Positions 1 to 64,000 of a stretch of DNA of 64,000 nucleotides are shown here, one piece after another. A program made the translations under genes and the position numbers. Source of the stretch: Candidatus Omnitrophota bacterium (GTDB lineage: Bacteria > Omnitrophota > Gorgyraeia > Zapsychrales > Fredricksoniimonadaceae); the NCBI GenBank assembly GCA_037131245.1, contig JBAXRK010000006.1, positions 52,295 to 116,294 of the forward strand, in the 5' to 3' direction. The notes under the pieces are model-generated. The model was not told the origin of the DNA. It did not search any database and worked only from the letters and a program-made list of their open reading frames with translations. Numbering within the stretch: position 1 is the stretch's first letter; every line of letters starts with the position of its first letter.

Positions 1-786
1 CTGTTTACAGTCTTGTTCTTAGCGGTCCTCACCGGACCGGCCAGAGCCCAGCTCTTCGTGGAGGAGGGTAAGGTGGTTCTGTCCGTTTCCGGTGGGGATC
101 GTATCAGCAAGACGATCACGGTCGATAACAATTCCAAAGATGAAATGGATATCAGGGTTTACTGGGAGGATTTTCAATACCAGGCACCCTATGATGGTTC
201 GAAAAAGTTCCTTCCGGCCGGTACCGGTATGGGATCCGCCAGTGGGTGGATCCAGTATATGCCGCAAGAATTCAAGATCCCTCCTTCCGGAAAACAAAAG
301 ATCGACTATACTATTAATGTTCCGGCTCAAGTCGAGGGCGGGCATTACGGTGTGCTTTTCTTCGAGAAGTCTACAGGCGCGGCGACTGATGTTACAGGGG
401 TCAGGATCGTGACGCGCATTGGTTGCCTTTTTTTCATTGAGGCGAAGAACAAGGCCAAGAAGGCGCAGGTTGGAGACATCGCGGTGGCGGGTGGCGATCT
501 TACCGGGACATTAACGAACGCCGGTGATGTGGTGCTGATCCCGAGGATCACCTATTATGTGATGGATGAGTCGGGGATGGTCGCGGATCGCGGCGAGCTG
601 GGCAGGCTTTATATTCCGCCGGGTGAGTCGGCTCCGTGGAAGTTGCCGCTGCCCAAGGAACTGGCGGCGGGCCGTTATAGCTTGATGGTGAACGCTGATC
701 TTGAAGAGGGGGACATTGCGGTCAAGGATATTACCCTACAGAAGTCTTCTTCCGGAGAATTCACTGTTGAGAAAGTGCAGGATTAG
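1..786 (+). CDS. Secreted two-domain beta-sandwich protein, PapD-like periplasmic chaperone candidate (5' end cut by window edge)
   Basis: The frame is open from nt 1 (LFTVLFLAVLTGPARA|QLF is the tail of a signal peptide), with the stop at 784-786. The sequence is all-beta in character and falls into two ~110-aa halves (ITVDNNSKDEMDIRVYWEDF...GGHYGVLFFE / LTNAGDVVLIPRITYYVMD...GRYSLMVNADL), as in Ig-like pilus chaperones. The family assignment is not verified. Confidence 0.5.
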   Translation: MFTVLFLAVLTGPARAQLFVEEGKVVLSVSGGDRISKTITVDNNSKDEMDIRVYWEDFQYQAPYDGSKKFLPAGTGMGSASGWIQYMPQEFKIPPSGKQKIDYTINVPAQVEGGHYGVLFFEKSTGAATDVTGVRIVTRIGCLFFIEAKNKAKKAQVGDIAVAGGDLTGTLTNAGDVVLIPRITYYVMDESGMVADRGELGRLYIPPGESAPWKLPLPKELAAGRYSLMVNADLEEGDIAVKDITLQKSSSGEFTVEKVQD

Positions 787-799
787 GGCTGCCCGCGGT

Positions 800-3568
800 A
801 TGATCCTGCAACGCGTGCTTTTGTTAGTGGCATTCTTTCCCCTCGTTTTATCCTGCGGTGTGGCGCGTGCCGGGGACAATTCCCTTACTTACGATTATTA
901 TTTGAACGAAGGCATCGCGGCGTTTAAGGCTCATCGCGATCAGGTTGCGCTGGATTATTTTAACCGGGCCCATTTTCTTTCACCTGCCGCGGAAGAACCT
1001 CTCGAATATATCAACCTTCTAAAACGGGTTTATGACGGCCGCCTGGAAGATCTTTCCGGTCGCCCTGTTGAAAAGGACCGGGCCCGGGTCATCAGTGACG
1101 CGCTCGACCATTTCGGGGAGGCGGATGTTGCGCCGCAGCCCGGAACAATAAAGCCGGCTCCGGTTGCGGTTGCGGCCAAGCCGGTCAAGAGGCTTGACCG
1201 GGTTACGATCGACGATATTCTTGGCGCCAATCCTGCTAAACCATCCATTCGCCTTGATACCGGGTCCTCGGTTGTTATCGAGGGCAAGGATATCCTGCGT
1301 TTTCTGGTCGTTGATCCTGGATTCTTTACGGTCAAAGCGGAGGGGCGAGATCAGATCAGGGTAGAAGGCTTAAAATGGGGAAGTTCTTTTCTTCATGTAT
1401 GGGATCAGCGTGGCCGTACCACTCTTTATGTGGAGGTCTTTCTGCCGCATGCTTATGAAACACCTGAGGCTCCACAAACAGCCGCTATTGTTGAGCATGC
1501 GCCGCCGTTTCGGATGAGGTACACGCTCGATAACGGGTCTTTTTATTCCGGCCGGGATATGACCCATCTTCGCCGGGGAAGTTCGACCATTCAGGAATCG
1601 GTAGCGATCGACGGCGAAACGCCCTATGGCGCTCTGGACGCTTCTCTTTCGGCCACCGGTTTTGATCCTATTGTTGAAATCCCTACGTACACGCTTGGCC
1701 TCAGCCATATTCCGTTGAAGGGCACCGACGATCTCAACGCGCGGGTTTTTGACGGTTACCGTAGCCTGTCGCCGCTCACCTTGCCCGGCGCGCGTTTGCG
1801 CGGCGAGTTTGTCGACGTGAGGGCCTTTGAGAACATGGTCGGGGTATCGTTGTCTCATGGAGGGTACTTGCCATCGATCAGCTCGCTTTCGCCGGGGCTT
1901 ACCACCACCAGGGACTCTTTTATTGACGCGGTCTCGGTGTCGCTTTTCCCGGTGAGCACGCAGCATCGCTACACGTTGAATTATGCCACCGGCTACGGCA
2001 CCGAGCGCGAACCATATTTGACCCGTAAGGTTTATTCTTTACAGGGAGAGCAGAAGGCGGGGCCTTTTGACCTGAATGCCGAGTTGGCCCGTGATGACCG
2101 TACAACAGCGTCGTTGGCGGGCATCAAGTGGGCGAACGGGTTGGTGCATCAGGGGGTGAATTTTCGCAATATTAACAAGGAGTTCACGACCATTACCGCT
2201 TCGCCCTCGAATCAGGGCGAGATCGGGGCCACCTGGACGACGAACACCAGTACGGATAAATTTTCGGCGGGATCTTTTGTTGACGTGTATCAGGATCGTC
2301 TTTATCCCAATGCTGACGATCCGCAGGCGCTCAACTACGATACGAATGCTCATATCGCCATTCCGTTGGGGCAGTATAGCTGGGATACGTCCGGGCGTTA
2401 TGTCACGACGCCGGGTCAGGCATCCCCCAGGACGTATGCCGGCGTTGATACGCGGCTTTCCCGGGGCTTCCCGGTGTGGGGCGGACGCCGGGGAACGGGG
2501 TATATCGGCGCCAGCGATCAGCTTAGCCGTTTTGAATTCTCGCCGGCTTCTGAGTATGATCGCAATGGGGTGACGGCAGGCGTGCAGGTTCCGTTGACCC
2601 GGTCTATTTCGGGCTTTGCTAATTATGAATATTCCTGGCTTTATGAGAAGCTCACCTCCGACACCTTTCATCCGGCGGTCATGAATGCCGGACTGGCCTA
2701 TAATGCCAATCTGACGGAGAACCTGGTGACGAATCTCGGGTTGACCTATCGCAATGAACTTAATGTTAAGGGTGCCAATAGTTTTCTGGCCGGAGAAGAC
2801 AGCGTCGCCGCCTCGGCCGGACTGACTTATACACCGAAAAAAGATGTAACCTTGTTTTGTGACTCCCGGATGAGAAGCGTCTGGTCGCAGGTTCCCGATG
2901 GTCCTTCTTATAACGACCTGGACCTGCGTTTCGGCATGCGCATGGCTTGGGGGCTGGGCCTGGCTTTTGATCCCCAGGGTACCGTTGCCGGTTTCGTTTT
3001 TAAGGATCGGGACGGGAATAAAGAATTTACGCCTGATATCGGGGGAGTGGCCGGCGATGAAGGGTTGCCGGGGATTAAGGTCAGGATCGGCGATCAGGTT
3101 GCCGTCACGGATGCCCGTGGCTGGTTCTCAATGCCGGTTCGCGCGAGACGGGCTTTGGTTGCCCCGGTCATGGAAAGCCTGCCTCAGGGGTTTGTTTTTT
3201 CAACAGCGGCTTTTGCCAAGGTGGATATTACCCAGGGGCGTACAAAGCGTGTTGATTTCGGTTTGACCACGCAGTCAGGGATCTACGGGGTCGCTTTCGT
3301 GGATGTGAATGGCAATGGCCTGCCTGACCAGAATGACCATTTTATTGCCGGCGTTAAAGTTTTGATGGATGGTAAAGCGGCCCAAGCCACGGATTCCCGC
3401 GGGGCTTATTTTTTCAAGAACGTGATGGATGGGAAACATACGCTTACGATCGATATGAGCGCTTTACCGGCTGGTTATATCCCTCTGGTGAAAGTTAAAA
3501 GTGAGGTGGACGTGGCTGAGGGCACGACCTACATCTTCCATATTCCTCTGAAATACAATCCTAAATGA
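800..3568 (+). CDS. Large outer-membrane protein: signal peptide, TPR-like helix pair, pilus-formation N-terminal (CpaC/RcpA-N-like) domain, long beta-barrel-like region, two C-terminal CarboxypepD_reg/SdrD-B-like Ig domains
   Basis: ATG at 800 gives MILQRVLLLVAFFPLVLSCGVARA|GDN (signal peptide). SIRLDTGSSVVIEGKDILRFLVVDPGFFTVKAEGRDQIRVEGLKWGSSFLHVWDQRGRTTLYVEV matches the secretin-N/pilus_N pattern. A Y/F/G-rich region of alternating strands follows. The C-terminus has GIYGVAFVDVNGNGLPDQNDHFIAGVKVLMDG..TDSRGAYFFKNV..GKHTLTID (Cna-B/SdrD-B-like). The 701 start in the ORF track overlaps the upstream gene and lacks a signal peptide. Confidence 0.65.
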   Translation: MILQRVLLLVAFFPLVLSCGVARAGDNSLTYDYYLNEGIAAFKAHRDQVALDYFNRAHFLSPAAEEPLEYINLLKRVYDGRLEDLSGRPVEKDRARVISDALDHFGEADVAPQPGTIKPAPVAVAAKPVKRLDRVTIDDILGANPAKPSIRLDTGSSVVIEGKDILRFLVVDPGFFTVKAEGRDQIRVEGLKWGSSFLHVWDQRGRTTLYVEVFLPHAYETPEAPQTAAIVEHAPPFRMRYTLDNGSFYSGRDMTHLRRGSSTIQESVAIDGETPYGALDASLSATGFDPIVEIPTYTLGLSHIPLKGTDDLNARVFDGYRSLSPLTLPGARLRGEFVDVRAFENMVGVSLSHGGYLPSISSLSPGLTTTRDSFIDAVSVSLFPVSTQHRYTLNYATGYGTEREPYLTRKVYSLQGEQKAGPFDLNAELARDDRTTASLAGIKWANGLVHQGVNFRNINKEFTTITASPSNQGEIGATWTTNTSTDKFSAGSFVDVYQDRLYPNADDPQALNYDTNAHIAIPLGQYSWDTSGRYVTTPGQASPRTYAGVDTRLSRGFPVWGGRRGTGYIGASDQLSRFEFSPASEYDRNGVTAGVQVPLTRSISGFANYEYSWLYEKLTSDTFHPAVMNAGLAYNANLTENLVTNLGLTYRNELNVKGANSFLAGEDSVAASAGLTYTPKKDVTLFCDSRMRSVWSQVPDGPSYNDLDLRFGMRMAWGLGLAFDPQGTVAGFVFKDRDGNKEFTPDIGGVAGDEGLPGIKVRIGDQVAVTDARGWFSMPVRARRALVAPVMESLPQGFVFSTAAFAKVDITQGRTKRVDFGLTTQSGIYGVAFVDVNGNGLPDQNDHFIAGVKVLMDGKAAQATDSRGAYFFKNVMDGKHTLTIDMSALPAGYIPLVKVKSEVDVAEGTTYIFHIPLKYNPK

Positions 3569-3823
3569 TCAAAGTGCCACGATCGTCCTGACCGTGACGG
3601 TCTCCTGCCCGCGGACGATCTGCTGTTCCTGAACCATCTGTGTTGCTTTCGTGGTGGCAAAAGCCAAAGAAGGGGCGCTCGGCGCCTGCAGGGCGTCGCT
3701 GCTCATTTGGACCATGACCGGGATAGTGACGGATAAATTAAAAGAGGCGGATTCGGCGCTGGCAAAGTTTGCCTGAGCCGTGAAGGCCAGGGATAAGATC
3801 GTGGTTAAGATTACCTTTTTCAT
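3569..3823 (-). CDS. Small secreted protein (84 aa; about 61 aa mature), function unknown; possible fibre/pilin-like subunit
   Basis: ATG at 3823 is preceded by GGAGAA 5 nt upstream. MKKVILTTILSLAFTAQANFASA|ESASF is a clear signal peptide. The longer 126-aa ORF-track version has no RBS and would read through the leader structures. Confidence 0.6.
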   Translation of the reverse strand: MKKVILTTILSLAFTAQANFASAESASFNLSVTIPVMVQMSSDALQAPSAPSLAFATTKATQMVQEQQIVRGQETVTVRTIVAL

Positions 3824-3863
3824 ATCGTTCTCCTTTGTTAGGGGAAACGACCTGAAAAAGAAG

Positions 3864-3896
3864 GACACAAAAAGTCCCAAGGCTAACAGGCTTGGG
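3864..3896 (-). terminator. Intrinsic-terminator-like hairpin plus U-tract forming the expression platform of the upstream riboswitch candidate
   Basis: The minus strand reads CCCAAG-CCUGUUAGC-CUUGGG followed by ACUUUUUGUGUCCUUCUUUUUC. It lies directly 3' of the aptamer and 40 nt before the RBS of the 84-aa gene. The stem is only 6 bp. Confidence 0.4.
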
Positions 3897-3995
3897 GCTC
3901 CGGCAACCAGACAACCATACCCTCCAACACTAGGAGAGATTAGGCTCACGGCTTTGCGTCCTACCTTTTCAGATAGTTTGCCATTAAATTCAATT
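3897..3995 (-). promoter_or_regulatory. c-di-GMP-I (GEMM-I) riboswitch candidate
   Basis: The minus strand reads AAUGGCAAACUAUCUGAAAAGGUAGGACGCAAAGCCGUGAGCCUAAUCUCUCCUAGUGUUGGAGGGUAUGGUUGUCUGGUUGCCGGAGCC. It shares, in the same order as the V. cholerae Vc2 aptamer: GGCAAAC; a GAAA-capped hairpin (CUAUCU/AGGUAG); GGACGCAAAGCC (an 11-12-nt identity); the CCUAA bulge; a second hairpin (CUCUCC/GGAGGG); and GGUUnCCG. Confidence 0.6.
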
Positions 3996-4157
3996 CACAA
4001 AGAGCAATTACCAAACCCATTGACAAGTATAGCACGGGAGTGTAGGCTTTGCCATGTAAGGGAAAAAATAAGCATTGATTTTGTTTTAACGCAAGTTATT
4101 GTGTGGCAACATCTTACACTCATATTGTTTGGTTTTTGGCGATTATATTAGACAATC

Positions 4158-5522
4158 ATGATCTATGAGCGCTCTCTTTTTGTGTTTCGCCGTGATTTTC
4201 GGCTGGAGGATAACACCGCCCTGATCAAGGCGATGGGCGTATCTCGCTGCGTTATTGTGGCCTTTATTTTTGATCCGCGTCAATCTCTTCCTCCCCAATT
4301 GGGGCATCCTCACGGGTATTTCAGTGTGAAAGCGGCGTCTTTCCTGCGTCAATCGCTTGATGACTTGACCGGAGTCGTTGAGGCAAGGGGCGGGCGCCTT
4401 TTCCGTTTTTACGGGCCGTGCGATAAAGTTGTCACGGATCTTATTTCCCGTGAAAGGATTGACGCTGTCTTTGTGAACAAGGACCATACGCCTTTTAGTA
4501 TCCGGCGGGATTCAACGCTTCGTGTGGTCTGCCAGCAACACGGCGTAGCTTTTGACGAAAGCGAGGATGTTTTGCTTTGTCCTGCGGGAAGCGTCCTAAA
4601 GTCCGTCGCGGGGACGGGAGGCCCTTATACGGTCTTCACTTCATTTTATAAGAAGGCGTTGACGCTGGGAACCTTGCCGGTCCAGGGGAATTCTTTTGAT
4701 AATTTTTTCAAAGGGGATCTCGAGAGCAATTATTTTTTGAAGGCCGGTGAGTTACCGGACCTTCATGAGGTGTCTCTTCTAAAGGGCGGACGTGCTGCCG
4801 CGCTTGATATTCTTAGTGGTCTTGATCGATGCCGCGATTATGCCGCGCAGAGGGATATCCCCGCTTTGGGCGCGACCACGCATTTGTCGCCATATTTGAA
4901 GTTTGGCACTGTCTCTGTCAGGGAGGTACGGCAGGCCGTTGCCCAGACGCTGGGGCCGGAGCATCCGATCCTCCGGCAGCTCTATTGGCGGGACTTTTTC
5001 AGTCATATTGTTTATCATTTTCCGCATGTCTTCGGCAGTGCTTTTTATGACGAATATAATTCGATCCTTTGGCAGAATGATGAGTTGCTCTTTGCCGCGT
5101 GGTGTGAGGGGCGTACGGGCTTTCCTTTGGTCGACGCCGGGATGAGGGAGCTTAACGCCACTGGATTCATGCATAACAGGGTCAGGATGGTGGCCGCGTC
5201 ATTTTTGGTCAAGGACCTGCACATCGACTGGCGCTGGGGGGAGAAATACTTCGCCGGAAAGCTGGTAGATTACGATCCGTCGGTGAATAACGGGAATTGG
5301 CAGTGGGCGGCTTCCACCGGCTGCGACCATCAGCCGTATTTCCGAATTTTTAATCCTGTCCTGCAACAGAAGCGCTTTGACCCTTCTTTCATCTATGTCA
5401 GGCGATGGGTGCCGGAGTTTGGAACGAAAGAATATCCAACGCCCGTTATTGACCACACCGTCGCTGCGGCCTGGGCCAAAGAGGCCTTCCGCAACGCCTC
5501 CCGACGCAAAAAAAATGTGTAA
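4158..5522 (+). CDS. phrB: Deoxyribodipyrimidine photolyase / cryptochrome family (class I CPD-type)
   Basis: The N-terminus is RSLFVFRRDFRLEDNTAL. The FAD-binding C-terminal half has YWRDFF, TGFPLVDAGMRELNATGFMHNRVRMVAASFLVKDL, DYDPSVNNGNWQWAASTG and YFRIFNP, all hallmark photolyase motifs. Confidence 0.92.
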   Translation: MIYERSLFVFRRDFRLEDNTALIKAMGVSRCVIVAFIFDPRQSLPPQLGHPHGYFSVKAASFLRQSLDDLTGVVEARGGRLFRFYGPCDKVVTDLISRERIDAVFVNKDHTPFSIRRDSTLRVVCQQHGVAFDESEDVLLCPAGSVLKSVAGTGGPYTVFTSFYKKALTLGTLPVQGNSFDNFFKGDLESNYFLKAGELPDLHEVSLLKGGRAAALDILSGLDRCRDYAAQRDIPALGATTHLSPYLKFGTVSVREVRQAVAQTLGPEHPILRQLYWRDFFSHIVYHFPHVFGSAFYDEYNSILWQNDELLFAAWCEGRTGFPLVDAGMRELNATGFMHNRVRMVAASFLVKDLHIDWRWGEKYFAGKLVDYDPSVNNGNWQWAASTGCDHQPYFRIFNPVLQQKRFDPSFIYVRRWVPEFGTKEYPTPVIDHTVAAAWAKEAFRNASRRKKNV

Positions 5523-5528
5523 ACCGGC

Positions 5529-5556
5529 TTGACAGCTTTTTGTTTAGGAATACTAT
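5529..5556 (+). promoter_or_regulatory. Sigma70-type promoter of the nrd operon (TTGACA-16 nt-TACTAT)
   Basis: TTGACA lies at 5529-5534 and TACTAT at 5551-5556. The -10 element lies inside NrdR box 1. Confidence 0.55.
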
Positions 5557-5597
5557 ATGTAGTGTCTTACCGGTCAACAGCCACCAATAGGTAGTTT
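5550..5597 (+). promoter_or_regulatory. Tandem NrdR boxes (one strong, one degenerate)
   Basis: Box 1 (5550-5565, ATACTATATGTAGTGT) matches the published NrdR-box consensus acaCwAtATaTwGtgt at 14/16 positions. Box 2 (5582-5597, CACCAATAGGTAGTTT) matches at about 10/16. The 32-bp start-to-start spacing is typical of tandem NrdR boxes. The site lies upstream of nrdD/nrdG. Confidence 0.6.
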
Positions 5598-5653
5598 TTC
5601 GACTGGATTCTTCGATCAAGGGGTTTTGTTCATCTGTTACCGTGGGCGTTTTG

Positions 5654-6445
5654 ATGGCTGTTCCTCGCTTTAAGCATATTTATGGCCCCGTTCATTCCTG
5701 GCGGATGGGAATGTCTTTAGGGATCGACCCTCTTGCGACCGATATAAAGTATTGTAATTTCGGCTGCCCGTACTGCCAATTGGGCATCGCGAAAGAATAC
5801 GGGACCGAGCGCCGGGTTTTTCTTTCTCCTGCTGAGTTAACGGCGGAGATCAATGCTTTACCACCGGATTGCCGCATCGATTATCTGACGTTCTCCGGTA
5901 ACGGCGAGCCGACATTGGCGGCAAATCTGGGAGAGCTCATCAGGGCCGCGAAAGCAGCCCGGCCTAACAAGGTCGCCGTGATCACTAATGCCACGCTGGT
6001 GACCCGTCAGGATGTGCAGGCTGATCTGGCGTTGGCCGACCTGGTGCTCTTGAAGATCGACGCGGCGGATGAGGCTGCTTTTCAGAAGGTCAACCTTCCC
6101 GCTCCGGGGATCACCCTGGCCGGGATCGTGAGTGGTATTAAACAGTTCCGCAAGGTGTATAAAGGCAAGCTGGCCCTTCAGATGATGTTCGTTGGGCACA
6201 ATAAGGCCCAGGCGCAAGGAATGGCGGATATCGCCCGGGATATAGCGCCGGATGAGGTGCAGCTTAATACGCCGCTTCGGCCGAGCCCGGTGAAAGCGCT
6301 CAGCGAAGCGGAAATGGTTGAAGTAAAAAAACCTTTTATCGCGGCCGGCTTGAAGGTTGTTTCGGTTTATGAGGAAGAAAAGAAAGAATACACACCATTT
6401 GACGCCGAGGCCACGGTCAAGCGTCATGGCCGTTACAAAAAATGA
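5654..6445 (+). CDS. Radical SAM protein (COG0731/Tyw1-like small radical-SAM family), first gene of the nrd operon
   Basis: The CxxxCxxC cluster is CNFGCPYCQ. The N-terminal YGPVHSWRMGMSLGIDP motif is typical of this small radical-SAM family. ATG 5654 is preferred over GTG 5642. Confidence 0.75.
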   Translation: MAVPRFKHIYGPVHSWRMGMSLGIDPLATDIKYCNFGCPYCQLGIAKEYGTERRVFLSPAELTAEINALPPDCRIDYLTFSGNGEPTLAANLGELIRAAKAARPNKVAVITNATLVTRQDVQADLALADLVLLKIDAADEAAFQKVNLPAPGITLAGIVSGIKQFRKVYKGKLALQMMFVGHNKAQAQGMADIARDIAPDEVQLNTPLRPSPVKALSEAEMVEVKKPFIAAGLKVVSVYEEEKKEYTPFDAEATVKRHGRYKK

Positions 6446-6480
6446 TTTGTTTTAATCCTTAAACGCACAGGGGGTGAGCA

Positions 6481-8610
6481 GTGTACGCGACGGAGATTTT
6501 CACCAAGATCGTAAAGCGTAACGGGGCAGAGGTCGATTTTGACGCGGCTAAGATCACCAAGGCGCTTCTTAAGGCCGGACAGGTTACGGGAGAATTCGGC
6601 GAGGATGCCGCCCAGAAGCTGACCATCCGGGTCTTGAACCTTGCTTTGCAGGTGTACAGCAAGCGCTTGCCCACCGTTGAAGGGATCCAGGATATTGTGG
6701 AAGAGGTCTTGCTGACGTCCCCCTACAAGCAGACCGCCAAGGCTTATGTGATCTACCGTGACCAGCGCTCCCGTTCGCGCGAGATCACCTCCATGTTCAA
6801 TGTCGACCTGGTCGATAAGTATCTTGCCCGCCGCGACTGGAAGGTTAAAGAGAATTCCAATATGGCCTACTCGCTTCAGGGCCTTAATCATTACATATCG
6901 TCGGAGATTTCGCAGGCTTACTGGCTTAATAAGGTTTATCCCGGAGAGATCCGCGATGCCCATGCCAATGGGGATCAGCATATCCACGACCTGGGGAGTA
7001 TCAGTGTTTACTGCGTGGGTTGGGATCTGTACGATCTTCTTCTCCAGGGCTTCCAGGGGGCTTCTGGTAAGGCGGAATCGCGCCCGGCCAAGCATTTCCG
7101 CTCGGCGCTGGGCCAGGTGGTCAATTTCTTTTATACGCTTCAGGGTGAGGCGGCCGGCGCGCAGGCTTTTTCGAATTTTGATACGTTGTTGGCTCCGTTT
7201 ATCCAGTATGACGGCCTTTCCTATAAGGAAGTCCGCCAGGCTTTGCAGGAATTTCTGTTCAACGTTAATGTTCCGACCCGCGTCGGTTTCCAGACCCCGT
7301 TCACGAATGTCACCATGGATGTCCGTGTCCCGACTTATTATAAAGACAAAGGGGTTATTGTCGGCGGTGAGGTTCAGGAAAAGACCTACAGTGAGTTTCA
7401 GAAGGAAATGGATATGTTCAACAAGGCGTTCCTGGAGGTTATGCTCGAGGGCGATGCCAAGGGGCGGGTGTTCACGTTCCCGATCCCGACCTATAACATC
7501 ACCAAGGATTTTGACTGGGACAATCCCGAGCTCAAGCCCTTGTGGGACATGGCGGGGAAGTACGGTATCCCGTATTTCACGAATTATATCAATTCCGATA
7601 TGAGCCCCGATGATGCCCGCAGCATGTGTTGCCGTCTGCGTATCGATAACCGCCAGCTTAACGCGCGTGGCGGCGGGCTGTTCGGCGCGGCGCCGCTTAC
7701 GGGTTCTATCGGTGTTGTGACCATCAATATGCCGCGGTTGGGTTATGCTTGCAAGAATGAAGAGACCTTCTTTGCCGCTCTGGAGCATCAGATGATCCTG
7801 GCCAAGGAAAGCCTGGAGATCAAGCGCAAGATCCTCGAAAAGTTCACCGACGACAATCTTTACCCCTATATGAAGTTTTATTTGCGCACCATGCGTTCCC
7901 GCTTCGGCCAGTACTGGAAGAATCATTTCTCGACCATCGGCCTGGTGGGGATGAACGAATGTTGCATGAACTTCTTGGGTGAGAATATTTCCACGCCTAA
8001 GGGAAAGAAGTTCGCGGAAGACACGTTGGATTTCATGCGCAAGGTCCTTATCAAGTTCCAGGAGGAGACCGGCAGTAATTATAACCTGGAGGCCACCCCG
8101 GCGGAGGGCGTGACCTACCGCCTGGCGCGCATGGACAAGGAAATGTATCCGGACCTCAAGCGTGATTGCCCGCAGGAAGCCGCCGGTGGCGAGCCGTTCT
8201 ATTCCAACTCGACACATTTGCCGGTGCATTTTACGGATGATATCTTTGAGCTTTTCGATCATCAAGATTCCCTGCAGGCCAAGTACACGGGGGGGACCGT
8301 CATCCATGTATTCGTCGGAGAGCGGATCGAGAACACCGACGCGGTCAAGCAGTTCGTCCGGACCGTTTGCGAAAAGTATTCGTTGCCGTATTTTACAATA
8401 TCGCCGACGTTCAGTGTCTGCCCGGCTTGCGGATACATTGCCGGTGAGCATCAGAACTGCCCGACTTGCGCGAGCGAGACCGAGGTTTATTCGCGGATCG
8501 TCGGGTATTTGCGCCCGGTCAGCCAGTGGAACAATGGAAAAAAAGCCGAGTTCCTCCAGAGAAAGACGTATAGCGTATGCTCCTCGGGGGCCTGCTCAAG
8601 TTCACACTGA
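6481..8610 (+). CDS. nrdD: Anaerobic (class III) ribonucleoside-triphosphate reductase
   Basis: It has an N-terminal ATP-cone (IVKRNGAEVDFDAAKITKAL), the catalytic core (NSDMSPDDARSMCCRLR), a C-terminal Zn ribbon (CPACGYIAGEHQNCPTC) and the glycyl-radical motif (SRIVGYLRP). The start is GTG, preceded by GGGGGTGA. Confidence 0.95.
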   Translation: MYATEIFTKIVKRNGAEVDFDAAKITKALLKAGQVTGEFGEDAAQKLTIRVLNLALQVYSKRLPTVEGIQDIVEEVLLTSPYKQTAKAYVIYRDQRSRSREITSMFNVDLVDKYLARRDWKVKENSNMAYSLQGLNHYISSEISQAYWLNKVYPGEIRDAHANGDQHIHDLGSISVYCVGWDLYDLLLQGFQGASGKAESRPAKHFRSALGQVVNFFYTLQGEAAGAQAFSNFDTLLAPFIQYDGLSYKEVRQALQEFLFNVNVPTRVGFQTPFTNVTMDVRVPTYYKDKGVIVGGEVQEKTYSEFQKEMDMFNKAFLEVMLEGDAKGRVFTFPIPTYNITKDFDWDNPELKPLWDMAGKYGIPYFTNYINSDMSPDDARSMCCRLRIDNRQLNARGGGLFGAAPLTGSIGVVTINMPRLGYACKNEETFFAALEHQMILAKESLEIKRKILEKFTDDNLYPYMKFYLRTMRSRFGQYWKNHFSTIGLVGMNECCMNFLGENISTPKGKKFAEDTLDFMRKVLIKFQEETGSNYNLEATPAEGVTYRLARMDKEMYPDLKRDCPQEAAGGEPFYSNSTHLPVHFTDDIFELFDHQDSLQAKYTGGTVIHVFVGERIENTDAVKQFVRTVCEKYSLPYFTISPTFSVCPACGYIAGEHQNCPTCASETEVYSRIVGYLRPVSQWNNGKKAEFLQRKTYSVCSSGACSSSH

Positions 8611-9248
8611 TCGATTATCCGGGAAGGATCGCGGCGGTCATTTTCACCCAGGGGTGTAATTACCGCTGCCCTTTCTGCCATAACCCGGAACTGGTATTGC
8701 CCGACCTCTTTCACGCTCCTTTGGACGTGGAAGAGGTCTTTTCTTTTTTAGAAAAAAGGCGCGGTCAGTTGCAGGGTGTTGTGGTTACCGGCGGGGAGCC
8801 AACCGTTCATGCGGATCTGCCGCAATTCCTGGCCAGGATCAAAGACCTGGCGTATTTGGTCAAGCTTGATACGAATGGTTCTCGTCCCGAGGTTGTCAAG
8901 GCCCTGGTCGCGGCTGGAGTCGTTGATTACTGGGCGATGGACATAAAATCCTCCTTGGAAAACTATTGTAATGCGGCCGGTGTCCCTGCCGACATAGAGA
9001 AGGTAAAAGAGTCTATCGCGGCGATCAGAGGTTCGGGTGTCGCGTATGAGTTTCGTACGACGGCCGTCAAAGGGCTTGTTTCAGCCCAGGATGTCAGGGC
9101 GATCCGCGGCCTCATTGGGGCCGACACGAACTATCACGTGCGCCGGGGGAATCTGAAGTCGAAGCTCCTTGAGGCGGGGTTGGCAGACCGGTCGGATTTC
9201 TCATCCGAGGAGTGGGAACAAATTAAAATCAACGGAGGGATTAAATGA
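8577..9248 (+). CDS. nrdG: Anaerobic RNR activating radical-SAM enzyme
   Basis: LIDYPGRIAAVIFTQGCNYRCPFCHNPE is the classic NrdG/PflA-type motif. The gene overlaps the nrdD 3' end by 34 nt. Confidence 0.9.
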   Translation: MLLGGLLKFTLIDYPGRIAAVIFTQGCNYRCPFCHNPELVLPDLFHAPLDVEEVFSFLEKRRGQLQGVVVTGGEPTVHADLPQFLARIKDLAYLVKLDTNGSRPEVVKALVAAGVVDYWAMDIKSSLENYCNAAGVPADIEKVKESIAAIRGSGVAYEFRTTAVKGLVSAQDVRAIRGLIGADTNYHVRRGNLKSKLLEAGLADRSDFSSEEWEQIKINGGIK

Positions 9249-9862
9249 AGGTTCTTATCGTTAATTATTGCCCGCGTGGGGAACGCTCGCGGACCAAGGT
9301 GCTTTCTGATCACGCGGCAGCTTGCCTGAAGGCCAGGAAAGCCGTTCTTGAGGTCCTGGACCTGGCATCGGATATCCCGGACCTACTGACGCCGGAACGT
9401 GTGGCGGCATATTATCGCCGGAATTACGCGGGGGAGACCCTTAATGGCAAGGACACGGCCCTACTGGCCAAAATGGATCGCATGACGGATCAATTGGTCG
9501 CGGCTGACCTGGTCGTTGTGGCGTATCCGATGTATAATTTTTCTCAACCGGCTATTGTTAAGGCCTGGTTCGATTCGGTTATGCAAAAAGGCAAGACCTG
9601 GGATCTTACCCCGACGGGTTATGCCGGTTTACTGAAGGGCCGTAAGGCTCTTATTGTTACAACGAGCGGCGGGGCTTACGACGGTGATATGGCTTTCCTT
9701 GAACATAGTGTTTCTTTAAGCCGGGTGCATTTCGGTTTTATGGGTCATGAGACCGGATCGGTGATCGGGGCGGGTATCAACCGTTACCCGGAAAAAGAAG
9801 CCGAGATACTGGCTAAAGCTAAAACGGAGATTGAGACTGTTTTATCGGGCTTTGTTCTTTGA
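9245..9862 (+). CDS. Flavodoxin-like-fold FMN reductase (AzoR / NAD(P)H dehydrogenase (quinone) family)
   Basis: MKVLIVNYCPRGERSRTKVLSD...VVAYPMYNFSQPAIVKAWFD is the AzoR/ACP-phosphodiesterase-type pattern. Its start overlaps the nrdG stop in an ATGA overlap. Confidence 0.7.
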   Translation: MKVLIVNYCPRGERSRTKVLSDHAAACLKARKAVLEVLDLASDIPDLLTPERVAAYYRRNYAGETLNGKDTALLAKMDRMTDQLVAADLVVVAYPMYNFSQPAIVKAWFDSVMQKGKTWDLTPTGYAGLLKGRKALIVTTSGGAYDGDMAFLEHSVSLSRVHFGFMGHETGSVIGAGINRYPEKEAEILAKAKTEIETVLSGFVL

Positions 9863-9967
9863 CGATTTTATTTTACATTCGGCTGTTTTTAATGTATTCT
9901 TTCTCAAGTTTCCCCGATAACGATATCAACAGGCAACAGTGCCTCACCATAAAGAAAGGATCACCAA

Positions 9968-10507
9968 ATGAAAAAAGTTTTAGGAGTTTTTTCGGTCGTT
10001 CTTGTTTCATTGCTTATTGTCCGTTCAACGCCTGCTCATGCGCAGGATGCAGCTCCCGCTGCGGCGCCGGCCGCGGCGGTTACTGCTGATGCCGCTGTTG
10101 CTCCCGCGGCCCCCGCGGCGGTCACCACGGAAGAGGATAAGTTTTCGTTCGGCAAGGTTATTTCCGTTGCTGATGGCGTGGTAACGGTGAAGGAATATGA
10201 TTTCGCGAAAGATGTCGATGTAGAGACCTCGTATTCAGTGACCGCGGAGACCGAGCTGGGGAATATCAATGCGGTGGCCGACCTTAAAGCCGGCGATGAT
10301 ATCGTGATCGATTATCTTGATAAAGAGGGAAAGCGTGTTGTGACGACGCTGGTGAAAGAGGAGAAGGGTACGGAAGCAATGCCCGGTGAGGGCGAGGCCG
10401 CACAAGCGCCGGCGGCAGCCGCGGAAGTGCCGGCGGCAGCGACTGAACCGGCTCCGGCAGCAGTGCCCGAAGCGGCTCCTGCGGCGGAAGTTCCGGCTCA
10501 GAAGTAA
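9968..10507 (+). CDS. Secreted protein with Ala/Pro-rich linkers flanking a small beta domain
   Basis: The signal peptide is MKKVLGVFSVVLVSLLIVRSTPAHA|QD. AP-rich low-complexity tails surround the core FGKVISVADGVVTVKEYDF...DDIVIDYLDKEGKRVV. An AAAGGA RBS is present. Confidence 0.6.
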   Translation: MKKVLGVFSVVLVSLLIVRSTPAHAQDAAPAAAPAAAVTADAAVAPAAPAAVTTEEDKFSFGKVISVADGVVTVKEYDFAKDVDVETSYSVTAETELGNINAVADLKAGDDIVIDYLDKEGKRVVTTLVKEEKGTEAMPGEGEAAQAPAAAAEVPAAATEPAPAAVPEAAPAAEVPAQK

Positions 10508-10540
10508 AGGCCACGGCTGGTTTGTCCTTGGGGAGAGATC

Positions 10541-10783
10541 ATGGAAAAAGGGAAAGTTAAGTGGTTCGACCGTAAGAAGGGCTATGGTTTCGTGACCAAG
10601 TCGGACGGCAAGGATGTGTACGCCCATTACAGCAGTATTCAGGCGGAGGGATTCAAGTATTTGGTCGACGGTGAAGAGGTCGAGTTCGAGGTTCAGGAGG
10701 ACGATCGTGGATTGAAGGCGGTCAATATTATCCATCTTGATCCGCCGCCGGAGAAACCCCGTAAAGAACGGGTCGACGTTTAA
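10541..10783 (+). CDS. cspA: Cold-shock protein (CspA family) with a short C-terminal extension
   Basis: GKVKWFDRKKGYGFV carries RNP1 (KGYGFV) and DVYAHYS carries an RNP2-like motif. A GGGGAGAG RBS is present. Confidence 0.92.
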   Translation: MEKGKVKWFDRKKGYGFVTKSDGKDVYAHYSSIQAEGFKYLVDGEEVEFEVQEDDRGLKAVNIIHLDPPPEKPRKERVDV

Positions 10784-10806
10784 ATAACGGTTGTTGATCA
10801 AAAACG

Positions 10807-10850
10807 ACAGGCACTAATTATTTGCTTTTTCAAGAATAGTTAGTGCCTGT
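10807..10850 (+). terminator. Long-loop hairpin after cspA (possible terminator or processing site)
   Basis: A perfect 11-bp stem (ACAGGCACTAA at 10807-10817 / TTAGTGCCTGT at 10840-10850) has a 22-nt loop and is followed by TGTTATTAT. The U-tract is weak. Confidence 0.4.
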
Positions 10851-10870
10851 TGTTATTATCCAGGGATGTC

Positions 10871-11437
10871 ATGAGTTTGATCGTTATCTTTTTTACAGCT
10901 ATTGGGTTGTCGATGGATGCGTTCGCGGTCGCGCTTGCCAGCGGCAGCGCGGCGGGCAGTTCTCGCGTCCGGCACGCCTTGCGTCTGGGCGGGGCTTTTG
11001 GCGCCGCACAAATGCTGATGCCGCTCTTGGGTTGGTTCTTAGGGGTGCGGCTCAAACAGGTCATCCTTTCGTACGATCATTGGATCGCGTTCGTCCTGTT
11101 AAGTGGCATCGGCCTGAAAATGATCTGGGAGTCTTTCAGTGAGGATGATTGTGCCAAGGAGGGCTCTTTGCCGATCACTCGTCGTCGTCTTTTCCTGCTT
11201 TCTGTTGCTACGTCGATCGATGCCCTAGCGGTGGGGGTAACTTTTGCTTTTCTCGATTGCCCTGTGGTCCTGGCTTCCGTGATCATCGGAGCGGTCACGT
11301 TTGTTCTGGCGGGGGCGGGTGCTATTATTGGTTGTTTCTGCTGCTGTGTATGGGGTCGCCGGGCAGAACGGTTGGGCGCGGTAATCCTTATTCTGATAGG
11401 CCTTAAGATATTGCTGGAGCATACATGGACCATGTGA
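10871..11437 (+). CDS. mntP: Manganese efflux pump MntP
   Basis: MSLIVIFFTAIGLSMDAFAVALA, and a second half with SVATSIDALAVGVTF, give the duplicated DUF204/MntP signature in a 6-TM protein. Confidence 0.85.
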   Translation: MSLIVIFFTAIGLSMDAFAVALASGSAAGSSRVRHALRLGGAFGAAQMLMPLLGWFLGVRLKQVILSYDHWIAFVLLSGIGLKMIWESFSEDDCAKEGSLPITRRRLFLLSVATSIDALAVGVTFAFLDCPVVLASVIIGAVTFVLAGAGAIIGCFCCCVWGRRAERLGAVILILIGLKILLEHTWTM

Positions 11438-11766
11438 ACCGGATGGCTGTGGTTGTTTTTTTTCGGGAGCCTTTCGTTGACTGGCTTAACAGTATTGACC
11501 CGGATAAACCGGTCTGGATGGGGTCTCTGGCTGAGCGCGGCAATGTTTATTTGATCCCCGAGTTTGAGAGTATTGATGAGGCGGAAGACCACGTGGAAGA
11601 GATATTCGATGAGATCTTTGCCAATGAGCTTTCTGAGTGGCATACGGATCAGTCCTTATGGCCGGTGGAACGGACGTATGATATGTTCCTGGAATGGTTC
11701 GATGTTCTTTTTGACGTGGCGGTTTTCGACACCATCGGCGAGACCGATGATGATACGCATAATTAG
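11425..11766 (+). CDS. Small acidic cytoplasmic protein, unknown function
   Basis: A GGAG sits 5 nt upstream of ATG 11425. The protein is highly acidic (EFESIDEAEDHVEEIFDEIF...GETDDD) and I recognise no motif. It overlaps the mntP stop by 13 nt. Confidence 0.5.
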   Translation: MDHVNRMAVVVFFREPFVDWLNSIDPDKPVWMGSLAERGNVYLIPEFESIDEAEDHVEEIFDEIFANELSEWHTDQSLWPVERTYDMFLEWFDVLFDVAVFDTIGETDDDTHN

Positions 11767-11790
11767 GACGGTCGATATTTTATAATAAAG

Positions 11791-11819
11791 TTGCCTGGGG
11801 ATGTTTTACGTCCTAATAT
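11791..11819 (+). promoter_or_regulatory. Putative sigma70 promoter (TTGCCT-17 nt-TAATAT)
   Basis: TTGCCT at 11791-11796 and TAATAT at 11814-11819 lie upstream of the coiled-coil gene. Confidence 0.35.
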
Positions 11820-11836
11820 GGGATACGATAACCTAT

Positions 11837-12556
11837 ATGAATAAAAAAGCCGTTTATCCCATTATATTGTTTTTTTTATTTCCTTTTTCTATTGTGCTTG
11901 CGGCGGATCCGCTGGTCACGGCTGATGAGAGTTACTTTCTTCAGCAGGAAGCTGTTAAGGCGCGCGCCCAAGCCAATGAAAAAGGTGAACTTGTTAAAAA
12001 GATGGCACTTGAAGCCGTGGCTGCCAAGGATGAATTGACGGCGGTCCAGGCGGAGAGGGATGCTCTTCAAGGGCGTGTTTTTGCCCTGCAACAAAGCCTT
12101 CTCGAACGCGATCGTAATGAACCCCGAAAAATGGAACAAGCCGCCGCGCCGTTTCGTTCCCGGATGGAAGACCTTGAACAGCAGGTTCAGGTCCTTAAAC
12201 TAACGGTTGGACAGAAGAGTGCCAAGGCGGATGAATTAAGCAATGAGCGCATCGCCCTGTCGCTTGAGCTTGACAAGATATCTGCCGAGAAACAGGCCCT
12301 GCGGGATGAATTACGCAAGATGGCGGATCAGCTGCAGGGGATAAAGGCTCTGACGGATAATAAGGCTTCGGATGAGCGTAATTCCTGTCAGGAAAAGATC
12401 AAAGACCTTCAGGCACGCTTATCGGCGGAACAGACACTGGCGGGTGAAAAGGCCAGGCAGGCCAAGAAGCCGCTGGAGGAGAAGAATGTGGCTTTGACCG
12501 CACAGGCCAATGATCTTAAGCGGGAGCTTGAGGCGTTAAAGCGTAAGGTTAAGTAG
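11837..12556 (+). CDS. Secreted or membrane-anchored coiled-coil protein
   Basis: ATG 11837 gives MNKKAVYPIILFFLFPFSIVLAADPL (signal or anchor). The rest is heptad-like and rich in E, K, Q, L and A. Confidence 0.6.
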   Translation: MNKKAVYPIILFFLFPFSIVLAADPLVTADESYFLQQEAVKARAQANEKGELVKKMALEAVAAKDELTAVQAERDALQGRVFALQQSLLERDRNEPRKMEQAAAPFRSRMEDLEQQVQVLKLTVGQKSAKADELSNERIALSLELDKISAEKQALRDELRKMADQLQGIKALTDNKASDERNSCQEKIKDLQARLSAEQTLAGEKARQAKKPLEEKNVALTAQANDLKRELEALKRKVK

Positions 12557-12567
12557 TTAAGGGCGCC

Positions 12568-13653
12568 ATGGATAAGGAAAAAGACCGTTTGTTCTTTGTT
12601 TGGCTGTTCGGCGTGGCCTTGCTTGGTGGCGTGGCGGTCCTGGCCATGACAGCGCCCTATGGTTTGGGTATTACGGCCGGATCGGTAGCCAGTCTGCAGG
12701 CCGCAAAGAATTTCTTGCTGGGAAATGGTTTGTCTTCTTTTGACCAGGCAGGATTACCCTCGCCGTTGACCACCCATTCGCCCGTGTTTCCTCTGCTTCT
12801 TTCGGCCGCCTGGTTCCTGGGGTTAAGTTTTACGGAATGGGCGCGTTTCTTGAACACTGCTTTTTTCATGGCCAGCATTTTCCTGGCAGGTTGTATTGTC
12901 TATAGGTGGCAAGGGGGGCGTTTTTCCTCTTTGCTGGTTTCATTGGCTTTTTTGTTTTGTGCGCCGCTTGTGATGTCGTGCGGGATCCTTTCATCTGGCC
13001 CCTTGTTCTTTGTTTTGGTTTTATTGTGGTTGTGGGCCTCTTTGGTTTACGCCGGATCAGGCGGTCGCGCGGCTCTTTCGGCGGCGGCTTTTTGCGCGGG
13101 GCTTCTTGTTCTGCTGGTTTTTAGGCCAGCGTTCTTGAGTTCTTTTAACGGTGTGCCGGTATGGTTCTGGATCCCAACGCTAGTTATTTTAGTTATTGTT
13201 TTAAACCGCCCTCTGGGATATTGGGATACAAAGACGATAAGCGGAAAAGTGATCTTGTTTGTGCTGGTTTGTTCTTTTGGCCTTGCCGGGACACTGGCTG
13301 TTCGGGCGGGGGTGGATCTTTACCGTTCGGGATATGGATATTCTTCGAAAGCATCCGGGGCGTCAAAGCTCGCGGTAACATTGCGGTCTCTAGATGACCG
13401 CGTCCCTGTGTATTCTAATGACCCTGCGGGCGTATATTATTTCACGGGCCGCCCGGCCGTGAAGATCCCCGAGGGTGTCGCCGACAGGTTGGTCATGAAG
13501 GACGATTTTGTCAAGCGCCGGGCGGTGGCGGTGCTCTTTACGCCGGAGAGCTTCCGTCCGGGAAAGAAATGGGACGAATTGGCCGTCTTTGCCGGGTTGG
13601 AGGCCCTCTTTAAGGATGGCGCCGGGAACATCCTCGGGGTCCGGAAAAAATAG
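12568..13653 (+). CDS. Polytopic inner-membrane protein with C-terminal periplasmic domain, unknown function
   Basis: There are about 8 hydrophobic segments and then a soluble tail (VPVYSNDPAGVYYFTGRPAVKIPEG...). It loosely resembles the GT-C/ArnT-type layout, but no catalytic motif was verified. Confidence 0.55.
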   Translation: MDKEKDRLFFVWLFGVALLGGVAVLAMTAPYGLGITAGSVASLQAAKNFLLGNGLSSFDQAGLPSPLTTHSPVFPLLLSAAWFLGLSFTEWARFLNTAFFMASIFLAGCIVYRWQGGRFSSLLVSLAFLFCAPLVMSCGILSSGPLFFVLVLLWLWASLVYAGSGGRAALSAAAFCAGLLVLLVFRPAFLSSFNGVPVWFWIPTLVILVIVLNRPLGYWDTKTISGKVILFVLVCSFGLAGTLAVRAGVDLYRSGYGYSSKASGASKLAVTLRSLDDRVPVYSNDPAGVYYFTGRPAVKIPEGVADRLVMKDDFVKRRAVAVLFTPESFRPGKKWDELAVFAGLEALFKDGAGNILGVRKK

Positions 13654-13733
13654 GTGAGCAAGATTTGGGTTTACGGCAGGCGTTTTGGGATGTATAGTTT
13701 TGCACGACTTTTTATCAATAATCGGGGGAGAGT

Positions 13734-14036
13734 ATGATCAAGCATATTGTGATGTGGAAGCTTAAGGAAACCGCTCACGGCAAGAGCCGTTTGGAGAATG
13801 CCAAGGTGATCAAGGACATGCTGGAGTCTTTGCAGGGGAAAGTGCCCGGACTTCTTAAGATCGAAGCCGGCATTGATTTCAGCGGTACGGAACAGTCGGC
13901 GGATGTGGTCCTTTATTCGGAATTCACCACCCGTGAGGCGCTCGAGGAATACCAGACGCACGCGGCGCATGAAGCCGTTAAGATCTATCTGATGGGCGCC
14001 CGCAGCGAGCGCAGGATCGCTGATTACGAAGTTTAA
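13734..14036 (+). CDS. Dabb (stress-responsive alpha/beta-barrel) family protein
   Basis: MIKHIVMWKLKE...DVVLYSEFTTREALEEYQTHAAHEAV is the typical Dabb-domain pattern. A GGGGGAG RBS is present. Confidence 0.85.
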   Translation: MIKHIVMWKLKETAHGKSRLENAKVIKDMLESLQGKVPGLLKIEAGIDFSGTEQSADVVLYSEFTTREALEEYQTHAAHEAVKIYLMGARSERRIADYEV

Positions 14037-14071
14037 GGTTTCTCTCCGGTCTTTTTTTAAAAGGAGTGGTC

Positions 14072-14566
14072 ATGAACAAGTTACTCGGTTTATTATTGGC
14101 GTCGATGTTTTGTTTAACGACTGGCGTCGTGCACGCGGAGGACGCGGTGGTGGCGGCCGGCAAGAAGATCAAATTTGACTATACGTTGACGGTGGATAAA
14201 GAAGTTGTTGAGACCAGCCAGGGTAAAACGCCGCTGGAATATAATCCCGGTCGGGGGGAGTTGATCCCCGGTCTGGAGAAGGAAATGCTTGGCATGAAGG
14301 TTGGCGAAAGCAAGACGGTTGTGGTTAAGCCGGAAGATGGTTATGGCCTGGTGCGCGAGGATGCTTTCCGTGATTTTGACCGAGCCAAGATGCCCAAGGA
14401 TGTTGAGCCCAAGGTTGGCATGGTATTAGAGATGCAAGATGAGAGCGGCACCTCGTTCCCGGCGGCCGTTGCTGAGGTCAATGATAAGACCGTTAAGCTG
14501 AATTTTAATCATCCGCTGGCAGGTAAAGAGCTTAAGTTCGATGTTAAGGTGGTCGCGATCGAATGA
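14072..14566 (+). CDS. Periplasmic FKBP-type peptidyl-prolyl cis-trans isomerase
   Basis: ATG 14072 lies 5 nt after AAGGAG. The signal peptide is MNKLLGLLLASMFCLTTGVVHA|ED. FKBP motifs are KIKFDYTLTVD, GELIPGLEKEMLGMKVGESKTVVVKPEDGYG and LNFNHPLAGKELKFDVKVV. Confidence 0.88.
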   Translation: MNKLLGLLLASMFCLTTGVVHAEDAVVAAGKKIKFDYTLTVDKEVVETSQGKTPLEYNPGRGELIPGLEKEMLGMKVGESKTVVVKPEDGYGLVREDAFRDFDRAKMPKDVEPKVGMVLEMQDESGTSFPAAVAEVNDKTVKLNFNHPLAGKELKFDVKVVAIE

Positions 14567-15237
14567 TCCTTCAGGGCGGACCGCTTGATTATTTAGTGGC
14601 GCTTGGCGCCGGGGTGGCGGTCAGTTTTACGCCGTGCGCGTATCCATTGTTGCCTATCACGGTGGCGGTGGTGGCCGGGGCGAATACCCAGGGCGGACGT
14701 TTGAACGGTTTTGTTCTTTCTTTGATCTATGTGCTCGGCCTGGCGGTGTCTTACAGCCTGCTGGCCATGGTGGCGGTGCTGACGGGTAGGGTTTTCGGCA
14801 CCATTCAGAACAACCCCTGGGTTTTTCTGGTTATCGGAAATATTATTCTGTTCTTTGCTCTGGTAATGCTCGATGTTATTCCGTTCTCTGTTTTTACGCT
14901 GACCGGGCCGGGAGCATCCCGTCCCAGGGGGCGCCGGGCATTATTCTTGATGGGGGCGGCCTCGGGGTTTGTGATCGGCCCCTGTACTGCGCCGATCCTT
15001 GGCTCTTTGCTGGTTTATATTGCGTCCAAGCAGAATTTGCTTTATGGGATGAGCCTGCTGTTTGTTTTTGCTTTGGGCCTGGGAACGGCCTTGATCCTGG
15101 CGGGTACCTTCGGCGGATTCTTATCGGCATTGCCCAAATCAGGCAAGTGGATGAACGTGGTGAAAAAAACGGCGGGTTTCGCTCTTATTATTATTGCTGA
15201 ATTCTTGATCCTACGGGCCGGGTCTTTCTGGGTTTGA
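14563..15237 (+). CDS. ccdA: Cytochrome c biogenesis / thiol-disulfide electron transporter CcdA (DsbD TM-domain family)
   Basis: SFTPCAYPLLPI and GPCTAPILGSLL are the two conserved Cys-containing motifs. The protein has 6 TM segments. An ATGA overlap links it to the FKBP gene. Confidence 0.88.
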   Translation: MILQGGPLDYLVALGAGVAVSFTPCAYPLLPITVAVVAGANTQGGRLNGFVLSLIYVLGLAVSYSLLAMVAVLTGRVFGTIQNNPWVFLVIGNIILFFALVMLDVIPFSVFTLTGPGASRPRGRRALFLMGAASGFVIGPCTAPILGSLLVYIASKQNLLYGMSLLFVFALGLGTALILAGTFGGFLSALPKSGKWMNVVKKTAGFALIIIAEFLILRAGSFWV

Positions 15238-15274
15238 CGTGTTTAACATGTTATAATTCTCCAAAGGAGATGTT

Positions 15275-15760
15275 ATGAGATCGTTGATGGGATATTTTGT
15301 AGCTGGTTTTATATTATTGTCTTCTGGTTGCGCGAATGCCGGTTTTTACGACAATCCGTTGATCGGGGCGAAGGCGGCAGATTTCAAGTTGGTTCAGGTT
15401 AAGGGTGGGACAGCGTCGCTTGAGAGCTTGCGTAAAGACGGCAAAGCCGTTGTTTTCTTTTGGGCGACCTGGTGCCCGCATTGCCGTGAACAGCTCAAGG
15501 AAATGAGCACGCAGAAAGTGGCGCTGGAAAAGCTCGGCGCGGCGGTGATCCTGGTCGATATCGGCGAGGATAAGTCGACGGTCGAGCGGTTTTTGTCGGC
15601 CAAGGGCTATGATTACAATGTCCTGCTGGATACTGATTCGGCGGTGGCGGAGAAGTATCAGGTGGTAGGCGTTCCGACGATCGTTTTCATCGGTGCGGAC
15701 GGCAAGATCCTCGAAGAGATGAACGGCTTCCCTGAGAATTACGCCGAGATCCTAAAATAA
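15275..15760 (+). CDS. Periplasmic thioredoxin-fold thiol-disulfide oxidoreductase (TlpA/ResA family)
   Basis: It has a signal or lipoprotein-like N-terminus (ILLSSGCANA) and the active site FFWATWCPHCREQLKEM. An AAAGGAGA RBS is present. Confidence 0.88.
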   Translation: MRSLMGYFVAGFILLSSGCANAGFYDNPLIGAKAADFKLVQVKGGTASLESLRKDGKAVVFFWATWCPHCREQLKEMSTQKVALEKLGAAVILVDIGEDKSTVERFLSAKGYDYNVLLDTDSAVAEKYQVVGVPTIVFIGADGKILEEMNGFPENYAEILK

Positions 15761-15773
15761 AAGAAATACTTGC

Positions 15774-15803
15774 TTGACACGCCACACTTTAGTGTGGTAT
15801 AAG
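15774..15803 (+). promoter_or_regulatory. lexA promoter: TTGACA-18 nt-(TGg)TATAAG with an extended -10
   Basis: TTGACA lies at 15774-15779 and TGGTATAAG at 15795-15803. The -10 ends 6 nt before the lexA ATG. Confidence 0.6.
15782..15797. promoter_or_regulatory. Putative LexA operator: perfect inverted repeat CCACACT-TT-AGTGTGG
   Basis: A 7-2-7 perfect palindrome exactly fills the -35/-10 spacer of the lexA promoter, which is the classical position for autoregulation. Confidence 0.5.
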
Positions 15804-15809
15804 TATTGC

Positions 15810-16409
15810 ATGTCAAACGATACCCTTACCGCCAAGCAAAAAGAAGTCCTCAAATTCATCTACGAGCAGATCCGCTTTAAACAGTTAGCGCCGACTATCC
15901 GTGAGATCGGCGAGCGTTTCAATTTTTCCTCTACGGGTACCGTCCGCGATTATCTCAATGCTTTAGTCAATAAAGGCTATATCCGGGTTCAGGAAGGCAA
16001 GTCACGGGCTATTGAGCTGGTTAAAGAGGCTTTGTTCCAGGTGCCTGTTCTGGGACGGGTCCAGGCCGGCCAACCGGTGTACGCCGCCGAAGATCTACTG
16101 GGTTATTTGAACCTTGATCAATTTGTTTTTCCTGATCCTGACGTGTTCGCGTTGAAAGTCCGTGGTTTAAGCATGCGCGATGCCGGGATCATGGATGGCG
16201 ATTTTGTCCTCATCCGCAAGCAGGAACATGCCCAGCCAGGCGAGATCGTGGTCGCGATCATGGGGGAAGAGGCTACTGTCAAGCGTCTTGCCCGGCGAGG
16301 TTCTCAGTTGTTTCTTGATCCGGCCAATCCGGATTTCCAGCCCATCCCTCTTACCGCCGAAGTGTCCATTATCGGCAAAGTCCTCCAGGTTGTTCGAGAT
16401 TACGCATAA
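15810..16409 (+). CDS. lexA: SOS repressor LexA
   Basis: MSNDTLTAKQKEVLKFIYEQI is the wHTH N-terminus, VQAGQP holds the Ala-Gly cleavage site, and the S24 peptidase dyad is present (GLSMRDAGIMDGD ... ATVKRL). The 15774 TTG start in the ORF track is the -35 hexamer. Confidence 0.93.
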   Translation: MSNDTLTAKQKEVLKFIYEQIRFKQLAPTIREIGERFNFSSTGTVRDYLNALVNKGYIRVQEGKSRAIELVKEALFQVPVLGRVQAGQPVYAAEDLLGYLNLDQFVFPDPDVFALKVRGLSMRDAGIMDGDFVLIRKQEHAQPGEIVVAIMGEEATVKRLARRGSQLFLDPANPDFQPIPLTAEVSIIGKVLQVVRDYA

Positions 16410-16422
16410 TACCAAAACCGCC

Positions 16423-16439
16423 GGGCTCTGTTAGAGCCC
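16423..16439 (+). terminator. Hairpin after lexA (GGGCTCT-GTT-AGAGCCC)
   Basis: A 7-bp GC-rich stem lies 14 nt after the lexA stop. The only downstream U-tract is a short GTTTTCT, so it is weak. Confidence 0.4.
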
Positions 16440-16533
16440 AGGAAAGCGTTTTCTCACTTTTCCTCTGTACCTCTTTTATTGCTTATTTATATAGGTTATT
16501 CTTATTCCGGCGAGTGAAGTTGTTAAAACCGGG

Positions 16534-19500
16534 GTGGATATGTTTCAAGATGTTGAGCACAAACAACTTAAGAGATTTATTAGCCTGTTTCTGGCTATTA
16601 CTTTCTCATGTCAATCCGTAGGGATGGCGGATGTTTTTACCGGGGGCCTGCCTCAACCCGGGAGTTTGGTAGCTCTAAGTCCCAAAATTGAGCCGGCTCT
16701 TTTGGCCGGGTTACAGATCGATCCGCAGGATCCTTTCAAGTTCAATTTTTTGATCCGCCGCGCGGAAAGCCCCATTAACGAAGCGGCCAAGCCGGACGAG
16801 TACCGCCGGCTGATCACATATTTTCTCGCTTCACTTACCCTTCCCAATGAAGACATGTGGGTCAACCTTTCTCCGGTGGAACATGACCGGATGATAAAGG
16901 ACAATTTCCGTCATACAGCGATGGGGCGCGATCTGCTCGCGCAGGATTACCTTTTAAAACAGATCACGGCCTCCCTGATCGATCCCGAGGGGGAAACGGG
17001 TAAAGCCTTCTGGAAAAAGGTTTACGCGAAAGCCAGCGAGGTTTACGGGACTTCCGATGTGCCGGTGGATACTTTTAATAAGGTCTGGATCATTCCCGAC
17101 CGGGCGGTGGTCTACGAGAAGAATGACACGGCGGTGATCGTTGAGAGCCATTTGAAAGTGATGCTGGAAACGGATTATGTCCTGGAGAATCAGCGCCTCG
17201 GGCTGGCGGGGGATACAACTTCGTCGCAAGCGTTGGAACCCACGCGCGAACTCTCCAAGCAAGTCATGCGCGATGTGGTCATTCCTGTCCTGGAGAAAGA
17301 AGTTAATGAAGGGGCGAATTTCGCCCGGTTGCGCCAGGTGGCGAGCGCTATGGTCATGGCCACCTGGTTCAAGAAAAGCTTGCGACAGAGCCTTCTGGGT
17401 CGGATGTATACGGACAAGAGTAAGGTCGCCGGGCTTGATGAAGGGCTTGATCAAGGGGATCCGGAGAAGATCTATCAGCTTTATCTTGAAGCTTATCGGA
17501 AGGGCGTTTTTAATTTCATTAAAGAGGAACAGGATCCGGTATCCGGCGAAGATATCCCGAGGAAATATTTTTCCGGCGGTATCCAGGCCCCGGCGCCGGA
17601 TTCAGCCGAGATCATCCACGAAGTTTCTGAAATGTCGCCGCGGCAGAAAGCGAATTTTGAGGCGGTCATTAAATCTGATGTTGTTAAAACGCGCCTGTTT
17701 GATTCCTTAAAAGGGGCGGTGGGGAAAGCCGGGCTTTGGGCCAAGGCGCTTTTTTCCGGCAAGAAGGCACCGCTGGTTTTGCCGGAGCTTCCGACTGAGA
17801 AAGACATCCGTTTAAGCAAACAGTCTTTCGAGATCGATATTCCCGGACAAGGTAAATTTGTTGACCTTGATCATTTTGTGGATGCCCAGAAAAAGGTTCC
17901 CGCTGGCCAGTCGTACGAGGACTTGATCGGGCGGGACGGCTATACCAAGGCCAAGGTCGACGGGATCATCGGGTATGATCCACAGACCGGCGTCAGCACG
18001 TATGAGGATCCGCGCCTCGGGGTGACGCTCTTCGATCAGAGCGGCACACCGCGTCTACGCGGTATAACGGAAGCTATCTCGAATGGGATCGACGCGCTTT
18101 ATCGGGGGATCAATGTTGATTTTATGCGCGGGCAGTTTAGCAAAGGCGTCAAGCAGATCGTGACCTGGCTGGAAGCCAATGGCCAGGACCGGGTTGAGGT
18201 GTATACCCGTCAGGCCAATGGCAAGGCCTATAAGCTGACGATCATCCAGGCGCCCCAAGGGACATATTTTGTTCAGATCATTGAATCTTCGGTTGAGGAA
18301 TTTCAGGCAAGAGCCGGCGATGTGTTAGGGAAGACGATCGAACACGGGACGGTCCTGCGCGTCCTGCCGACGAAAGAGATCCCTCGCACGGATGCGGAGC
18401 TCAAGGGAGAGGCTCTATATTCTTTGGAGGGCCTGGCGCGCGGTATTCAGGGCGTTTCGGGTTTTGTCAGGCATTTTAAGGTTTTCCTGCGAATCGAAGA
18501 TGAGGCGCCGGTCAAAGTGAATGGGTTTCATACGATCGTGGAGCCTGAGGTTGATTCGGTCGGTTCTAGTGAGGTTGACGAGGGGGTTGTCCAGGTCCGT
18601 CTGCGCAAGAACGAGATCGCGGTGGCGGATGAAGGGATCGGGATGGATGCCCGCCCGGTGTCGCGGATGATGGCGCCTGGCTTGGGTGATAAGGATCCTC
18701 GAATCCTCTCGCCTAAAGAGGAGGATGAGGAGTTAAAGAGTTTGATCGTAGGGTTTAAGGAAATAAAAGGCAACAATACGGTGTCTTTTGTCCGCCGGGG
18801 AGAGACCGTCCGTACGGTCAATATCCCGGAGGATGTCCATCCAGAGGCCCTGGTTCCTGATCAGGGGGGGCTGATGATCGACCTGGGGTTGTTGCTGCCG
18901 GTCCAGGAATCGCGCGGCCAGTTCAATTTGACGACTGGCTTTGAAAAAGGCATTCTTCACGCGGTTCGCAAGGTTCTGGAGCTGGAGGGAAAGACCGCTC
19001 AGGACAAGCTGCGGATCATCAATGCGATGGCGTTCGGGCTGGAAGGTCTTGAACCCGGGAATAACTACAACAAAAATCTTGTGACGCACACTTTGAGCGA
19101 GATCCAGAAAATGATCGCTCCGCTGATCGATGAGCTAAAGCAAAGGGGAGAATACGCCTTACTTCCCCATCAGGAGTCGTTTGGGCGGATCAAGCTTCCT
19201 GAAGGAAAAAAGCCCCTTTTTGTCCATTCCAGACTGTTTTCCTGGCGCCCAGGCGATCTGGATGCGGTCGGGGCAAAAGTCCTTCCGGGCCTCAAGGCCG
19301 GCGGGGCCAACCACCTGCCGATCCTGCTGATGCCTTTTACCGATGAAGCACTTAAAGGCGTTTCGCGCATGTCTCTGGCCTGGCACGCCTGGAAAAAAGG
19401 CGATCGCGTGCCGGTCATCAAGACAGACCGTTATGTGGTCGTGCCAGCGCAGATCTTTGAAAGACTAAGAGGTTTGGCTGATAAGAAGAATCGTGAAGAG

Positions 19501-22500
19501 TTGTCGGCCGTTGAACGGATGGAATATTTTGTTTGGGTTCAGCTTCTTAAGATCAAGACGGATGATGAAGGTGTCACGCAGTATGAGGATGCCGCGCCGA
19601 AGCAGTCTCTCGTCGTGGAGGAAAAGAAAACTTTCGAAGGTCCTAAAACGAAAAGGGATGAGAACCTGGCTAAATTACTGGAAGTGCCGCCGGGCCTCGA
19701 AGGGTTGCCGACGGCGCTTCCCGGGCAGCCTCCCGCCGGATCAAGCATGAAGCTTGCGCTTATTGAGAAAACCAATGAGCTTGTCGAGATCGGTACGGGA
19801 CGGCAGGTCATGCAGAATAACGGGGACGGGATCAAAGCGGCCGAACCGCTAACTAATGGCTACTACCTGGTGACGTTTAAAAATGGCGATCAGCAGGCGA
19901 TACAATTGTTGTCTGACCCGAGTAAGCCAGCTTTGCATGAACTTTACAGTAGCATGCGTGCAGAGGTTACTTTGCGGGGCAGGTTGGTCGTGTCTCCCGA
20001 CAAGAATTTCGTTTATCATTTGGGGGTCGATCAGAATGTCGATACTGTTCTGGATATGAGAGAAGGAAAAAGAAAGGTGATCTCCAAGATCATCGGCCGT
20101 CCGCTGGAGAATGCGCTCGATGAGCAGCGGGTTCATGTTAGCCGTGACGGAACGCATCTCTTTGTGGACCGCAGGGATGGCCGGCAGGGTGGTGAAAGAA
20201 AAGGGTATTTGATCGATACCAAGACGTGGCAGGTTGGGCCGTCCGTGCCCTCACACGGCACCATGGAAGTGGAACTTGATCCTGGTGATGCGTTTGTGAT
20301 GAACCCATTGGCGGACGCATTTATTATCCGCCGGGAGAAAACCGGGAAGTTGTGGCTCTTTGATTTTAAGAAGGGTTATGCCGGGGCGCCAGGGTTCGAT
20401 CATATCCGCACGTCTTCCAATGGCGAGTACAGCGTCCTGAAGCTGTCCATCAGCGGTTTTGCGATCTATGACCATATTAACGGAACGTTGAATATGTTGC
20501 CGCCCGATATTAAGGACGTTGTTATTTTAAGTTTTCCCCAGGGGCGGGTTCAGATCCTCGTCAATAATGAGAAAGGAAAAACCTTCAAGTTCCTGCCTTT
20601 ATCAAATCCGGCGACAGAATATGATTATTTGCGGGAGATGAAAGATGGTGATGTCGTGGCCTTGCATCATCAGGCGATATTGACCGAGTATATTAATGAG
20701 ACGGATGTGTTGCTCTCAACCGGCCAGCCAGGTTCTGCCAATTTCATAAAGGATAATTTTCAGGATGGCGTTCTTGAGCCGTCTGTTTATAAACATCCTG
20801 ATCTTGATGTCCTGATCGACCGTCGTGACCCGCAGCATCCCGCGCTTATCGGCCTGTCTGCCGGGGACAGGATCCCCTTTGTGGGTGAGGTCCTTGGCGC
20901 GGATAAAGACTGGGTCGGTGGACGCCTGCCTACGGGACAGTATTACAATTCAAGTTCGGCACGTGGGATCGAGCTGGTTAATGTTCCGGTGCAGGTCGTG
21001 GAGGGTGGGAAAGAATTCTTTCTGATGCATCTTGATCCGGCGGCGCCTGGAGCTCAATATCTACTGGTCAACAGGCATGAGCAGAAACGCATTGTTCTCC
21101 CGGATATCGATGCGGTCAAATATTCACGTGTCATTTTTGACGGAAAATTTTATCTCTTTACTGATCCTTTGACCGGGGATGCGGTCTACCTTGATCCGTC
21201 CCTGCCTGAAGCGCCTCTTGTTGTTCCGGTCAAGGCATCTTCCGATGGCCTGTTCAGGGACCTGGCAAAAGATGTGCCGAGGATCGAGGCGTCGGCAGCC
21301 ACCTGGGATTTGGATCCGGCCTGGGTGCGGAAAGCTCCCTCAGATGACGGGCATGTTTATGAGGTTGTTATGAAGCCCGGCTGGGTTAGGAGCAAGGATG
21401 TTAAAACCCTACAGGAAATGGACGGGTTTGTGGTTGATTCAAAAGGTGATACGAAGATCATTGAGGAGTCATCAAGCGGGCGGATCAGGAAGGCTATCAT
21501 TGATCTTTCGGGAGACAAGATCAATACCGGGCGCCTGGATGTCGGCGAGGATGTCTGGCTATCATCGAGCGGCAATTACGCTTTGTTCAAGAATGAAGCG
21601 GGGAAATATAGCGTTATATCGGATATTAAGAAGAACATGACGACCCATGCCGTAACATTCTCGGTAGAGATCGTCGGCCACCGTATCCTGCCGCAGAGGG
21701 ACATGGTTATTTTCAAGCTGAAGGATGGAACCTACTCTCTTCATGACCTTAAGTCCCCAAGAGCGCCGCTTATTGAAGGGGTTTCGCATCTTGAGGTTAC
21801 ATCCGGCGGCGATATGGCTGTGTTCAAGCGGAACGGAAAACTGTACTTTCTTGACCTGGCTGGTCCTGAGTCTGAGCAGCGTTATATCAAGGTGGATGAG
21901 GGCAAGTCCCTGCGTATCGGCCGGACCAAAGACGGCGGCACGGTCGTTATTGAGACGCCGGATCTTGTCGGTCCGGATTCCTCATTACAGATCTACTGGA
22001 GAGATGGTGGCGGCCGCCTCTTGCCTAGAGGTGCGGGTATAACGCTACGCGAGGTTGAGCTTGCGCAGGAAAAAGGTGAATTCCCGGAACTTTGGGAGTA
22101 TTACGATCTGGGGTCCAAGGCGATCACGGTCGGTCATGTTCGGCCGCCAGGGCTTGAGCCGGCTCTCTATAGTGGAGAGCCTCCGACCATTGGTTCACGT
22201 CAGGAGTTGATCGTGATGGGCTCATGTTATTGGGACCGGAATAGAGCGACACTGACTAGTGAAGCTTCGGGCTTTAGCGTTCAAATGCCCACGATCAATA
22301 TTTTGGAAGGCGATGTGGTGGCGCTGGAAGGTAATAATGTTTTTTATCGTTCTTCACTGCGCGGGCATCTTAGCCGGGGCATGACGGTCGTGATCCCCAG
22401 GAATAGCGGGTATGTTTCTTTTAAGGTTGACGTCGGTTTTGTTTCAACGGATAAGCGCTTTCTGGTTTTCAAGGACTTGGAGACCGGAGAATTGGTGGTT

Positions 22501-25500
22501 GTCAATGAGCAGGGTGAGGTCCGCAAGCTGGCGATCCCTTCTGGATTTAGTCTGGTCGGAACGTATGATGAGCAATTCGTTTTTGGCAATGAGGCTACGG
22601 GGGAAGTAAAGTGGCTCGATCTTAAGGCTGTTTTTGCTGAGGCAAAACCGGCCATGAGCGCGCAGGATAACGAGAAATCGGCCTCGATCCGTCAAGTTTG
22701 GGAATCAAAAGTCCTTTCTCTTCTTGATAACTGGCTGGGCCAGGAAAAAGCCGTTCATGCTGGTTTCTTTGAAGGCGCAACCGCCGAGCTTTCATTCTTG
22801 GCGACGCCTTTGATGGAGAAGCTCGAAAGGCAGCAGGACAAAGAAGTGCGCGAACGCTTTCAGGCCTTCCTGGATAAAGGCAACCCGCAGGATGGCTTGG
22901 ACCTTTCCGGACTGCCTTTGGATCGTTTCGCGGCGCGAATGGCGCTTCTTGCCCCTCTGTTGGGGCCGTATGTTAAAGCGCTTATTGATCGTACTGTTCA
23001 GGATCCGGTTGAGGTTCAAAGATCGTCTATGAGCGACCTGGTAAGAAAACTTTTTGCCTTGCTGTCAGACGATAAAAGAGCCGGAGAGGCGATCGATGAT
23101 GACCTGCTGGAAACGCTATCCCTGGGCTGGGATGTATCCTCTTCCAGAGAATTGGCCACGCGCTTGAAAGCAGCGTTGGTCAAGGCCGATCCGACCATCA
23201 CTTTTGGACGTCAGCGCAAGATCATGTCTTTTCTGGGGAAATTTGTGGCCCGAGCGCCACTGGAAAACGCAAAGATCGTCGAACAGCAGCTTGAGGAGAT
23301 CCTTACCAAGGTCTCCGCGAATGGCACGCCGTATGTGAAGCTGATGATCGATGCTTTTGATCATAAGGACGCGACGGTCGAGAATCTGAGTGGTTTTCTG
23401 ACCGATCCGCTGCGCGGGGGGCTGAAGATCGGGGAGGCCCGCCCCTTTGCGGTATTCCTTACCAATAAGAATGCCAAGCAGGTCCGGGAAGCCGAGGAGC
23501 GTGTGCCGTCGGGGACAGATCTTTTCAAGAAGTCGGTTCGCATTACCCAGACGCAGATGCTGCGTTTCTGGCAGAGGATGATGAAATCTTCCGATGACAA
23601 AAGGCCGGTCATGACGCCCGAGGAACTGGCGGACGCGGTTAACGAAGGCCTGCTGCCGGAGATGACGGAGGCGGATCGTAAAGCAGAGCTTAAGATCATC
23701 AATGATATGCAGAACCAGGCGGAGCCGGGCGCGCATACCCGTGAGGGTGCGGCCAATGCCCGCGATTCTATTTTGAAGTCGGGCCTTCATGGCTTTTTTT
23801 CGCTGTGGTGTTATTTGACCGGTAAGTCGGCTCAGCCGGAGTTTGTGGAAGAATATCGTGATACCGGCGTGGGCGCGCCTTTTCCGATGACCATGGCCAT
23901 GCCGATCTCAAGCAAAGCCGAAGGCGGCCAGGTGGAAACGACCGGGTTCTTCGGTGCCGGCAATCAAACGTTTTTCCGTGATACCGATAAGGTGGTGAGG
24001 ATCACCAGTAATAAGGATGGCGCTTACATGTTCACCTTCGAGCGTGACCTGGAGAATGACACCAAACAGTTCTTCCTGACCGGATTGCGTAAAATTAACG
24101 ACAGCGAACTTGAAACATTATTCGGCGCGGCAAAAACCGGCGTGATCGTCCGGCGCAAGAAGGTTTTGGCGAACAGCATCCCCGAGATCGACCGGATGCT
24201 CGCTGAACGGGCGCTTAAAACGTTCGCTGGCCTGGCCCAGCATGACGGATTTACGATGACGGTCGAGAACGAGAAAGGCGAACCCGAGCCGCTGGAAGTT
24301 GAAGCGAGCATTATCGGCGAAACCGATCTTACCGTAGGGGAGGGAGCCGGGAAAAAGCTCAAGATCTGGCAGACCAAGGATATGCCCTCGCAGATCGTGG
24401 ACAGCAGCGGATACCGGGTGTCGGATATTCCTGAGGAATATCTGACCTATATTCCTATTGAGTTACGCCCCCATATTGAAGAGTTGGGGATCATTATTCA
24501 GGTCCCCATGCCCTTGACGCGCAGCCGTAATGAGTTCGAGGATTATGAGACGCACAAGAAGGAGATATGGAAATCCGTAGCCGTCGCTTTTTACCGGGCG
24601 CTGGCGTATAAAACCATGACCCAGTCGAGCCCGCAATTCAATTTTGAAGGTTATTCTATGGACACCGAGAAAAGCGATGATCGGTCGTATTGGGATAGCG
24701 TGCTCAAGGACAAAGTCGCGTTCAAGCTGGCCGGATTGATCAATGGTGAAAGTTCAAGCGAGATCAGCGAGCAGGATCTGGCGCTTCTGGCCCGTCAGCC
24801 GGATGGCATTTCCAAGGTCAGGCGTTTCGTTAATTTGATCCTTTTACTTAAGGTGGCGATCGACCAAAATAAGCCCGATGTCAAGCAGAGCATCATGGAC
24901 CGCCGGGCCAGGGTTCAGGCGGCGGTCGATCCTGAAGGCGCGGCCAGGCACAAGTCTTTATTTGCCGACAGGGGGTATTCTTTTCAGTCGGATGCCGTTG
25001 TCCCTGAGTTTGAGGCCAAGGTATCGACCGGCCGCACGATGGTGACCGGGCATGAACAAATGAAAGACCCGGGTAAGTTTGTTCTTGATCGCGCGTTAAC
25101 TCCCGCTGAGCAGGAATTGGCACATCTGGCGGGCGTGATGGCCGCGGCGGCTGGTGTTGAGCAGGTCCTTCTGATCGAGGGCACGGCTTTTGCCGGCGCA
25201 TTTAAGCTTTACAAAGGAAAGCGCACCATGTTCCTGACCCGGACGCTGGCGGATAAGGTGCCTGACCCGGAAGCGAAGAACGGCATTATCGAGGATCGTG
25301 TTGATACAGTGATCCACGAGTTGGCGCATTTGCTGGAAGGCTTTATTGCCGCGGGGGACGCTGACACGGTTTGGAATGTCGGGTTCCTGGCTCCGGAGGA
25401 TCATGAGACCGAGACGCGTACCCATCAGGCCAAAGGCCTATTTACGGACGCGATGCAGTATCTGGCCGGTGTGGCTGCTTTTCATCTGGCTGGGATGGAT

Positions 25501-25746
25501 GATTGGCTCACAGCGGATCCTGTGATCGTGACGCCCCTTGTCGAACAGGCCGCGGAAGCTGATCCGTTCGGTGGTATTGACCTTAATGAAAAGCATCTGG
25601 ACCTTCAGATCCAACGCGAGGGGGACGGCATATCGCTTGACGTATCCAACCAGCCCGAGGAGTTGATGAACATCCAGGGGCTTTCACCTGAGATTCTGGA
25701 GATCGCGCCGCTTGATCCTGCCACAATGATGATCTTCAACCATTGA
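16534..25746 (+). CDS. Giant exported multi-domain protein (3,070 aa), function unknown; contains a GHKL-type ATPase motif set, propeller-like repeats and an HExxH motif
   Basis: The ORF runs uninterrupted for 3,070 codons from GTG 16534 (the alternative ATG 16540 is preceded by GGGGTGG). The N-terminus KQLKRFISLFLAITFSCQSVGMA|DVF looks like a Sec signal. Internal motifs are detailed under findings. Confidence 0.8.
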   Translation: MDMFQDVEHKQLKRFISLFLAITFSCQSVGMADVFTGGLPQPGSLVALSPKIEPALLAGLQIDPQDPFKFNFLIRRAESPINEAAKPDEYRRLITYFLASLTLPNEDMWVNLSPVEHDRMIKDNFRHTAMGRDLLAQDYLLKQITASLIDPEGETGKAFWKKVYAKASEVYGTSDVPVDTFNKVWIIPDRAVVYEKNDTAVIVESHLKVMLETDYVLENQRLGLAGDTTSSQALEPTRELSKQVMRDVVIPVLEKEVNEGANFARLRQVASAMVMATWFKKSLRQSLLGRMYTDKSKVAGLDEGLDQGDPEKIYQLYLEAYRKGVFNFIKEEQDPVSGEDIPRKYFSGGIQAPAPDSAEIIHEVSEMSPRQKANFEAVIKSDVVKTRLFDSLKGAVGKAGLWAKALFSGKKAPLVLPELPTEKDIRLSKQSFEIDIPGQGKFVDLDHFVDAQKKVPAGQSYEDLIGRDGYTKAKVDGIIGYDPQTGVSTYEDPRLGVTLFDQSGTPRLRGITEAISNGIDALYRGINVDFMRGQFSKGVKQIVTWLEANGQDRVEVYTRQANGKAYKLTIIQAPQGTYFVQIIESSVEEFQARAGDVLGKTIEHGTVLRVLPTKEIPRTDAELKGEALYSLEGLARGIQGVSGFVRHFKVFLRIEDEAPVKVNGFHTIVEPEVDSVGSSEVDEGVVQVRLRKNEIAVADEGIGMDARPVSRMMAPGLGDKDPRILSPKEEDEELKSLIVGFKEIKGNNTVSFVRRGETVRTVNIPEDVHPEALVPDQGGLMIDLGLLLPVQESRGQFNLTTGFEKGILHAVRKVLELEGKTAQDKLRIINAMAFGLEGLEPGNNYNKNLVTHTLSEIQKMIAPLIDELKQRGEYALLPHQESFGRIKLPEGKKPLFVHSRLFSWRPGDLDAVGAKVLPGLKAGGANHLPILLMPFTDEALKGVSRMSLAWHAWKKGDRVPVIKTDRYVVVPAQIFERLRGLADKKNREELSAVERMEYFVWVQLLKIKTDDEGVTQYEDAAPKQSLVVEEKKTFEGPKTKRDENLAKLLEVPPGLEGLPTALPGQPPAGSSMKLALIEKTNELVEIGTGRQVMQNNGDGIKAAEPLTNGYYLVTFKNGDQQAIQLLSDPSKPALHELYSSMRAEVTLRGRLVVSPDKNFVYHLGVDQNVDTVLDMREGKRKVISKIIGRPLENALDEQRVHVSRDGTHLFVDRRDGRQGGERKGYLIDTKTWQVGPSVPSHGTMEVELDPGDAFVMNPLADAFIIRREKTGKLWLFDFKKGYAGAPGFDHIRTSSNGEYSVLKLSISGFAIYDHINGTLNMLPPDIKDVVILSFPQGRVQILVNNEKGKTFKFLPLSNPATEYDYLREMKDGDVVALHHQAILTEYINETDVLLSTGQPGSANFIKDNFQDGVLEPSVYKHPDLDVLIDRRDPQHPALIGLSAGDRIPFVGEVLGADKDWVGGRLPTGQYYNSSSARGIELVNVPVQVVEGGKEFFLMHLDPAAPGAQYLLVNRHEQKRIVLPDIDAVKYSRVIFDGKFYLFTDPLTGDAVYLDPSLPEAPLVVPVKASSDGLFRDLAKDVPRIEASAATWDLDPAWVRKAPSDDGHVYEVVMKPGWVRSKDVKTLQEMDGFVVDSKGDTKIIEESSSGRIRKAIIDLSGDKINTGRLDVGEDVWLSSSGNYALFKNEAGKYSVISDIKKNMTTHAVTFSVEIVGHRILPQRDMVIFKLKDGTYSLHDLKSPRAPLIEGVSHLEVTSGGDMAVFKRNGKLYFLDLAGPESEQRYIKVDEGKSLRIGRTKDGGTVVIETPDLVGPDSSLQIYWRDGGGRLLPRGAGITLREVELAQEKGEFPELWEYYDLGSKAITVGHVRPPGLEPALYSGEPPTIGSRQELIVMGSCYWDRNRATLTSEASGFSVQMPTINILEGDVVALEGNNVFYRSSLRGHLSRGMTVVIPRNSGYVSFKVDVGFVSTDKRFLVFKDLETGELVVVNEQGEVRKLAIPSGFSLVGTYDEQFVFGNEATGEVKWLDLKAVFAEAKPAMSAQDNEKSASIRQVWESKVLSLLDNWLGQEKAVHAGFFEGATAELSFLATPLMEKLERQQDKEVRERFQAFLDKGNPQDGLDLSGLPLDRFAARMALLAPLLGPYVKALIDRTVQDPVEVQRSSMSDLVRKLFALLSDDKRAGEAIDDDLLETLSLGWDVSSSRELATRLKAALVKADPTITFGRQRKIMSFLGKFVARAPLENAKIVEQQLEEILTKVSANGTPYVKLMIDAFDHKDATVENLSGFLTDPLRGGLKIGEARPFAVFLTNKNAKQVREAEERVPSGTDLFKKSVRITQTQMLRFWQRMMKSSDDKRPVMTPEELADAVNEGLLPEMTEADRKAELKIINDMQNQAEPGAHTREGAANARDSILKSGLHGFFSLWCYLTGKSAQPEFVEEYRDTGVGAPFPMTMAMPISSKAEGGQVETTGFFGAGNQTFFRDTDKVVRITSNKDGAYMFTFERDLENDTKQFFLTGLRKINDSELETLFGAAKTGVIVRRKKVLANSIPEIDRMLAERALKTFAGLAQHDGFTMTVENEKGEPEPLEVEASIIGETDLTVGEGAGKKLKIWQTKDMPSQIVDSSGYRVSDIPEEYLTYIPIELRPHIEELGIIIQVPMPLTRSRNEFEDYETHKKEIWKSVAVAFYRALAYKTMTQSSPQFNFEGYSMDTEKSDDRSYWDSVLKDKVAFKLAGLINGESSSEISEQDLALLARQPDGISKVRRFVNLILLLKVAIDQNKPDVKQSIMDRRARVQAAVDPEGAARHKSLFADRGYSFQSDAVVPEFEAKVSTGRTMVTGHEQMKDPGKFVLDRALTPAEQELAHLAGVMAAAAGVEQVLLIEGTAFAGAFKLYKGKRTMFLTRTLADKVPDPEAKNGIIEDRVDTVIHELAHLLEGFIAAGDADTVWNVGFLAPEDHETETRTHQAKGLFTDAMQYLAGVAAFHLAGMDDWLTADPVIVTPLVEQAAEADPFGGIDLNEKHLDLQIQREGDGISLDVSNQPEELMNIQGLSPEILEIAPLDPATMMIFNH

Positions 25747-25786
25747 TTGTGTGTCCCGGATCTTTTATGGTAATATATTCCTCATT

Positions 25787-26650
25787 ATGACAGCTCCCGC
25801 AGATGAAACATTCAACGGTTTGTCCGCCAAAGAGTGGACGCTATTAAGTAAAAATGTCTGGAACGATCTCAGCTCGCCCCGTCAGTCGCATCATTTATTG
25901 CATGGCGCGACCTTCCCATTGGCTTTGGCTGAAAGGGTCGTTAGCCTTTATTCCGGTAAAGGGGATATTGTTTTTGATCCTTTCGCTGGCATCGGCACCA
26001 CCGTGATCGCGGCCTCAAAACTGGACCGTGTCGGCATCGGCATTGAGCTTCAGGAACAGTTTTGCAAGCTGGCGACCTCGCTCATCGATAAAGAGAAGAT
26101 GGACCTCTTCAGCGACAAGCAGTCGGTCCGTCATGAAGTCATCTGCGATGATTGCCGGGCGCTTGACAAACATTTGTATTCCAACTCGGTTCAGCTTACA
26201 TTGACCGCGCCGCCGTATCCGGATATGGATACTCGTCCGCCGAAGTCCAAAGGCCCCGGCCGGCCGCGCAAGAGCGACCTGGTGGGAGAAATGTCTGAAC
26301 GGGTCCCGGCGCACAGTTTACGGCAGGATGATTTCGGCAATTTCGGCTATGCGATGTACCTTGAAGAATTGGCGCGGGTTTTCAAGAAAGTCCTTCATGT
26401 TACACGCGATGGCGGGTATAGTATCTGGGTTATTCGTGACCAGCGTGACACGCACAATGGTGCTCAGTATGTGCCTGTTCATTCGGACATTATTAATCTT
26501 GGTGTGGCGGCGGGATGGCGGCATCATGACCTGATCGTCTGGGACCAGAACGATCAGCGTCGTTTGATGTTGCTGGGATATCCCAATGTTTTTTATTCCA
26601 ATTTGAATTGTTCGTACCTGGTGGTCTTTCGTAAGCCTAAAGATAAATGA
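25787..26650 (+). CDS. SAM-dependent N4/N6-type DNA-methyltransferase-like protein with atypical APPY motif IV and an AT-hook-like insert
   Basis: HGATFPLALAERVVSLYSGKGDIVFDPFAGIGTT contains motif I, DRVGIGIELQ is motif II, and VQLTLTAPPYPD is motif IV. GPGRPRKS is AT-hook-like. ATG 25787 is preferred; GTG 25751 is possible. Confidence 0.75.
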   Translation: MTAPADETFNGLSAKEWTLLSKNVWNDLSSPRQSHHLLHGATFPLALAERVVSLYSGKGDIVFDPFAGIGTTVIAASKLDRVGIGIELQEQFCKLATSLIDKEKMDLFSDKQSVRHEVICDDCRALDKHLYSNSVQLTLTAPPYPDMDTRPPKSKGPGRPRKSDLVGEMSERVPAHSLRQDDFGNFGYAMYLEELARVFKKVLHVTRDGGYSIWVIRDQRDTHNGAQYVPVHSDIINLGVAAGWRHHDLIVWDQNDQRRLMLLGYPNVFYSNLNCSYLVVFRKPKDK

Positions 26651-26661
26651 AAGGATCGTCT

Positions 26662-27039
26662 ATGAAGATCGTTGCGCCTGTTAATGCTCCTAAACCTGCC
26701 GGCCCGTATAATCACGCGGTCATTTCCGGTAATCTTGTTTTCTGCGCGGGGCAGATCCCGCTGGACCCGGCTAACGGTAATGTTGTTCCCGGTGGTATCG
26801 AAGAGCAGACGACCCGGGTCTTTGAGAATATCAAGCTGGTCCTGGCGGATGCCGGCAGTTCGCTTGCCAAGGTGATCAAGGTGACGGTTTATTTGAAAGA
26901 CCTTAATGATTTTGCGGGGATGAATAAAGTGTACAGCTCGTATATTCCGGCCAACTTTCCGGCCCGTTCCACGTTGCAGGTCGCGCGGATCCCTAAGGAT
27001 GTGCTCGTTGAGATCGAAGTTATTGCTGAGTTGGCGTAG
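26662..27039 (+). CDS. ridA: RidA/YjgF/UK114 family reactive-intermediate deaminase
   Basis: PKPAGPYNHAVISGNLVFCAGQIPLDP...VKVTVYLKDLNDFAGMNKVY...PARSTLQVARIPKDVLVEIEVIA matches the family. ATG 26662 follows AAAGGA. The alternative ATG 26647 overlaps the MTase stop. Confidence 0.9.
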   Translation: MKIVAPVNAPKPAGPYNHAVISGNLVFCAGQIPLDPANGNVVPGGIEEQTTRVFENIKLVLADAGSSLAKVIKVTVYLKDLNDFAGMNKVYSSYIPANFPARSTLQVARIPKDVLVEIEVIAELA

Positions 27040-27057
27040 TATTGACAGGAGGATAAT

Positions 27058-27564
27058 ATGGTGTTAGCGTTCGGTCTTTTGGTCATCGGTGTTCTTTCCC
27101 GTTTCTTGCCTCATGCGGCGAATTTTTCGCCGGTCGCGGCGATCGCCTTGTTTGGCGGCGTTTACTTGCGTCGTTCGCAGGCGTTGTGGCTGCCGTTGGC
27201 GCTAATGGCTGTTTCCGATCTGTTCCTGGGGCTTCATGCCACGATCCCGTTTACCTGGGGGAGCATGTTCCTGGTTTCCCTGATCGGTTTATGGGTGAAG
27301 ACGAACGCCACGCCGTTACGGATGATGTCCGGTGCTTTGGCGTCCGCGTTCTTGTTTTTTGTGGTGACGAATTTCGGCGCCTGGCTGACACTTTACCCGA
27401 GGACCATGGAGGGATTCGTCCAGTGTTATACGTTGGCGATACCGTTCTTCCGGATGTCACTGGTCAGCACGCTTTTTTATAGTGTTCTTCTTTTCGGAGC
27501 TTATGATCTTTTCGCCCGCCGATTCAAGGGGACGAAGCTCGAAACTGTTCTTTTAAGGAAGTAA
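27058..27564 (+). CDS. Small polytopic membrane protein (DUF6580-like putative transporter)
   Basis: An AGGAGG RBS is present. The protein has 5-6 TM segments. I recall the motif PHAANFSPVAAIALFGGVYL from a family of putative vitamin/cofactor transport proteins; this is not verified. Confidence 0.5.
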   Translation: MVLAFGLLVIGVLSRFLPHAANFSPVAAIALFGGVYLRRSQALWLPLALMAVSDLFLGLHATIPFTWGSMFLVSLIGLWVKTNATPLRMMSGALASAFLFFVVTNFGAWLTLYPRTMEGFVQCYTLAIPFFRMSLVSTLFYSVLLFGAYDLFARRFKGTKLETVLLRK

Positions 27565-27575
27565 TTCTTTTCGTA

Positions 27576-27700
27576 TTTTGTCAGGGGAACCGTGTGTGAA
27601 TCACGGGCAGTTGCGCTACTGTAACGCGGGCCGTTGTTGCGGCCCTCGAAGCCAGAATGCCTGAAAGGTACTTAAAGCATCGATGCTGCGCACAACAGCA
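27576..27700 (+). promoter_or_regulatory. Cobalamin (B12) riboswitch
   Basis: The core is GGGGAACCGUGUGUGAAUCACGGGCAGUUGCGCUACUGUAACGCGGG. The B12-box-like element is GAAGCCAGAAUGCCUG. It lies directly upstream of a TonB-dependent receptor. Confidence 0.8.
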
Positions 27701-27725
27701 GACGAGGCGCATATATTTTATGATG

Positions 27726-27782
27726 CCCTTTGTTTGTAAGGACGCGCTAAGCGCTTCTTATGGACAAAGGGTTGTTTTTTTA
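27726..27782 (+). terminator. Intrinsic terminator forming the B12 riboswitch expression platform
   Basis: The outer stem CCCTTTGT (27726-27733) / ACAAAGGG (27764-27771) encloses an inner GCGC-TAA-GCGC helix and is followed by TTGTTTTTTT. It lies 15 nt upstream of the btuB-like ATG. Confidence 0.7.
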
Positions 27783-27796
27783 TCAGGGAGACGGAG

Positions 27797-29839
27797 ATGA
27801 AAAAGGGATTGATGTATTTGGGGGTGTGCCTGCTTGTAGCCAGTTCTGCGGACGTGTATGCCAATGATGTTGAAGATCTCGGTCGTGTCGTGGTGACGCC
27901 GTATCGATACGGCGAAGACCTTGACAAAGTGGCGGGCAGTGTGACGGTCATCACGCGGGAAGATATCGCGCGTTCGAACGCGACACGGGTCATTGACGTG
28001 CTTAGGGTTGTACCCGGGTTGACCGTTAAAGATTATTATAGCAACGGCACGCAGGCCGGGGTGGATATGGGCGGGTTCGGGGAGCAGGGTTTGCTCAATG
28101 TCCTGGCCCTGGTGGACGGCCGCAGGATCAATGATGTTGATCTCAACGGTGTCGATTGGAGCCAAGTCCCGTTGGACCAGGTGGAACGTATTGAAGTGAT
28201 CCGGGGTGGAGCGTCAGGCGTCCTGTATGGCGACAATGCTTCCAGCGGGGTTATTAATATCATCACGAAACGCGGTGCCGGCAAATCGCATGTGGACATC
28301 AAGACCTCTTATGGCAGCTATGCCTATAACGCTCAGAAAGTAACGGTGTCGGGAGGAACGGGCAAGGCGTCGTATTTATTCAGCGGCGGGCATGATGCGA
28401 CCAATGGGTATCGGAAGAATGCTTTTAGCAAGGCGGCGGACCTTTCTTCAAAAATTTCTTATGATCTGACAGATGTGGTCACCTTGCGCGTGGATGCGGG
28501 ATCTCATACGGGGTTGTACGGGATGCCGGGAGCTCTCTGGCAAAACCATATTGACGCTAACGACCGGCGCTATTCCCGCTACGGCGACGATAAGGCCAAG
28601 ACCCGTGATTTCTTCTTTCTTACCGGAGGGGATATCACGTTCCTGGGTAACGGCAAGCTCTCGCTTGATATCAGCTGGCGCCACAAGAATACGGACGCAT
28701 TTTTTTTGAGCTCGGGGAACCCGACCCGCAGGAATGTGGCCGATACGTATGGCTTTACGCCGAAATACACTCTGGATTCGACGGTCCTGGGGCATTGTAA
28801 TAAATTTATTTCGGGCATTGACCTGTACCGCACGCTTTTCCGGTCGCGTGAATACGATAAGTCTGATGATAATACGTTGCAGGATTACACCAATGTTAAC
28901 AAGGTGTCGGTGGCGGGTTACGCGCAGGATGAATTCTCGATCACCGATCCTCTGGTATTGGTGGGAGGCTATCGTTATGAGGCGGCTCGTTATACATTCG
29001 GGTACCACGATAACAACACGACGTCGTTTGGCCATCCCTATGTCGATCAAGATTCTAAATTGATCACCAAGGCGAGAGCGATCGATTCAGGGTTGGTCTA
29101 TCACTATGGTGAAGGCTCCAGTGTTTTTAGCAATATTGGGACCAGCTTTCGTTTTCCGGAAGTTGATGAGTTCACGTTTCAGGACGCCAGCTATCAGCAG
29201 CAGCTGGATACTTCTTTAAGGCCGCAGACCTCCGTGAACGGCCAGGTTGGTGTGAGGCATCAATTCACGGAAGGTCTTAAAGCCGAGGCATCCGTATTCC
29301 GGATGAATCTTCATGACGAGCTTTATTACAATGCCAACGGCGGCCCGGCCAATGCCGGCAAAAATGAAAATTACGACCGCACCGTTCATCAGGGAGTTGA
29401 GACTTCTGGCGAGATACGGTTGACGCGATGGCTTTCGGCGACCGGAAATTATTCGTATACGCGGGCGTCTTTTAACGGCGGCGTGTATGACAAGAATGAT
29501 ATTCCACTCGTGGCAAGGCATAATGCCAGCGTCGGGTTAAGGTCGGCGTTGTCCAAAAGTCTTTCCCTGGACCTGGTCGATTCTTATGTCGGGCGACGGT
29601 ATGTGCTTAATGATCAGGCCAACACGCAGGGCAGGGTTAACGGGTATTTGGTCCTGGATTCGGGATTGACCTGGAGTGCCGGACAGACGACAGCCAGGCT
29701 TGGTGTTAAGAACTTATTGGACAAGAAGTATTCAGAAATGGCTGGTTACGCTTTTAACATGTCTACTTTGGCGTCGGATCGTTTCTATTATCCCAGCGCC
29801 GGCCGGAGTTTTATGTTAACGATCGACCATCGTTTTTAA
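27797..29839 (+). CDS. btuB: TonB-dependent outer-membrane receptor (BtuB-like, B12-riboswitch controlled)
   Basis: It has a signal peptide, a TonB box (GRVVVTPYR), a plug domain (VTVITREDIARSNATRVIDVLRVVPGLTV; IEVIRGGASGVLYGDNASSGVINIITK) and a C-terminal barrel ending ...GRSFMLTIDHRF. Confidence 0.88.
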   Translation: MKKGLMYLGVCLLVASSADVYANDVEDLGRVVVTPYRYGEDLDKVAGSVTVITREDIARSNATRVIDVLRVVPGLTVKDYYSNGTQAGVDMGGFGEQGLLNVLALVDGRRINDVDLNGVDWSQVPLDQVERIEVIRGGASGVLYGDNASSGVINIITKRGAGKSHVDIKTSYGSYAYNAQKVTVSGGTGKASYLFSGGHDATNGYRKNAFSKAADLSSKISYDLTDVVTLRVDAGSHTGLYGMPGALWQNHIDANDRRYSRYGDDKAKTRDFFFLTGGDITFLGNGKLSLDISWRHKNTDAFFLSSGNPTRRNVADTYGFTPKYTLDSTVLGHCNKFISGIDLYRTLFRSREYDKSDDNTLQDYTNVNKVSVAGYAQDEFSITDPLVLVGGYRYEAARYTFGYHDNNTTSFGHPYVDQDSKLITKARAIDSGLVYHYGEGSSVFSNIGTSFRFPEVDEFTFQDASYQQQLDTSLRPQTSVNGQVGVRHQFTEGLKAEASVFRMNLHDELYYNANGGPANAGKNENYDRTVHQGVETSGEIRLTRWLSATGNYSYTRASFNGGVYDKNDIPLVARHNASVGLRSALSKSLSLDLVDSYVGRRYVLNDQANTQGRVNGYLVLDSGLTWSAGQTTARLGVKNLLDKKYSEMAGYAFNMSTLASDRFYYPSAGRSFMLTIDHRF

Positions 29840-30405
29840 AGCCATTTGATCGCGGCCGGTTTTTTCGGCGGCGGCGGCGGGAAAAAACCTTCTTTGGGAT
29901 ACCCCATTAGAAGAGGGCCGTAGGCTTTTTCAGTGTTGTTAAGCCCCAGCATTTCTCTGGCAGGTTCTTCTTCCAGGGCTTTCAGGCCGAAGTAGACCCA
30001 ACAGCTGCCCAGGCCGAGAGCGCGCGCGGCCAGCATCATATTTTCGCAAACCATGGGGCAGTCGTTATCCTGGGTCACGGTGCCGACCCCGATAACAAAG
30101 ATCACCACAGGGGCGTCATAGTAGACGGGGTCTTTCACGATGGCGTCAACTTTGGCGCGCCTGTCCTTAACGGACTGATCGGCCTCGGCCAGCCAGGATT
30201 TATATTTGGGCAGGGTGATGGCGGAGAGTTTTCTCCTGTTGTCCGCGGACTCGACGACAGCGAATCTCCAGCCTTGTGAATTCATGCCGGAAGGCGCCGC
30301 GTTACCCGCGTCAAGGACCTGTTGCAGGATGTCACGCGGAACTGGTTTTTGATAAAAGAACCTGACGGAGCGGCGTTCATGGATATTTTTGATAATTTCA
30401 TTCAT
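29836..30405 (-). CDS. Nitroreductase-family flavoprotein
   Basis: IHERRSVRFFYQKPVPRDILQQVLDAGNAAPSGMNSQGWRF is the nitroreductase signature. A GGAGG RBS is present. The gene is co-directional with, and 54 nt downstream of, metH. Confidence 0.85.
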   Translation of the reverse strand: MNEIIKNIHERRSVRFFYQKPVPRDILQQVLDAGNAAPSGMNSQGWRFAVVESADNRRKLSAITLPKYKSWLAEADQSVKDRRAKVDAIVKDPVYYDAPVVIFVIGVGTVTQDNDCPMVCENMMLAARALGLGSCWVYFGLKALEEEPAREMLGLNNTEKAYGPLLMGYPKEGFFPPPPPKKPAAIKWL

Positions 30406-30459
30406 AAAGAGGGCCTCCGGGATTTGCGTGACATTGAGATCATTATAGCAGAGGAGGCT

Positions 30460-33400
30460 TTATAAAAGCGGCGCCAGCCATTTTATTGCCTGTTCGGCTG
30501 TCCAGCCTTTGCGCAAAGCGTAGTCGTTCAACTGGTCCTGTCCTATCATCCCGATATTAAAATATTGCGCGTCAGGGTGGGCGAAATAGTGCCCGCAGAC
30601 CGCGGCCGTCGGCATCATCATGAAACTGTCCGTGAGCTCAATACCGGCGCCGGCGGTTGCGTCGAGCAGTCGAAAGAGTTCTGATTTTTCCGTATGGTCA
30701 GGCGCGGAGGGGTAGCCCTGGGCGGGGCGGATGCCCTGGTATTTCTCCGCGATCATGTCTTCGGGGGTCATTTTTTCGTTGGGTGCGTAGCCCCAGTGTA
30801 CTGTTCGAACCTGCTCATGAAGGTATTCGGCAAAAGCTTCGGCCAGGCGGTCGGCCAGGACTTTGACCATCAGGATCTTGTAATCATCTCCTTTGAAATG
30901 CGCCTCGGCTTTTTCGATGCCGGCACCTCCCGTGGCCGCGAATGCACCGATATGATCAATGAGACCGCTGGATTTCGGGGCGATAAAATCGGCCAGGCAG
31001 AAATAAGGCTGGCCGGCGGCATTCTTCATGATCTGCTGGCGCAGGAAGGGGAAGCGGGCGGCAAGGGTTTTCCTTGTAGCGTCCGTGTAGACCTCAATAT
31101 CGTCTCCGACGCTATTTGCCGGGAAAAGGCCGATGACACCGTGGCATTGGAGCAGTTTTTGGGCCTGCATCTCGTCAAGCATCGCTTGGCCGTCGTTAAA
31201 AAGCTTGCGGGCTTCCTGGCCGTTTTCCGGGTTTTGGAATATCTGGGGATACCGGCCTTTTAAACCCCAGGCCAGGAAGAAGAAGGACCAGTCGATATAG
31301 GGCCGTAAAAGGCGTATGTCCACATCACGGAAGGCGGTGATGCCCGGGCGCGATGGCGGGGCCATTTTGGCTTGTGTCCAATCCGGCCGGAAACCTTCCC
31401 GGCGAGCCTGCTCGAGGCTGACCAGCTGGCGCCGGTTTTTGTCATTGGCAAAATCGGCGCGGCGTTTTTCCTGTTTGGCCGTGTTTTCCGCGATGTAGGC
31501 TTCTTTAAGTTTGGGGTCCAGAAGACTCCGGCAGACGCCGACCGCGCGTGAAGCGTCTTTGACGTAGATGACCGGCCCGCTGTAGGCGGGGGCGATCTTG
31601 ACCGCGGTATGGTTTTCTGAAGTCGTGGCGCCGCCGATCAAAAGAGGGATCGTAAAGCCCCGTTTCTGCATTTGGTCGGCCACCTGGACCATTTCATCGA
31701 GTGAGGGCGTGATGAGGCCGGAAAGGCCGATGATGTCCGCTTTATGTTCGATCGCGGCCGCGAGGATCTTGTCGCAGGGGGTCATAACGCCGGTGTCGAT
31801 GATCTCGAAATTGTTGCACGCCAGGACCACGCCCACGATATTTTTGCCGATATCATGCACGTCGCCTTTGACGGTTGCCATGATGATTCGGCCGGCGCTT
31901 TGGGAACTGCCGGCTTTGTCTTTCTCGATCATGGGCTGCAGGAAAGCGACGGCTTTCTTCATAACGCGCGCGCTTTTGACCACTTGGGGCAGGAACATTT
32001 TCCCTTCGCCGAACAGGTCGCCCACGTGGTTCATGCCGTCCATGAGCGGGCCTTCGATGATCGACAGGGGCCGGGGGTATTGGCTGAGCGCTTCCGTCAG
32101 ATCGGCATCGATAAAGTCGGTAACGCCTTTCACCAGCGCATGCGCCAGCCGTTCTGCCAGCGGTGCGGCGCGCCATTGCTGATCCTCAACGGCCTTTTTA
32201 TCTTTCGATTTGTAGTTCTCGGCGAATGCCACCAATCGTTCGGTGGCGTCCAGGCGGCGGTTTGAAATAACGTCTTCGACTCTTTCCAACAAGTCTTTGG
32301 GGATCTCATCGTAAACACCGACCATACCCGCATTGACGATGCCCATGTCCATGCCGGCCTTAATAGCGTGGTAGAGAAAGACCGTGTGCATCGCTTCCCG
32401 GATGGGGTCATTGCCGCGGAAGGAGAACGAGACATTGCTGACCCCGCCCGATATTCGGCAGTGGGGGAGGGTTCTTTTGATCTCCCTGACGGCATTGATG
32501 AAATCCAGGGCGTAATTGTTATGGGTTTCGATGCCGGTGGCTACCGCAAAGATATTCGGGTCGAAAATAATGTCTTCAGGCGGGAAGCCGGCTTTTTCGG
32601 TCAGAAGCTGATAGGCCCGTTGGCAGATCGCGATCTTGCGTTCTTTGGTGTCAGCCTGGCCGTCTTCATCGAAGGCCATGACCACGGCCGCTGCGCCGTA
32701 TTTTTTTATCAGTAGGGCCCGGGTGATAAAAGCCTCTTCGCCTTCTTTAAGAGAGATCGAGTTGACGATGGCTTTTCCCTGAACACATTTCAATCCGGCT
32801 TCAATGACGTCCCATTTGGAGGAATCGATCATCACCGGTACACGGGAGATATCGGGTTCGGAAGCAATGAGGTTCAGGAACTTGACCATCGCCGCTTTAG
32901 AGTCGAGCATGGCTTCGTCCATGTTGATATCAATGGCCTGGGCGCCGCTTTCTACCTGCTGGCGGGCGACCGCCAGGGCTTCTTCGTAATTCTTTTCGAT
33001 AATGAGGCGGGCGAATTTCTTGGATCCGGTGACATTGGTACGTTCGCCGATATTCAGGAAAACGGAGCCGGTCTTTAAGGTCAACGGTTCAAGCCCGCTG
33101 TACGATGAGCAGGGTTGTTGGGTCGGGATTTGACGGGGCGGCAGGTTTTTTACGACTTCACTGATCGCCTTGATATGGTCTGGCGTTGATCCACAGCAAC
33201 CGCCGACAATGTTTACCAGCCCGCTTTGGGCGAATTCTCCTACCAGGGCGGCCATTTGCTCCGGTGTTTGATCGTACTGGCCGAACTGGTTGGGCAGCCC
33301 CGCGTTCGGGTAAGCGCTGATGTAGCAATCCGCCAGGCGGGAAAGTTCGGCGATATGCGGGCGCATGTCCTTGGCGCCCAGGGCGCAGTTAAAGCCGAAG

Positions 33401-34140
33401 GCCAGGGGCCGGGCGTGTTTTAGTGATATCCAGAAGGCTTCGGCCGTTTGGCCCGACAGGGTGCGTCCTGAGGCGTCCGTGATGGTCCCTGAAATGACCA
33501 GGGGAAGAGGCTTGGTCGAGGTTTCGTTATGCGTGAGCGCGGCAAAGACCGCGGCCTTGGCGTTAAGGGTGTCGAAAATGGTCTCGATCAAGAGCAGGTC
33601 CGCGCCGCCCTCGGCCAGCGCCTTGATCTGCTCGCTGTAAGCGGCAACCAGTTGGTCGAAACTGATCGCGCGGAAAGAAGGGTCGTTGACATCCGGCGAA
33701 ATGGAGGCTGTGCGGTTCGTCGGGCCGATAGCACCGGCGACGAAGCGGGGCTTGTCCGGGTTCATCCGGGTATATTTATCGGTTGCGGCGCGTGCCAGGC
33801 GTACGGAGCAGAGGTTAAGCTCGTGCACCAGGCTTTCCATATGGTAGTCCGCCATGCTGATGGCGTTCGCGTTAAAGGTGTTAGTTTCGATAATGTCCGC
33901 GCCGGCAGCGAGGTATTGTTCGTGGATGCCCAAGATGACATCAGGCCGGGAGATCGACAGCAGGTCGTTGTTGCCCTTGAGGTCAGAGGCCCAGTCTTTA
34001 AGGCGGCCTTCTGCGCCGCCGCGGTAATCGGCTTCGGTCAAATGATGGCGCTGGACCATAGTGCCCATGGCACCGTCGAGGATCAGGATCCTTCTGGCTA
34101 GCGCCGCGGCGATAAGGGAAGTGTTTGTCATTTTATTCAT
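30460..34140 (-). CDS. metH: Cobalamin-dependent methionine synthase
   Basis: The full five-module architecture is present: Hcy-binding ([10 protein letters not shown]...[11 protein letters not shown]), pterin-binding, B12-binding ([10 protein letters not shown] with the His-on DxHxxG motif, SGLITPSL) and the AdoMet reactivation domain ([12 protein letters not shown]). Confidence 0.97.
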
Positions 34141-34287
34141 AGCCTAAACAATAAAGTAAAGTTCCGGCAAAGTCAATAGTAGTGGCGGCGGATATTACCA
34201 GTTGTTGCCTTGACAAGGGGGAGTATCAGAAGGTATCTTGATAGGGTCGGTATCACGTTCAGGGGCCTTTTTTGAGGGAAAAATCTT

Positions 34288-34635
34288 ATGTCCTATCCAG
34301 CCGATTTTAATAATCTACGCCGTGATTCACGCGTCAATACCGAGCTTCCTGCCCGCATCAGTATCGGGTCGCAGTTGACGCTTAACGGGCACCTGAAGGA
34401 CCTTTCTTTAAAAAGCGCGTTCATCCGGATCAAGAACAGTGTTTATATGCAGCTTAATGACGAGGTCGGTTTCGCGATCCAGATAGCTCCGGGTAAGACC
34501 GAAGAGGTTATTGAGGGCGCGGCCCGCATTTCCCGTATTGCCGTCGGGGAAGGTTTGGCGATCTATTTCACCAAAATGGAAGAGACTTCGTTAAAACGCC
34601 TGAAGGATCTTCTTAAAGAGACCGGGATCTATTAA
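34288..34635 (+). CDS. PilZ-domain protein (single domain)
   Basis: RRDSR is the RxxxR motif and DLSLKSAF is D-x-S-x-x-G-like, with the Gly replaced by Ser. The protein has a beta-barrel-like length of 115 aa. Confidence 0.55.
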
Positions 34636-34655
34636 CTATTGCCAAGGGGTTGACC

Positions 34656-36050
34656 ATGGATCAGGTGAAATTCTTTCTTGATGAAAAAGACATGCCCAAG
34701 CAGTGGTATAACATCGCGGCCGACCTGCCGACGCCGATGCTGCCGCCGCTGACGCCCGACGGCCAGGTGGTCAGGCCGGAAATGCTCGAGGCGGTCTTTC
34801 CCAAGAATTTGATCGAGCAGGAAATGTCCAGCAAACGCTGGATCGATATACCTGAAGAAGTCCGGCAAATATTTTTCCGTTGGCGTCCCTCGCCGTTGCG
34901 CCGCGCGGTCTATCTTGAAAAATTCCTAAAGACACCCGCCCGGATCTACTACAAAGACGAAAGCGTTTCGCCGGCTGGAAGCCACAAGACCAATAGCTCG
35001 ATCCCGCAAGCCTGGTATAACAAGCAGTTCGGTATTAAGCGTTTAACGACGGAAACGGGCGCCGGCCAGTGGGGTACGGCGTTATCGTTTGCCTGTCATA
35101 TCATCGGGCTTGAATGTAAAGTTTTCATGGTGCGGGTTAGTTTCGACCAGAAGCCGATGCGCAAGACCATGATGGGGCTTTGGGGGGCGCAATGTGTTGC
35201 CAGCCCGTCGAACGAGACTAATGCGGGCCGGATGATCCTTTCTCAAATGCCAGAGACGCCTGGCAGCCTGGGGATCGCGATCAGTGAGGCGGTGGAAGCC
35301 GCGGTGACCGATAAGACCGGCCGTACCCGTTATGCCCTGGGGAGTGTGCTCAACCATGTCCTGCTGCATCAGACCATCATCGGCCTCGAGGCCAAGAAAC
35401 AGTTGAAGAAAGCGGGGATCAAAAAGCCGGATATCGTGATCGGTTGCGCGGGCGGCGGCAGCAATTTCGCGGGGATCGCTTTTCCGTTCACGCTCGACAA
35501 GATCAATGGGGCGAAGATCGAGATCATTCCGGTGGAATCAGCCGGTTGCCCTAAAATGACCAAAGGCAAATTCGCGTATGATCATGGTGATGTCGCGGGG
35601 ATGACGCCTCTTTTGCCGATGCATACGCTGGGCAGCCAGTTCATTCCGCCAGCGATCCATGCCGGTGGTTTGCGTTATCATGGCATGGCGCCGCTGGTGA
35701 GCCAGGCGATCGTGGAGGGGTTGATGAAGCCTCACGCGGTCGATCAACTTAGCAGTTATGAAGCGGCCATTATCTGGGCGAGAACGGAAGGGTTTGTGAT
35801 CGCGCCGGAAACGTCGAATGCCGTGGCTTGTGTTATCGAAGAAGCAAAGAAAGCCAAGCGGGAGGGGAAAGAGAAGGTCATTCTTTTCAATCTTAGCGGG
35901 CACGGGTTGCTCGACCTGGCCGGGTACGACAAGTATCTTTCAGGAAAGCTGGAGAGCTCGGCGGTCCCTCATGATGAGATCGCGGCGTCCCTGGCTAAAG
36001 TTCAGAAAACCTATGCCGCGGCGTCACGCAAGACCGGGAAGTGGGTGTAA
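34656..36050 (+). CDS. trpB2: TrpB2-type tryptophan synthase beta-like PLP enzyme (stand-alone)
   Basis: MPKQWYNI...[22 protein letters not shown] (PLP lysine), [16 protein letters not shown] and [12 protein letters not shown] are present. AAGGGG lies 6 nt upstream of ATG 34656. No trpA is adjacent. Confidence 0.88.
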
Positions 36051-36120
36051 GGATTTAGCTTACGCGGCGACGAATGGTATGAGAACTACAATATTGGGGA
36101 AAAATGTTAAAGGGGGATTT

Positions 36121-36747
36121 ATGAAAAAGCTATTTACGTTAATGGCCGCGGCATTGGTGTCCGCTGGTTTTGGTTTTAATGCCTGGTCGGCGGATATGCC
36201 GGCGATGGCCGCGATGGCGCCTGTGTATACGGTGGATAGCGCCCATTCTACGATCGGTTTTGCCGTCAAGCATATGATGGTGGCCAAGGTTAACGGCGTT
36301 TTTGGTGATTTTCAGGGCGATATCAAGTTTGATGCCAACGACCTTGCCGGTTCGAAGTTTGATTTCGTCATCAAGGCGGCTAGCATCAATACCCGCAATG
36401 ACGCGCGCGATACACATTTGAAGAGCGCGGATTTCTTTGATGCCGAGAAATATCCGACGATTTCGTTTAAGACCAAGAAAATTCAGCAATCGGTAGCCGG
36501 TTCCTATGATGTAACGGGAGACCTTACCATTAAAGCCGTAACTAAAGAGATCGTCATTCCAGTGACAGTGGAAGGGCCTGTTTTCAATCCGATGGCCAAA
36601 GTTGACGGTATCGGTATTGATGCTAATTTTAAGGTTAATCGTCAGGATTACGGGGTCAGCTGGAATAAGGCCCTTGATAACGGTGGCGTAGTTGTGGCTG
36701 ATGATGTTGCGGTCAGTGTTAATATTGAAGCGCATCAGGCTAAATAG
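36121..36747 (+). CDS. yceI: YceI-family periplasmic polyisoprenoid-binding protein
   Basis: It has a signal peptide (MKKLFTLMAAALVSAGFGFNAWSA). YTVDSAHSTIGFAVKHMMVAKVNGVFGDFQG and DARDTHLKSADFFDAEKYPTISF are YceI hallmarks. An AAAGGGGG RBS is present. Confidence 0.9.
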   Translation: MKKLFTLMAAALVSAGFGFNAWSADMPAMAAMAPVYTVDSAHSTIGFAVKHMMVAKVNGVFGDFQGDIKFDANDLAGSKFDFVIKAASINTRNDARDTHLKSADFFDAEKYPTISFKTKKIQQSVAGSYDVTGDLTIKAVTKEIVIPVTVEGPVFNPMAKVDGIGIDANFKVNRQDYGVSWNKALDNGGVVVADDVAVSVNIEAHQAK

Positions 36748-36765
36748 AATTTCCATTTATAAATC

Positions 36766-36816
36766 AATCCCCTGAGCTGTCAGTTGTATCCGATGGCTCA
36801 GGGGATTTTGTTTTTC
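36766..36816 (+). terminator. Rho-independent terminator after yceI (followed by a second small hairpin at 36823-36839)
   Basis: A 12-bp stem (AATCCCCTGAGC at 36766-36777 / GCTCAGGGGATT at 36796-36807) is followed by TTGTTTTTC. A second hairpin, CGGGAAA-GCG-TTTCCCG, is followed by CATTTTCC. Confidence 0.7.
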
Positions 36817-36927
36817 ACCATCCGGGAAAGCGTTTCCCGCATTTTCCAGTATGGGCATAGTCTCCATCTTGTTTCTATAGTATACTTAAGGCGGACTTCA
36901 GATGAGGCCCCTTCAGGAGGGGGATAT

Positions 36928-39900
36928 ATGTTGCGAGTAATGATGGCCTCCAGGTTTTTATTCATTTTAGCCGCATTTCTGGCCGGTCCTTTGCCGGCGA
37001 TGGCGGGCACGACAGTAAATGTACAGCCTTATTGCCAGACAACGGCGGGAACACTGACCCGAGATTGTACCAGCACCCCCGTTACAGCGGACACGGGCAT
37101 AACCTCTCTGGAGAATGCCCAGTACAGCCTCGCTACCCGGAATATTTACTTGGACCCCTCGACTACGTATCGGAGGATCTCGATCATTTCTTTCGACAAG
37201 ACGGTGACTGGCGGTAAACCAGCGATCAATGGCATCTTGGTACCTGGGTCAATATCAAGCGATACAACCCTGGAATTAACCTTGCCAAGCGGGGCCTGTA
37301 CAGCATTGACCAAAACGATCACGACGGGTTTTCTGGATCGTTATATTCCGATGCGTACCCTGGCGGAATGGAATTCTTTTGTCAGCAGCGGAAATGTTCA
37401 AGACTTTAGAGTAGGCCCTTGCGGCTCGGTGGCTTCATCTTGCCTGGGTTCTGTTCCGGCTAATGCGGCTGCCTGTTCAGGGAATCCGGCGCCGCTTAAT
37501 AGCACGACCAGTTATACCGCAGCCGATACGTGTGACGGGACAACGGCTTGCCAGGCGAAGTGTAATGCCGGCTATCATGTGAGCGGGGGCGTTTGCGTGG
37601 TTACGCCGCCGGCTTCCTGTAATCCTTTGAGCGCGACGATCACCGTCGGCGATGGCGGGGCTAATCCGTACCAGATCTGTAATTGTCAGCAACTGCAGTC
37701 CATTCCCGCAAATTCTACGGCCAATTATCAACTGGCGTCGAATGTTGTTTCAAGTATTGATTGCTCCATTTACGGTACCGGGGCCGGCTTTACGCCCCTT
37801 TCGAATTTTGGCGGTATCTTTGACGGCAATGGTAAAGCAATAAATAACGTTTATATTTATACTCCGGGCAAAAGTGATGTTGGTTTGTTCAGTATCCTGT
37901 TGGGGCAGATCAAGGATCTTGGCCTCGAGAGTATCAATGTTACCGGTTCAGACTCGGTTGGTGGCTTGGTGGGGTTGGTGAGCGGCGGGAGCGTGACGCG
38001 TTCCTATGTGACAGGTCAGGTTAGTGGCCATTACGATGTCGGCGGATTGGTTGGAGGAATTACGGGTAATATAACAAATTCATACGCAACAGCCAAGGTT
38101 TCGGGAGCTAAAAATATCGGCGGTTTGGTGGGAACGATGCAGAATTCTAGGGTGACGAATTCATATGCTACAGGGAAAGTGAGTTGCAGTAACAACATAG
38201 CGGGCGGTTTGGTGGGCTTGATGAACGGCACCTTGGCTGTCGTGTCGAAGTGTTACGCGACCGGGCAAGTGACCGGTAGTGCGTCGGTGAGCGGCGGCCT
38301 GGTCGGTGAACTTAACGGTGACAGTAGGGTGTCGGTGACGGATTCTTTTGCCACCGGCCAGGCGTTCAGCGCGGGGCTGGTGGGGGCACTGTACGGGACT
38401 AGTTCCGTCACTAATTCATATTGGGATGTGACGAAAAGCGGACAGGCCGCTGCCGGGTGCAGCGCGACGGCTTTTAGCGATAGCAATGACGCCTTCAATG
38501 CGACGAAAGCCCCGTTATCTTCCTGGGACTTTACGTCTTCCGGCGACTGGCAGGCGGTCAGTTGTAATTATCCTAACTTGCGCAATGTCAATGTTAGCGG
38601 CACCCAGAACGCGGATAATGGGGTCACGTGTATCGTGCCGAAGGTCTGTTCCAATTTACCAGCTAATGCCACCGCTTGCGGCAATAACCCGACACCGCCA
38701 AGCACCTCAAAGAATTATACCCTGGTCAGCAATTGTTCCGTAGCGGCCGATTGCCAGGCGACATGCAGTTCCGGCTCTCTGAGCGGCGGCGTGTGCGTGG
38801 CAGCCTGCCCGGCTATTCCTGGCAGCGGCACCAGTATTGCTCCGTATACGATAACGACTTGCGCTCAATTACAGTGCATTCCGGCGAATGTGGCGTCCAC
38901 TGTTTATTACCAATTGGGCGCTAATGTCGATTGTTCCGCGACAAGTTCGTGGAACAGCGGGCAGGGGTTTGCGCCGATCGTTAATTTTGGTGGTAAGTTT
39001 GATGGCAAAAATTATGCGATCGATAAACTGTATATCAATCGATCATCAGCAGGCGCCACAACTCTTTCCGTTGGTCTTTTTGGTACGATGGCGGCAGCAT
39101 CCAAAGTTTCTAATCTTGGTCTGACGAATGTTAATATCAGCGCTTCCCACAACACCGGCAATGTTTTTGTTGGCGCTTTAGCTGCCAGCTCCGGATCGGT
39201 GACCAACAGTTATGTGACCGGAACAGTGACTAGTAACGGAGGAACTGGCGGCTTGGTCGGCGTTCAGGGTGGGCCCATAACATCTTCTTATTCGAGCGCT
39301 ATTGTAACGGCAACAACCGGAGCGACAAACAGCACTTTAGCCGGAGGCCTGGTCGCGGTGGCAAGTCCGGCTTTAATATCAAAATCGTATGCTACGGGTA
39401 AAGTGACCGGAGGATACTATGTCGGTGGTCTGGCGGGAATGGCTGGAGGGGGCGGGTTAAGTATTATAGACTCCTATGCCACGGGAAAAGTAACCGCGAC
39501 GGGTGCTGCCGGAATTGCCGGTGGGCTGGTCGGAGCGCTACAAGCGGATGTAAAGAATTCTTATGCTACGGGGGCCGTTAGCGGCAGTGTACCAGGCGGG
39601 CTGATCGGAGATGTTCAGTTTGGCATGAACAGCACCATAACCAACTGTTTTGCGACGGGGTCGGTCGGTGTCAATGGCGGCGGGCTTTTTGGATCTTTCG
39701 AAATGGGCAGTAATGTGTCCAATAGTCACTGGGATAAAATAAGCACAGGAAAGATATCTGCTTGGGGAAGCCAGTCCTGTGGCGGCGGTGGGCCTAGTTG
39801 CAGCGTAGCGACCACAACAGCTTTTAGCGCCAGCGTGGACGCGTATGACAAGACCAAAGCACCGCTGTCGTCATGGAATTTTACGCCGACGACAGGCAAC

Positions 39901-40080
39901 TGGCAGTCGTTCAATTGCAATTATCCCACATTGCAGAATGTTGGCGGCGCCCAGAATTCTATTGATGGCGTTGGGCAATATGGCTGCACGTGTACCGTGG
40001 ATTCATTCTGCCCCGATTTTGGCGGCGGCGGGTGCTGCCATAACAATGTTTGTTTAATGGCTCCTGGGCCCTGTGCGTAG
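36928..40080 (+). CDS. Secreted Cys-rich GLUG-motif repeat surface protein (adhesin-like), internally duplicated
   Basis: An AGGAGGGGG RBS precedes ATG 36928. The signal peptide is MLRVMMASRFLFILAAFLAGPLPAMA|GTT. Many GGLVG...NSYATGKV.G repeats (GLUG motif) are present, and the tail is Cys-rich (CTCTVDSFCPDFGGGGCCHNNVCLMAPGPCA). Confidence 0.8.
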   Translation: MLRVMMASRFLFILAAFLAGPLPAMAGTTVNVQPYCQTTAGTLTRDCTSTPVTADTGITSLENAQYSLATRNIYLDPSTTYRRISIISFDKTVTGGKPAINGILVPGSISSDTTLELTLPSGACTALTKTITTGFLDRYIPMRTLAEWNSFVSSGNVQDFRVGPCGSVASSCLGSVPANAAACSGNPAPLNSTTSYTAADTCDGTTACQAKCNAGYHVSGGVCVVTPPASCNPLSATITVGDGGANPYQICNCQQLQSIPANSTANYQLASNVVSSIDCSIYGTGAGFTPLSNFGGIFDGNGKAINNVYIYTPGKSDVGLFSILLGQIKDLGLESINVTGSDSVGGLVGLVSGGSVTRSYVTGQVSGHYDVGGLVGGITGNITNSYATAKVSGAKNIGGLVGTMQNSRVTNSYATGKVSCSNNIAGGLVGLMNGTLAVVSKCYATGQVTGSASVSGGLVGELNGDSRVSVTDSFATGQAFSAGLVGALYGTSSVTNSYWDVTKSGQAAAGCSATAFSDSNDAFNATKAPLSSWDFTSSGDWQAVSCNYPNLRNVNVSGTQNADNGVTCIVPKVCSNLPANATACGNNPTPPSTSKNYTLVSNCSVAADCQATCSSGSLSGGVCVAACPAIPGSGTSIAPYTITTCAQLQCIPANVASTVYYQLGANVDCSATSSWNSGQGFAPIVNFGGKFDGKNYAIDKLYINRSSAGATTLSVGLFGTMAAASKVSNLGLTNVNISASHNTGNVFVGALAASSGSVTNSYVTGTVTSNGGTGGLVGVQGGPITSSYSSAIVTATTGATNSTLAGGLVAVASPALISKSYATGKVTGGYYVGGLAGMAGGGGLSIIDSYATGKVTATGAAGIAGGLVGALQADVKNSYATGAVSGSVPGGLIGDVQFGMNSTITNCFATGSVGVNGGGLFGSFEMGSNVSNSHWDKISTGKISAWGSQSCGGGGPSCSVATTTAFSASVDAYDKTKAPLSSWNFTPTTGNWQSFNCNYPTLQNVGGAQNSIDGVGQYGCTCTVDSFCPDFGGGGCCHNNVCLMAPGPCA
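37447..38640 (+). repeat. GLUG protein internal module 1 (~400 aa)
   Basis: The module reads PANAAACSGNPAP..CQAKC..GGVCV...CNCQQLQSIPAN..YQLASNV...NFGGIFDGNG...VGLF...GLUG repeats...SYWD...TKAPLSSWDFT...CNYPNLRNV. The same landmark order recurs in module 2. Confidence 0.75.
38647..39950 (+). repeat. GLUG protein internal module 2 (~430 aa)
   Basis: The module reads PANATACGNNPTP..CQATC..GGVCV...CAQLQCIPAN..YQLGANV...NFGGKFDGKN...VGLF...GLUG repeats...SHWD...TKAPLSSWNFT...CNYPTLQNV. Confidence 0.75.
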
Positions 40081-40194
40081 AAGGATCTACGCGCTATCCT
40101 GTAGTCTCCGCAATTCCCCTAGGGTATACCGGTTATTTTACTGATGCAAAATTCCGCCTTTTTTGCTAGGATATCCCCACTGGAGTATGTGCCT

Positions 40195-40569
40195 ATGTTC
40201 AGAAAGTCGGCTTTTATCTTGGCTTTTACCGCTTTTTCCTGTTTTTCCGGGTGCGCCATGCTTGAGCCGGTTGAAGAAAAAACACCGGTGTTCAAGTCGT
40301 CGACAGAGCTTTATAATAAAGCCTTGGATTATTATCAGAAGGGCCGTTACGCGCAGGCCAGGGAATTATTCGGGCAGTATGTAGCGCAGTATCCCGACAG
40401 TGAATTGTTCAAAGTAGCCCTTTATTATTCGGGGCATTGTTATCAGAAGCTTGGGGATAAGAAGGAAGCCCTTGTGATCTATAACCGGGTCGTCGCGATG
40501 TATGGTGACGAGGACTTCTGGGGTGAGCAGGCCTTTAAGCGCATCAAGCAAATTAAAGGGGAGCAATGA
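40195..40569 (+). CDS. TPR-repeat lipoprotein (YbgF/BamD-like)
   Basis: The lipobox is FSCFSG|C. The TPR helices are YNKALDYYQKGRYAQARELFGQYVAQYPDSELFKVALYYSGHCYQKLGDKKEALVIY. Confidence 0.7.
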   Translation: MFRKSAFILAFTAFSCFSGCAMLEPVEEKTPVFKSSTELYNKALDYYQKGRYAQARELFGQYVAQYPDSELFKVALYYSGHCYQKLGDKKEALVIYNRVVAMYGDEDFWGEQAFKRIKQIKGEQ

Positions 40570-41174
40570 GCAATAAAAAAGAGCCCGAGATCAAGCAGGG
40601 TCCGGTATCCGACCCTTCTTCCTGGGTCGATAAGCACGGGGACTACCTTTACCGTTACGCGCTGATGCGTGTGCGCAACCGCGAGGCCGCCGAGAACCTG
40701 GTGCAGGAGACTTTTCTGGCCGCGCTGACCGCCCGCAAGGGGTTCACCGGGCGTTCCACTGAGCGTACCTGGATGGTGGGGATCCTTAAGCACAAGGTTA
40801 TTGACACGTATCGTAAATCGTTTCGCGAGAAATCTATTTCCGAGATCCAGACTGATGAAGAACAGACCGTTGACAGTTTTTACGACGCGGTGGGCAATCC
40901 CGGAAAGTACCCGAAGGATTGGCTCCCCGATCCGGAGAAATTGCTGAGTTCCAAAGAGTTCTGGGAAGTCCTCAAGGGCTGCATGGCTAAACTTCCGGAG
41001 CGTACGGCGGCGGCTTTTTCGATGAGAGAGCTTGACGACCTGGATACGGCCGAGATCTGTAAGGAGTTGAGTATCAGCCCGACGAATTTGTGGGTTATTC
41101 TGCACCGCGCGCGTTTACAGCTGCGCGAATGCCTGGAAAGGAACTGGTTCGAAAAGAAAGAAGATAATGTCTAA
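40566..41174 (+). CDS. ECF-family RNA polymerase sigma factor
   Basis: Region 2 is YLYRYALMRVRNREAAENLVQETFLAAL. Region 4 is LPERTAAAFSMRELDDLDTAEICKELSISPTNLWVILHRARLQLRECL. An ATGA overlap links it to the upstream lipoprotein gene. Confidence 0.9.
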   Translation: MSNKKEPEIKQGPVSDPSSWVDKHGDYLYRYALMRVRNREAAENLVQETFLAALTARKGFTGRSTERTWMVGILKHKVIDTYRKSFREKSISEIQTDEEQTVDSFYDAVGNPGKYPKDWLPDPEKLLSSKEFWEVLKGCMAKLPERTAAAFSMRELDDLDTAEICKELSISPTNLWVILHRARLQLRECLERNWFEKKEDNV

Positions 41175-41460
41175 TTGGGAAGAAGAAACAAAAATTCCGC
41201 TTATTACCTCCTGTAAACAGGCGGCCCGCCTTGTCTCCATCGCGATCGAACGCCGGTTGACCGTCCGTGAGACCCTCACCATGAACATTCACTTGTGGAT
41301 GTGTAAGACGTGTACCCGTTACCGCAACCAGATCCGGCTTCTTAGGCAAGCCTTCACGCGCCATGAAGAGGCCCTGGGGAACACACCTGCGTCCGAGTGC
41401 GATTGCCTTAATGCCCAGTCCAAACAACGGATCAAAGACGCGCTCGCCAAGAGCCGTTAG
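41167..41460 (+). CDS. Zinc-binding (zf-HC2/ZAS-type) anti-sigma factor, short soluble form
   Basis: It has the H-x3-C-x2-C motif (HLWMCKTC), overlaps the sigma gene by 8 nt, and has no TM segment. Confidence 0.7.
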   Translation: MSNWEEETKIPLITSCKQAARLVSIAIERRLTVRETLTMNIHLWMCKTCTRYRNQIRLLRQAFTRHEEALGNTPASECDCLNAQSKQRIKDALAKSR

Positions 41461-41463
41461 GCG

Positions 41464-42258
41464 ATGGCTTCCCTAAAAAGTTCCAATATCACACTCAACA
41501 CGGCGCCGGAAGGTGGCCGGATCAGTTCGCTTTTTGTTTTTGGCCATGAATTGCTCTGGCAAGGGGATGGCGAGCCGCTTCCTACCGTGAAAGACAAATC
41601 AAGGTTCTATCTTTCCGGAGGGGACCGGACCTGGGTTTCGCCGGAAAATGAGTGGGTTGGAAAAACGCCTCCCTTGGATCTTGACAGCGGACTATACAGC
41701 GAGCAGGAAATTGACGGTGGTATTATTTTGAAGAGTCCTTGTTGCCGGGAGACTGGCTTACAGGTGATCCGTACGATCAGCCTGACACCCGATGATCGTG
41801 TTCATTTGAAAGAGGAGATCGTGAATGTTTCCAATAAGCCAACGCGGCGCGGCGTATGGAATGTCAGTCGGGTGAGGCGGCCGTTCACGGTTTTTTGTCC
41901 GGGATCATCCCAACAATGGCGTTCCTATCATGAGAAAGACCCCACGTTACCGGTGCCGTCGTTAAAGCCGATCCCGCTTGGGGGCGCGGCCGGTATCCCG
42001 TGTATCCATCGGGCGTGTTATAAGTTCGGTGGTGTTCCGGATTCAGGAAGCTGCGCTGTGATCACGGAGCATGTTGTTTGGGAGCGCCACTTTGATATTT
42101 ACCCGCGGGAAGCGTACGCGCATGGCGCGGCTGTAGAAGTATTCAATTCCCTGCTTCATGATTACGGCGAGGTTGAAGTCCATTCGCCGCTGCATGTCCT
42201 TTTACCTGGAGAACGCGCAGCGTTGGCGCAAATTTGGGAATTCCGGCGAAAAGTATAA
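41464..42258 (+). CDS. Hypothetical protein, DUF4380 / mutarotase-like beta-sandwich candidate
   Basis: GGRISSLFVFGHELLW...GGDRTWVSPE resembles the pattern I recall for DUF4380. No catalytic residues were verified. Confidence 0.4.
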   Translation: MASLKSSNITLNTAPEGGRISSLFVFGHELLWQGDGEPLPTVKDKSRFYLSGGDRTWVSPENEWVGKTPPLDLDSGLYSEQEIDGGIILKSPCCRETGLQVIRTISLTPDDRVHLKEEIVNVSNKPTRRGVWNVSRVRRPFTVFCPGSSQQWRSYHEKDPTLPVPSLKPIPLGGAAGIPCIHRACYKFGGVPDSGSCAVITEHVVWERHFDIYPREAYAHGAAVEVFNSLLHDYGEVEVHSPLHVLLPGERAALAQIWEFRRKV

Positions 42259-42270
42259 ATTTTCCTTTTA

Positions 42271-42299
42271 TTGACATTATTGTTTATAAAAGCTATAAA
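42271..42299 (+). promoter_or_regulatory. Strong sigma70-type promoter (TTGACA-17 nt-TATAAA)
   Basis: TTGACA lies at 42271-42276 and TATAAA at 42294-42299. This leaves a leader of about 60 nt before the response-regulator ATG. Confidence 0.6.
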
Positions 42300-42367
42300 A
42301 CTAGGAAACAAAGAAGGCCGCCAGGGGAGATGGTCGATGCGGCAAAGCCAGTAAAACCGGAGATATT

Positions 42368-42742
42368 ATGGCGCGTATTTTGATCTGTGATGATGACCCG
42401 ACGATTCAGAAGATCGTCAGTGAGTTCCTTCGGCGAGATGGTCATGAGGTAACGATCGCCAAGGACGGGCTTGATGCGCTGGTTATCCTCAAAAAGGATA
42501 AGCCCGACTTGCTGGTGGTTGATGTGATGATGCCGGAGATCAACGGCTACGATGTTTGCCATAGCATCAAGTTCGATGCGCGCCTCAAAGACCTGCCGGT
42601 CGTCATTCTTACGTCGCGTGATCAAGAGCTTGATCCCCGCCTCGGAGCCCTGATGGGAATAGAGTACATGCATAAATCCTGTTCTCCCAAAGAGTTGACC
42701 GAGAGGATCAACCGGGTTCTCGCCGCCAGGTCCAAGAAGTAA
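42368..42742 (+). CDS. Single-domain (CheY-like) response regulator
   Basis: ILICDDDP...DLLVVDVMMPEINGY...VVILTS...K is the receiver-domain acidic pocket, phospho-Asp, T/S and K pattern. Confidence 0.9.
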   Translation: MARILICDDDPTIQKIVSEFLRRDGHEVTIAKDGLDALVILKKDKPDLLVVDVMMPEINGYDVCHSIKFDARLKDLPVVILTSRDQELDPRLGALMGIEYMHKSCSPKELTERINRVLAARSKK

Positions 42743-42772
42743 TGGAGTTGTGTCATACTGGAGGATCCTTTG

Positions 42773-43537
42773 ATGCGCCGTCTTTTTGTTCTTACCGCTG
42801 CTCTGCTTTTAACATGTCCGCTTTCCTCCAGTTTCGCCGCGCCTAAAGAGCCTTCCGAAACAGCCCTTTTTAAAAAGTATAACGCTGATGTCGACAAGTA
42901 CGCGTTCACCAAGAATTTCATCCTTAGCCTCAGCTATTACCGTCGCGTGGCCGACCGCCTGAGCGCGGAAGGGGATATCAAGGCCAAGAACGGGGCCAAT
43001 GTTAAATTGATCCAGGCGTATATCGAGGACCGGACACTGGATAATACGGAACTGCGCATTGCCAGGAATTATCTGACCCGTTTTGTTAAATCGCCGAACG
43101 GGCTCATCGAGAAGGTTTCGCGCCAGGCCATTTTGGCTTACGACGCGGTTTTGACATTAAGCATGCGTGAGCGGGATCAGTGGCAAGCCTTGTACCGTTT
43201 TAAGACAACGGGCCAGCCGGCAAATTTCAATGAGCCGCAGTTGATCTCCCGGCAGCTTAATATTTTTTCCGAAAAAAAAGAGGCGGAGAAATCCCTGTTG
43301 TCGGCCAGCATGCTGCTCCGGATCGTTCTCTTGAGTGCTGATCGCTGTGAGAATGATACCTGTAAGCTGCTGGTGCTGACCGATCAGGAGCGCCGCAAGC
43401 TGACCGGTTTTCTGGATGACTTTGCCCGTGACATCCCGGATTGGGGCATTAAAGCCGGCCAGTCACCGGTTGAAGGCTGTGTTGCGGCGATCCGGGAAGT
43501 GTTGGAAGACAAGCTTTATACCAGTCGAGACAAGTGA
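42773..43537 (+). CDS. Secreted alpha-helical protein, unknown function
   Basis: GGAGGA lies 7 nt upstream of ATG 42773. The signal peptide is MRRLFVLTAALLLTCPLSSSFA|APKE. Its stop overlaps the addA GTG (GTGA). Confidence 0.55.
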   Translation: MRRLFVLTAALLLTCPLSSSFAAPKEPSETALFKKYNADVDKYAFTKNFILSLSYYRRVADRLSAEGDIKAKNGANVKLIQAYIEDRTLDNTELRIARNYLTRFVKSPNGLIEKVSRQAILAYDAVLTLSMRERDQWQALYRFKTTGQPANFNEPQLISRQLNIFSEKKEAEKSLLSASMLLRIVLLSADRCENDTCKLLVLTDQERRKLTGFLDDFARDIPDWGIKAGQSPVEGCVAAIREVLEDKLYTSRDK

Positions 43538-46500
43538 ACGCCCGCCGATCATTTTATTCCCCCGAAGTCGTGGTTTGTGAAGCGTCAGCCGGTTCCGGCA
43601 AGACCTATGCTTTGGCCGAGCGCTATGTGCGTCTGATCCTTTATTTATCGAAGAGTTCGCTTCGGCCTCCGGTTTATTCCATCCTTGCCATTACGTTCAC
43701 TAATAAAGCCGCTTTTGAGATGAAAGAGCGGATCATCCGTTTTCTTAAAGAGCTGTCGTTGGGCGTGATGGATAAGGCAGAAGAGGCCAGGATGGTCGAC
43801 GGGCTTGGGATGGATGTGCCGCAGGTGCGCGCTGTCGCCATGCGGGTCATTGCCGAGATCCTGCGGGGATACAATTATTTTCAGGTTCAGACCATTGACC
43901 GTTTTATCAATACCTTGCTGGTCAGTTCGGCGTTCCAGATCGGGCTGACATCGGCATTCCGGATCAAGGATGACGCGCGGGAATATCTGGAGCTGGCGGT
44001 CGATGAATTGATCGAGGAAGCTAAGACCGATGCAGGGGTTAAAGGGGCGTTTGATGATCTTTTGACCAGCTTGCTTCTGGTGGAGGCTCGTTCTCCGTGG
44101 ATGCCGAAAGATGTGGTGGTCGATACCGTCCGGGAGCTGTTTAAGGAGTTTAACACCTACGCCAGGCCATTTATCCGTGGACAGCTGACACCGGATGATA
44201 TCTGGCGCGCCAAGATCAACGTGGTCAATGATGTGAGGGCCTTTGTTGAACAGATGCCGCCCGGCATTCATAAGACCGTTGAAAAGTCCCTGAGGAGCTT
44301 TGTTGCCGATGATCGCCGGGCGTTCCAGTTTAGACCGGGGTTGTCATCGTATTTTGCCAAGGACGCGCAGGAGATCCCCAAGTTCGCCTTAACGGGCTGG
44401 CACCTCGAGCAGTGGGAGAAGATCCGCGCCGGTTTTAATTCTGCCGCGGAACTGGAAGTCCGCCATTTATATGATCCTTACATTGAAGTTTTTGAGAAGG
44501 TCCGCGAGCGGTTGGCTCAGGCCTGCTTGAAGGAGGATGTTCTTTTTCTATCGGAGCTTAATGCCAAGGCTCGCCTGATCCATGAGCGGGGGATCGCGCC
44601 GGAGGAGCTTTATTATCGTTTGTCGACCCGATTTGAACATTATCTTTTTGATGAATTTCAGGATACCAGCCTTCTGCAATGGGAGAATCTCAAGGCTTTG
44701 CCGGAAGACGCGATCGCGAAGGGCGGTTCACTTTTTTACGTGGGCGACAAGAAACAGGCGATCTTTTCTTTCCGCGGGGGTGACACGGCTCTTTTTGACA
44801 ATATCCGCCGGCAATTTTCGGCCGAAGGGTATCATCTTGACCCTCAGACGCTGTCTCAGAGCCGGCGCAGCCACCGGTCGCTGGTCGAGTTCAATAACGC
44901 GGTCTTTTCGATAGAAAATCTTAAGCGCTTGATGCTGCAGGCGCCCGCCCGCCCCGGAGACCACGCGGAGTTGGAACGGGTTTATGGTGGCGCGGCGCAG
45001 GAACCCGTTAAACTTGACCCTTCGGGGTATGTGCGGGTGGAGTTCTTGTCGGGAAAGTTGCAGGAGGAGTCCCGCGAGGATTCTCTTGTGCGCACGGTTG
45101 CGCTTTTACGGGAACTCCATCAGAGGTTTGCCTGGAAAGATATCGGGGTTTTGGTACGCAAGAACAGTGACGTTTCGCTGATGACCCGGGCTTTGCTTGA
45201 AGCCGGTATTCCGGCGGCTTCCGAGCGTACGCTTAATATCAAGGAGCACCCGCATGTGATCGAGGTGGCCGCGCTGCTGCATTTTCTGGATGCTCCGGTC
45301 GACAATGAAGCCTTTGCGGCCGTTGTTTTGGGGGAGCTTTTCCTGAAAGCGTCCGCGATCCCTTTGGCGGGTGTTCAAGACCTGATCGTGGGATGGCGCG
45401 AAGGTAAAAGAGAGCCATATCTTTACAAGGAATTCCAGAAAGCTTTTCCGGATGCCTGGGAACGATTGCTGAGCGTGTTCTTCCGGCAGGTGGGGTTGTA
45501 TCCGGTGTATGAGCTGACGGTCAGTATTTTCCGTTCCTGGGAGGTTCTTAAGAGTTACCCTCAAAGCCAGGCCTTCCTGATGCATTTGCTGGAGTTGGTG
45601 CGCGCGAAAGAGCTCGACTATCCGTCCCTGGGCGAGTTTTTGCGCTTTTATGATAATGGCGAGGGGGAGGCATTCTTTGTGCCGGCGGCGGGAGCTGACG
45701 CGGTTCGGGTGGCGACCATTCATAAATCCAAGGGACTGGAATATCGCGTGGTCATTCTACCGTTCTTTACTCTGGGGCTAGATCGCGGCGGCGCCGCCGG
45801 AGTGACCGCGCCGAAGTACGTGCTGCGTAATATTGAGGATGGACTGGCTCTCTATCATTTTAATGAGATGCACACGAATTATTCCCGGTTGGCCGAGGAA
45901 GAATCGGTGCAGGAGAAAATGCTGGCTTTTTTTAATGAGCTCAACAACGCTTATGTGGCGCTGACCCGCGCGGTCTGCGAAATGTATGTGTTCATTCCCG
46001 CTAAAAGTGGCAGTTCAAAGAATCTCGCAGTCGATCTGATCCCGCAAGAAATGCTCTCTGTCGGCACCCCTTCAATAAATTATCCTCAGGGCAAGGCCGG
46101 GGATGCGGTGTCTCCGGTTGATGTGGCCCCTCCTGATTGCCGGGACTGGTTGCGGTTCCTGAAAGACGAGTTCATCGATCCCGCGCATGCGCCGGAGCGC
46201 GCCTTGGGCATTGAATTGCATGACGCTCTGCAGGGAAAAATGCCCGTAACACCCCGGGTGCAGGCGTTAGTGAGCGCCTTCCTGGCAGCACCCGCGGTAG
46301 CTTCCTTGTTCAAGGCGGGAGACGTCCAGGTTTATACTGAATATGAACTGGTTGACCGTTATGGGCGAACAAAGCGGGTCGACCGGTTACTGGTCGGCAA
46401 AGACCTGGTCACGGTGATCGATTTTAAGACAAGTCGTTCCGACGCGGTGGAAGCAGGGCGAGTTCAGGTCAGGGAGTATATCGGGCTCTTGCGGGACATT

Positions 46501-46581
46501 TTCCCGGGCCGAAAGTTCAGGGGTGTTTTGGCCTTCATCATGGAGAAGGACATCGAAGATGTCGCGGATATTCACGGTTGA
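43534..46581 (+). CDS. addA: UvrD/PcrA-type helicase-nuclease, AddA/RecB-like
   Basis: Walker A is CEASAGSGKTYAL. Helicase motifs include FDEFQDTS, FYVGDKKQAIFSFRGG, TIHKSKGLEY and VALTRA. The C-terminal PD-(D/E)XK nuclease motif is VDRLLVGKDLVTVIDFKT. Confidence 0.85.
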   Translation: MNARRSFYSPEVVVCEASAGSGKTYALAERYVRLILYLSKSSLRPPVYSILAITFTNKAAFEMKERIIRFLKELSLGVMDKAEEARMVDGLGMDVPQVRAVAMRVIAEILRGYNYFQVQTIDRFINTLLVSSAFQIGLTSAFRIKDDAREYLELAVDELIEEAKTDAGVKGAFDDLLTSLLLVEARSPWMPKDVVVDTVRELFKEFNTYARPFIRGQLTPDDIWRAKINVVNDVRAFVEQMPPGIHKTVEKSLRSFVADDRRAFQFRPGLSSYFAKDAQEIPKFALTGWHLEQWEKIRAGFNSAAELEVRHLYDPYIEVFEKVRERLAQACLKEDVLFLSELNAKARLIHERGIAPEELYYRLSTRFEHYLFDEFQDTSLLQWENLKALPEDAIAKGGSLFYVGDKKQAIFSFRGGDTALFDNIRRQFSAEGYHLDPQTLSQSRRSHRSLVEFNNAVFSIENLKRLMLQAPARPGDHAELERVYGGAAQEPVKLDPSGYVRVEFLSGKLQEESREDSLVRTVALLRELHQRFAWKDIGVLVRKNSDVSLMTRALLEAGIPAASERTLNIKEHPHVIEVAALLHFLDAPVDNEAFAAVVLGELFLKASAIPLAGVQDLIVGWREGKREPYLYKEFQKAFPDAWERLLSVFFRQVGLYPVYELTVSIFRSWEVLKSYPQSQAFLMHLLELVRAKELDYPSLGEFLRFYDNGEGEAFFVPAAGADAVRVATIHKSKGLEYRVVILPFFTLGLDRGGAAGVTAPKYVLRNIEDGLALYHFNEMHTNYSRLAEEESVQEKMLAFFNELNNAYVALTRAVCEMYVFIPAKSGSSKNLAVDLIPQEMLSVGTPSINYPQGKAGDAVSPVDVAPPDCRDWLRFLKDEFIDPAHAPERALGIELHDALQGKMPVTPRVQALVSAFLAAPAVASLFKAGDVQVYTEYELVDRYGRTKRVDRLLVGKDLVTVIDFKTSRSDAVEAGRVQVREYIGLLRDIFPGRKFRGVLAFIMEKDIEDVADIHG

Positions 46582-49372
46582 TTTTACCAAGAACTTTATC
46601 GATGAGCTGGCTGCTTATCTGCATCGCGCGTATAGCGCGCAGGGGCGGCCGCTTGACCGCGTGGGGATCGTTTTCGGCGGACGGCGCCCGGCGCATTTTC
46701 TTAAGCGTGCCCTGGCGAGAAAAACCGGTAAAGCGTTTGTGCCGCCGACTTTTTTTACGATCGACGAACTGATGGATCGCATTGCCAATACGACCGGTAT
46801 CTTAAAGCCGCTTACGGCGGTGGAAGAGCGGTATGAGCTTTATGGTCTGGCCAAAGAGTTAACGCCAGAGTTGCTCGAGGGGCGGGAGTCTTTCGCGCAA
46901 TTCCTGCCCTGGGCGGGAGAGATCCTGGATTTTATCGGTGAACTGGACCTTGAGGACGTCAGCGCCTCCGCGCTTAAGAATATAGAGGCCAGCGCGCGCA
47001 TCGGGTTCTCGGTGCCGGAGAATATCAATCGCCTTTTGGAGCGGGTCCTTACCTTGCGGGGGGCTTTTCATCAGAGGCTCTTGGATGCTGGAAGAACCCG
47101 CCGGAGTTTACAATATCTGAGAGCCAAAGAGAATGTCGGTGGTGCTGCCTTTAAGGAATTTGACGAGTTCGTTTTCGCGAATTTCTTTTATTTTCACCGT
47201 ACGGAAGAGGCGGTGGCCAAGCACCTTTACGCCAAGGAGAATGCCACGCTGGTTTTTCAGGGCGATCAGCGTAAGTGGCCGGTGCTCGAGCGCATTGCCC
47301 GGCGGTTCGGTTGTGATCTCCTGGAAGGGGAGGCGCCCACGCCCACGCGCTTTCATCTGGACGCCTATTCGGCGTTCGATGCTCATGCGGAAAGTGCCAT
47401 GGCCCGGGATATTCTTGGCCGGATCAACGACCTTTCATCGACCGTGGTTATCTTGCCTGACGGCGGGGCTTTGATGCCGCTCTTGTCGTCGCTACCTGAT
47501 GAGATGGAGGATTTTAATGTTTCAATGGGTTATCCGCTCCGGCGGGGCAGCCTTTATGTTTTGTTGGAGAGCGTCTTTAGGGCCTGCTCTTCTATTCGCC
47601 AGGGGGCGTACTACACCCGTGATTACCTGGCGGTCCTTCAACATCCGTTATTGAAGAACTTGAACCTTGCGGATCCTGGAGATTCGAAAGGTTCAGTGAC
47701 GCGTGTCCTTATTCATAAGATCGAAGAAGTCCTTAAAGGCCGGATCGCGGGCAGCGTGTCCGGCAAACTTTTTATCACGCTCGATGAAGTTGCGTCCGAT
47801 CCTGTTATTTATCAGGAGGCGGTGAAGGCCCTGGCCGCGATGGGGGTTGCCGTTACAGGCGAAACATTGAGATCGGCGTTGGAGGGGATCCATCGCATTT
47901 TCTTTGCCCAGTGGGCCGATGTGAGATCACCGGCCGCGTTCGCGCAGGCCTTGGCTGTCTTTCTGCAGGCCATGAGGTCGTCGAGCGAAATGGAGTCATA
48001 TCCACTAAATTTGAATATCGCCGCGCGGATCGATGAGATCATGGAAAGTTTCGCGCGGGCTTCGTTCACTAATGAGACGTTCTCGATCGATGAGCTCATT
48101 CGCGTCTTTGAAGATATCGCCGGCCGGGATAAGGTAAGTTTTTCCGGTACGCCGCTCAAAGGCCTTCAGGTCCTTGGGCTCTTTGAAACGCGGTCACTCA
48201 ATTTTAAGAATGTGATCGTGATGGACACGAATGAAGGCGTTCTGCCGAAGGTGGAAGCGCGCTCATCGTTGATCCCTCGCGAGGTCATGAGCCAGTTGGG
48301 GATCGACCGCCTGGAACTGGAAGAGGAGATCCAGCGCTATCAGTTCATGCGGGTGATCTCATCGGCTGAGAATGTTCATATCATTTACCAGCAGAACAAG
48401 GAAAAAGAGCCTAGCCGTTTTCTGGAGGAACTGATCTGGGAGCAACAGGTGAGGGAAGGCGCTCTGAGGGCTTTTCCCACCATACGGGCGGCGTTCCAGG
48501 CGGGTGTCAGCGCCGTCAAACGTTCGGCGCCTAAAACCCCGAAGATCATGGCGTTCTTGAAAAACTTTACGTTCTCGGCAAGCAGTGTGAATTCATATTT
48601 GAAGAATCCTTACGAGTTTTATCAGCGTTACGTTCTTGGCTTGCGGGAACAGGAAGACCTGCTTGATGAGCCGGACGCGGCGATCATTGGGAATTTTCTT
48701 CATGGTTTTCTTGAGGAAGCCTACCGGCCGTTCGAAGGCAAGGCGCTTTCGATCGATGCCGATTTTGAAACGCATTTCTGGGGGCTGTTCGAACGGCATT
48801 TTAAGGCCGACTTTACCCAGCGGATGCGTTCGGATGATTTTCTGGTGCGCAGTGTGATGGAGCATAAACTTAAGGCATTTCTGGCTTATGAGAAGGAGCG
48901 CATGGCTGGTGTAGTGCAACTGGTGGCCGTGGAGCGGGATTATCCTGGGGAGCTTGAGCTTCCGTCCGGTAAATATCTATTCAAGACGCGCGTGGACCGA
49001 GTGGAGGCGTTGATCGGCGGCGGGCTATCGGTGCTTGATTACAAAACGGGATCATCGGATAAGCTCCCTCAGCGCCCGCTGGTCCTGTCGGATGCTCCGG
49101 ATCGCGAGGAGATTTACAATAAAGTTCATTCGTTTCAGTTACCGCTCTATATGCATTTTATCGCCAAGGCAAATCCGGGGTGTGTGGTAAACGCCGGGCT
49201 TTATCTGTTGCGCAGTTCAGAGATCAAGTATTTCTTTACGGAGAAGTTTGCGCCGGTGCCCCTGGAAAATATCATTGAGCCATACTGGCGTGCTTTGGAT
49301 ATGATCATGGCCGAGATCATGGATCCTGAGATCCCGTTTGAAGATAATGATCTTTCGGGGTATGATGCGTAG
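46559..49372 (+). CDS. addB: AddB-like PD-(D/E)XK nuclease subunit (no Walker A, no Fe-S Cys cluster)
   Basis: GGAGAAGGA precedes ATG 46559, and the gene overlaps addA by 23 nt. The C-terminal nuclease motif is RVDRVEALIGGGLSVLDYKTGSS...QLPLY. The N-terminal region lacks GxGKT. Confidence 0.7.
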   Translation: MSRIFTVDFTKNFIDELAAYLHRAYSAQGRPLDRVGIVFGGRRPAHFLKRALARKTGKAFVPPTFFTIDELMDRIANTTGILKPLTAVEERYELYGLAKELTPELLEGRESFAQFLPWAGEILDFIGELDLEDVSASALKNIEASARIGFSVPENINRLLERVLTLRGAFHQRLLDAGRTRRSLQYLRAKENVGGAAFKEFDEFVFANFFYFHRTEEAVAKHLYAKENATLVFQGDQRKWPVLERIARRFGCDLLEGEAPTPTRFHLDAYSAFDAHAESAMARDILGRINDLSSTVVILPDGGALMPLLSSLPDEMEDFNVSMGYPLRRGSLYVLLESVFRACSSIRQGAYYTRDYLAVLQHPLLKNLNLADPGDSKGSVTRVLIHKIEEVLKGRIAGSVSGKLFITLDEVASDPVIYQEAVKALAAMGVAVTGETLRSALEGIHRIFFAQWADVRSPAAFAQALAVFLQAMRSSSEMESYPLNLNIAARIDEIMESFARASFTNETFSIDELIRVFEDIAGRDKVSFSGTPLKGLQVLGLFETRSLNFKNVIVMDTNEGVLPKVEARSSLIPREVMSQLGIDRLELEEEIQRYQFMRVISSAENVHIIYQQNKEKEPSRFLEELIWEQQVREGALRAFPTIRAAFQAGVSAVKRSAPKTPKIMAFLKNFTFSASSVNSYLKNPYEFYQRYVLGLREQEDLLDEPDAAIIGNFLHGFLEEAYRPFEGKALSIDADFETHFWGLFERHFKADFTQRMRSDDFLVRSVMEHKLKAFLAYEKERMAGVVQLVAVERDYPGELELPSGKYLFKTRVDRVEALIGGGLSVLDYKTGSSDKLPQRPLVLSDAPDREEIYNKVHSFQLPLYMHFIAKANPGCVVNAGLYLLRSSEIKYFFTEKFAPVPLENIIEPYWRALDMIMAEIMDPEIPFEDNDLSGYDA

Positions 49373-49388
49373 AATAGGTTTATCTAAT

Positions 49389-49766
49389 ATGCCAAAGACG
49401 ATCCTGATCGTAGATGATGAAGAAATGGTGGTCGACATGACCCGGCGTAAGCTGGTGCATGAGGGCTATCTGGCTATTGGTGTTAGCGACGGCCATGAGG
49501 GTTTGAAAGTCCTGCGGGAGGGGCCGGTCGATCTTATTATCCTTGATATCGAAATGCCGAACATGAACGGGTATGCTTTTTTGACTGAATCAAGAAAAAT
49601 AGCCGGTGCCGAGAAAGTCCCTGTCATCATGCTGACAGCTTACGAATCAATGGAGCCGACATTCCGCCGCTTGGGAGTGGCGGATTATTTGACCAAGCCG
49701 CTGCGTTTCGGGGATTTGATCTCCAAGATCCAGGGTGTGCTGGAGTACTCTGATGCTCAAAAGTAA
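49389..49766 (+). CDS. Single-domain (CheY-like) response regulator
   Basis: ILIVDDEE...DLIILDIEMPNMNGY...VIMLTA...KP is the receiver-domain pattern. Confidence 0.9.
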   Translation: MPKTILIVDDEEMVVDMTRRKLVHEGYLAIGVSDGHEGLKVLREGPVDLIILDIEMPNMNGYAFLTESRKIAGAEKVPVIMLTAYESMEPTFRRLGVADYLTKPLRFGDLISKIQGVLEYSDAQK

Positions 49767-50436
49767 CCTGGATGCCGTTGGGCAGAAGATCGCGGATATT
49801 TGTTATCGATGCGGACGGAACCCCCAGGCGGTCATTCTGGTCGGGGTCACCAAGTATTCTGATGCCGCTACGGTCAATGAAGCGGTGGCTTCAGGCCTAA
49901 AGGACATTGCCGAAAATCGCATTCAGGCGGCCAAAGAGAAGTTCGCGTTGATCACAGGCACTGGCGTGAGCAAGCATCTTATCGGACATTTACAGTCGAA
50001 TAAGGCCAAAGAAGCGGTGGCTCTTTTCGACCTGATCCAGTCGGTCGATAGTGTCGCGCTGGTCGATGAGATCAACAAGCGCGCCGCAACTATCGGCAAG
50101 GTCCAAGACATCCTTTTACAGGTCGATATTGCTAAAGAAGAACAGAAATTCGGTTTGCCGCAGGAAGAGGCGGGGGCTTTTTTAAATCATGTCAGCCAGC
50201 TGAACAATGTCCGTTTGCTCGGCTTAATGACCATGGCGCCACTGACCGAAGATAAAGAGGTTATTCGTTCGGTTTTTCGTCGCTGTCATGAATTATTTAA
50301 AACGATCGCGCAGGATTGGGCCTGCAGCGAGCGCGTTCAAATGAAGCATCTTTCGATGGGGATGAGCGGTGACTTTGATATCGCCATTGAAGAGGGCGCA
50401 ACCATGGTCCGTATAGGGAGCTTGATATTCAAATGA
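49753..50436 (+). CDS. yggS: YggS-family PLP homeostasis protein
   Basis: VILVGVTKY contains the PLP Lys. HLIGHLQSNK, SMGMSGDF, EGATMVRIG and FG are also present. Confidence 0.92.
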   Translation: MLKSNLDAVGQKIADICYRCGRNPQAVILVGVTKYSDAATVNEAVASGLKDIAENRIQAAKEKFALITGTGVSKHLIGHLQSNKAKEAVALFDLIQSVDSVALVDEINKRAATIGKVQDILLQVDIAKEEQKFGLPQEEAGAFLNHVSQLNNVRLLGLMTMAPLTEDKEVIRSVFRRCHELFKTIAQDWACSERVQMKHLSMGMSGDFDIAIEEGATMVRIGSLIFK

Positions 50437-51215
50437 AGATCGCATTCATTGGTGCCGGTAACATGGGTGAGGCCATTTTGGCCGGGCTTTACAAAAAGCA
50501 TGCTTGTGTGGTTTGTGAAGCCCGCGTGGAACGCCGGGTGTATTTAAAAAAGAAGTACCGTTGTTCATTCGGGGATACGCCGGCTTTGGCAGCGGCGAAG
50601 GCAGACGTCGTCCTGCTGGCGGTCAAGCCCCAGGATTTGCCCGCGGCTTTGGCTGATATCAAGCCGGCCGTTAAGAGGCAGCTTTTCGTTTCGATAGCGG
50701 CGGGCATTACGTCGTCTTTTATCGAGAAAGCCCTCGGCACGAAAGTCCGCGTGGTCCGTTCCATGCCCAACCTTCCGGCTATGATCGGGGAAGGCGTAAC
50801 GGCGGTATCGGCGGGAAAACATGCATCGCCCAAAGACCTTAAAACAGCCAGAGACATTCTTGGGGCGGTTGGCCCGGTTATTGTGGTCCCTGAGAAGATG
50901 ATCAATGCTGTGACGGCGGTGTCCGGCAGCGGCCCGGCTTATGTTTTTCTCTTTGTTGAGTGTATGCTTGGCGCCGCGCGCAAACTGGGTTTCAGCGAGA
51001 CGGAAGCCAAAACGCTTGTTTATCAGACGTTGCTGGGCAGTGCGCATATGCTGGCCAAGAGTGATGATAGCGCCGAGACGTTGCGCTTGAAGGTCACATC
51101 CAAGGGCGGCACAACGCAGGCGGCGACGGATGTGTTCATGGATAAAAATATTTCCGGGATGTTCCTGGCGGCGCTTGAGGCCGCTCGCGCCCGGGCAGTG
51201 GAATTGGCAAAATAG
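50433..51215 (+). CDS. proC: Pyrroline-5-carboxylate reductase
   Basis: MKIAFIGAGNMGEAI is the NADP-binding site. VRSMPNLPA, SGSGPAYVF and VTSKGGTTQA are present. An ATGA overlap links it to yggS. Confidence 0.93.
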   Translation: MKIAFIGAGNMGEAILAGLYKKHACVVCEARVERRVYLKKKYRCSFGDTPALAAAKADVVLLAVKPQDLPAALADIKPAVKRQLFVSIAAGITSSFIEKALGTKVRVVRSMPNLPAMIGEGVTAVSAGKHASPKDLKTARDILGAVGPVIVVPEKMINAVTAVSGSGPAYVFLFVECMLGAARKLGFSETEAKTLVYQTLLGSAHMLAKSDDSAETLRLKVTSKGGTTQAATDVFMDKNISGMFLAALEAARARAVELAK

Positions 51216-51226
51216 GAGAGCGTTTT

Positions 51227-52087
51227 ATGGCGACAGTCGGCGTTATCGGTGGCAGCGGTCTGTATCAGATCGAAGGGATCGAAAAGGTTAAGGAAGTGGC
51301 GCTTAAGACGCCGTTTGGCGCCCCTTCGGATAAGTTCATCACTGGCGTTCTTGACGGTACCAAGGTGGTTTTCCTGCCGCGACATGGCCGGGGGCACCGT
51401 ATTTCTCCGACCGAGATCAACTATCATGCCAACATTTGGGGCATGAAGAAGTTGGGTGTGGATGCCATCCTCTCAGTTTCGGCAGTAGGAAGTTTGAAGC
51501 TCAAGTATAAGCCCATGGACTTTGTTCTACCCGACCAGTTCATTGACCGTACAGCGTTGCGTCGCCATATGACCTTTTTCACCGGTGGGATCGTGGGGCA
51601 TGTGGCTTTTGCGCATCCTATTTCCGCGGAGCTTTCCACTGAACTTTATCGCGCCTGCAAGGAGCTGAAGCTTACCGTTAATAAGGGCGGGACCTATGTC
51701 AACATGGAAGGCCCTCAGTTCTCGACGAAGGCCGAGTCGGAACTTTACCGCAGTTGGGGTTGTGACATTATCGGTATGACGAACCTTTCTGAGGCCAAAC
51801 TGGCGCGCGAGGCGGAGATCTCTTATGCCACGCTGGCCGCGGTGACGGATTATGACTGCTGGTATGACGGCCACGATAGCGTCACGGTCGACATGATCAT
51901 CGCCTATCTGACCCGTAATGTCGGCAATGCCAAAAAGATCCTTAAGCTTGCTATTCCCCGTGTTGGCAGGATGACGTCCTTTTCGGCCCAGGGGGCGCTG
52001 AAAAACGCCATCATGACCGATCCCAAGCTGATCCCGGCCAAGAAGAAAAAAGACCTCGAAATAATTATTGGCAAATATGTAAATTGA
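51227..52087 (+). CDS. mtnP: S-methyl-5'-thioadenosine phosphorylase
   Basis: VGVIGGSGLY...FLPRHGRGHRISPTEINYHANIWGMKKLGV...GMTNLSEAKLAREAEISYATLAAVTDYDCW matches MTAP. An AGGAGAG RBS is present. Confidence 0.92.
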   Translation: MATVGVIGGSGLYQIEGIEKVKEVALKTPFGAPSDKFITGVLDGTKVVFLPRHGRGHRISPTEINYHANIWGMKKLGVDAILSVSAVGSLKLKYKPMDFVLPDQFIDRTALRRHMTFFTGGIVGHVAFAHPISAELSTELYRACKELKLTVNKGGTYVNMEGPQFSTKAESELYRSWGCDIIGMTNLSEAKLAREAEISYATLAAVTDYDCWYDGHDSVTVDMIIAYLTRNVGNAKKILKLAIPRVGRMTSFSAQGALKNAIMTDPKLIPAKKKKDLEIIIGKYVN

Positions 52088-52104
52088 TGTAAAGTATTCC
52101 CCCT

Positions 52105-54912
52105 ATGGACTACCAGAAAACCCTTAATTTACCCAAAACCGACTTTTCCATGAAGGCCGGCCTGGCCCAGCGTGAGCCGGGAGTTCTGGCTGCTTGGGAA
52201 AAGAACGGCCTTTATCAAAGTGTTCGTGCGAAATCCGAGGGTAAACCGTCGTTTATTCTGCATGACGGCCCGCCGTATGCTAACGGGAATATTCATATCG
52301 GCCACGCGCTTAACAAGATCCTTAAGGATTTCATCGTCAAGTTCAAGACCATGCAGGGTTTTGACAGCCTTTACATTCCCGGTTGGGACTGCCATGGCTT
52401 GCCGATCGAACATGCGCTTCTTAAGGAGTTGAAAGCGCGTAAGTCCGACGTCGATTGTATTTCTTTCCGCAAGAAGGCCCATGATTATGCCATGAAATAT
52501 GTCGGCCTTCAGCGCGAACAGTTCAAGCGCCTGGGGATCATGGGTGAGTGGGATAAGCCGTATCTTACCCTGGCGCCCGCTTATGAGTTCTGGATCCTCA
52601 AGTGCCTCTCCGACCTGACCCGCAAAGGCTACGTTTACCGCAGCCTTAAGCCGGTTAACTGGTGTTTCGATTGCGAAACGGCGCTGGCCGAGGCGGAAGT
52701 TGAGCATGAAGATCATTCCTCACCGACCGTTTATGTCCGTTTTCCGGTCAATAATCCGCAGATCCTTGACCTGCCGAAAGATAAAAAGGTTTCTTTGCTG
52801 GTCTGGACGACGACACCCTGGACCCTTTTGGCCAATGTAGCGGTCGCGGTAAGCCCGACATTCGACTATGTCCTCGCCGAAATGGGCGATGAGATCCTGA
52901 TCGTTGAGAAGACTCTTTCCGCCAAGGTGCTCGATAAGGAGCCAGGCAAAAAACCCTGGCAAGCGGTTGCTCAGGTGCGGGGGACGGAACTGACCAAGCT
53001 TTTTTATACGCATCCTTTCGGCAAGAAAGAGAATTGCCGGGTGGTGGCGGTTGATTATGTGACCAAAGAAGACGGGACGGGGCTGGTTCATACGGCTCCC
53101 GGACATGGTCAGGAAGATTATCAGACGGGTGTGGCCTATCAGCTTGAAGTGTTGATGCCGGTAAGCAGCCGGGGAGTTTTTACCGCTGCCGGGGCTCCGT
53201 TCGAGGGTAAGCATGTTTTTAAAGCTAATCCCGAGATCATTGCGGACCTTCAGGCACGAGGGCTTTTATTTTATACCGAGAAAATACAACATTCTTATCC
53301 GCATTGCTGGCGTTGCAAGAATCCGATCATTTTCCGCGCTACGTTCCAGTGGTTCCTTAAGATCGATAACAATGGCCTTCGCGGTAAGCTGAAGGAAGCG
53401 GTCGAGAAAAGCGTCCAGTGGTTCCCTCCGGCTGGCGAGGAGCGTATTAAGGCGATGGTCTCTTCCCGTCCCGACTGGTGTTTATCCCGGCAGCGTTATT
53501 GGGGTGTGCCGATCCCCGCGTTCAAGCTTAAGGGCAAGGACGAACAGTTCCTTTTTCCCGAGGTTATTGACCATGTGGCCGCGCTTGTTAAGGAGCATGG
53601 CAGTGATATCTGGTTCGAAAAAAGCGTGGCCGAGCTTTGGCCGCCGGATTTCACCGTGGCGGGGCTCAAGGTCGAAGACCTGGAAAAAGCCAACGATATT
53701 CTCGATGTTTGGTTCGACAGTGGCGTCAGCCATCAGGCTGTTTTTCATGAAATGCTTAGGAGGCCGCTGCCGGCCGACCTGTACCTTGAAGGTTCCGACC
53801 AGCATCGCGGTTGGTTCCAGTCGTCCCTTATTCCGTCCATGGCGATCGATGGCCGTCCGCCGTACAAACAGGTGCTCACGCATGGTTTTGTGGTGGACGG
53901 AGAAGGCCGCAAGATGTCTAAGTCAACGGGTAATGTGATCGCGCCCGATGATATTATCAAGAATAACGGCGCTGATATCCTGCGCTTGTGGGTGGCTTCA
54001 TCGAGCTATAACGATGATATTCGCCTGTCCAAAGAGATCATGGACCGGTTGGTCGATGCGTACCGCAAGATCCGCAATACCTCGCGCTATCTCTTGAGCA
54101 ACCTGGATGGCTTTAATCCGGATACTGACCTTGTTCCTGCCAAGGATCTACTGGCGGTGGATCGTTGGGCGCTCAGCCGTTTGGCGGGCCTAATTGAAAG
54201 TGTTACCAAGTCGTACGAGACCTATGAATTCTCGACGGTTTATAAGGAGATATATTCGTTTTGTAACGAGGATCTGTCGGGCTTTTATCTTGACATCCTA
54301 AAAGACAGACTATATACTTCCAGCGCTCGTTCGTTAAAAAGGCGTTCGGCGCAGACCGTTCTCTATCATATTGTTGACGCGCTCGCCCGGATGCTAGCGC
54401 CGGTCCTTAGTTTTACGGCCGATGAGATCTATAGTTTTATGCCCAAGACCGCGGCCAATAAGGATGTTCCTTCGGTCCATTTACTGGATTGGCCGAGGGC
54501 GGACCGCACCTGGCGGGATCATGCGGCTGAAGAGCGTTTCACCCGGTTCCTGGAATTCCGGCCGCTTATTCTTAAGAAGCTTGAAGAAAAACGAGCGGAA
54601 GGCGGCATCGGCGCATCCCTTGAGGCGAAGGTCATTATAGGGAGCCCTTCGGACCGGGATGTTGCGTATCTCAATTCTTTGGCGGCTGAACTGCCTTCTT
54701 TGTTGATCGTTTCTGAGGTTGAGGTCGGAAAAATATCCGGTGCGGAAAAAACGTCAGGCCCGGCCGATATTACGATTGCAAAAGCCGGGGGCGTTAAATG
54801 CCCGCGCTGCTGGAATTACAAGAATGACATTGGGAAAGACACGGATCACCCTGAGGTCTGCGGACGTTGCGCCCGGGCGGTCAAGGATTTAGATATTTCA
54901 GATACATTATAA
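52105..54912 (+). CDS. ileS: Isoleucine--tRNA ligase
   Basis: HIGH is present (PPYANGNIHIGHALNK), as are KMSKS and the CP1 editing-domain motifs (WTTTPWTL). The C-terminal Zn ribbon is CPRCWNY...CGRC. Confidence 0.97.
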   Translation: MDYQKTLNLPKTDFSMKAGLAQREPGVLAAWEKNGLYQSVRAKSEGKPSFILHDGPPYANGNIHIGHALNKILKDFIVKFKTMQGFDSLYIPGWDCHGLPIEHALLKELKARKSDVDCISFRKKAHDYAMKYVGLQREQFKRLGIMGEWDKPYLTLAPAYEFWILKCLSDLTRKGYVYRSLKPVNWCFDCETALAEAEVEHEDHSSPTVYVRFPVNNPQILDLPKDKKVSLLVWTTTPWTLLANVAVAVSPTFDYVLAEMGDEILIVEKTLSAKVLDKEPGKKPWQAVAQVRGTELTKLFYTHPFGKKENCRVVAVDYVTKEDGTGLVHTAPGHGQEDYQTGVAYQLEVLMPVSSRGVFTAAGAPFEGKHVFKANPEIIADLQARGLLFYTEKIQHSYPHCWRCKNPIIFRATFQWFLKIDNNGLRGKLKEAVEKSVQWFPPAGEERIKAMVSSRPDWCLSRQRYWGVPIPAFKLKGKDEQFLFPEVIDHVAALVKEHGSDIWFEKSVAELWPPDFTVAGLKVEDLEKANDILDVWFDSGVSHQAVFHEMLRRPLPADLYLEGSDQHRGWFQSSLIPSMAIDGRPPYKQVLTHGFVVDGEGRKMSKSTGNVIAPDDIIKNNGADILRLWVASSSYNDDIRLSKEIMDRLVDAYRKIRNTSRYLLSNLDGFNPDTDLVPAKDLLAVDRWALSRLAGLIESVTKSYETYEFSTVYKEIYSFCNEDLSGFYLDILKDRLYTSSARSLKRRSAQTVLYHIVDALARMLAPVLSFTADEIYSFMPKTAANKDVPSVHLLDWPRADRTWRDHAAEERFTRFLEFRPLILKKLEEKRAEGGIGASLEAKVIIGSPSDRDVAYLNSLAAELPSLLIVSEVEVGKISGAEKTSGPADITIAKAGGVKCPRCWNYKNDIGKDTDHPEVCGRCARAVKDLDISDTL

Positions 54913-54936
54913 TTGTAACAACAGGGGATCATTCAC

Positions 54937-55323
54937 ATGCCAGACAAATTGGACGCCAAGAAACTCGAATTCTTTAAGAAATTGCTTCTGTCGATCAAAT
55001 CTCAGGTCAATGGCGATATCCGCAGTATGGCGAACGAGAGTGAAGGCGATCAGAGCGACAAAGGTGATCTTTCCGGCCACGCGATGCATATGGCCGATGT
55101 CGCGACCGATATGTACGATCGTGAATTCAATCTGTCCCTGGCTTCCAATGACCGCGAGATCCTGCAGAAAGTCGACGCGGCGCTTTCCCGTATCGATAAA
55201 GGAAACTACGGTTTTTGCCTGGAAAGCGGCAAAAGGATCCCGGAGCAGCGCCTGAAGGCGATTCCGTATGCCGAGTACTGCCTTGAGGTCCAGGAAGCGA
55301 TGGACCGCAAGAGCGGGAAATGA
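54937..55323 (+). CDS. dksA: DksA/TraR-family regulator with a degenerate (2-Cys) zinc ribbon
   Basis: The layout is a coiled coil plus a C-terminal C-x2-S-x17-C-x2-V (FCLESGKRIPEQRLKAIPYAEYCLEV) where canonical DksA has C-x2-C-x17-C-x2-C. Confidence 0.75.
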   Translation: MPDKLDAKKLEFFKKLLLSIKSQVNGDIRSMANESEGDQSDKGDLSGHAMHMADVATDMYDREFNLSLASNDREILQKVDAALSRIDKGNYGFCLESGKRIPEQRLKAIPYAEYCLEVQEAMDRKSGK

Positions 55324-55826
55324 AGCGTTCTTATTCGGACATTATCATCTGCCTGGCCACCGTGGCGCTGGTTGTTTCTCTTGACCGCCTGACCAAGCTC
55401 TGTTTTTCGACCATCCTTCATCCGGGAGAGTCGATCCCCGTCATCCGCAATGTTTTTCATTTTTCGCTGGTTCATAATACCGGCATTGCTTTCGGCCTGT
55501 TCAAGGATAACAGTTTTGTTTTTTTTGTGATCCCGGTTATCGCGATCGGCCTTTTGGTCTATAATATCTATTATTACCATAAGGTCGGGGAGTTGGATCG
55601 TTTGTATATCTCGGCTTTTTCGTTGATCCTGGGTGGAGCTATCGGGAACCTTATCGACCGGATGATGTTGGGGTATGTGGTGGATTTCCTGGATTTTCGT
55701 GTGTGGCCGGTGTTTAACGCGGCCGATAGCGCGATTACGGTCGGAGCTTTTATTATTTTGATCAAGTGTTTCCCTTTAGCCAGGGAAAAAGGCCAGGCGC
55801 GGCCCAAGGTTTTTTTGAAGGATTGA
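55320..55826 (+). CDS. lspA: Lipoprotein signal peptidase (signal peptidase II)
   Basis: NTGIAFG, GGAIGNLIDR and VVDFLDFRVWPVFNAADSAITVG are present. An ATGA overlap links it to dksA. Confidence 0.93.
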   Translation: MKRSYSDIIICLATVALVVSLDRLTKLCFSTILHPGESIPVIRNVFHFSLVHNTGIAFGLFKDNSFVFFVIPVIAIGLLVYNIYYYHKVGELDRLYISAFSLILGGAIGNLIDRMMLGYVVDFLDFRVWPVFNAADSAITVGAFIILIKCFPLAREKGQARPKVFLKD

Positions 55827-55827
55827 T

Positions 55828-56553
55828 ATGTTCCCAGTGATCTGCCATATCGGCCCGATACCGGTTTACTCCTACGGCCTGATGCTTGCCCTGGCGGTGG
55901 CTGTTTCCTCTCAGTTACTGGCGCGCGATGCCCGGAAGATCGGGATCCTGCCGGATGTTATTTATGACCTGGTTTTCTGGGTGGTCGTTTGTGGCATTCT
56001 TGGCGCCAGAGTGTTTTATGTTTTTCTTAATCTGAATGTTTTTGTTAAGGCTCCCCTCGAAATAGTGATGCTCTGGAAAGGCGGTTTAGCCTGGCAGGGC
56101 AGTTTTGCGGGGGGGCTCCTGGCCGGGATCCTTTTTATTCGTCGTTATAAGCTGCCTCTTTGGCCTTTGCTTGACGTGGCGGCACCTTACATTGCCTTAG
56201 GGCAGGCGATCGGGCGTATTGGCTGTTTGCTAAACGGCTGCTGTTATGGCCGGCCGGCGTCATGGGGGCTGTATTTTCCCGTTTGGGAAGAGAGGCTCAT
56301 TCCTACCCAGATCTTTATGTCGCTCGGCCAGCTGCTGATCTTTCTGGCGCTGCGTTGGTGGGCCCCTCGGTTGAAAACGCCGGGCCGGGTTTTTGTGATG
56401 TATCTTGTTTTGAGCTCTGTTGAACGTTTTGTTATCGAGTTCTTCCGGGCCGACCATGACCTTTATCTGGGATTGAGTATTTTTCAGTATGTTTGTATTA
56501 TTCTGTTCGCGGCCGGGCTGGCCGTGAACGCCACCTTAAAAACGCGCCGTTGA
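55828..56553 (+). CDS. lgt: Phosphatidylglycerol-prolipoprotein diacylglyceryl transferase
   Basis: YGLMLALAV, GARVFYV, WKGGLAWQG, GRIGCLLNGCCYGRP and PTQIF are present. Confidence 0.92.
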   Translation: MFPVICHIGPIPVYSYGLMLALAVAVSSQLLARDARKIGILPDVIYDLVFWVVVCGILGARVFYVFLNLNVFVKAPLEIVMLWKGGLAWQGSFAGGLLAGILFIRRYKLPLWPLLDVAAPYIALGQAIGRIGCLLNGCCYGRPASWGLYFPVWEERLIPTQIFMSLGQLLIFLALRWWAPRLKTPGRVFVMYLVLSSVERFVIEFFRADHDLYLGLSIFQYVCIILFAAGLAVNATLKTRR

Positions 56554-56560
56554 GGGCCAC

Positions 56561-57466
56561 ATGCCGCCACATGTTCTAAAAGTTACCGAAGCCGATCATG
56601 ATGTGCGCGTGGATGTTTTTGTCACCCGGGCCTTGCCGGATGTCGTTCCGTCACGGATGTTCGTCAAGCGCTTGCTTGATGAGGGCCGGCTCACGGTTAA
56701 TGGCAAAGAGGCCAGGCCGTCGCTTAAGGTCATGTCCGGCGATAGTGTTTCGGTAGATGTGCGTGTTGAGGACTATCCTGACGAGCGCATTAAGCCGGAG
56801 AATGTCGCGCTTGATATTGTATATGAAGATGCCGCCATGATCGCGCTTAACAAGCCGGCTGGCATCGCGGTACATCCGGCGGCCGGCCATTACGGTGGGA
56901 CGCTGGTTAATGCACTGGTCCATCATTTTAGTGAATTGTCGGACGTCAACGGCGCCAAACGTCCGGGGATCGTTCACCGGCTTGATAAGGAAACCTCCGG
57001 CATTCTTCTGGTGGCCAAGACGAACATGGCGCATGCCCGTTTGGCCAAGCAATTTGAAAGCCACACGATCGAAAAGAAATATGTGGCACTGGTGGAGGGC
57101 GTGGTTCAGTTCGATGAAGGGGTCATTGAGGCGCCCATCGGGGATCATCCCAAATATCATGACCTGCGTTGTATTGCCAAAGAAGGTGAAGGCCGGGAGG
57201 CGACCACGTATTACAACGTGGTCCGGCGCCATAAGGATCGAACAGCCGTGGCTTTGTTCCCTACGACGGGCCGGACGCATCAGTTGCGGCTGCATATGCG
57301 CCACTTACGCCATGCGATCATGGGGGACGAGAAGTATGGCAATAAGGGGAATTTTTCGCGATTGGCGCTGCATGCCCAGTCGATCTTTTTTACGCATCCG
57401 TTGACCAAGGAACCGATGGAAATATCGGTCCCTCTGCCTGCCGAGTTCGGGCCATATTTCTTATAA
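56561..57466 (+). CDS. rluD: RluA-family 23S rRNA pseudouridine synthase (RluD-like)
   Basis: It has an S4-like N-terminus (RVDVFV...SRMFVKRLLDEGRLTVNGK) and the catalytic HRLDKETSGILLVAK. RTHQLRLH is also present. Confidence 0.92.
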   Translation: MPPHVLKVTEADHDVRVDVFVTRALPDVVPSRMFVKRLLDEGRLTVNGKEARPSLKVMSGDSVSVDVRVEDYPDERIKPENVALDIVYEDAAMIALNKPAGIAVHPAAGHYGGTLVNALVHHFSELSDVNGAKRPGIVHRLDKETSGILLVAKTNMAHARLAKQFESHTIEKKYVALVEGVVQFDEGVIEAPIGDHPKYHDLRCIAKEGEGREATTYYNVVRRHKDRTAVALFPTTGRTHQLRLHMRHLRHAIMGDEKYGNKGNFSRLALHAQSIFFTHPLTKEPMEISVPLPAEFGPYFL

Positions 57467-57472
57467 CTCTGC

Positions 57473-57500
57473 TTTACTTTGCGGTATTGTTTTTTATAAT
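57473..57500 (+). promoter_or_regulatory. Putative sigma70 promoter (TTTACT-16 nt-TATAAT)
   Basis: TTTACT lies at 57473-57478 and a consensus TATAAT at 57495-57500, upstream of the coiled-coil gene. Confidence 0.5.
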
Positions 57501-57535
57501 AGGGATATCATCAAAAAATAGTATCGAGGATTGTT

Positions 57536-58390
57536 ATGTCTTCCATCAAGAGCGGCCGCACGATCTTTATTTTTCTGGGCTTGATCATTGTCATTTTGAT
57601 CAGCGGGGTAGCGATCTCACTTTTCCTCTTACAGAAAGAGACCCAGACGCGTAAGGAGACGGAAGTTTCTCTCGATGAGGCGCGCACGAGGGGTGCCAAG
57701 ATCGAGGCGGCTCTAAAAGAAGCGGAAAAACAGATCGATGTTCTTAAGGGCAAGAACAAGGATGCTGACGACAAGATCAATGGCTTGATGGAAGAGATCG
57801 ACCTTGAGGCGGCGCTGCGTGACGAGATCAAGGCCGAGAACAAGAAACTTAAAGACCTGGTTGAGTCGGAAGCCAAGACCAAAGTAGAGCTGCGCCAGAA
57901 GTTCTCAGCGGAACTGGAGTCCGCCCAGACGAAGATGAAGGACCTGGAGGCCAAGGTGGCCAGCGGTGCCCAGGAGGCTGAATCGCTTAAAAAAGCGGCG
58001 GATGATCTGCAGAAAAAGAATGCCGACCTTGAGGCAAAGGTTAAAGACGCCGAGAAGGCCGCGGCCGAGCAACCGCGCAGCGAGATCATTCCCGCGCCGG
58101 GCCAACCCGGCAGTGAGAAGGTTGATCTTGACCGTATCGTGATCGCCCCTGGTTCCGCCAAGCAGGGGCGCGTTCTTAATGTCGACAGTGAAACGGAATT
58201 CTTAATTTTCGACCTCGGGGCCAAGGCCGGTATCAAACAGGGCGATGTCATGTCGATCTATCGGGGTAAAGGTTATCTTGGTGATGTGAAAGTTTCCCGT
58301 GTCCAGGACGATATGGCGGCGGCCGATTTTATTCCGCCGTTCTCCAGCCGCAAGGTTCGTAAGAACGACCAGGTCGTTCCCAAACGCTGA
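57536..58390 (+). CDS. Membrane-anchored coiled-coil protein with a C-terminal small beta-barrel domain
   Basis: A GAGGA RBS is present. The N-terminal TM segment is TIFIFLGLIIVILISGVAISLFLL. About 150 aa of E/K/A-rich coiled coil follow. The C-terminus reads GRVLNVDSETEFLIFDLGAKAGIKQGDVMSIYRGKGYLGDVKVSRVQDDMAAADFIP. Confidence 0.6.
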   Translation: MSSIKSGRTIFIFLGLIIVILISGVAISLFLLQKETQTRKETEVSLDEARTRGAKIEAALKEAEKQIDVLKGKNKDADDKINGLMEEIDLEAALRDEIKAENKKLKDLVESEAKTKVELRQKFSAELESAQTKMKDLEAKVASGAQEAESLKKAADDLQKKNADLEAKVKDAEKAAAEQPRSEIIPAPGQPGSEKVDLDRIVIAPGSAKQGRVLNVDSETEFLIFDLGAKAGIKQGDVMSIYRGKGYLGDVKVSRVQDDMAAADFIPPFSSRKVRKNDQVVPKR

Positions 58391-58391
58391 T

Positions 58392-59669
58392 ATGCTCCTG
58401 AGAGTCCCGCTCGTCAAAGCCCTTCGCGGGTCTGTTATTCTTCCGGCTTCAAAATCCTACTCTATTCGGGCTTTTTTCGTTGCCGCTTGCGGCGGCGTTT
58501 CGCGTGTTATCGGGCCTTCCGATTGTGATGATGCTATCGTGGCCGGCAAGGTGGCCGAGGCTTTTGGCGCCCGGGTCGTGCCGGTTAGCGGCGGTTACCG
58601 GATAGTGGCGTTGACGGACGTTGACCGTCGCGCGGCGCTTAAGATCGATGTCCGTGAGTCGGGCACGTCGTTGCGTTTTGTGCTGCCTTTGCTTTCGTTC
58701 TTTTGTTCATCGGCGCAGGTTACGGGACGCGGAACGTTGTTGGGCCGTCCCAACCATCATTTATGTTTGGCTCTTCGTGATCGCGGGCTTAAAGTTCAAG
58801 GTGCGGGTGCGCAGGAGTCGGTTCCGGTTATTTTCTCCGGTGGTGAATTGCCGGGCGGCCGCATTGTCATTGACGGGTCGGTCAGTTCGCAGTTCATTTC
58901 CGCGTTAATGATCGCGGCGCCGTTCTGCCGGCAGGATACCCGGTTGGTGATGTCGGGTCAGTTGGTTTCGCGGGACTATGTGCTTATGACCCGGCAGATC
59001 CTGGCGCGCGCCGGTATTCGGGTTATTGAGAAAAGCCCCAGAGAATTTTTGATCCCCGGTAAGCAGAAGTATAAGGGGTTAAAATCGTTCCATGTCCCTT
59101 CCGACTGGGGCTTGGCGGCTTTCTTTATGGTTGCGGCGGCCCTGGTGCCGTCGGCGATCACCCTAAAAGGTTGTTTTGATGATACCTTGGTCCAGTCTGA
59201 CGGGGCAATTCTGGGTTTTTTATCACGGATGGGCTTGAAATATTCCAGGAGTCCCCGGGCGCTTAAGATCAAAGGGGCTCAGGAGCTCAAGGGTGGCGTT
59301 TTTTCGCTTAAGGACTGTCCTGATCTTGTTCCGATCATGGCTGTGGCGGCCATGTTTGCTAAAGGTCCGACCCGTTTGAAAGATATCGGCCATGCGAGGG
59401 TTAAGGAATCTGACCGCATCAGTGATCTGCGTCATGAATTGCTTAAGGTTGGTGCTGATATTAGAGAGAAGCATGATGAAATGGTCATTGTACCCCAGGC
59501 TTCTTACAGGAGCGGGGTTACCCTTGATCCTCACCATGATCATCGTTTGGCCATGGCCTTTGCGGTGTTGGGCCTCAGAATAGGGGTAAAGATCTCCGAT
59601 ATAGAGTGCACGAAAAAGTCCTATCCCGGATTTGTCAAAGCCCTTTCCGCCGTTACGCTTAAGTTGTAA
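58392..59669 (+). CDS. aroA: 3-phosphoshikimate 1-carboxyvinyltransferase (EPSP synthase)
   Basis: LPASKSYSIRAF, ESGTSLRF, DGSVSSQFISALMIAAP, RVKESDRI and DHRLAMAFAVLGL are present. ATG 58392 lies directly after the upstream stop. Confidence 0.92.
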   Translation: MLLRVPLVKALRGSVILPASKSYSIRAFFVAACGGVSRVIGPSDCDDAIVAGKVAEAFGARVVPVSGGYRIVALTDVDRRAALKIDVRESGTSLRFVLPLLSFFCSSAQVTGRGTLLGRPNHHLCLALRDRGLKVQGAGAQESVPVIFSGGELPGGRIVIDGSVSSQFISALMIAAPFCRQDTRLVMSGQLVSRDYVLMTRQILARAGIRVIEKSPREFLIPGKQKYKGLKSFHVPSDWGLAAFFMVAAALVPSAITLKGCFDDTLVQSDGAILGFLSRMGLKYSRSPRALKIKGAQELKGGVFSLKDCPDLVPIMAVAAMFAKGPTRLKDIGHARVKESDRISDLRHELLKVGADIREKHDEMVIVPQASYRSGVTLDPHHDHRLAMAFAVLGLRIGVKISDIECTKKSYPGFVKALSAVTLKL

Positions 59670-59753
59670 TTCCCGAACCACTTACAATTTGACTTGAACT
59701 CCCTTTTCGTATAAGATGCTTTCCATTCTTAAACTACTTATCCAGGGGAAAAT

Positions 59754-60827
59754 ATGATCCAGAAGCTCATCAAGATCTTGCAGGATATCAAGGAGTACTT
59801 CCTCAGTTATTTTTCTACGGACCTCGGCATCGACTTAGGGACAGCGACCACGCTGGTTTATGTTAAAGGCCAGGGTGTTGTTTTGTGCGAGCCTTCCGTT
59901 GTGGCTATTGAAAAAGGGACCAATCGCGTGGTAGCGGTCGGAGATGAGGCCAAAAAGATGTTAGGCCGTACACCGGGCAGCATTGTGGCGATCCGCCCCA
60001 TGAAGGACGGTGTTATTTCCGACTTTGAAGTCACCGAAGCGATGCTCAAGTATTTCATCAAGAAGGTCCATCCCCGCAAGTTTTTTATTCATCCGTCGGT
60101 CGTTATTGCGATCCCTTCGGGGATCACGGAAGTCGAACGGCGCGCGGTTATTGATTCGGCGATCCATGCCGGGGCGCGTGATGTGTTCCTGATCGAGGAA
60201 CCGAAAGCCGCGGCGATCGGCGTGGGCCTGCCGGTCCATGAACCGGGTGGGAACATGATCATTGATATCGGTGGCGGTACGACGGAATTCGCGGTTATTT
60301 CATTGGGCGGCATTGTTTATGCCAAGTCTATCCGTGTTGCGGGTGACGAGATGGATACCGCTGTTATGGAGTATTTACGCAAGACCTATAATTTGATGAT
60401 CGGTGAACGCACGGCGGAAGAGATCAAGATCCGTATCGGTTCCGGTTACCCTCTCGAAGAAGAGCTTACGATGGATGTTCGCGGGCGCGATCTGATCGCC
60501 GGCCTGCCCAAGACCATTTCGATCACCTCCGTTGAGATCCGCGAAGCCCTGGCCGATACCGTCCAGGCGATCGTGGACGCGGCCAAATCCACCCTGGAAC
60601 ATACGCCACCGGAACTCGCGGCCGATCTGATCGATCGCGGTATCGTGATGGCTGGCGGCGGCTCATTGCTGCGCGGTGTTGACAAGCGTATTGCCGAGGA
60701 GACCGGACTTCCGGTCCATGTGGCGGAAGATCCTAACACCGCTGTTGTTCGTGGCACGGGTGAGACGGTCAATATGCCGGCCAGGCTCCGCAAGCGTCTG
60801 ATGGCGCAGGCAAAACTCGATTTTTGA
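59754..60827 (+). CDS. mreB: Rod-shape-determining actin homologue MreB
   Basis: [45 protein letters not shown] and [10 protein letters not shown] are present. Confidence 0.96.
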
Positions 60828-60838
60828 GCTAAGGCTTC

Positions 60839-61618
60839 ATGCTGCGACAACTTCCGAAACAGCTCATCTACGCCCTTCTTTTCATTATTCCTTTTTGGCT
60901 GCTGTTCTTCAATTCTCCTTTCTTTCACGGTGTAAAAATGGGGCTGATGTCCTTTGCCACGTCGTCGGTAGCGGTGGTGCGTTGGCCGGTCGATGAAGCG
61001 GGGCGTGTTCTTTCCTATCGCAAGACCTACAATGATTATCAGAAATTAAAGCGTGAGGTGGGCGGCGTCAAGGCCCGCTTGGTGGCACTTGAGGAGAATG
61101 GCGCGGCGAACAAGCGTTATGTGCGCCTGCTGGACTTGAGGAATAAGCTGAATTATTCAACCGAAACGGCCCTGGTGGTGGCGCGCGACCCGGCGAACTG
61201 GAATTCGTCTCTTATGGTTAATAAAGGTAAAAGTGACGGCTTGCGCCCGGGCATGGCGGTTATTGACGCCAGCGGCGTGGTGGGGAAGGTGGCCGAGGTG
61301 GCGGGGGATGTTTCCAAGGTCATTTTGCTTAACGATTCCGGCTTTAGCGTGGCGGTGGTCAATCAGCGTTCACGTGAGAGTAGCTTGTTGTCCGGATCTC
61401 TTTCCGGGGATTGCCGTCTGCATTATCTGCCACAGGATGCCGATATTCGGGTGGGCGATGAGATCGTGACGTCCGCCCTAAGTTCCGTATTCCCTGAGGG
61501 ATTACGGGTCGGAACGGTCAGCGAGGTCTATCCCGGCGATCAGGGCACGCCGCCGCGAGCGATCGTTGAGCCGGCGGTTGAACCGAGCAAGCTCGAAGAA
61601 GTTCTTATCATCAAGTGA
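60839..61618 (+). CDS. mreC: Rod-shape-determining protein MreC
   Basis: It has an N-terminal TM segment and coiled coil (LKREVGGVKARLVALEEN), then VIDASGVVGKVAEVAGDVSKVILLND and GDEIVTSALSSVFPEGLRVGTV. It follows mreB in the usual synteny. Confidence 0.88.
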   Translation: MLRQLPKQLIYALLFIIPFWLLFFNSPFFHGVKMGLMSFATSSVAVVRWPVDEAGRVLSYRKTYNDYQKLKREVGGVKARLVALEENGAANKRYVRLLDLRNKLNYSTETALVVARDPANWNSSLMVNKGKSDGLRPGMAVIDASGVVGKVAEVAGDVSKVILLNDSGFSVAVVNQRSRESSLLSGSLSGDCRLHYLPQDADIRVGDEIVTSALSSVFPEGLRVGTVSEVYPGDQGTPPRAIVEPAVEPSKLEEVLIIK

Positions 61619-61622
61619 TCTT

Positions 61623-62111
61623 ATGAAGCAGATCCTGCTGATCCCCCTCATTTGTTATCTGGCTCTTTTGATGGAGTTTACTTTGTTCAATTTGTTCGGC
61701 CGCTGGGGAGATCCGCATTTACTGCTTTTGGTGGTGATCTTTTTTAATCTATACTCCGGTATCCGTTTCAGCCTCTGGTCGGCGTTGTGGGCGGGCGTGC
61801 TCAAGGATTGTTTTAGTACCATGCCCTTCGGCACGAATATTTTTGCTTATGTTGTGTGCGCGTTCGTTTCACTGGCGGTGCGTCGTTATTGTTATGAGCG
61901 CGGGTCTAATGTGTCGCGGGTATGGATGGTTTTTTGCGTGGTAACAGCTTACACGGTGGTTATGGGGTTGACCCATAAAATGGCCTTCGACGATGTTCAG
62001 TGGCTTGATGTTTGGGGGAGCTTGTGGCTGCCCGAAATGCTGATCACGGGGGCTGTCGCGATCTTTGTCTTCGACCGCCTTAGGGACAGCGCCCGGCTTC
62101 TTAAATTCTGA
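61623..62111 (+). CDS. mreD: Rod-shape-determining protein MreD
   Basis: ATG 61623 gives a 162-aa, 5-TM protein (MKQILLIPLICYLALLMEFTLFN...) positioned between mreC and mrdA. Confidence 0.75.
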   Translation: MKQILLIPLICYLALLMEFTLFNLFGRWGDPHLLLLVVIFFNLYSGIRFSLWSALWAGVLKDCFSTMPFGTNIFAYVVCAFVSLAVRRYCYERGSNVSRVWMVFCVVTAYTVVMGLTHKMAFDDVQWLDVWGSLWLPEMLITGAVAIFVFDRLRDSARLLKF

Positions 62112-62113
62112 TC

Positions 62114-63808
62114 ATGCGCCTGCAAATCATCCGCCATTGTATTCTGGTGTCTTTTGTCCTGATCCTGATGAACTTGTTTTATCTTCAGGTGATACGGGGC
62201 GGGTATTTTTCTCATTTGAGTTTAACAAATTCGATCCGCGTGATCCCTTTCGAAGGGGCGCGGGGCCAGATCCTTGATCGGAATGGCAATGTATTGGCCG
62301 ATAGCGTTAAGGCCTACCACGCAGTGGTCATTCCCCAGGATATCCGTAATAAAAAATCCCTTTTCGCGTTCATGGCGGATGTCCTGGGCGTTGATGTGTC
62401 GGTTATTGAAAAGCGCTACCTGAAGAACAAGCTGACGCCGTTCACGCCGGTAACGCTCTCTGATGACCTTAAGCGTTCTCAGGCCATCATGATCGAGGAG
62501 AATGCGTTCCGGTTCCCGGGCTTGATGGTGCTGGAGAAATTCGCCCGGCGGTATCCCTATGGTGAAAGCGCGGCCCATCTGGTGGGTTATGTGGGCAAAG
62601 TAGACCCGTTCAAGCTGGGGCGGGGGCCGGAGTATGGTTTTAGCGCGGAAGATATCGTAGGGTATTCCGGCGCGGAAGAATACTATAATGATCTTTTGCG
62701 CGGGGAGCCTGGTGGACGGCAGATCGAGGTGAATAGCCGCGGCCAGCAGACGCAGTTGTTGAGCGTCCGTGAGCCAACCGACGGTCGCAGCATTATGCTT
62801 ACAGTGGATACAGACATGCAGCGTGCGGCACTGACGGCGCTCAACGGGCGGCGCGGAGCCGTGGTGGTGATGGATCCTTCGAACGGCGAGATCCTGGCTC
62901 TGGTCAGTTCTCCGTCTTTCGATCCAAATGCTTTCGTTGATCGTGAGAATCGTGAGAGGGTGGGCGATTATCTTCAGGATACGTTCTCGCCTTTGCTCAA
63001 TCGCACGGTTTCCGGGTCTTTCCCGCCGGGTTCTGTATTCAAGATCCCGGTGTCGATGGGTGGGCTTGAAGAGCATCGGATACAACCGTCGACAACGTAC
63101 GATTGCCCCGGTTATTTTCAGATGGGCGACCGTACCTACCGTTTCCCTCATGCCTGGGGCACCCAGGACCTGACAGCGGCGCTGGCTCATTCGGCTAATG
63201 AATACTTTTTTCACATTGGCTTATTGCTTGGGCCCGATGCCATGGGCAAGTACGCCCGGGCTTTTGGGCTTGGGAGCAAAACAGGCATCGATCTTCCCTT
63301 TGAGTCTAAAGGTGGTTTGCCGGGATTGAGTGTCGGCCGCTGGTACAAAGGCGACACGCTCAATATGTCGATCGGGCAGGGATATGTTCTGGCGACGCCG
63401 GTCCAGTTGGCGCGCTTGATCGCGACGGTTGAGAATAGGGGGCTGATGCCGCAGCCGCATATTTTACTGTCGGGCCCGGATGGTTCGCCAAAGATTTCGC
63501 TGTCGCATGTGTCATTCCGTAAGGATGTTTGGGACGCGGTCCGTGCCGGATTGGACGAGGTTGTTTCGCTTGATACCGGGACCGCGCACGCGCTTGCGGC
63601 TATTCCCGGAGCTGTTACGTATGGTAAAACCGGAACGGCGCAGGCCAGTGGCGGGAAAGATGATCACGCCTGGTTTGCCGGTGTCACCCGGACCGATAAG
63701 GCGGTTATTGCCTATTGTGTTTTCCTTGAACATGGCGGGTCAAGCGCTAATGCCGTGGCATTGACCCATGAATTCCTCACCTCGTTGCGCGAGCAGAATA
63801 AGATCTAA
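62114..63808 (+). CDS. mrdA: Penicillin-binding protein 2 (elongasome D,D-transpeptidase)
   Basis: It has an N-terminal TM segment and a dimerisation domain. The transpeptidase motifs are SxxK (PGSVFK), SxN (HSANEY) and KTG (GKTGTA). Confidence 0.92.
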   Translation: MRLQIIRHCILVSFVLILMNLFYLQVIRGGYFSHLSLTNSIRVIPFEGARGQILDRNGNVLADSVKAYHAVVIPQDIRNKKSLFAFMADVLGVDVSVIEKRYLKNKLTPFTPVTLSDDLKRSQAIMIEENAFRFPGLMVLEKFARRYPYGESAAHLVGYVGKVDPFKLGRGPEYGFSAEDIVGYSGAEEYYNDLLRGEPGGRQIEVNSRGQQTQLLSVREPTDGRSIMLTVDTDMQRAALTALNGRRGAVVVMDPSNGEILALVSSPSFDPNAFVDRENRERVGDYLQDTFSPLLNRTVSGSFPPGSVFKIPVSMGGLEEHRIQPSTTYDCPGYFQMGDRTYRFPHAWGTQDLTAALAHSANEYFFHIGLLLGPDAMGKYARAFGLGSKTGIDLPFESKGGLPGLSVGRWYKGDTLNMSIGQGYVLATPVQLARLIATVENRGLMPQPHILLSGPDGSPKISLSHVSFRKDVWDAVRAGLDEVVSLDTGTAHALAAIPGAVTYGKTGTAQASGGKDDHAWFAGVTRTDKAVIAYCVFLEHGGSSANAVALTHEFLTSLREQNKI

Positions 63809-63908
63809 AAAAACCTGTATAAATAGTTTAATATTTCATTGAAGACCCCAACCTATTTGGTAGGATGAGCTTGTATATCCCAACAAATAGTGTTTGGACC
63901 TTTTTCAA

Positions 63909-64000
63909 TGGCCCTGTCCGCGATTTATAAGATTTACGGAAAAACGCCTTCGGCGTTCGTGAAGTATTGCCTTCCCGTCCTTGTTACTCTTCTTTTTCTT
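63909..64000 (+). CDS. Possible 5' end of rodA (SEDS glycosyltransferase), truncated by the window end
   Basis: ATG 63909 opens MALSAIYKIYGKTPSAFVKYCLPVLVTLLFL (hydrophobic onset). The call rests on the usual mrdA-rodA synteny; only 30 codons are visible. Confidence 0.3.

Follow-up and report, generated by a model that had tools for sequence, protein, structure and literature searches.

Among the c-di-GMP-I (GEMM-I) riboswitches described so far, Vc2 of Vibrio cholerae, located upstream of tfoY, is a translational riboswitch that switches through its P1 helix, while Cd1 of Clostridioides difficile, found in front of the flagellar operon, is a transcription-termination OFF switch without a P1 helix (PMC9262584). 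In Vc2 the nucleotide G20 reads one guanine (G-alpha) of c-di-GMP and C92 pairs with the other (G-beta); the aptamers of the GEMM-Ib class, which bind cGAMP, have an A at position 20 (PMC6140456). The GEMM-Ib 3',3'-cGAMP riboswitches, such as Gs1761 and pilM of Geobacter, share the fold and the Rfam clan with the GEMM-I aptamers, and the c-di-GMP-I-GGC variant (RF03167) belongs to the same clan. The ribosome-binding site of Vc2 is reportedly masked in a ligand-dependent manner, which makes it an OFF switch.

The riboswitch class is well known, and the aptamer described here adds little to it by itself. Folding models suggest that the element, on balance, most likely turns OFF the translation of an 84-aa secreted protein in response to c-di-GMP. 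It resembles Vc2 in its aptamer family (RF01051), in the ligand contacts G20, A47 and C92 and in its predicted translational control, but differs in host phylum, in the gene that is regulated and in the way it would switch: Vc2 acts via P1, whereas here no conserved P1 is detectable and a conserved platform strand targets P1a and the junction. With Cd1 it shares the GEMM-I aptamer, the OFF polarity (here predicted) and the lack of a P1 helix; unlike Cd1, which terminates transcription, it has terminator features that are not conserved and a platform that overlaps the Shine-Dalgarno (SD) sequence and the start codon. What is of interest is a comparatively supported GEMM-I platform that would switch via P1a and the junction, rather than via P1 or a terminator, and the tie that it provides between c-di-GMP signalling in the uncultivated phylum Omnitrophota and an unannotated pair of small-secreted and outer-membrane-like genes, which gives a handle on the surface biology of this phylum. 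Our literature search retrieved no paper tying Omnitrophota to a specific riboswitch.

The gene that is regulated was identified on the minus strand of the window, i.e. the whole 64-kb stretch of DNA that was analysed, at 3823-3569 (SD GGAG at 3833-3830, ATG at 3823). It encodes an 84-aa protein with a signal-peptide-like N-terminus, and the aptamer is located in its leader, as the original prediction had it. A Candidatus Omnitrophota MAG encodes an identical protein, annotated as hypothetical, and the family to which it belongs is uncharacterised. A word-index protein search retrieved only the protein itself, while an exhaustive HMMER search of 1.84 billion proteins found eight representatives at 50% identity, and with a profile search 29 clusters (at 90% identity) were obtained, all of them annotated as "hypothetical"; searches of Pfam and NCBIfam gave no match. 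Conserved in the family are the signal peptide, the motif F-x-LSVT-x-P and a C-terminal QxVQEQ..R....V.RSIV, separated by a variable middle part. The AlphaFold2 model has low confidence (pLDDT 66, pTM 0.27); in it, a signal helix is followed by a disordered stretch and, at the C-terminus, by a beta-hairpin.

Related leaders were collected by scanning metagenomes with a DNA pattern of the aptamer 5' half and by adding loci found earlier, which resulted in 30 distinct leaders, all located in front of the same small-protein family. This pattern fixed most aptamer positions and left only five free to vary, so that the covariation tests reported below are limited. All related loci for which the source names the organism are from Omnitrophota. 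When the protein of the convergent neighbour (955 aa, see below) was used as probe, two out of six Omnitrophota genomes were found to have a GEMM-I aptamer and an ORF of the small family in the same convergent position. Further aptamers that carry this P1a pattern lie upstream of FN3-like secreted, flagellar rod and PilZ proteins, which are ordinary GEMM-I targets. The 30-leader set may be of use for studying expression-platform evolution, since its natural variants include an aptamer with an insertion, P2 stems without the receptor and an orthologue that lacks the riboswitch.

A comparison of the window with 4227 Rfam families (cmscan) gave a single match, RF01051 (c-di-GMP-I), at 3992-3899 on the minus strand. 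It scores 71.2 bits, where the gathering score is 35, and covers the full length of the model (1-87); with E = 5.7e-12 the resemblance is well beyond chance. The original prediction of a GEMM-I aptamer had named a comparison with RF01051 as its check and a score below the gathering threshold as its refutation; the score found lies clearly above. Orthologous aptamers in 12 related loci score 67-84 bits with RF01051, and a GEMM-I-clan aptamer scoring 62.7-84 bits lies upstream of each family member for which enough upstream sequence is available. All the motifs listed in that prediction were read on the minus strand at the places it gave: GGCAAAC (3982-3976), the GAAA hairpin, CCUAA, the second hairpin and, 3' of the latter two, GGUUGCC (3908-3902). 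The Rfam structure line places P1a (CUAUCU-GAAA-AGGUAG, with a GNRA tetraloop) at 3976-3961, followed on its 3' side by GACGCAAAGCC (3960-3950). P1a and the adjacent hairpin CCUAAUCUCUCC...GGAGGG fit the RF01051 structure, the first being GNRA-capped and the second having the receptor-like CUAA bulge. Compensatory changes were observed across 29 leaders in the pairs of P1a and of distal P2, and alignment A2 shows covariation of two P1a pairs, 11-18 and 12-17. By every feature that can be tested here at the sequence level, the element fits RF01051 and is a bona fide c-di-GMP-I (GEMM-I) aptamer. The interval first proposed for it (3995-3864) covers the aptamer but cuts the functional platform, which reaches about 3814.

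The positions that contact the ligand were located by a provisional map from Vc2 numbering to Rfam columns. On this map, G20, A47 and C92 are all matched in the window: the first by G3982, which aligns with an unpaired, conserved G (model position 11) immediately 5' to the GC pair; the second, in the Rfam alignment, by A3955, the first A of GACGC-AAAGCC; and the third by one of the two C of the GCC at 3904-3902 (consensus UgCC in the Rfam alignment), which lies at the 3' end of the aptamer. A GEMM-Ib cGAMP riboswitch requires an A at the equivalent of position 20 and is ruled out by G3982; this G, the first of GGCAAAC, is present in the window and in all 30 related leaders. The GGC variant is ruled out for the window as well, since its consensus, GACGCGAA, has a G in place of A47, where the window reads GACGCAAA; the best match of the window within the clan is RF01051 and not RF03167. 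The leaders of one lineage (L017-L019 and L072) score slightly better with RF03167 (62.7 bits, the gathering score being 59), which is due to a P2 without the CUAA receptor segment and not to the defining base change; the alignment led us to reject a GGC-variant reading of L017-L019, as these leaders keep GACGCAAA. Going by its nucleotides, the aptamer in the window is a standard c-di-GMP aptamer.

Downstream of the aptamer the leaders share a C/U-rich strand, which in the window reads CUUUUUGUGUCCUUCUUUUUCAGG(UCGUUUC) and is located at 3874-3844 on the minus strand. This strand can form a duplex with positions 3979-3951 of the aptamer, covering the end of the 5' arm of P1a, the GAAA loop, the 3' arm and the GGACGCAAAG junction. 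The duplex has a predicted energy of -30.6 kcal/mol in the window (z = -5.3), a value that none of 200 dinucleotide shuffles attained, and a mean z of -3.8 over the 30 leaders. The corresponding helix spans aptamer positions 9-30 in all but one of these leaders (29/30), and each of the four variable positions shows U-A/C-G and A-U/G-C exchanges. In the MAFFT alignment A2, 93.4% of the cells of this helix are paired, compared to 34-67% in slid controls; there are 17 double-change cells, and the covariation score was reached by one out of 500 shuffles. A divergent P1a, that of L003 (CUGCUC...GAGUAGGGC), is accompanied by an insertion, and the platform has changed in step (GCCCUCUUUUGAGCAG). A swap test for covariation gave a weak signal (+1.3 kcal/mol on average, 60% of the swaps worse), and RNAalifold on A2 returned the aptamer helices only, with no consensus for the platform.

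A second region complementary to this strand is that of translation initiation. For most clades the pairing is directly with the SD and the AUG (e.g. AUUUCGUCCUCUUU with AAGGAGGGCGAAAU), with a mean duplex energy of -20.1 kcal/mol (z = -3.1) and a mean overlap of 17 nt with the segment that pairs with the aptamer. In this pairing 79.3% of the cells are paired, compared to 55-69% in slid controls, a percentage that two out of 500 shuffles reached. Overlapping nucleotides of the strand can serve two alternative pairings, one to the aptamer and one to the initiation region, as is characteristic of a translational platform. In the window a local hairpin, GUCGUUU.CC...GG.AGAACGAU (3851-3824, minus strand; -7.7 kcal/mol), encloses the SD and is present in both modelled states; by eye it was seen to covary in L013 (GUCGUC/GGCGAC). 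The model of the ligand-bound state adds to it a helix between UCUUUUUCA (3861-3853) and UGAAAAAGG (3822-3814), so that the predicted structure spans 3861-3814 and amounts to -18.0 kcal/mol. Here UGAAAAAGG comprises the start codon and codons 2-3, and in the clade of the window the helix is modelled as stacked on the SD hairpin.

In the absence of c-di-GMP, the strand would take the single-stranded junction as a toehold and invade P1a, leading to a helix of about 30 nt that takes the aptamer apart; the start codon would stay accessible and translation would be ON. In the presence of c-di-GMP, the junction and P1a would be locked in the folded aptamer and the strand released; the toehold for invasion is the very junction that the ligand would occupy on binding. 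Through UCUUUUUCA, the released strand may then base-pair with UGAAAAAGG, which holds the start codon and the codons next to it, and this would take the SD hairpin from -7.7 to -18 kcal/mol and turn translation OFF. In most relatives the same strand would pair with the SD and AUG directly, and the decision would have to fall co-transcriptionally, given that transcription reaches the strand earlier than the SD.

Neither tertiary contacts nor the energy of the ligand enter into nearest-neighbour folding, on which this polarity and this level of control are both based. In the window model, the unpaired probability of the AUG falls from 0.89 with the aptamer free to 0.34 with the aptamer locked, and that of codons 2-4 from 0.74 to 0.23, while the SD is about equally paired in both states (0.28 vs 0.25), so that only the start codon and the early codons change. 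Of the 30 leaders, 27 have a more open initiation region when the aptamer is free, mostly by little; at equilibrium, the SD of most relatives is sequestered with or without the aptamer constraint, and regulation there would need a kinetic trap. In this respect, transcripts that end before the SD are predicted to have a disrupted P1a in 19/29 leaders, with a median cost of 10.5 kcal/mol for locking the aptamer, while at full length P1a is predicted to be intact in 22/29, because the strand moves to the SD. In the clade of the window the anti-aptamer fold is still favoured at full length, and the aptamer-locking cost in the window is 7.4-7.7 kcal/mol. Cd1 binds c-di-GMP with a Kd of 0.25 uM (PMC9262584). 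This corresponds to a binding energy of about -9 kcal/mol, and the locking cost lies within the range of c-di-GMP binding energies, which makes a thermodynamic switch plausible in the window. Values reported for Vc2 are said to be tighter than that of Cd1.

The small gene lies tail-to-tail with a 955-aa outer-membrane-like gene on the plus strand (701-3568), and the two stop codons abut (3568/3569). The 955-aa protein matches the Pfam families T2SS-T3SS_pil_N (PF13629, pilus/secretin N-terminal domain; 26.4 bits, cut-off 23) and SdrD_B (30.8 bits, cut-off 29.7), and its searches against PDB and NCBIfam were empty. The arrangement, which had been pointed out before, recurs widely: among the 31 loci with at least 300 nt downstream, 28 have a homologue of the large gene (~950-1,020 aa) convergent with the small gene, mostly at 2-97 nt from its stop codon, and in L016 two genes are located between the pair. 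Upstream of the large gene and on the same strand, a 257-aa gene (13-786), which the original prediction called chaperone-like, has as its only matches a weak one of Fn3 type (E = 0.026) and one to BasC below threshold; a gene of ~266 aa occupies the same position in L007 and L015. The ORF at 34288-34635 matches PF07238 (PilZ) with 30.2 bits (cut-off 22.5), which confirms the PilZ gene that had been supposed for this organism. The riboswitch might mark a c-di-GMP-controlled cell-surface module, in which a tiny secreted beta-hairpin protein, made only at low c-di-GMP, partners, plugs or is exported by the ~950-1,020-aa outer-membrane-like protein, and in which the transcript might also act antisense on the large gene, the facing genes leaving no space for terminators; this is a speculative proposal that we hold to be unlikely as it stands.

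Between the aptamer and the C/U-rich strand lies a further hairpin (hairpin 1, CCCAAG-CCUGUUAGC-CUUGGG, 3896-3876 on the minus strand; -7.4 kcal/mol for the core stem and -10.5 kcal/mol for the stem lengthened to 3901-3871), which is followed by ACUUUUUGUGU. The original prediction took these two for a terminator-type platform, i.e. an intrinsic terminator that depends on c-di-GMP. Such a reading draws on the 6-bp G+C-rich stem with a U5 run two bases further on, on a U-run at the same place in L001 and L013, and on the existence of transcriptional GEMM-I switches such as Cd1 (PMC9262584). The comparison of leaders does not uphold it and makes it improbable. A hairpin is found at this position in nearly all leaders, with stem sequences that differ and covary, but at least five U in the nine nt after it are found in only 7/30, and the U-run is missing even in the close relatives L007 and L008. 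A consensus-based terminator scan did not call hairpin 1, the loop of which is 9 nt. Moreover, hairpin 1 shares no nucleotides with the aptamer, coexists in the folding models with both the aptamer and the anti-aptamer fold, and has no conserved alternative partner in the related leaders, the sole competitor being window-specific and not significant; it is to be expected to form regardless of ligand, and its stem is not mutually exclusive with the aptamer or an antiterminator, so that the ligand could not regulate it. The U-run, for its part, is better understood as the 5' end of the anti-aptamer strand, where it pairs with the invariant GCAAAG in the junction. Hairpin 1 is most likely a spacer and not a regulated terminator, and the case illustrates that inferring a terminator from a hairpin and a U-run can mislead. 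Hairpin 1 would still have to be a terminator in a P1-dependent ON switch limited to this genome, in which the ligand stabilises a long-range helix that joins the 5' UTR (GGGUUUGG...GCUCU, ~4018-4001) to GGAGC-CCAAGCCU (3901-3888), made up of the tail of the aptamer and the hairpin 1 5' arm, and thereby blocks the terminator. When the full 5' UTR is included, the minimum-free-energy fold of the window indeed keeps the aptamer and forms a long-range helix other than the anti-aptamer one, and this fold contains the P1-like helix, with a duplex energy of -16.7 kcal/mol; Vc2, moreover, is said to switch by P1 stabilisation (PMC9262584). However, 15 out of 200 shuffles match the window duplex, the closest relative L001 lacks such a helix (-6.7 kcal/mol, z = +0.9), and the 5' strand is located 16 nt from the junction, all of which leaves this ON switch highly improbable. 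With a mean z of +0.2 over 28 leaders and these 15/200 shuffles, a P1-like helix between 5' UTR and 3' tail was rejected as a feature of the family.

The alternative pairing of the C/U-rich strand could also be read in the opposite direction, the anti-aptamer fold being the repressed state and the ligand opening the initiation region. This translational ON switch would fit the persistence of the local SD hairpin in the ligand-free model of the window, owing to which that state is not fully open. It is contradicted by the strand that aptamer formation frees, which in every clade is complementary to the SD or the start codon; in addition, no modelled structure with a locked aptamer is more accessible, and the 27 leaders mentioned above go the opposite way, so that an ON polarity appears improbable too. 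Finally, the riboswitch could act at the RNA level on the convergent gene: translation of the small ORF would shield the transcript from Rho or degradation, and antisense read-through into the 3' end of the 955-aa gene would let c-di-GMP tune the large gene. The abutting stop codons, the absence of any terminator-like site from the 270 nt that follow the small gene on the minus strand and the convergence at short distance in 28/31 loci all speak for such a coupling, and antisense-acting riboswitches are reportedly discussed in the literature. Against it, the small protein is under clear purifying selection, as its conserved motifs indicate, and is not merely a leader ORF, and L016 has its two intervening genes; we regard the coupling as quite improbable. 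The translational OFF switch remains the reading that we favour.

Upstream of the aptamer, a putative sigma-70-type promoter (4055-4026, minus strand) is composed of a -35 box ATGGCA (4055-4050) and an extended -10 box TGCTATACT (4034-4026), with 9/12 consensus matches; the consensus scan also found a TG preceding the -10 box, and from this promoter we infer the transcription start. Most related leaders also have the pattern TGGCAA...TGnTATAnT ahead of their aptamer. Between promoter and aptamer, an invariant GYUCUUU element, here GCUCUUU (4005-3999, minus strand), is present in 29/30 leaders, and a search across the leaders for a pairing partner gave none that is consistent. The element follows the -10 box at 19-22 nt in nearly all leaders (33 nt in L037; L101 not counted), while its distance to the aptamer varies, being 12-16 nt, or 45 nt in L119 and L126.

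The start of the small gene's coding sequence (3823-3812, minus strand; AUGAAAAAGGUA) is much like the loop and 3′ arm of aptamer helix P1a (3972-3961, minus strand; CUGAAAAGGUA), and because the two sequences are so closely alike, one strand is able to pair either with P1a or with the coding start. A further pairing, located within the aptamer itself, was returned by RNAalifold on the leader alignment (A2), in which columns 1-3 were paired with columns 82-84, i.e., the invariant GGC, including the equivalent of the ligand-contacting G20, with the invariant 3′ GCC. This pairing departs from the Rfam structure line; it could be an alternative fold of the ligand-free RNA, or it could be an artefact that arises because the columns are invariant.

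Variant aptamers were identified among the related loci. In L003, the leader of a small-protein orthologue (2640-2340, minus strand) contains a GEMM-I-like aptamer with the layout GGUAAAC...GAGUAGG, a two-hairpin insertion of about 50 nt, and GACAAAGCC...GGUUGCC. This aptamer scores below the Rfam gathering score and seemingly misses the equivalents of G45-C46; the C/U-rich anti-aptamer/anti-SD strand is retained in this leader and has co-varied. The L003 aptamer could be a riboswitch that has decayed, or one with a variant structure. Another variant is found in a single lineage formed by L017 (1194-1285), L018, L019 and L072, for which the best model was RF03167 (c-di-GMP-I-GGC; 62.7 bits vs. 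59). Despite this best-scoring model, A47 is retained in the lineage (GACGCAAA). The CUAA receptor segment is absent from its P2, as it is from P2 in L016, L070 and L119/L126, and this could lead to misannotation as the GGC variant.

Upstream of the aptamer, an invariant GYUCUUU element (4005-3999, minus strand) is present in 29 of the 30 related leaders. Its spacing from the putative -10 box is 19-22 nt in nearly all of them (33 nt in L037; not assigned in L101) and holds regardless of the distance to the aptamer, which varies from 12 to 16 nt but is 45 nt in L119/L126. This fixed spacing suggests a promoter-proximal or 5′-end element; no consistent RNA pairing partner for it was found in the related leaders.

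The stop codons of the small gene and the convergent 955-aa gene abut at 3568/3569, with no terminator-like site between them or, on the minus strand, in the 270 nt that follow. In most related loci the gap between the two genes is 2-97 nt, which means that the convergent transcripts must overlap. In L004 a more distant family member (9060-9400, minus strand), convergent with a large gene and located downstream of another ORF, has no aptamer, so the riboswitch is not universal in this family. A large subfamily of small ORFs (L030, L032, L037, L039, L104, L106, L109, L114 and others) has a cysteine that follows the signal sequence (..PAYCG..), and its proteins end in SIVVP; its members may be lipoproteins, in contrast to the small protein of the window.

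Upstream of the riboswitch promoter (4158-9248), gene order is partly syntenic with L001, L009, L010 and L016; the genes concerned encode a photolyase, a radical-SAM protein, and the anaerobic ribonucleotide reductase NrdD and its activase. This synteny suggests that the neighbourhood is a stable part of the chromosome and not a mobile element. The only matches of the 257-aa neighbour (13-786, plus strand), originally termed chaperone-like, were a weak Fn3-like one (E = 0.026) and one with BasC, a bindosome assembly protein, that fell far short of the threshold (25 bits vs. 260). The PilZ-like gene put forward in the original prediction as a sign of c-di-GMP use (34288-34635, plus strand) was confirmed as encoding a stand-alone PilZ-domain protein of 115 aa (PF07238, 30.2 bits); c-di-GMP receptor proteins are thus present in this genome.

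Follow-up and report, generated by a model that had tools for sequence, protein, structure and literature searches.

An apparently exported protein of 3068 amino acids from a Candidatus Omnitrophota bacterium carries, close to residue 2400, a set of motifs resembling those of GHKL ATPases. This locus raises the question of whether these motifs mark a genuine Bergerat fold and, if so, where such a domain could meet its nucleotide. The protein is encoded within the stretch of 64,000 nucleotides analyzed here (the window) and is identical to the NCBI entry MEI6437840.1, a 'hypothetical protein' of a Candidatus Omnitrophota MAG. An alternative GTG start at position 16534 gives a product of 3070 aa with the same stop (25746, + strand), and the amino acid positions of motifs and modules follow this GTG numbering throughout. 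The coordinates of all features are collected in Table 1.

Table 1. Features of the giant open reading frame, with nucleotide positions in the window.
Feature	Position (nt)	Strand	Remarks
Giant ORF	16540..25746	+	3068 aa from ATG, the start of the public gene call
Sec-type signal peptide, predicted	16540..16629	+	read from sequence
Conserved N-terminal domain of the mature protein (WVNLSP...MGR...LKVMLE...)	16645..17613	+	no known family matched
Module A, second Hsp90-like Bergerat domain (putative), reordered motifs	17995..18744	+	aa 488-737
Module A N-box EAISNGIDA	18070-18096	+	
Module A G2-like GQFSKGVKQ	18130-18156	+	
Module A G3 GT	18346-18351	+	
Module A G1 ADEGIGMD	18625-18648	+	
Module A C-terminal part (beta-sheet and helical domains)	18745..19569	+	conserved together with the Bergerat part
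Conserved region immediately preceding module B, apparently helical	22681..23685	+	within conserved block aa 2050-3000
Module B, predicted Bergerat-fold ATP-binding domain	23686..24237	+	aa 2385-2568; motifs, conservation, profile, model
Module B N-box REGAANARDS	23740-23769	+	aa 2403-2412
Module B G1 RDTGVGAP	23857-23880	+	aa 2442-2449
Module B low-confidence lid segment		+	~aa 2455-2474, between G1 and G2; K2461 within module B
Module B G2 TGFFGAGNQTFF	23941-23976	+	aa 2470-2481
Module B G3 KTGVIVRR	24133-24156	+	aa 2534-2541
Module B second domain (transducer or middle-domain-like) and helical end	24238..24867	+	aa 2569-2778
Module C, putative zincin-like metallopeptidase domain	24871..25533	+	invariant HELxH..E and T-H; HELAH at nt 25315-25329
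C-terminal tail, begins GGIDLN	25570..25743	+	

An earlier note on this DNA had placed an N-box, G1 and G2 in what we call module B, and each of these positions was matched exactly with the GTG numbering, as were the claimed spacings of 35 aa (N2408 to D2443) and 28 aa (D2443 to G2471). The ordered pattern E...N[AG].D-(20-60)-D.G.G-(15-45)-G..G.G occurs a single time in the protein and arose in one of 20,000 randomizations in which the residues of the 3070-aa sequence were shuffled, a figure that is only a rough guide because the pattern was chosen post hoc. No further copies of the module were found elsewhere in the window.

The sequence of the window copy reveals little by itself. Neither the whole protein nor the fragment matched any Pfam or NCBIfam model at threshold, the Pfam HSP90 model included, and a search of the PDB sequences with the single sequence returned noise only. 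Word-indexed homology searches with the fragment or with an alignment yielded no relatives, and a scan of the genome collection, which was seeded with an eight-sequence alignment, gave no matches when the single fragment was used instead. All relatives came from an exhaustive phmmer search, which recovered 95 of them (cluster representatives), 63 with E < 1e-30. Nearly all are longer than 1,000 aa, and most belong to Candidatus Omnitrophota, with a few from neighbouring uncultured lineages. Module B defines an unannotated domain family that occurs almost exclusively in proteins longer than 1,000 aa with a signal peptide.

The family consensus (E..QNS.DA, DNGTGAL, STK, GFFGTGKYTIF and GVTVRRIK) is of the textbook Hsp90/sacsin type. 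Half of the invariant columns of the family alignment lie in the ATP motifs; among its 35 sequences N2408, D2411, G2447, K2461, G2471, G2474, G2476 and G2536 are invariant, while E2404, D2443 and G2445 are conserved to at least 90%. The three motif positions of G1 (D2443-T-G-V-G2447) are 98%, 95% and 98% conserved among 62 other family members. A conserved loop of the second domain, PLPLIRNR in the family and PMPLTRSR in the window, contributes R2665, which is invariant (98%), and R2663, which is common (nt 24520-24528 for the two). The window copy retains 38 of the 44 family-conserved positions, including every ATP-site residue (E2404, N2408, D2411, D2443, G2445, G2447, K2461, G2471/2474/2476 and R2665). 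Its departures, shared with the closest relative P0002, are Q2407A and the replacement of the G3 threonine by isoleucine (GVIVRR for GVTVRR); in P0002 the initial G1 glycine is lost as well (DTAGG). Since the motif residues are conserved across the family, their co-occurrence is not due to chance.

To place module B among the GHKL proteins, the family profile was compared with the PDB sequences. Of 52 matches, 51 were to the Hsp90 family (best E = 1.9e-5, to an Hsp90 N-domain), and the alignment pairs the N-box, G1, the STK element and G2 with ELISNASDA, DSGIGM, SGTKAF and GQFGVGFYS of Hsp82. Individual family members also match related models: Pfam HATPase_c_3 in 8 of 35, Pfam SACS in 2 of 35, the NCBIfam model 'HSP90 family protein' in 4 of 35 and NCBIfam HtpG in one (E = 0.049). 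The NCBIfam model of the sacsin ATP-binding domain matches 18 of 35 members at E up to 1 (best 6.8e-5), the window sequence remaining unmatched. These links to Hsp90 and sacsin are modest at the level of sequence and profile (E ~1e-5). The profile search that the earlier note had proposed was thus empty for the window's own sequence against Pfam and positive for the family profile and members against Hsp90, HATPase_c_3 and sacsin models.

The AlphaFold2 model of module B is confident (pLDDT 87.2, pTM 0.87) except in the lid, which connects G1 to G2. In this model the N-box lies on helix 16-31 and G1 at the end of strand 52-59; residues 71-90, which precede G2, have the lowest confidence and are followed by helix 91-97. 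The G3-like element suggested in the note lies on the expected strand (152-160), with G2536 invariant and the family threonine replaced by isoleucine in the window. Searched with Foldseek, the PDB yielded 310 matches at E up to 1e-3, of which the best 50 are all GHKL ATPases with a probability of 1.00. The best matches include Hsp90/TRAP1 (2e-10), MORC2/3/4, MutL LN40, SMCHD1, TopoVI-B and GyrB, so that the structure prediction, the second check that had been proposed, points to the Hsp90, MutL and MORC structures. The alignments extend over ~360-460 columns and span the ATP-binding domain together with a transducer-like domain, as in two-domain Hsp90, MutL LN40, MORC and GyrB 43K.

Taken together, family conservation, the Hsp90 profile match and the confident model with its GHKL fold matches agree with the Bergerat fold originally claimed, and the model suggests that residues ~2385-2778 form a genuine Bergerat-fold nucleotide-binding domain followed by a transducer, of the GyrB/Hsp90/MutL type and closest to the ATP-binding domains of Hsp90 and sacsin. 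The preference for the Hsp90/MORC/sacsin branch over histidine kinases is likewise borne out, as the profile hits almost only Hsp90 and the top Foldseek matches are Hsp90, TRAP1 and MORC. A histidine kinase or HATPase_c type was rejected, since PF02518 (HATPase_c) matched module B neither in the window nor in the 35 members and the PDB profile matches Hsp90.

Module B agrees with Hsp90 (HtpG, TRAP1, GRP94, Hsp82) in the order of four ATP motifs, which the profile alignment pairs as E/N/D of the N-box, DxGxG, the lid lysine (STK with SGTK) and GxFGxG. Its best fold matches are likewise to Hsp90 and cover the ATP-binding and the following domain. The PLPLIRNR loop of the family resembles PLNLSRE, the catalytic-loop motif of Hsp90. 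Membership in the Hsp90/HtpG family proper was nevertheless rejected: the Pfam HSP90 model is unmatched, the Hsp90 C-terminal dimerisation domain is missing and an HExxH domain follows instead. Also unlike Hsp90, module B is located at residue ~2400 of an exported protein, and its identity to Hsp90 is ~12-14%. Bacterial 'sacsin N-terminal ATP-binding-like' domains and sacsin SRR (NF047352, PF25794) are the most frequently matched named sequence model, although these matches are weak. Sacsin is very large and contains more than one Hsp90-like module, as does the giant protein; however, it is a cytosolic protein of eukaryotes with co-linear repeats, whereas the giant protein has a signal peptide and one of its two modules has reordered motifs. 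With MORC, SMCHD1 and MutL, in which a GHKL domain is joined to an S5-fold transducer, module B shares the two-domain fold (Foldseek E 1e-9 to 1e-7) and the HATPase_c_3 matches.

The second Hsp90-like domain, module A, lies upstream and has the motif order N-G2-G3-G1. BLASTP detected no similarity between modules A and B; profile-profile comparison was required. Module A would be, to our knowledge, the first Bergerat domain with such a non-canonical connectivity, and literature searches on permuted Bergerat folds and on secreted GHKL proteins found nothing relevant. Module A is present in 39 of the 41 relatives long enough for both modules, and module C follows directly after module B in 56 of 63 relatives. 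Hints that module C is a protease are sub-threshold only (Peptidase_MA_2, Tox-MPTase3, ATLF, Zincin_1, 3e11). The family proteins contain a fixed trio of module A, module B and the HExxH module C.

Very long proteins with signal peptides or anchors and enzyme-like domains have been described from the same phylum (bioRxiv 10.1101/2023.11.21.568195; 10.64898/2026.06.07.730766), and PF02518 (histidine-kinase/HSP90-like ATPase) is listed among the common domains of Omnitrophota long proteins (bioRxiv 10.64898/2026.06.07.730766). Term searches of the two preprints retrieved only generic mentions of PF02518 (HATPase_c), with neither an A-B-C trio nor a reordered module. The present family differs in that it escapes the Pfam thresholds, and the window protein, at 3,068 aa, is much shorter than the giants of at least 10,000 aa featured there.

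The earlier note had found an ATPase puzzling in a protein with a Sec signal. The predicted signal peptide consists of an n-region KQLKR, an h-region FISLFLAITF and a c-region SVGMA, with likely cleavage before DV. Its hydrophobic segment of ~10 residues is the only one in the protein, which has no other transmembrane segment. Almost all relatives with an intact N-terminus likewise have a Sec-type signal peptide, ending in FAQ, YAQ or AMA before a conserved LPxPG. Export of the protein is thus supported by its sequence, and a GGIDLN motif near the C-terminus, found in 26 of the 95 relatives, may be part of a sorting or anchoring tag. Because the protein and its relatives carry these signal peptides, the puzzle of ATP availability is real: we know of no ATP source in the bacterial periplasm or outside the cell.

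The explanation that accounts best for these observations as a whole, and which we hold to be very probable, is a two-domain GHKL ATPase module at ~aa 2385-2778 within the A-B-C trio, together with the following mechanism and site of action. By analogy with Hsp90, MutL and MORC, ATP-Mg would occupy the pocket, with N2408 holding the Mg ion and D2443 reading the adenine. The phosphates would be held by K2461 and the G2471-G2476 loop while the flexible lid (~aa 2455-2474) shuts over the nucleotide. E2404 would activate water for hydrolysis, with R2665 or R2663, an arginine conserved in the second domain, as the sensor of the gamma-phosphate. With such a pocket and gamma-phosphate sensing, the nucleotide state would drive a clamp-like conformational change that is relayed to the flanking domains, possibly via pairing with module A. 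The analysis itself establishes the motifs, their conservation in the family, the predicted fold, the placement among known families, the signal peptides and the joint occurrence of the domains; that the module hydrolyses ATP, moves as a clamp and partners module A, and where it does so, is inferred. Given export and a periplasm for which no ATP supply is known, the most plausible place of action is one where ATP exists; speculatively, this could be at or inside a host or prey cell.

The alternative that fares best, and which we nevertheless consider rather unlikely, is that of a pseudo-ATPase, in which the fold is kept as a nucleotide-independent structural, dimerisation or holdase element of an exported protein that never meets ATP. 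Signal peptides throughout the family, a conserved C-terminal tail suggestive of surface sorting and the substitutions in the clade of the window protein (Q2407A, G3 Thr to Ile and DTAGG in P0002) would be consistent with this, and extracellular Hsp90 of eukaryotes reportedly functions independently of ATP. However, the Glu for catalysis, the Asn for Mg, the Asp for adenine, the lid Lys, every glycine of G1 and G2 and the Arg of the second domain either do not vary or reach at least 90% conservation over 35-64 sequences that are only ~40% identical overall, which is unexpected after loss of nucleotide binding, and the window copy has kept all of its ATP-site residues.

It is doubtful that the N-terminal segment is an uncleaved anchor or unused, leaving the bulk of the protein in the cytoplasm, where the ATPase would act in the producer without any topology puzzle. 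Some relatives contain cofactor-dependent domains of the cytoplasmic type: P0017 has a canonical HATPase_c domain (E = 6e-25), and P0007 carries an HD and a SAM methyltransferase domain, which are typical of cytoplasmic proteins. In addition, many long Omnitrophota proteins are predicted to be membrane-anchored with a cytoplasmic bulk (bioRxiv 10.64898/2026.06.07.730766). Against this, the lone segment has Lys/Arg on its N-terminal side and a cleavage motif of small residues after it, the relatives share this layout with AQ or AxA directly ahead of the conserved start of the mature protein, the positive-inside rule puts the bulk outside, and a second transmembrane segment is missing.

Similarly doubtful is a more elaborate version of the preferred reading, an exported two-headed Hsp90-like machine in which modules A and B pair intramolecularly and serve as an ATP-gated effector clamp in or at a host or prey cell. 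The two would form an asymmetric pseudo-dimeric clamp within one polypeptide, in the way that Hsp90, MutL or TopoVI-B pair between chains, and the clamp would power the neighbouring HExxH domain, working solely in places that offer ATP.

A further reading treats module B as a MORC-like ATPase that partners the methyltransferase-like gene beginning 5 nt after the stop codon of the giant ORF, in line with the link to DNA modification or defence suggested in the note and with the MORC structures among the good fold matches. This is highly improbable. tblastn detected a relative of the methyltransferase-like gene at none of 37 related loci, conserved neighbouring genes are absent, and PADLOC gave no significant match in 35 family members. 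Neither DNA-binding nor CW-type accessory domains turned up in the scans run, export takes the protein away from the cell's DNA, and the sequence affinities of the family are to Hsp90 and sacsin. A prokaryotic MORC or paraMORC defence-linked ATPase was therefore rejected, as the conserved restriction-modification or defence neighbourhood is absent; the methyltransferase-like gene is unrelated and its adjacency coincidental. Finally, that the motifs came together by chance in a very long protein without a Bergerat fold, as the empty Pfam, NCBIfam and initial word-indexed searches with the window sequence might suggest, is refuted with near certainty by the shuffle test, the family-wide conservation, the Hsp90 profile match and the confident model with its 310 fold matches.

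The preferred two-domain GHKL ATPase module gives a name to a previously unnamed block of ~400 residues that recurs in roughly a hundred clusters of long Omnitrophota proteins. The roles of this protein class are for the most part obscure, and it is suspected of mediating attachment to, or attack on, other cells. The family alignments from this analysis could seed family models, with an immediate gain in annotation. If confirmed in three dimensions, the N-G2-G3-G1 order of module A would be an unusual rewiring of a fold that has been studied intensively and is a drug target. At the same time the puzzle is sharpened, as a protein exported by Sec harbours what appears to be a well-conserved site for ATP hydrolysis. 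Three answers are likely: ATP may be present at the place of action, which would suggest that the protein works inside another cell or against it; the topology may have been predicted wrongly; or the site may bind another ligand.

The window contains a single giant ORF (see table). Public assemblies record it in its ATG form, with a product of 3068 aa that NCBI lists as MEI6437840.1, 'hypothetical protein', of a Candidatus Omnitrophota MAG. With residues counted from the GTG start, all four ATP-site motifs of module B, the ATP-binding module studied here, were found exactly where the earlier note had read them. The ordered N-box/G1/G2 pattern occurs once in the giant protein and was seen in one of 20,000 shuffles of its sequence. 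Since the pattern was defined post hoc, after the motifs had been seen, family conservation is a stronger argument than this count.

Features of the giant ORF and its surroundings (residues in GTG numbering)
Feature	Window position (nt)	Residues (aa)	Strand	Remarks
Genes upstream of giant ORF				FKBP, DsbD, thioredoxin-like protein, LexA
LexA repressor gene	15774-16409			immediately upstream of giant gene
Spacer hairpin	16421-16441			before giant gene; terminator score on minus strand
Giant ORF	16534 (GTG) or 16540 (ATG) to 25746		+	
N-terminal domain	16645-17613	38-360		conserved mature N-terminus
Module A	17995-19569	488-1012	+	second, most likely Hsp90-like domain; conserved block aa 470-1050
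Central third	~19680-22680	1050-2050		
N-box, module B	23740-23769	2403-2412	+	REGAANARDS
G1, module B	23857-23880	2442-2449	+	RDTGVGAP
G2, module B	23941-23976	2470-2481	+	TGFFGAGNQTFF
G3 element, module B	24133-24156	2534-2541	+	KTGVIVRR
Module C	24871-25533	2780-3000	+	conserved domain; HELAH at 25315-25329
C-terminal tail	25570-25743	last ~58		
Genes downstream of giant ORF				methyltransferase-like gene, RidA, DUF6580, TonB-dependent receptor, MetH
Methyltransferase-like gene	25751-26650			
DUF6580 and TonB-dependent receptor genes	27058-29839			

When the window's own sequence was used as query, Pfam and NCBIfam gave no match to the whole protein or a 380-aa fragment, a word-indexed homology search found no relatives, and a single-sequence search of PDB sequences was likewise negative. 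An exhaustive phmmer search with a 450-aa query against 1.84 billion cluster representatives recovered 95 relatives (E < 1e-30 for 63); nearly all are proteins of 1,000-7,700 aa, and the match spans the full query. The family consensus (E..QNS.DA / vEEa.DNGTGAL / STK / GFFGTGKYTIF / GVTVRRIK) is more canonical than the window copy. In an alignment of 35 module B sequences, the invariant columns include N2408, D2411, G2447, K2461, G2471, G2474, G2476 and G2536, and conservation is 90% or more at E2404, D2443 and G2445. Of the 44 family-conserved positions, 38 are retained in the window copy, including all the residues that an ATP site would be expected to have; the departures of note are Q2407A and an Ile replacing the Thr of G3.

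The profile of this alignment gave 52 matches to PDB sequences at E <= 10, of which 51 belong to the Hsp90 family (best E = 1.9e-5), with the N-box, G1, STK and G2 aligned opposite ELISNASDA, DSGIGM, SGTKAF and GQFGVGFYS of yeast Hsp82. Scanned one by one, the members matched HATPase_c_3 (8/35) and SACS (2/35) in Pfam, and a sacsin N-terminal ATP-binding-like model (18/35) and an HSP90 family model (4/35) in NCBIfam. Module B gave no histidine-kinase signal in these comparisons. At the level of sequence, its nearest relatives thus lie within the Hsp90/sacsin branch, as the earlier note had proposed in preferring Hsp90, MORC and sacsin to the histidine kinases.

An AlphaFold2 model of module B computed from the alignment is confident (pLDDT 87.2, pTM 0.87), the lid between G1 and G2 being its sole low-confidence stretch. 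A long helix bears the N-box, a strand ends with G1, a helix opens with G2, and G3 lies on a strand; residue-by-residue alignment to Hsp82 suggests that the motif residues are gathered round one pocket. Foldseek returned 310 PDB matches at E <= 1e-3, the best being Hsp90/TRAP1 (2e-10), followed by MORC2/3/4, MutL LN40, SMCHD1, TopoVI-B and GyrB. As the alignments extend over ~360-460 columns, they take in the ATP-binding domain as well as the one that follows it. Taken together, family conservation, profile matches and fold matches indicate that module B belongs to the two-domain GHKL ATPases (GyrB/Hsp90/MutL type), and it is probably a nucleotide-binding GHL-type module. The Bergerat-fold reading, previously drawn from motifs, is therefore supported by the profile and structure comparisons proposed with it.

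By analogy with Hsp90, MutL and MORC, ATP-Mg would be held in the pocket, with N2408 binding the Mg, D2443 the adenine, and K2461 and the G2 loop the phosphates; E2404 would activate the water used in hydrolysis, and the lid would shut over the nucleotide. The second domain would supply a conserved arginine to sense the gamma-phosphate, either R2665 (98% conservation) or R2663; the arginine-bearing loop, PLPLIRNR, resembles the catalytic loop PLNLSRE of Hsp90. The nucleotide state could then be passed to the neighbouring domains as a clamp-like movement. The catalytic and ligand residues are strictly conserved though the sequences are only ~40% identical overall, which argues that the nucleotide chemistry of module B is under selection.

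Relatives cover the giant protein in three conserved blocks (aa 50-350, 470-1050 and 2050-3000), the second of which contains module A. All four GHKL motifs are present in this module in the order N, G2, G3, G1, and its invariants are EAxxNxxDA (513-521), IGQFGKGVKQ (533-541), GT (605-606) and DNGxGM (699-704). A profile in native order gave 11 matches at E <= 10, the best at 22.7 bits; it matched HtpG over the G1 segment only (E = 2.8e-4) and TRAP1 in two out-of-order pieces. Placing the G1 segment back in silico, after the N-box helix and ahead of G2 in all aligned sequences, produced matches to HtpG, TRAP1, GRP94 and Hsp90-alpha that each ran as one co-linear piece across N-box, G1 and G2 (best E = 8.3e-8, 35 bits; 149 matches at E <= 1), the rearrangement having been picked after the data were seen and the two profiles being of unequal length. 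This gain in co-linear coverage is hard to explain otherwise. At pLDDT 85.6 the AlphaFold model of module A is confident; none of the eight strands is missing, and the pair that bears G1 comes last. Foldseek, a sequential aligner, retrieved only TRAP1 (9e-6 to 7.5e-4) and TopoVI-B (0.019). Between G2 and G3, modules A and B were found to be related by profile-profile comparison (probability 84%, E = 8e-6). From these results, module A is most likely another Bergerat domain of Hsp90-like kind, in which the connectivity has been rewired.

Among relatives that are long enough, module B co-occurs with module A in 39 of 41 and with module C in 56 of 63, indicating that the three modules travel together. 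GHL ATPases work as dimers of ATP domains; given the obligate pairing of A and B in one chain, the two modules might, by analogy, pair with each other within it. Module C, directly after module B, contains an invariant HELxH..E and a later T-H, and comparison with zincin-like metallopeptidases gave sub-threshold hints only. The C-terminal tail of the giant protein starts with GGIDLN. Twenty-six of the 95 relatives have a GGID[LF] motif ~55-140 aa ahead of their C-terminus, followed by a conserved stretch, in many ..GLTPVI..ITPV.NLP.FLG; this tail, to which no NCBIfam model matched, may serve to sort or anchor the protein. The central third is poorly conserved among relatives, where TPR or HEAT repeats take its place, and it therefore resembles a variable region used as a spacer or for binding; its only match is a weak PQQ_2/beta-propeller-like one (aa 1147-1217, E = 0.004).

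The giant protein carries at its N-terminus an n-region (KQLKR), a 10-residue hydrophobic core and a cleavage-type motif (VGMA|DV), and its ATG is preceded by a Shine-Dalgarno-like GGGGTGG. The Sec export signal claimed previously was borne out by the same layout in almost all relatives with an intact N-terminus, whose signal peptides end in FAQ, YAQ, ANAQ or AMA; the conserved start of the mature protein (LPxPG...PF.F.F) follows within a few residues. No further transmembrane-like segment was seen in the window's giant protein. The N-terminal domain (LPxPG...WVNLSP...MGR.LL..DY.LKQ...LKVMLE.DY...RKYFSGG) is common to ~17 relatives and matched no Pfam or NCBIfam family.

The genes flanking the giant ORF are ordinary chromosomal ones. 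The methyltransferase-like gene begins 5 nt past the stop codon of the giant ORF and matches the SAM-binding end only of the N6_N4_Mtase model; its motif I (VFDPFAGIGTT) is followed by an atypical TAPPY instead of D/N/S-PPY. Scanning one genome per species yielded 37 related loci, of which 19 are labelled Omnitrophota and the remainder Ratteibacteria, Elusimicrobiota, Margulisbacteria, 'Planctomycetales', a few Patescibacteria and others. None of the 37 contains a relative of the methyltransferase-like gene, no neighbouring genes recur apart from synteny shared with the closest relatives, and PADLOC returned nothing significant. A link to DNA modification or defence, which the earlier note had raised in view of prokaryotic MORC-like ATPases and this neighbour, is therefore unsupported. 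The DUF6580 and TonB-dependent receptor genes are syntenic with one related locus (L022:13355-16358), in which the methyltransferase-like gene has no relative. In one MAG of Omnitrophota, JBGAJA01, the whole architecture is present twice, as paralogues (loci L027 and L028) on two large contigs.

The fold and chemistry of module B are already known. New with respect to the libraries and literature searched are the module B family itself, which passes no Pfam or NCBIfam threshold, its restriction to long proteins bearing signal peptides, the fixed A-B-C trio and the reordered motifs of module A. In the literature searched, no relevant account of secreted GHKL proteins or of a Bergerat fold in permuted form came up, and term searches of two papers that deal with giant proteins of Omnitrophota (bioRxiv 10.1101/2023.11.21.568195 and bioRxiv 10.64898/2026.06.07.730766) turned up only generic mentions of HATPase_c (PF02518). 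The relatives looked up at NCBI are annotated as hypothetical or after other domains; one (P0004) is named as a SpoIIE-family phosphatase.

Since the protein is exported and no ATP pool is known in the periplasm, module B may act at or inside another cell; this is the weakest step of the argument, and where and on what the module acts is much less certain than the nucleotide-binding assignment. Action on another cell agrees with the extracellular effector role that published work has proposed for long Omnitrophota proteins. In relatives P0007, P0013 and P0017, none of them in the window, further cofactor-dependent domains are located after the A-B-C trio: an HD domain together with a SAM methyltransferase domain in P0007, where TPR repeats are added as well, and a canonical HATPase_c (E = 6e-25) in P0017. 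These additional domains make it more puzzling still that exported proteins bear enzyme domains of a cytoplasmic kind.
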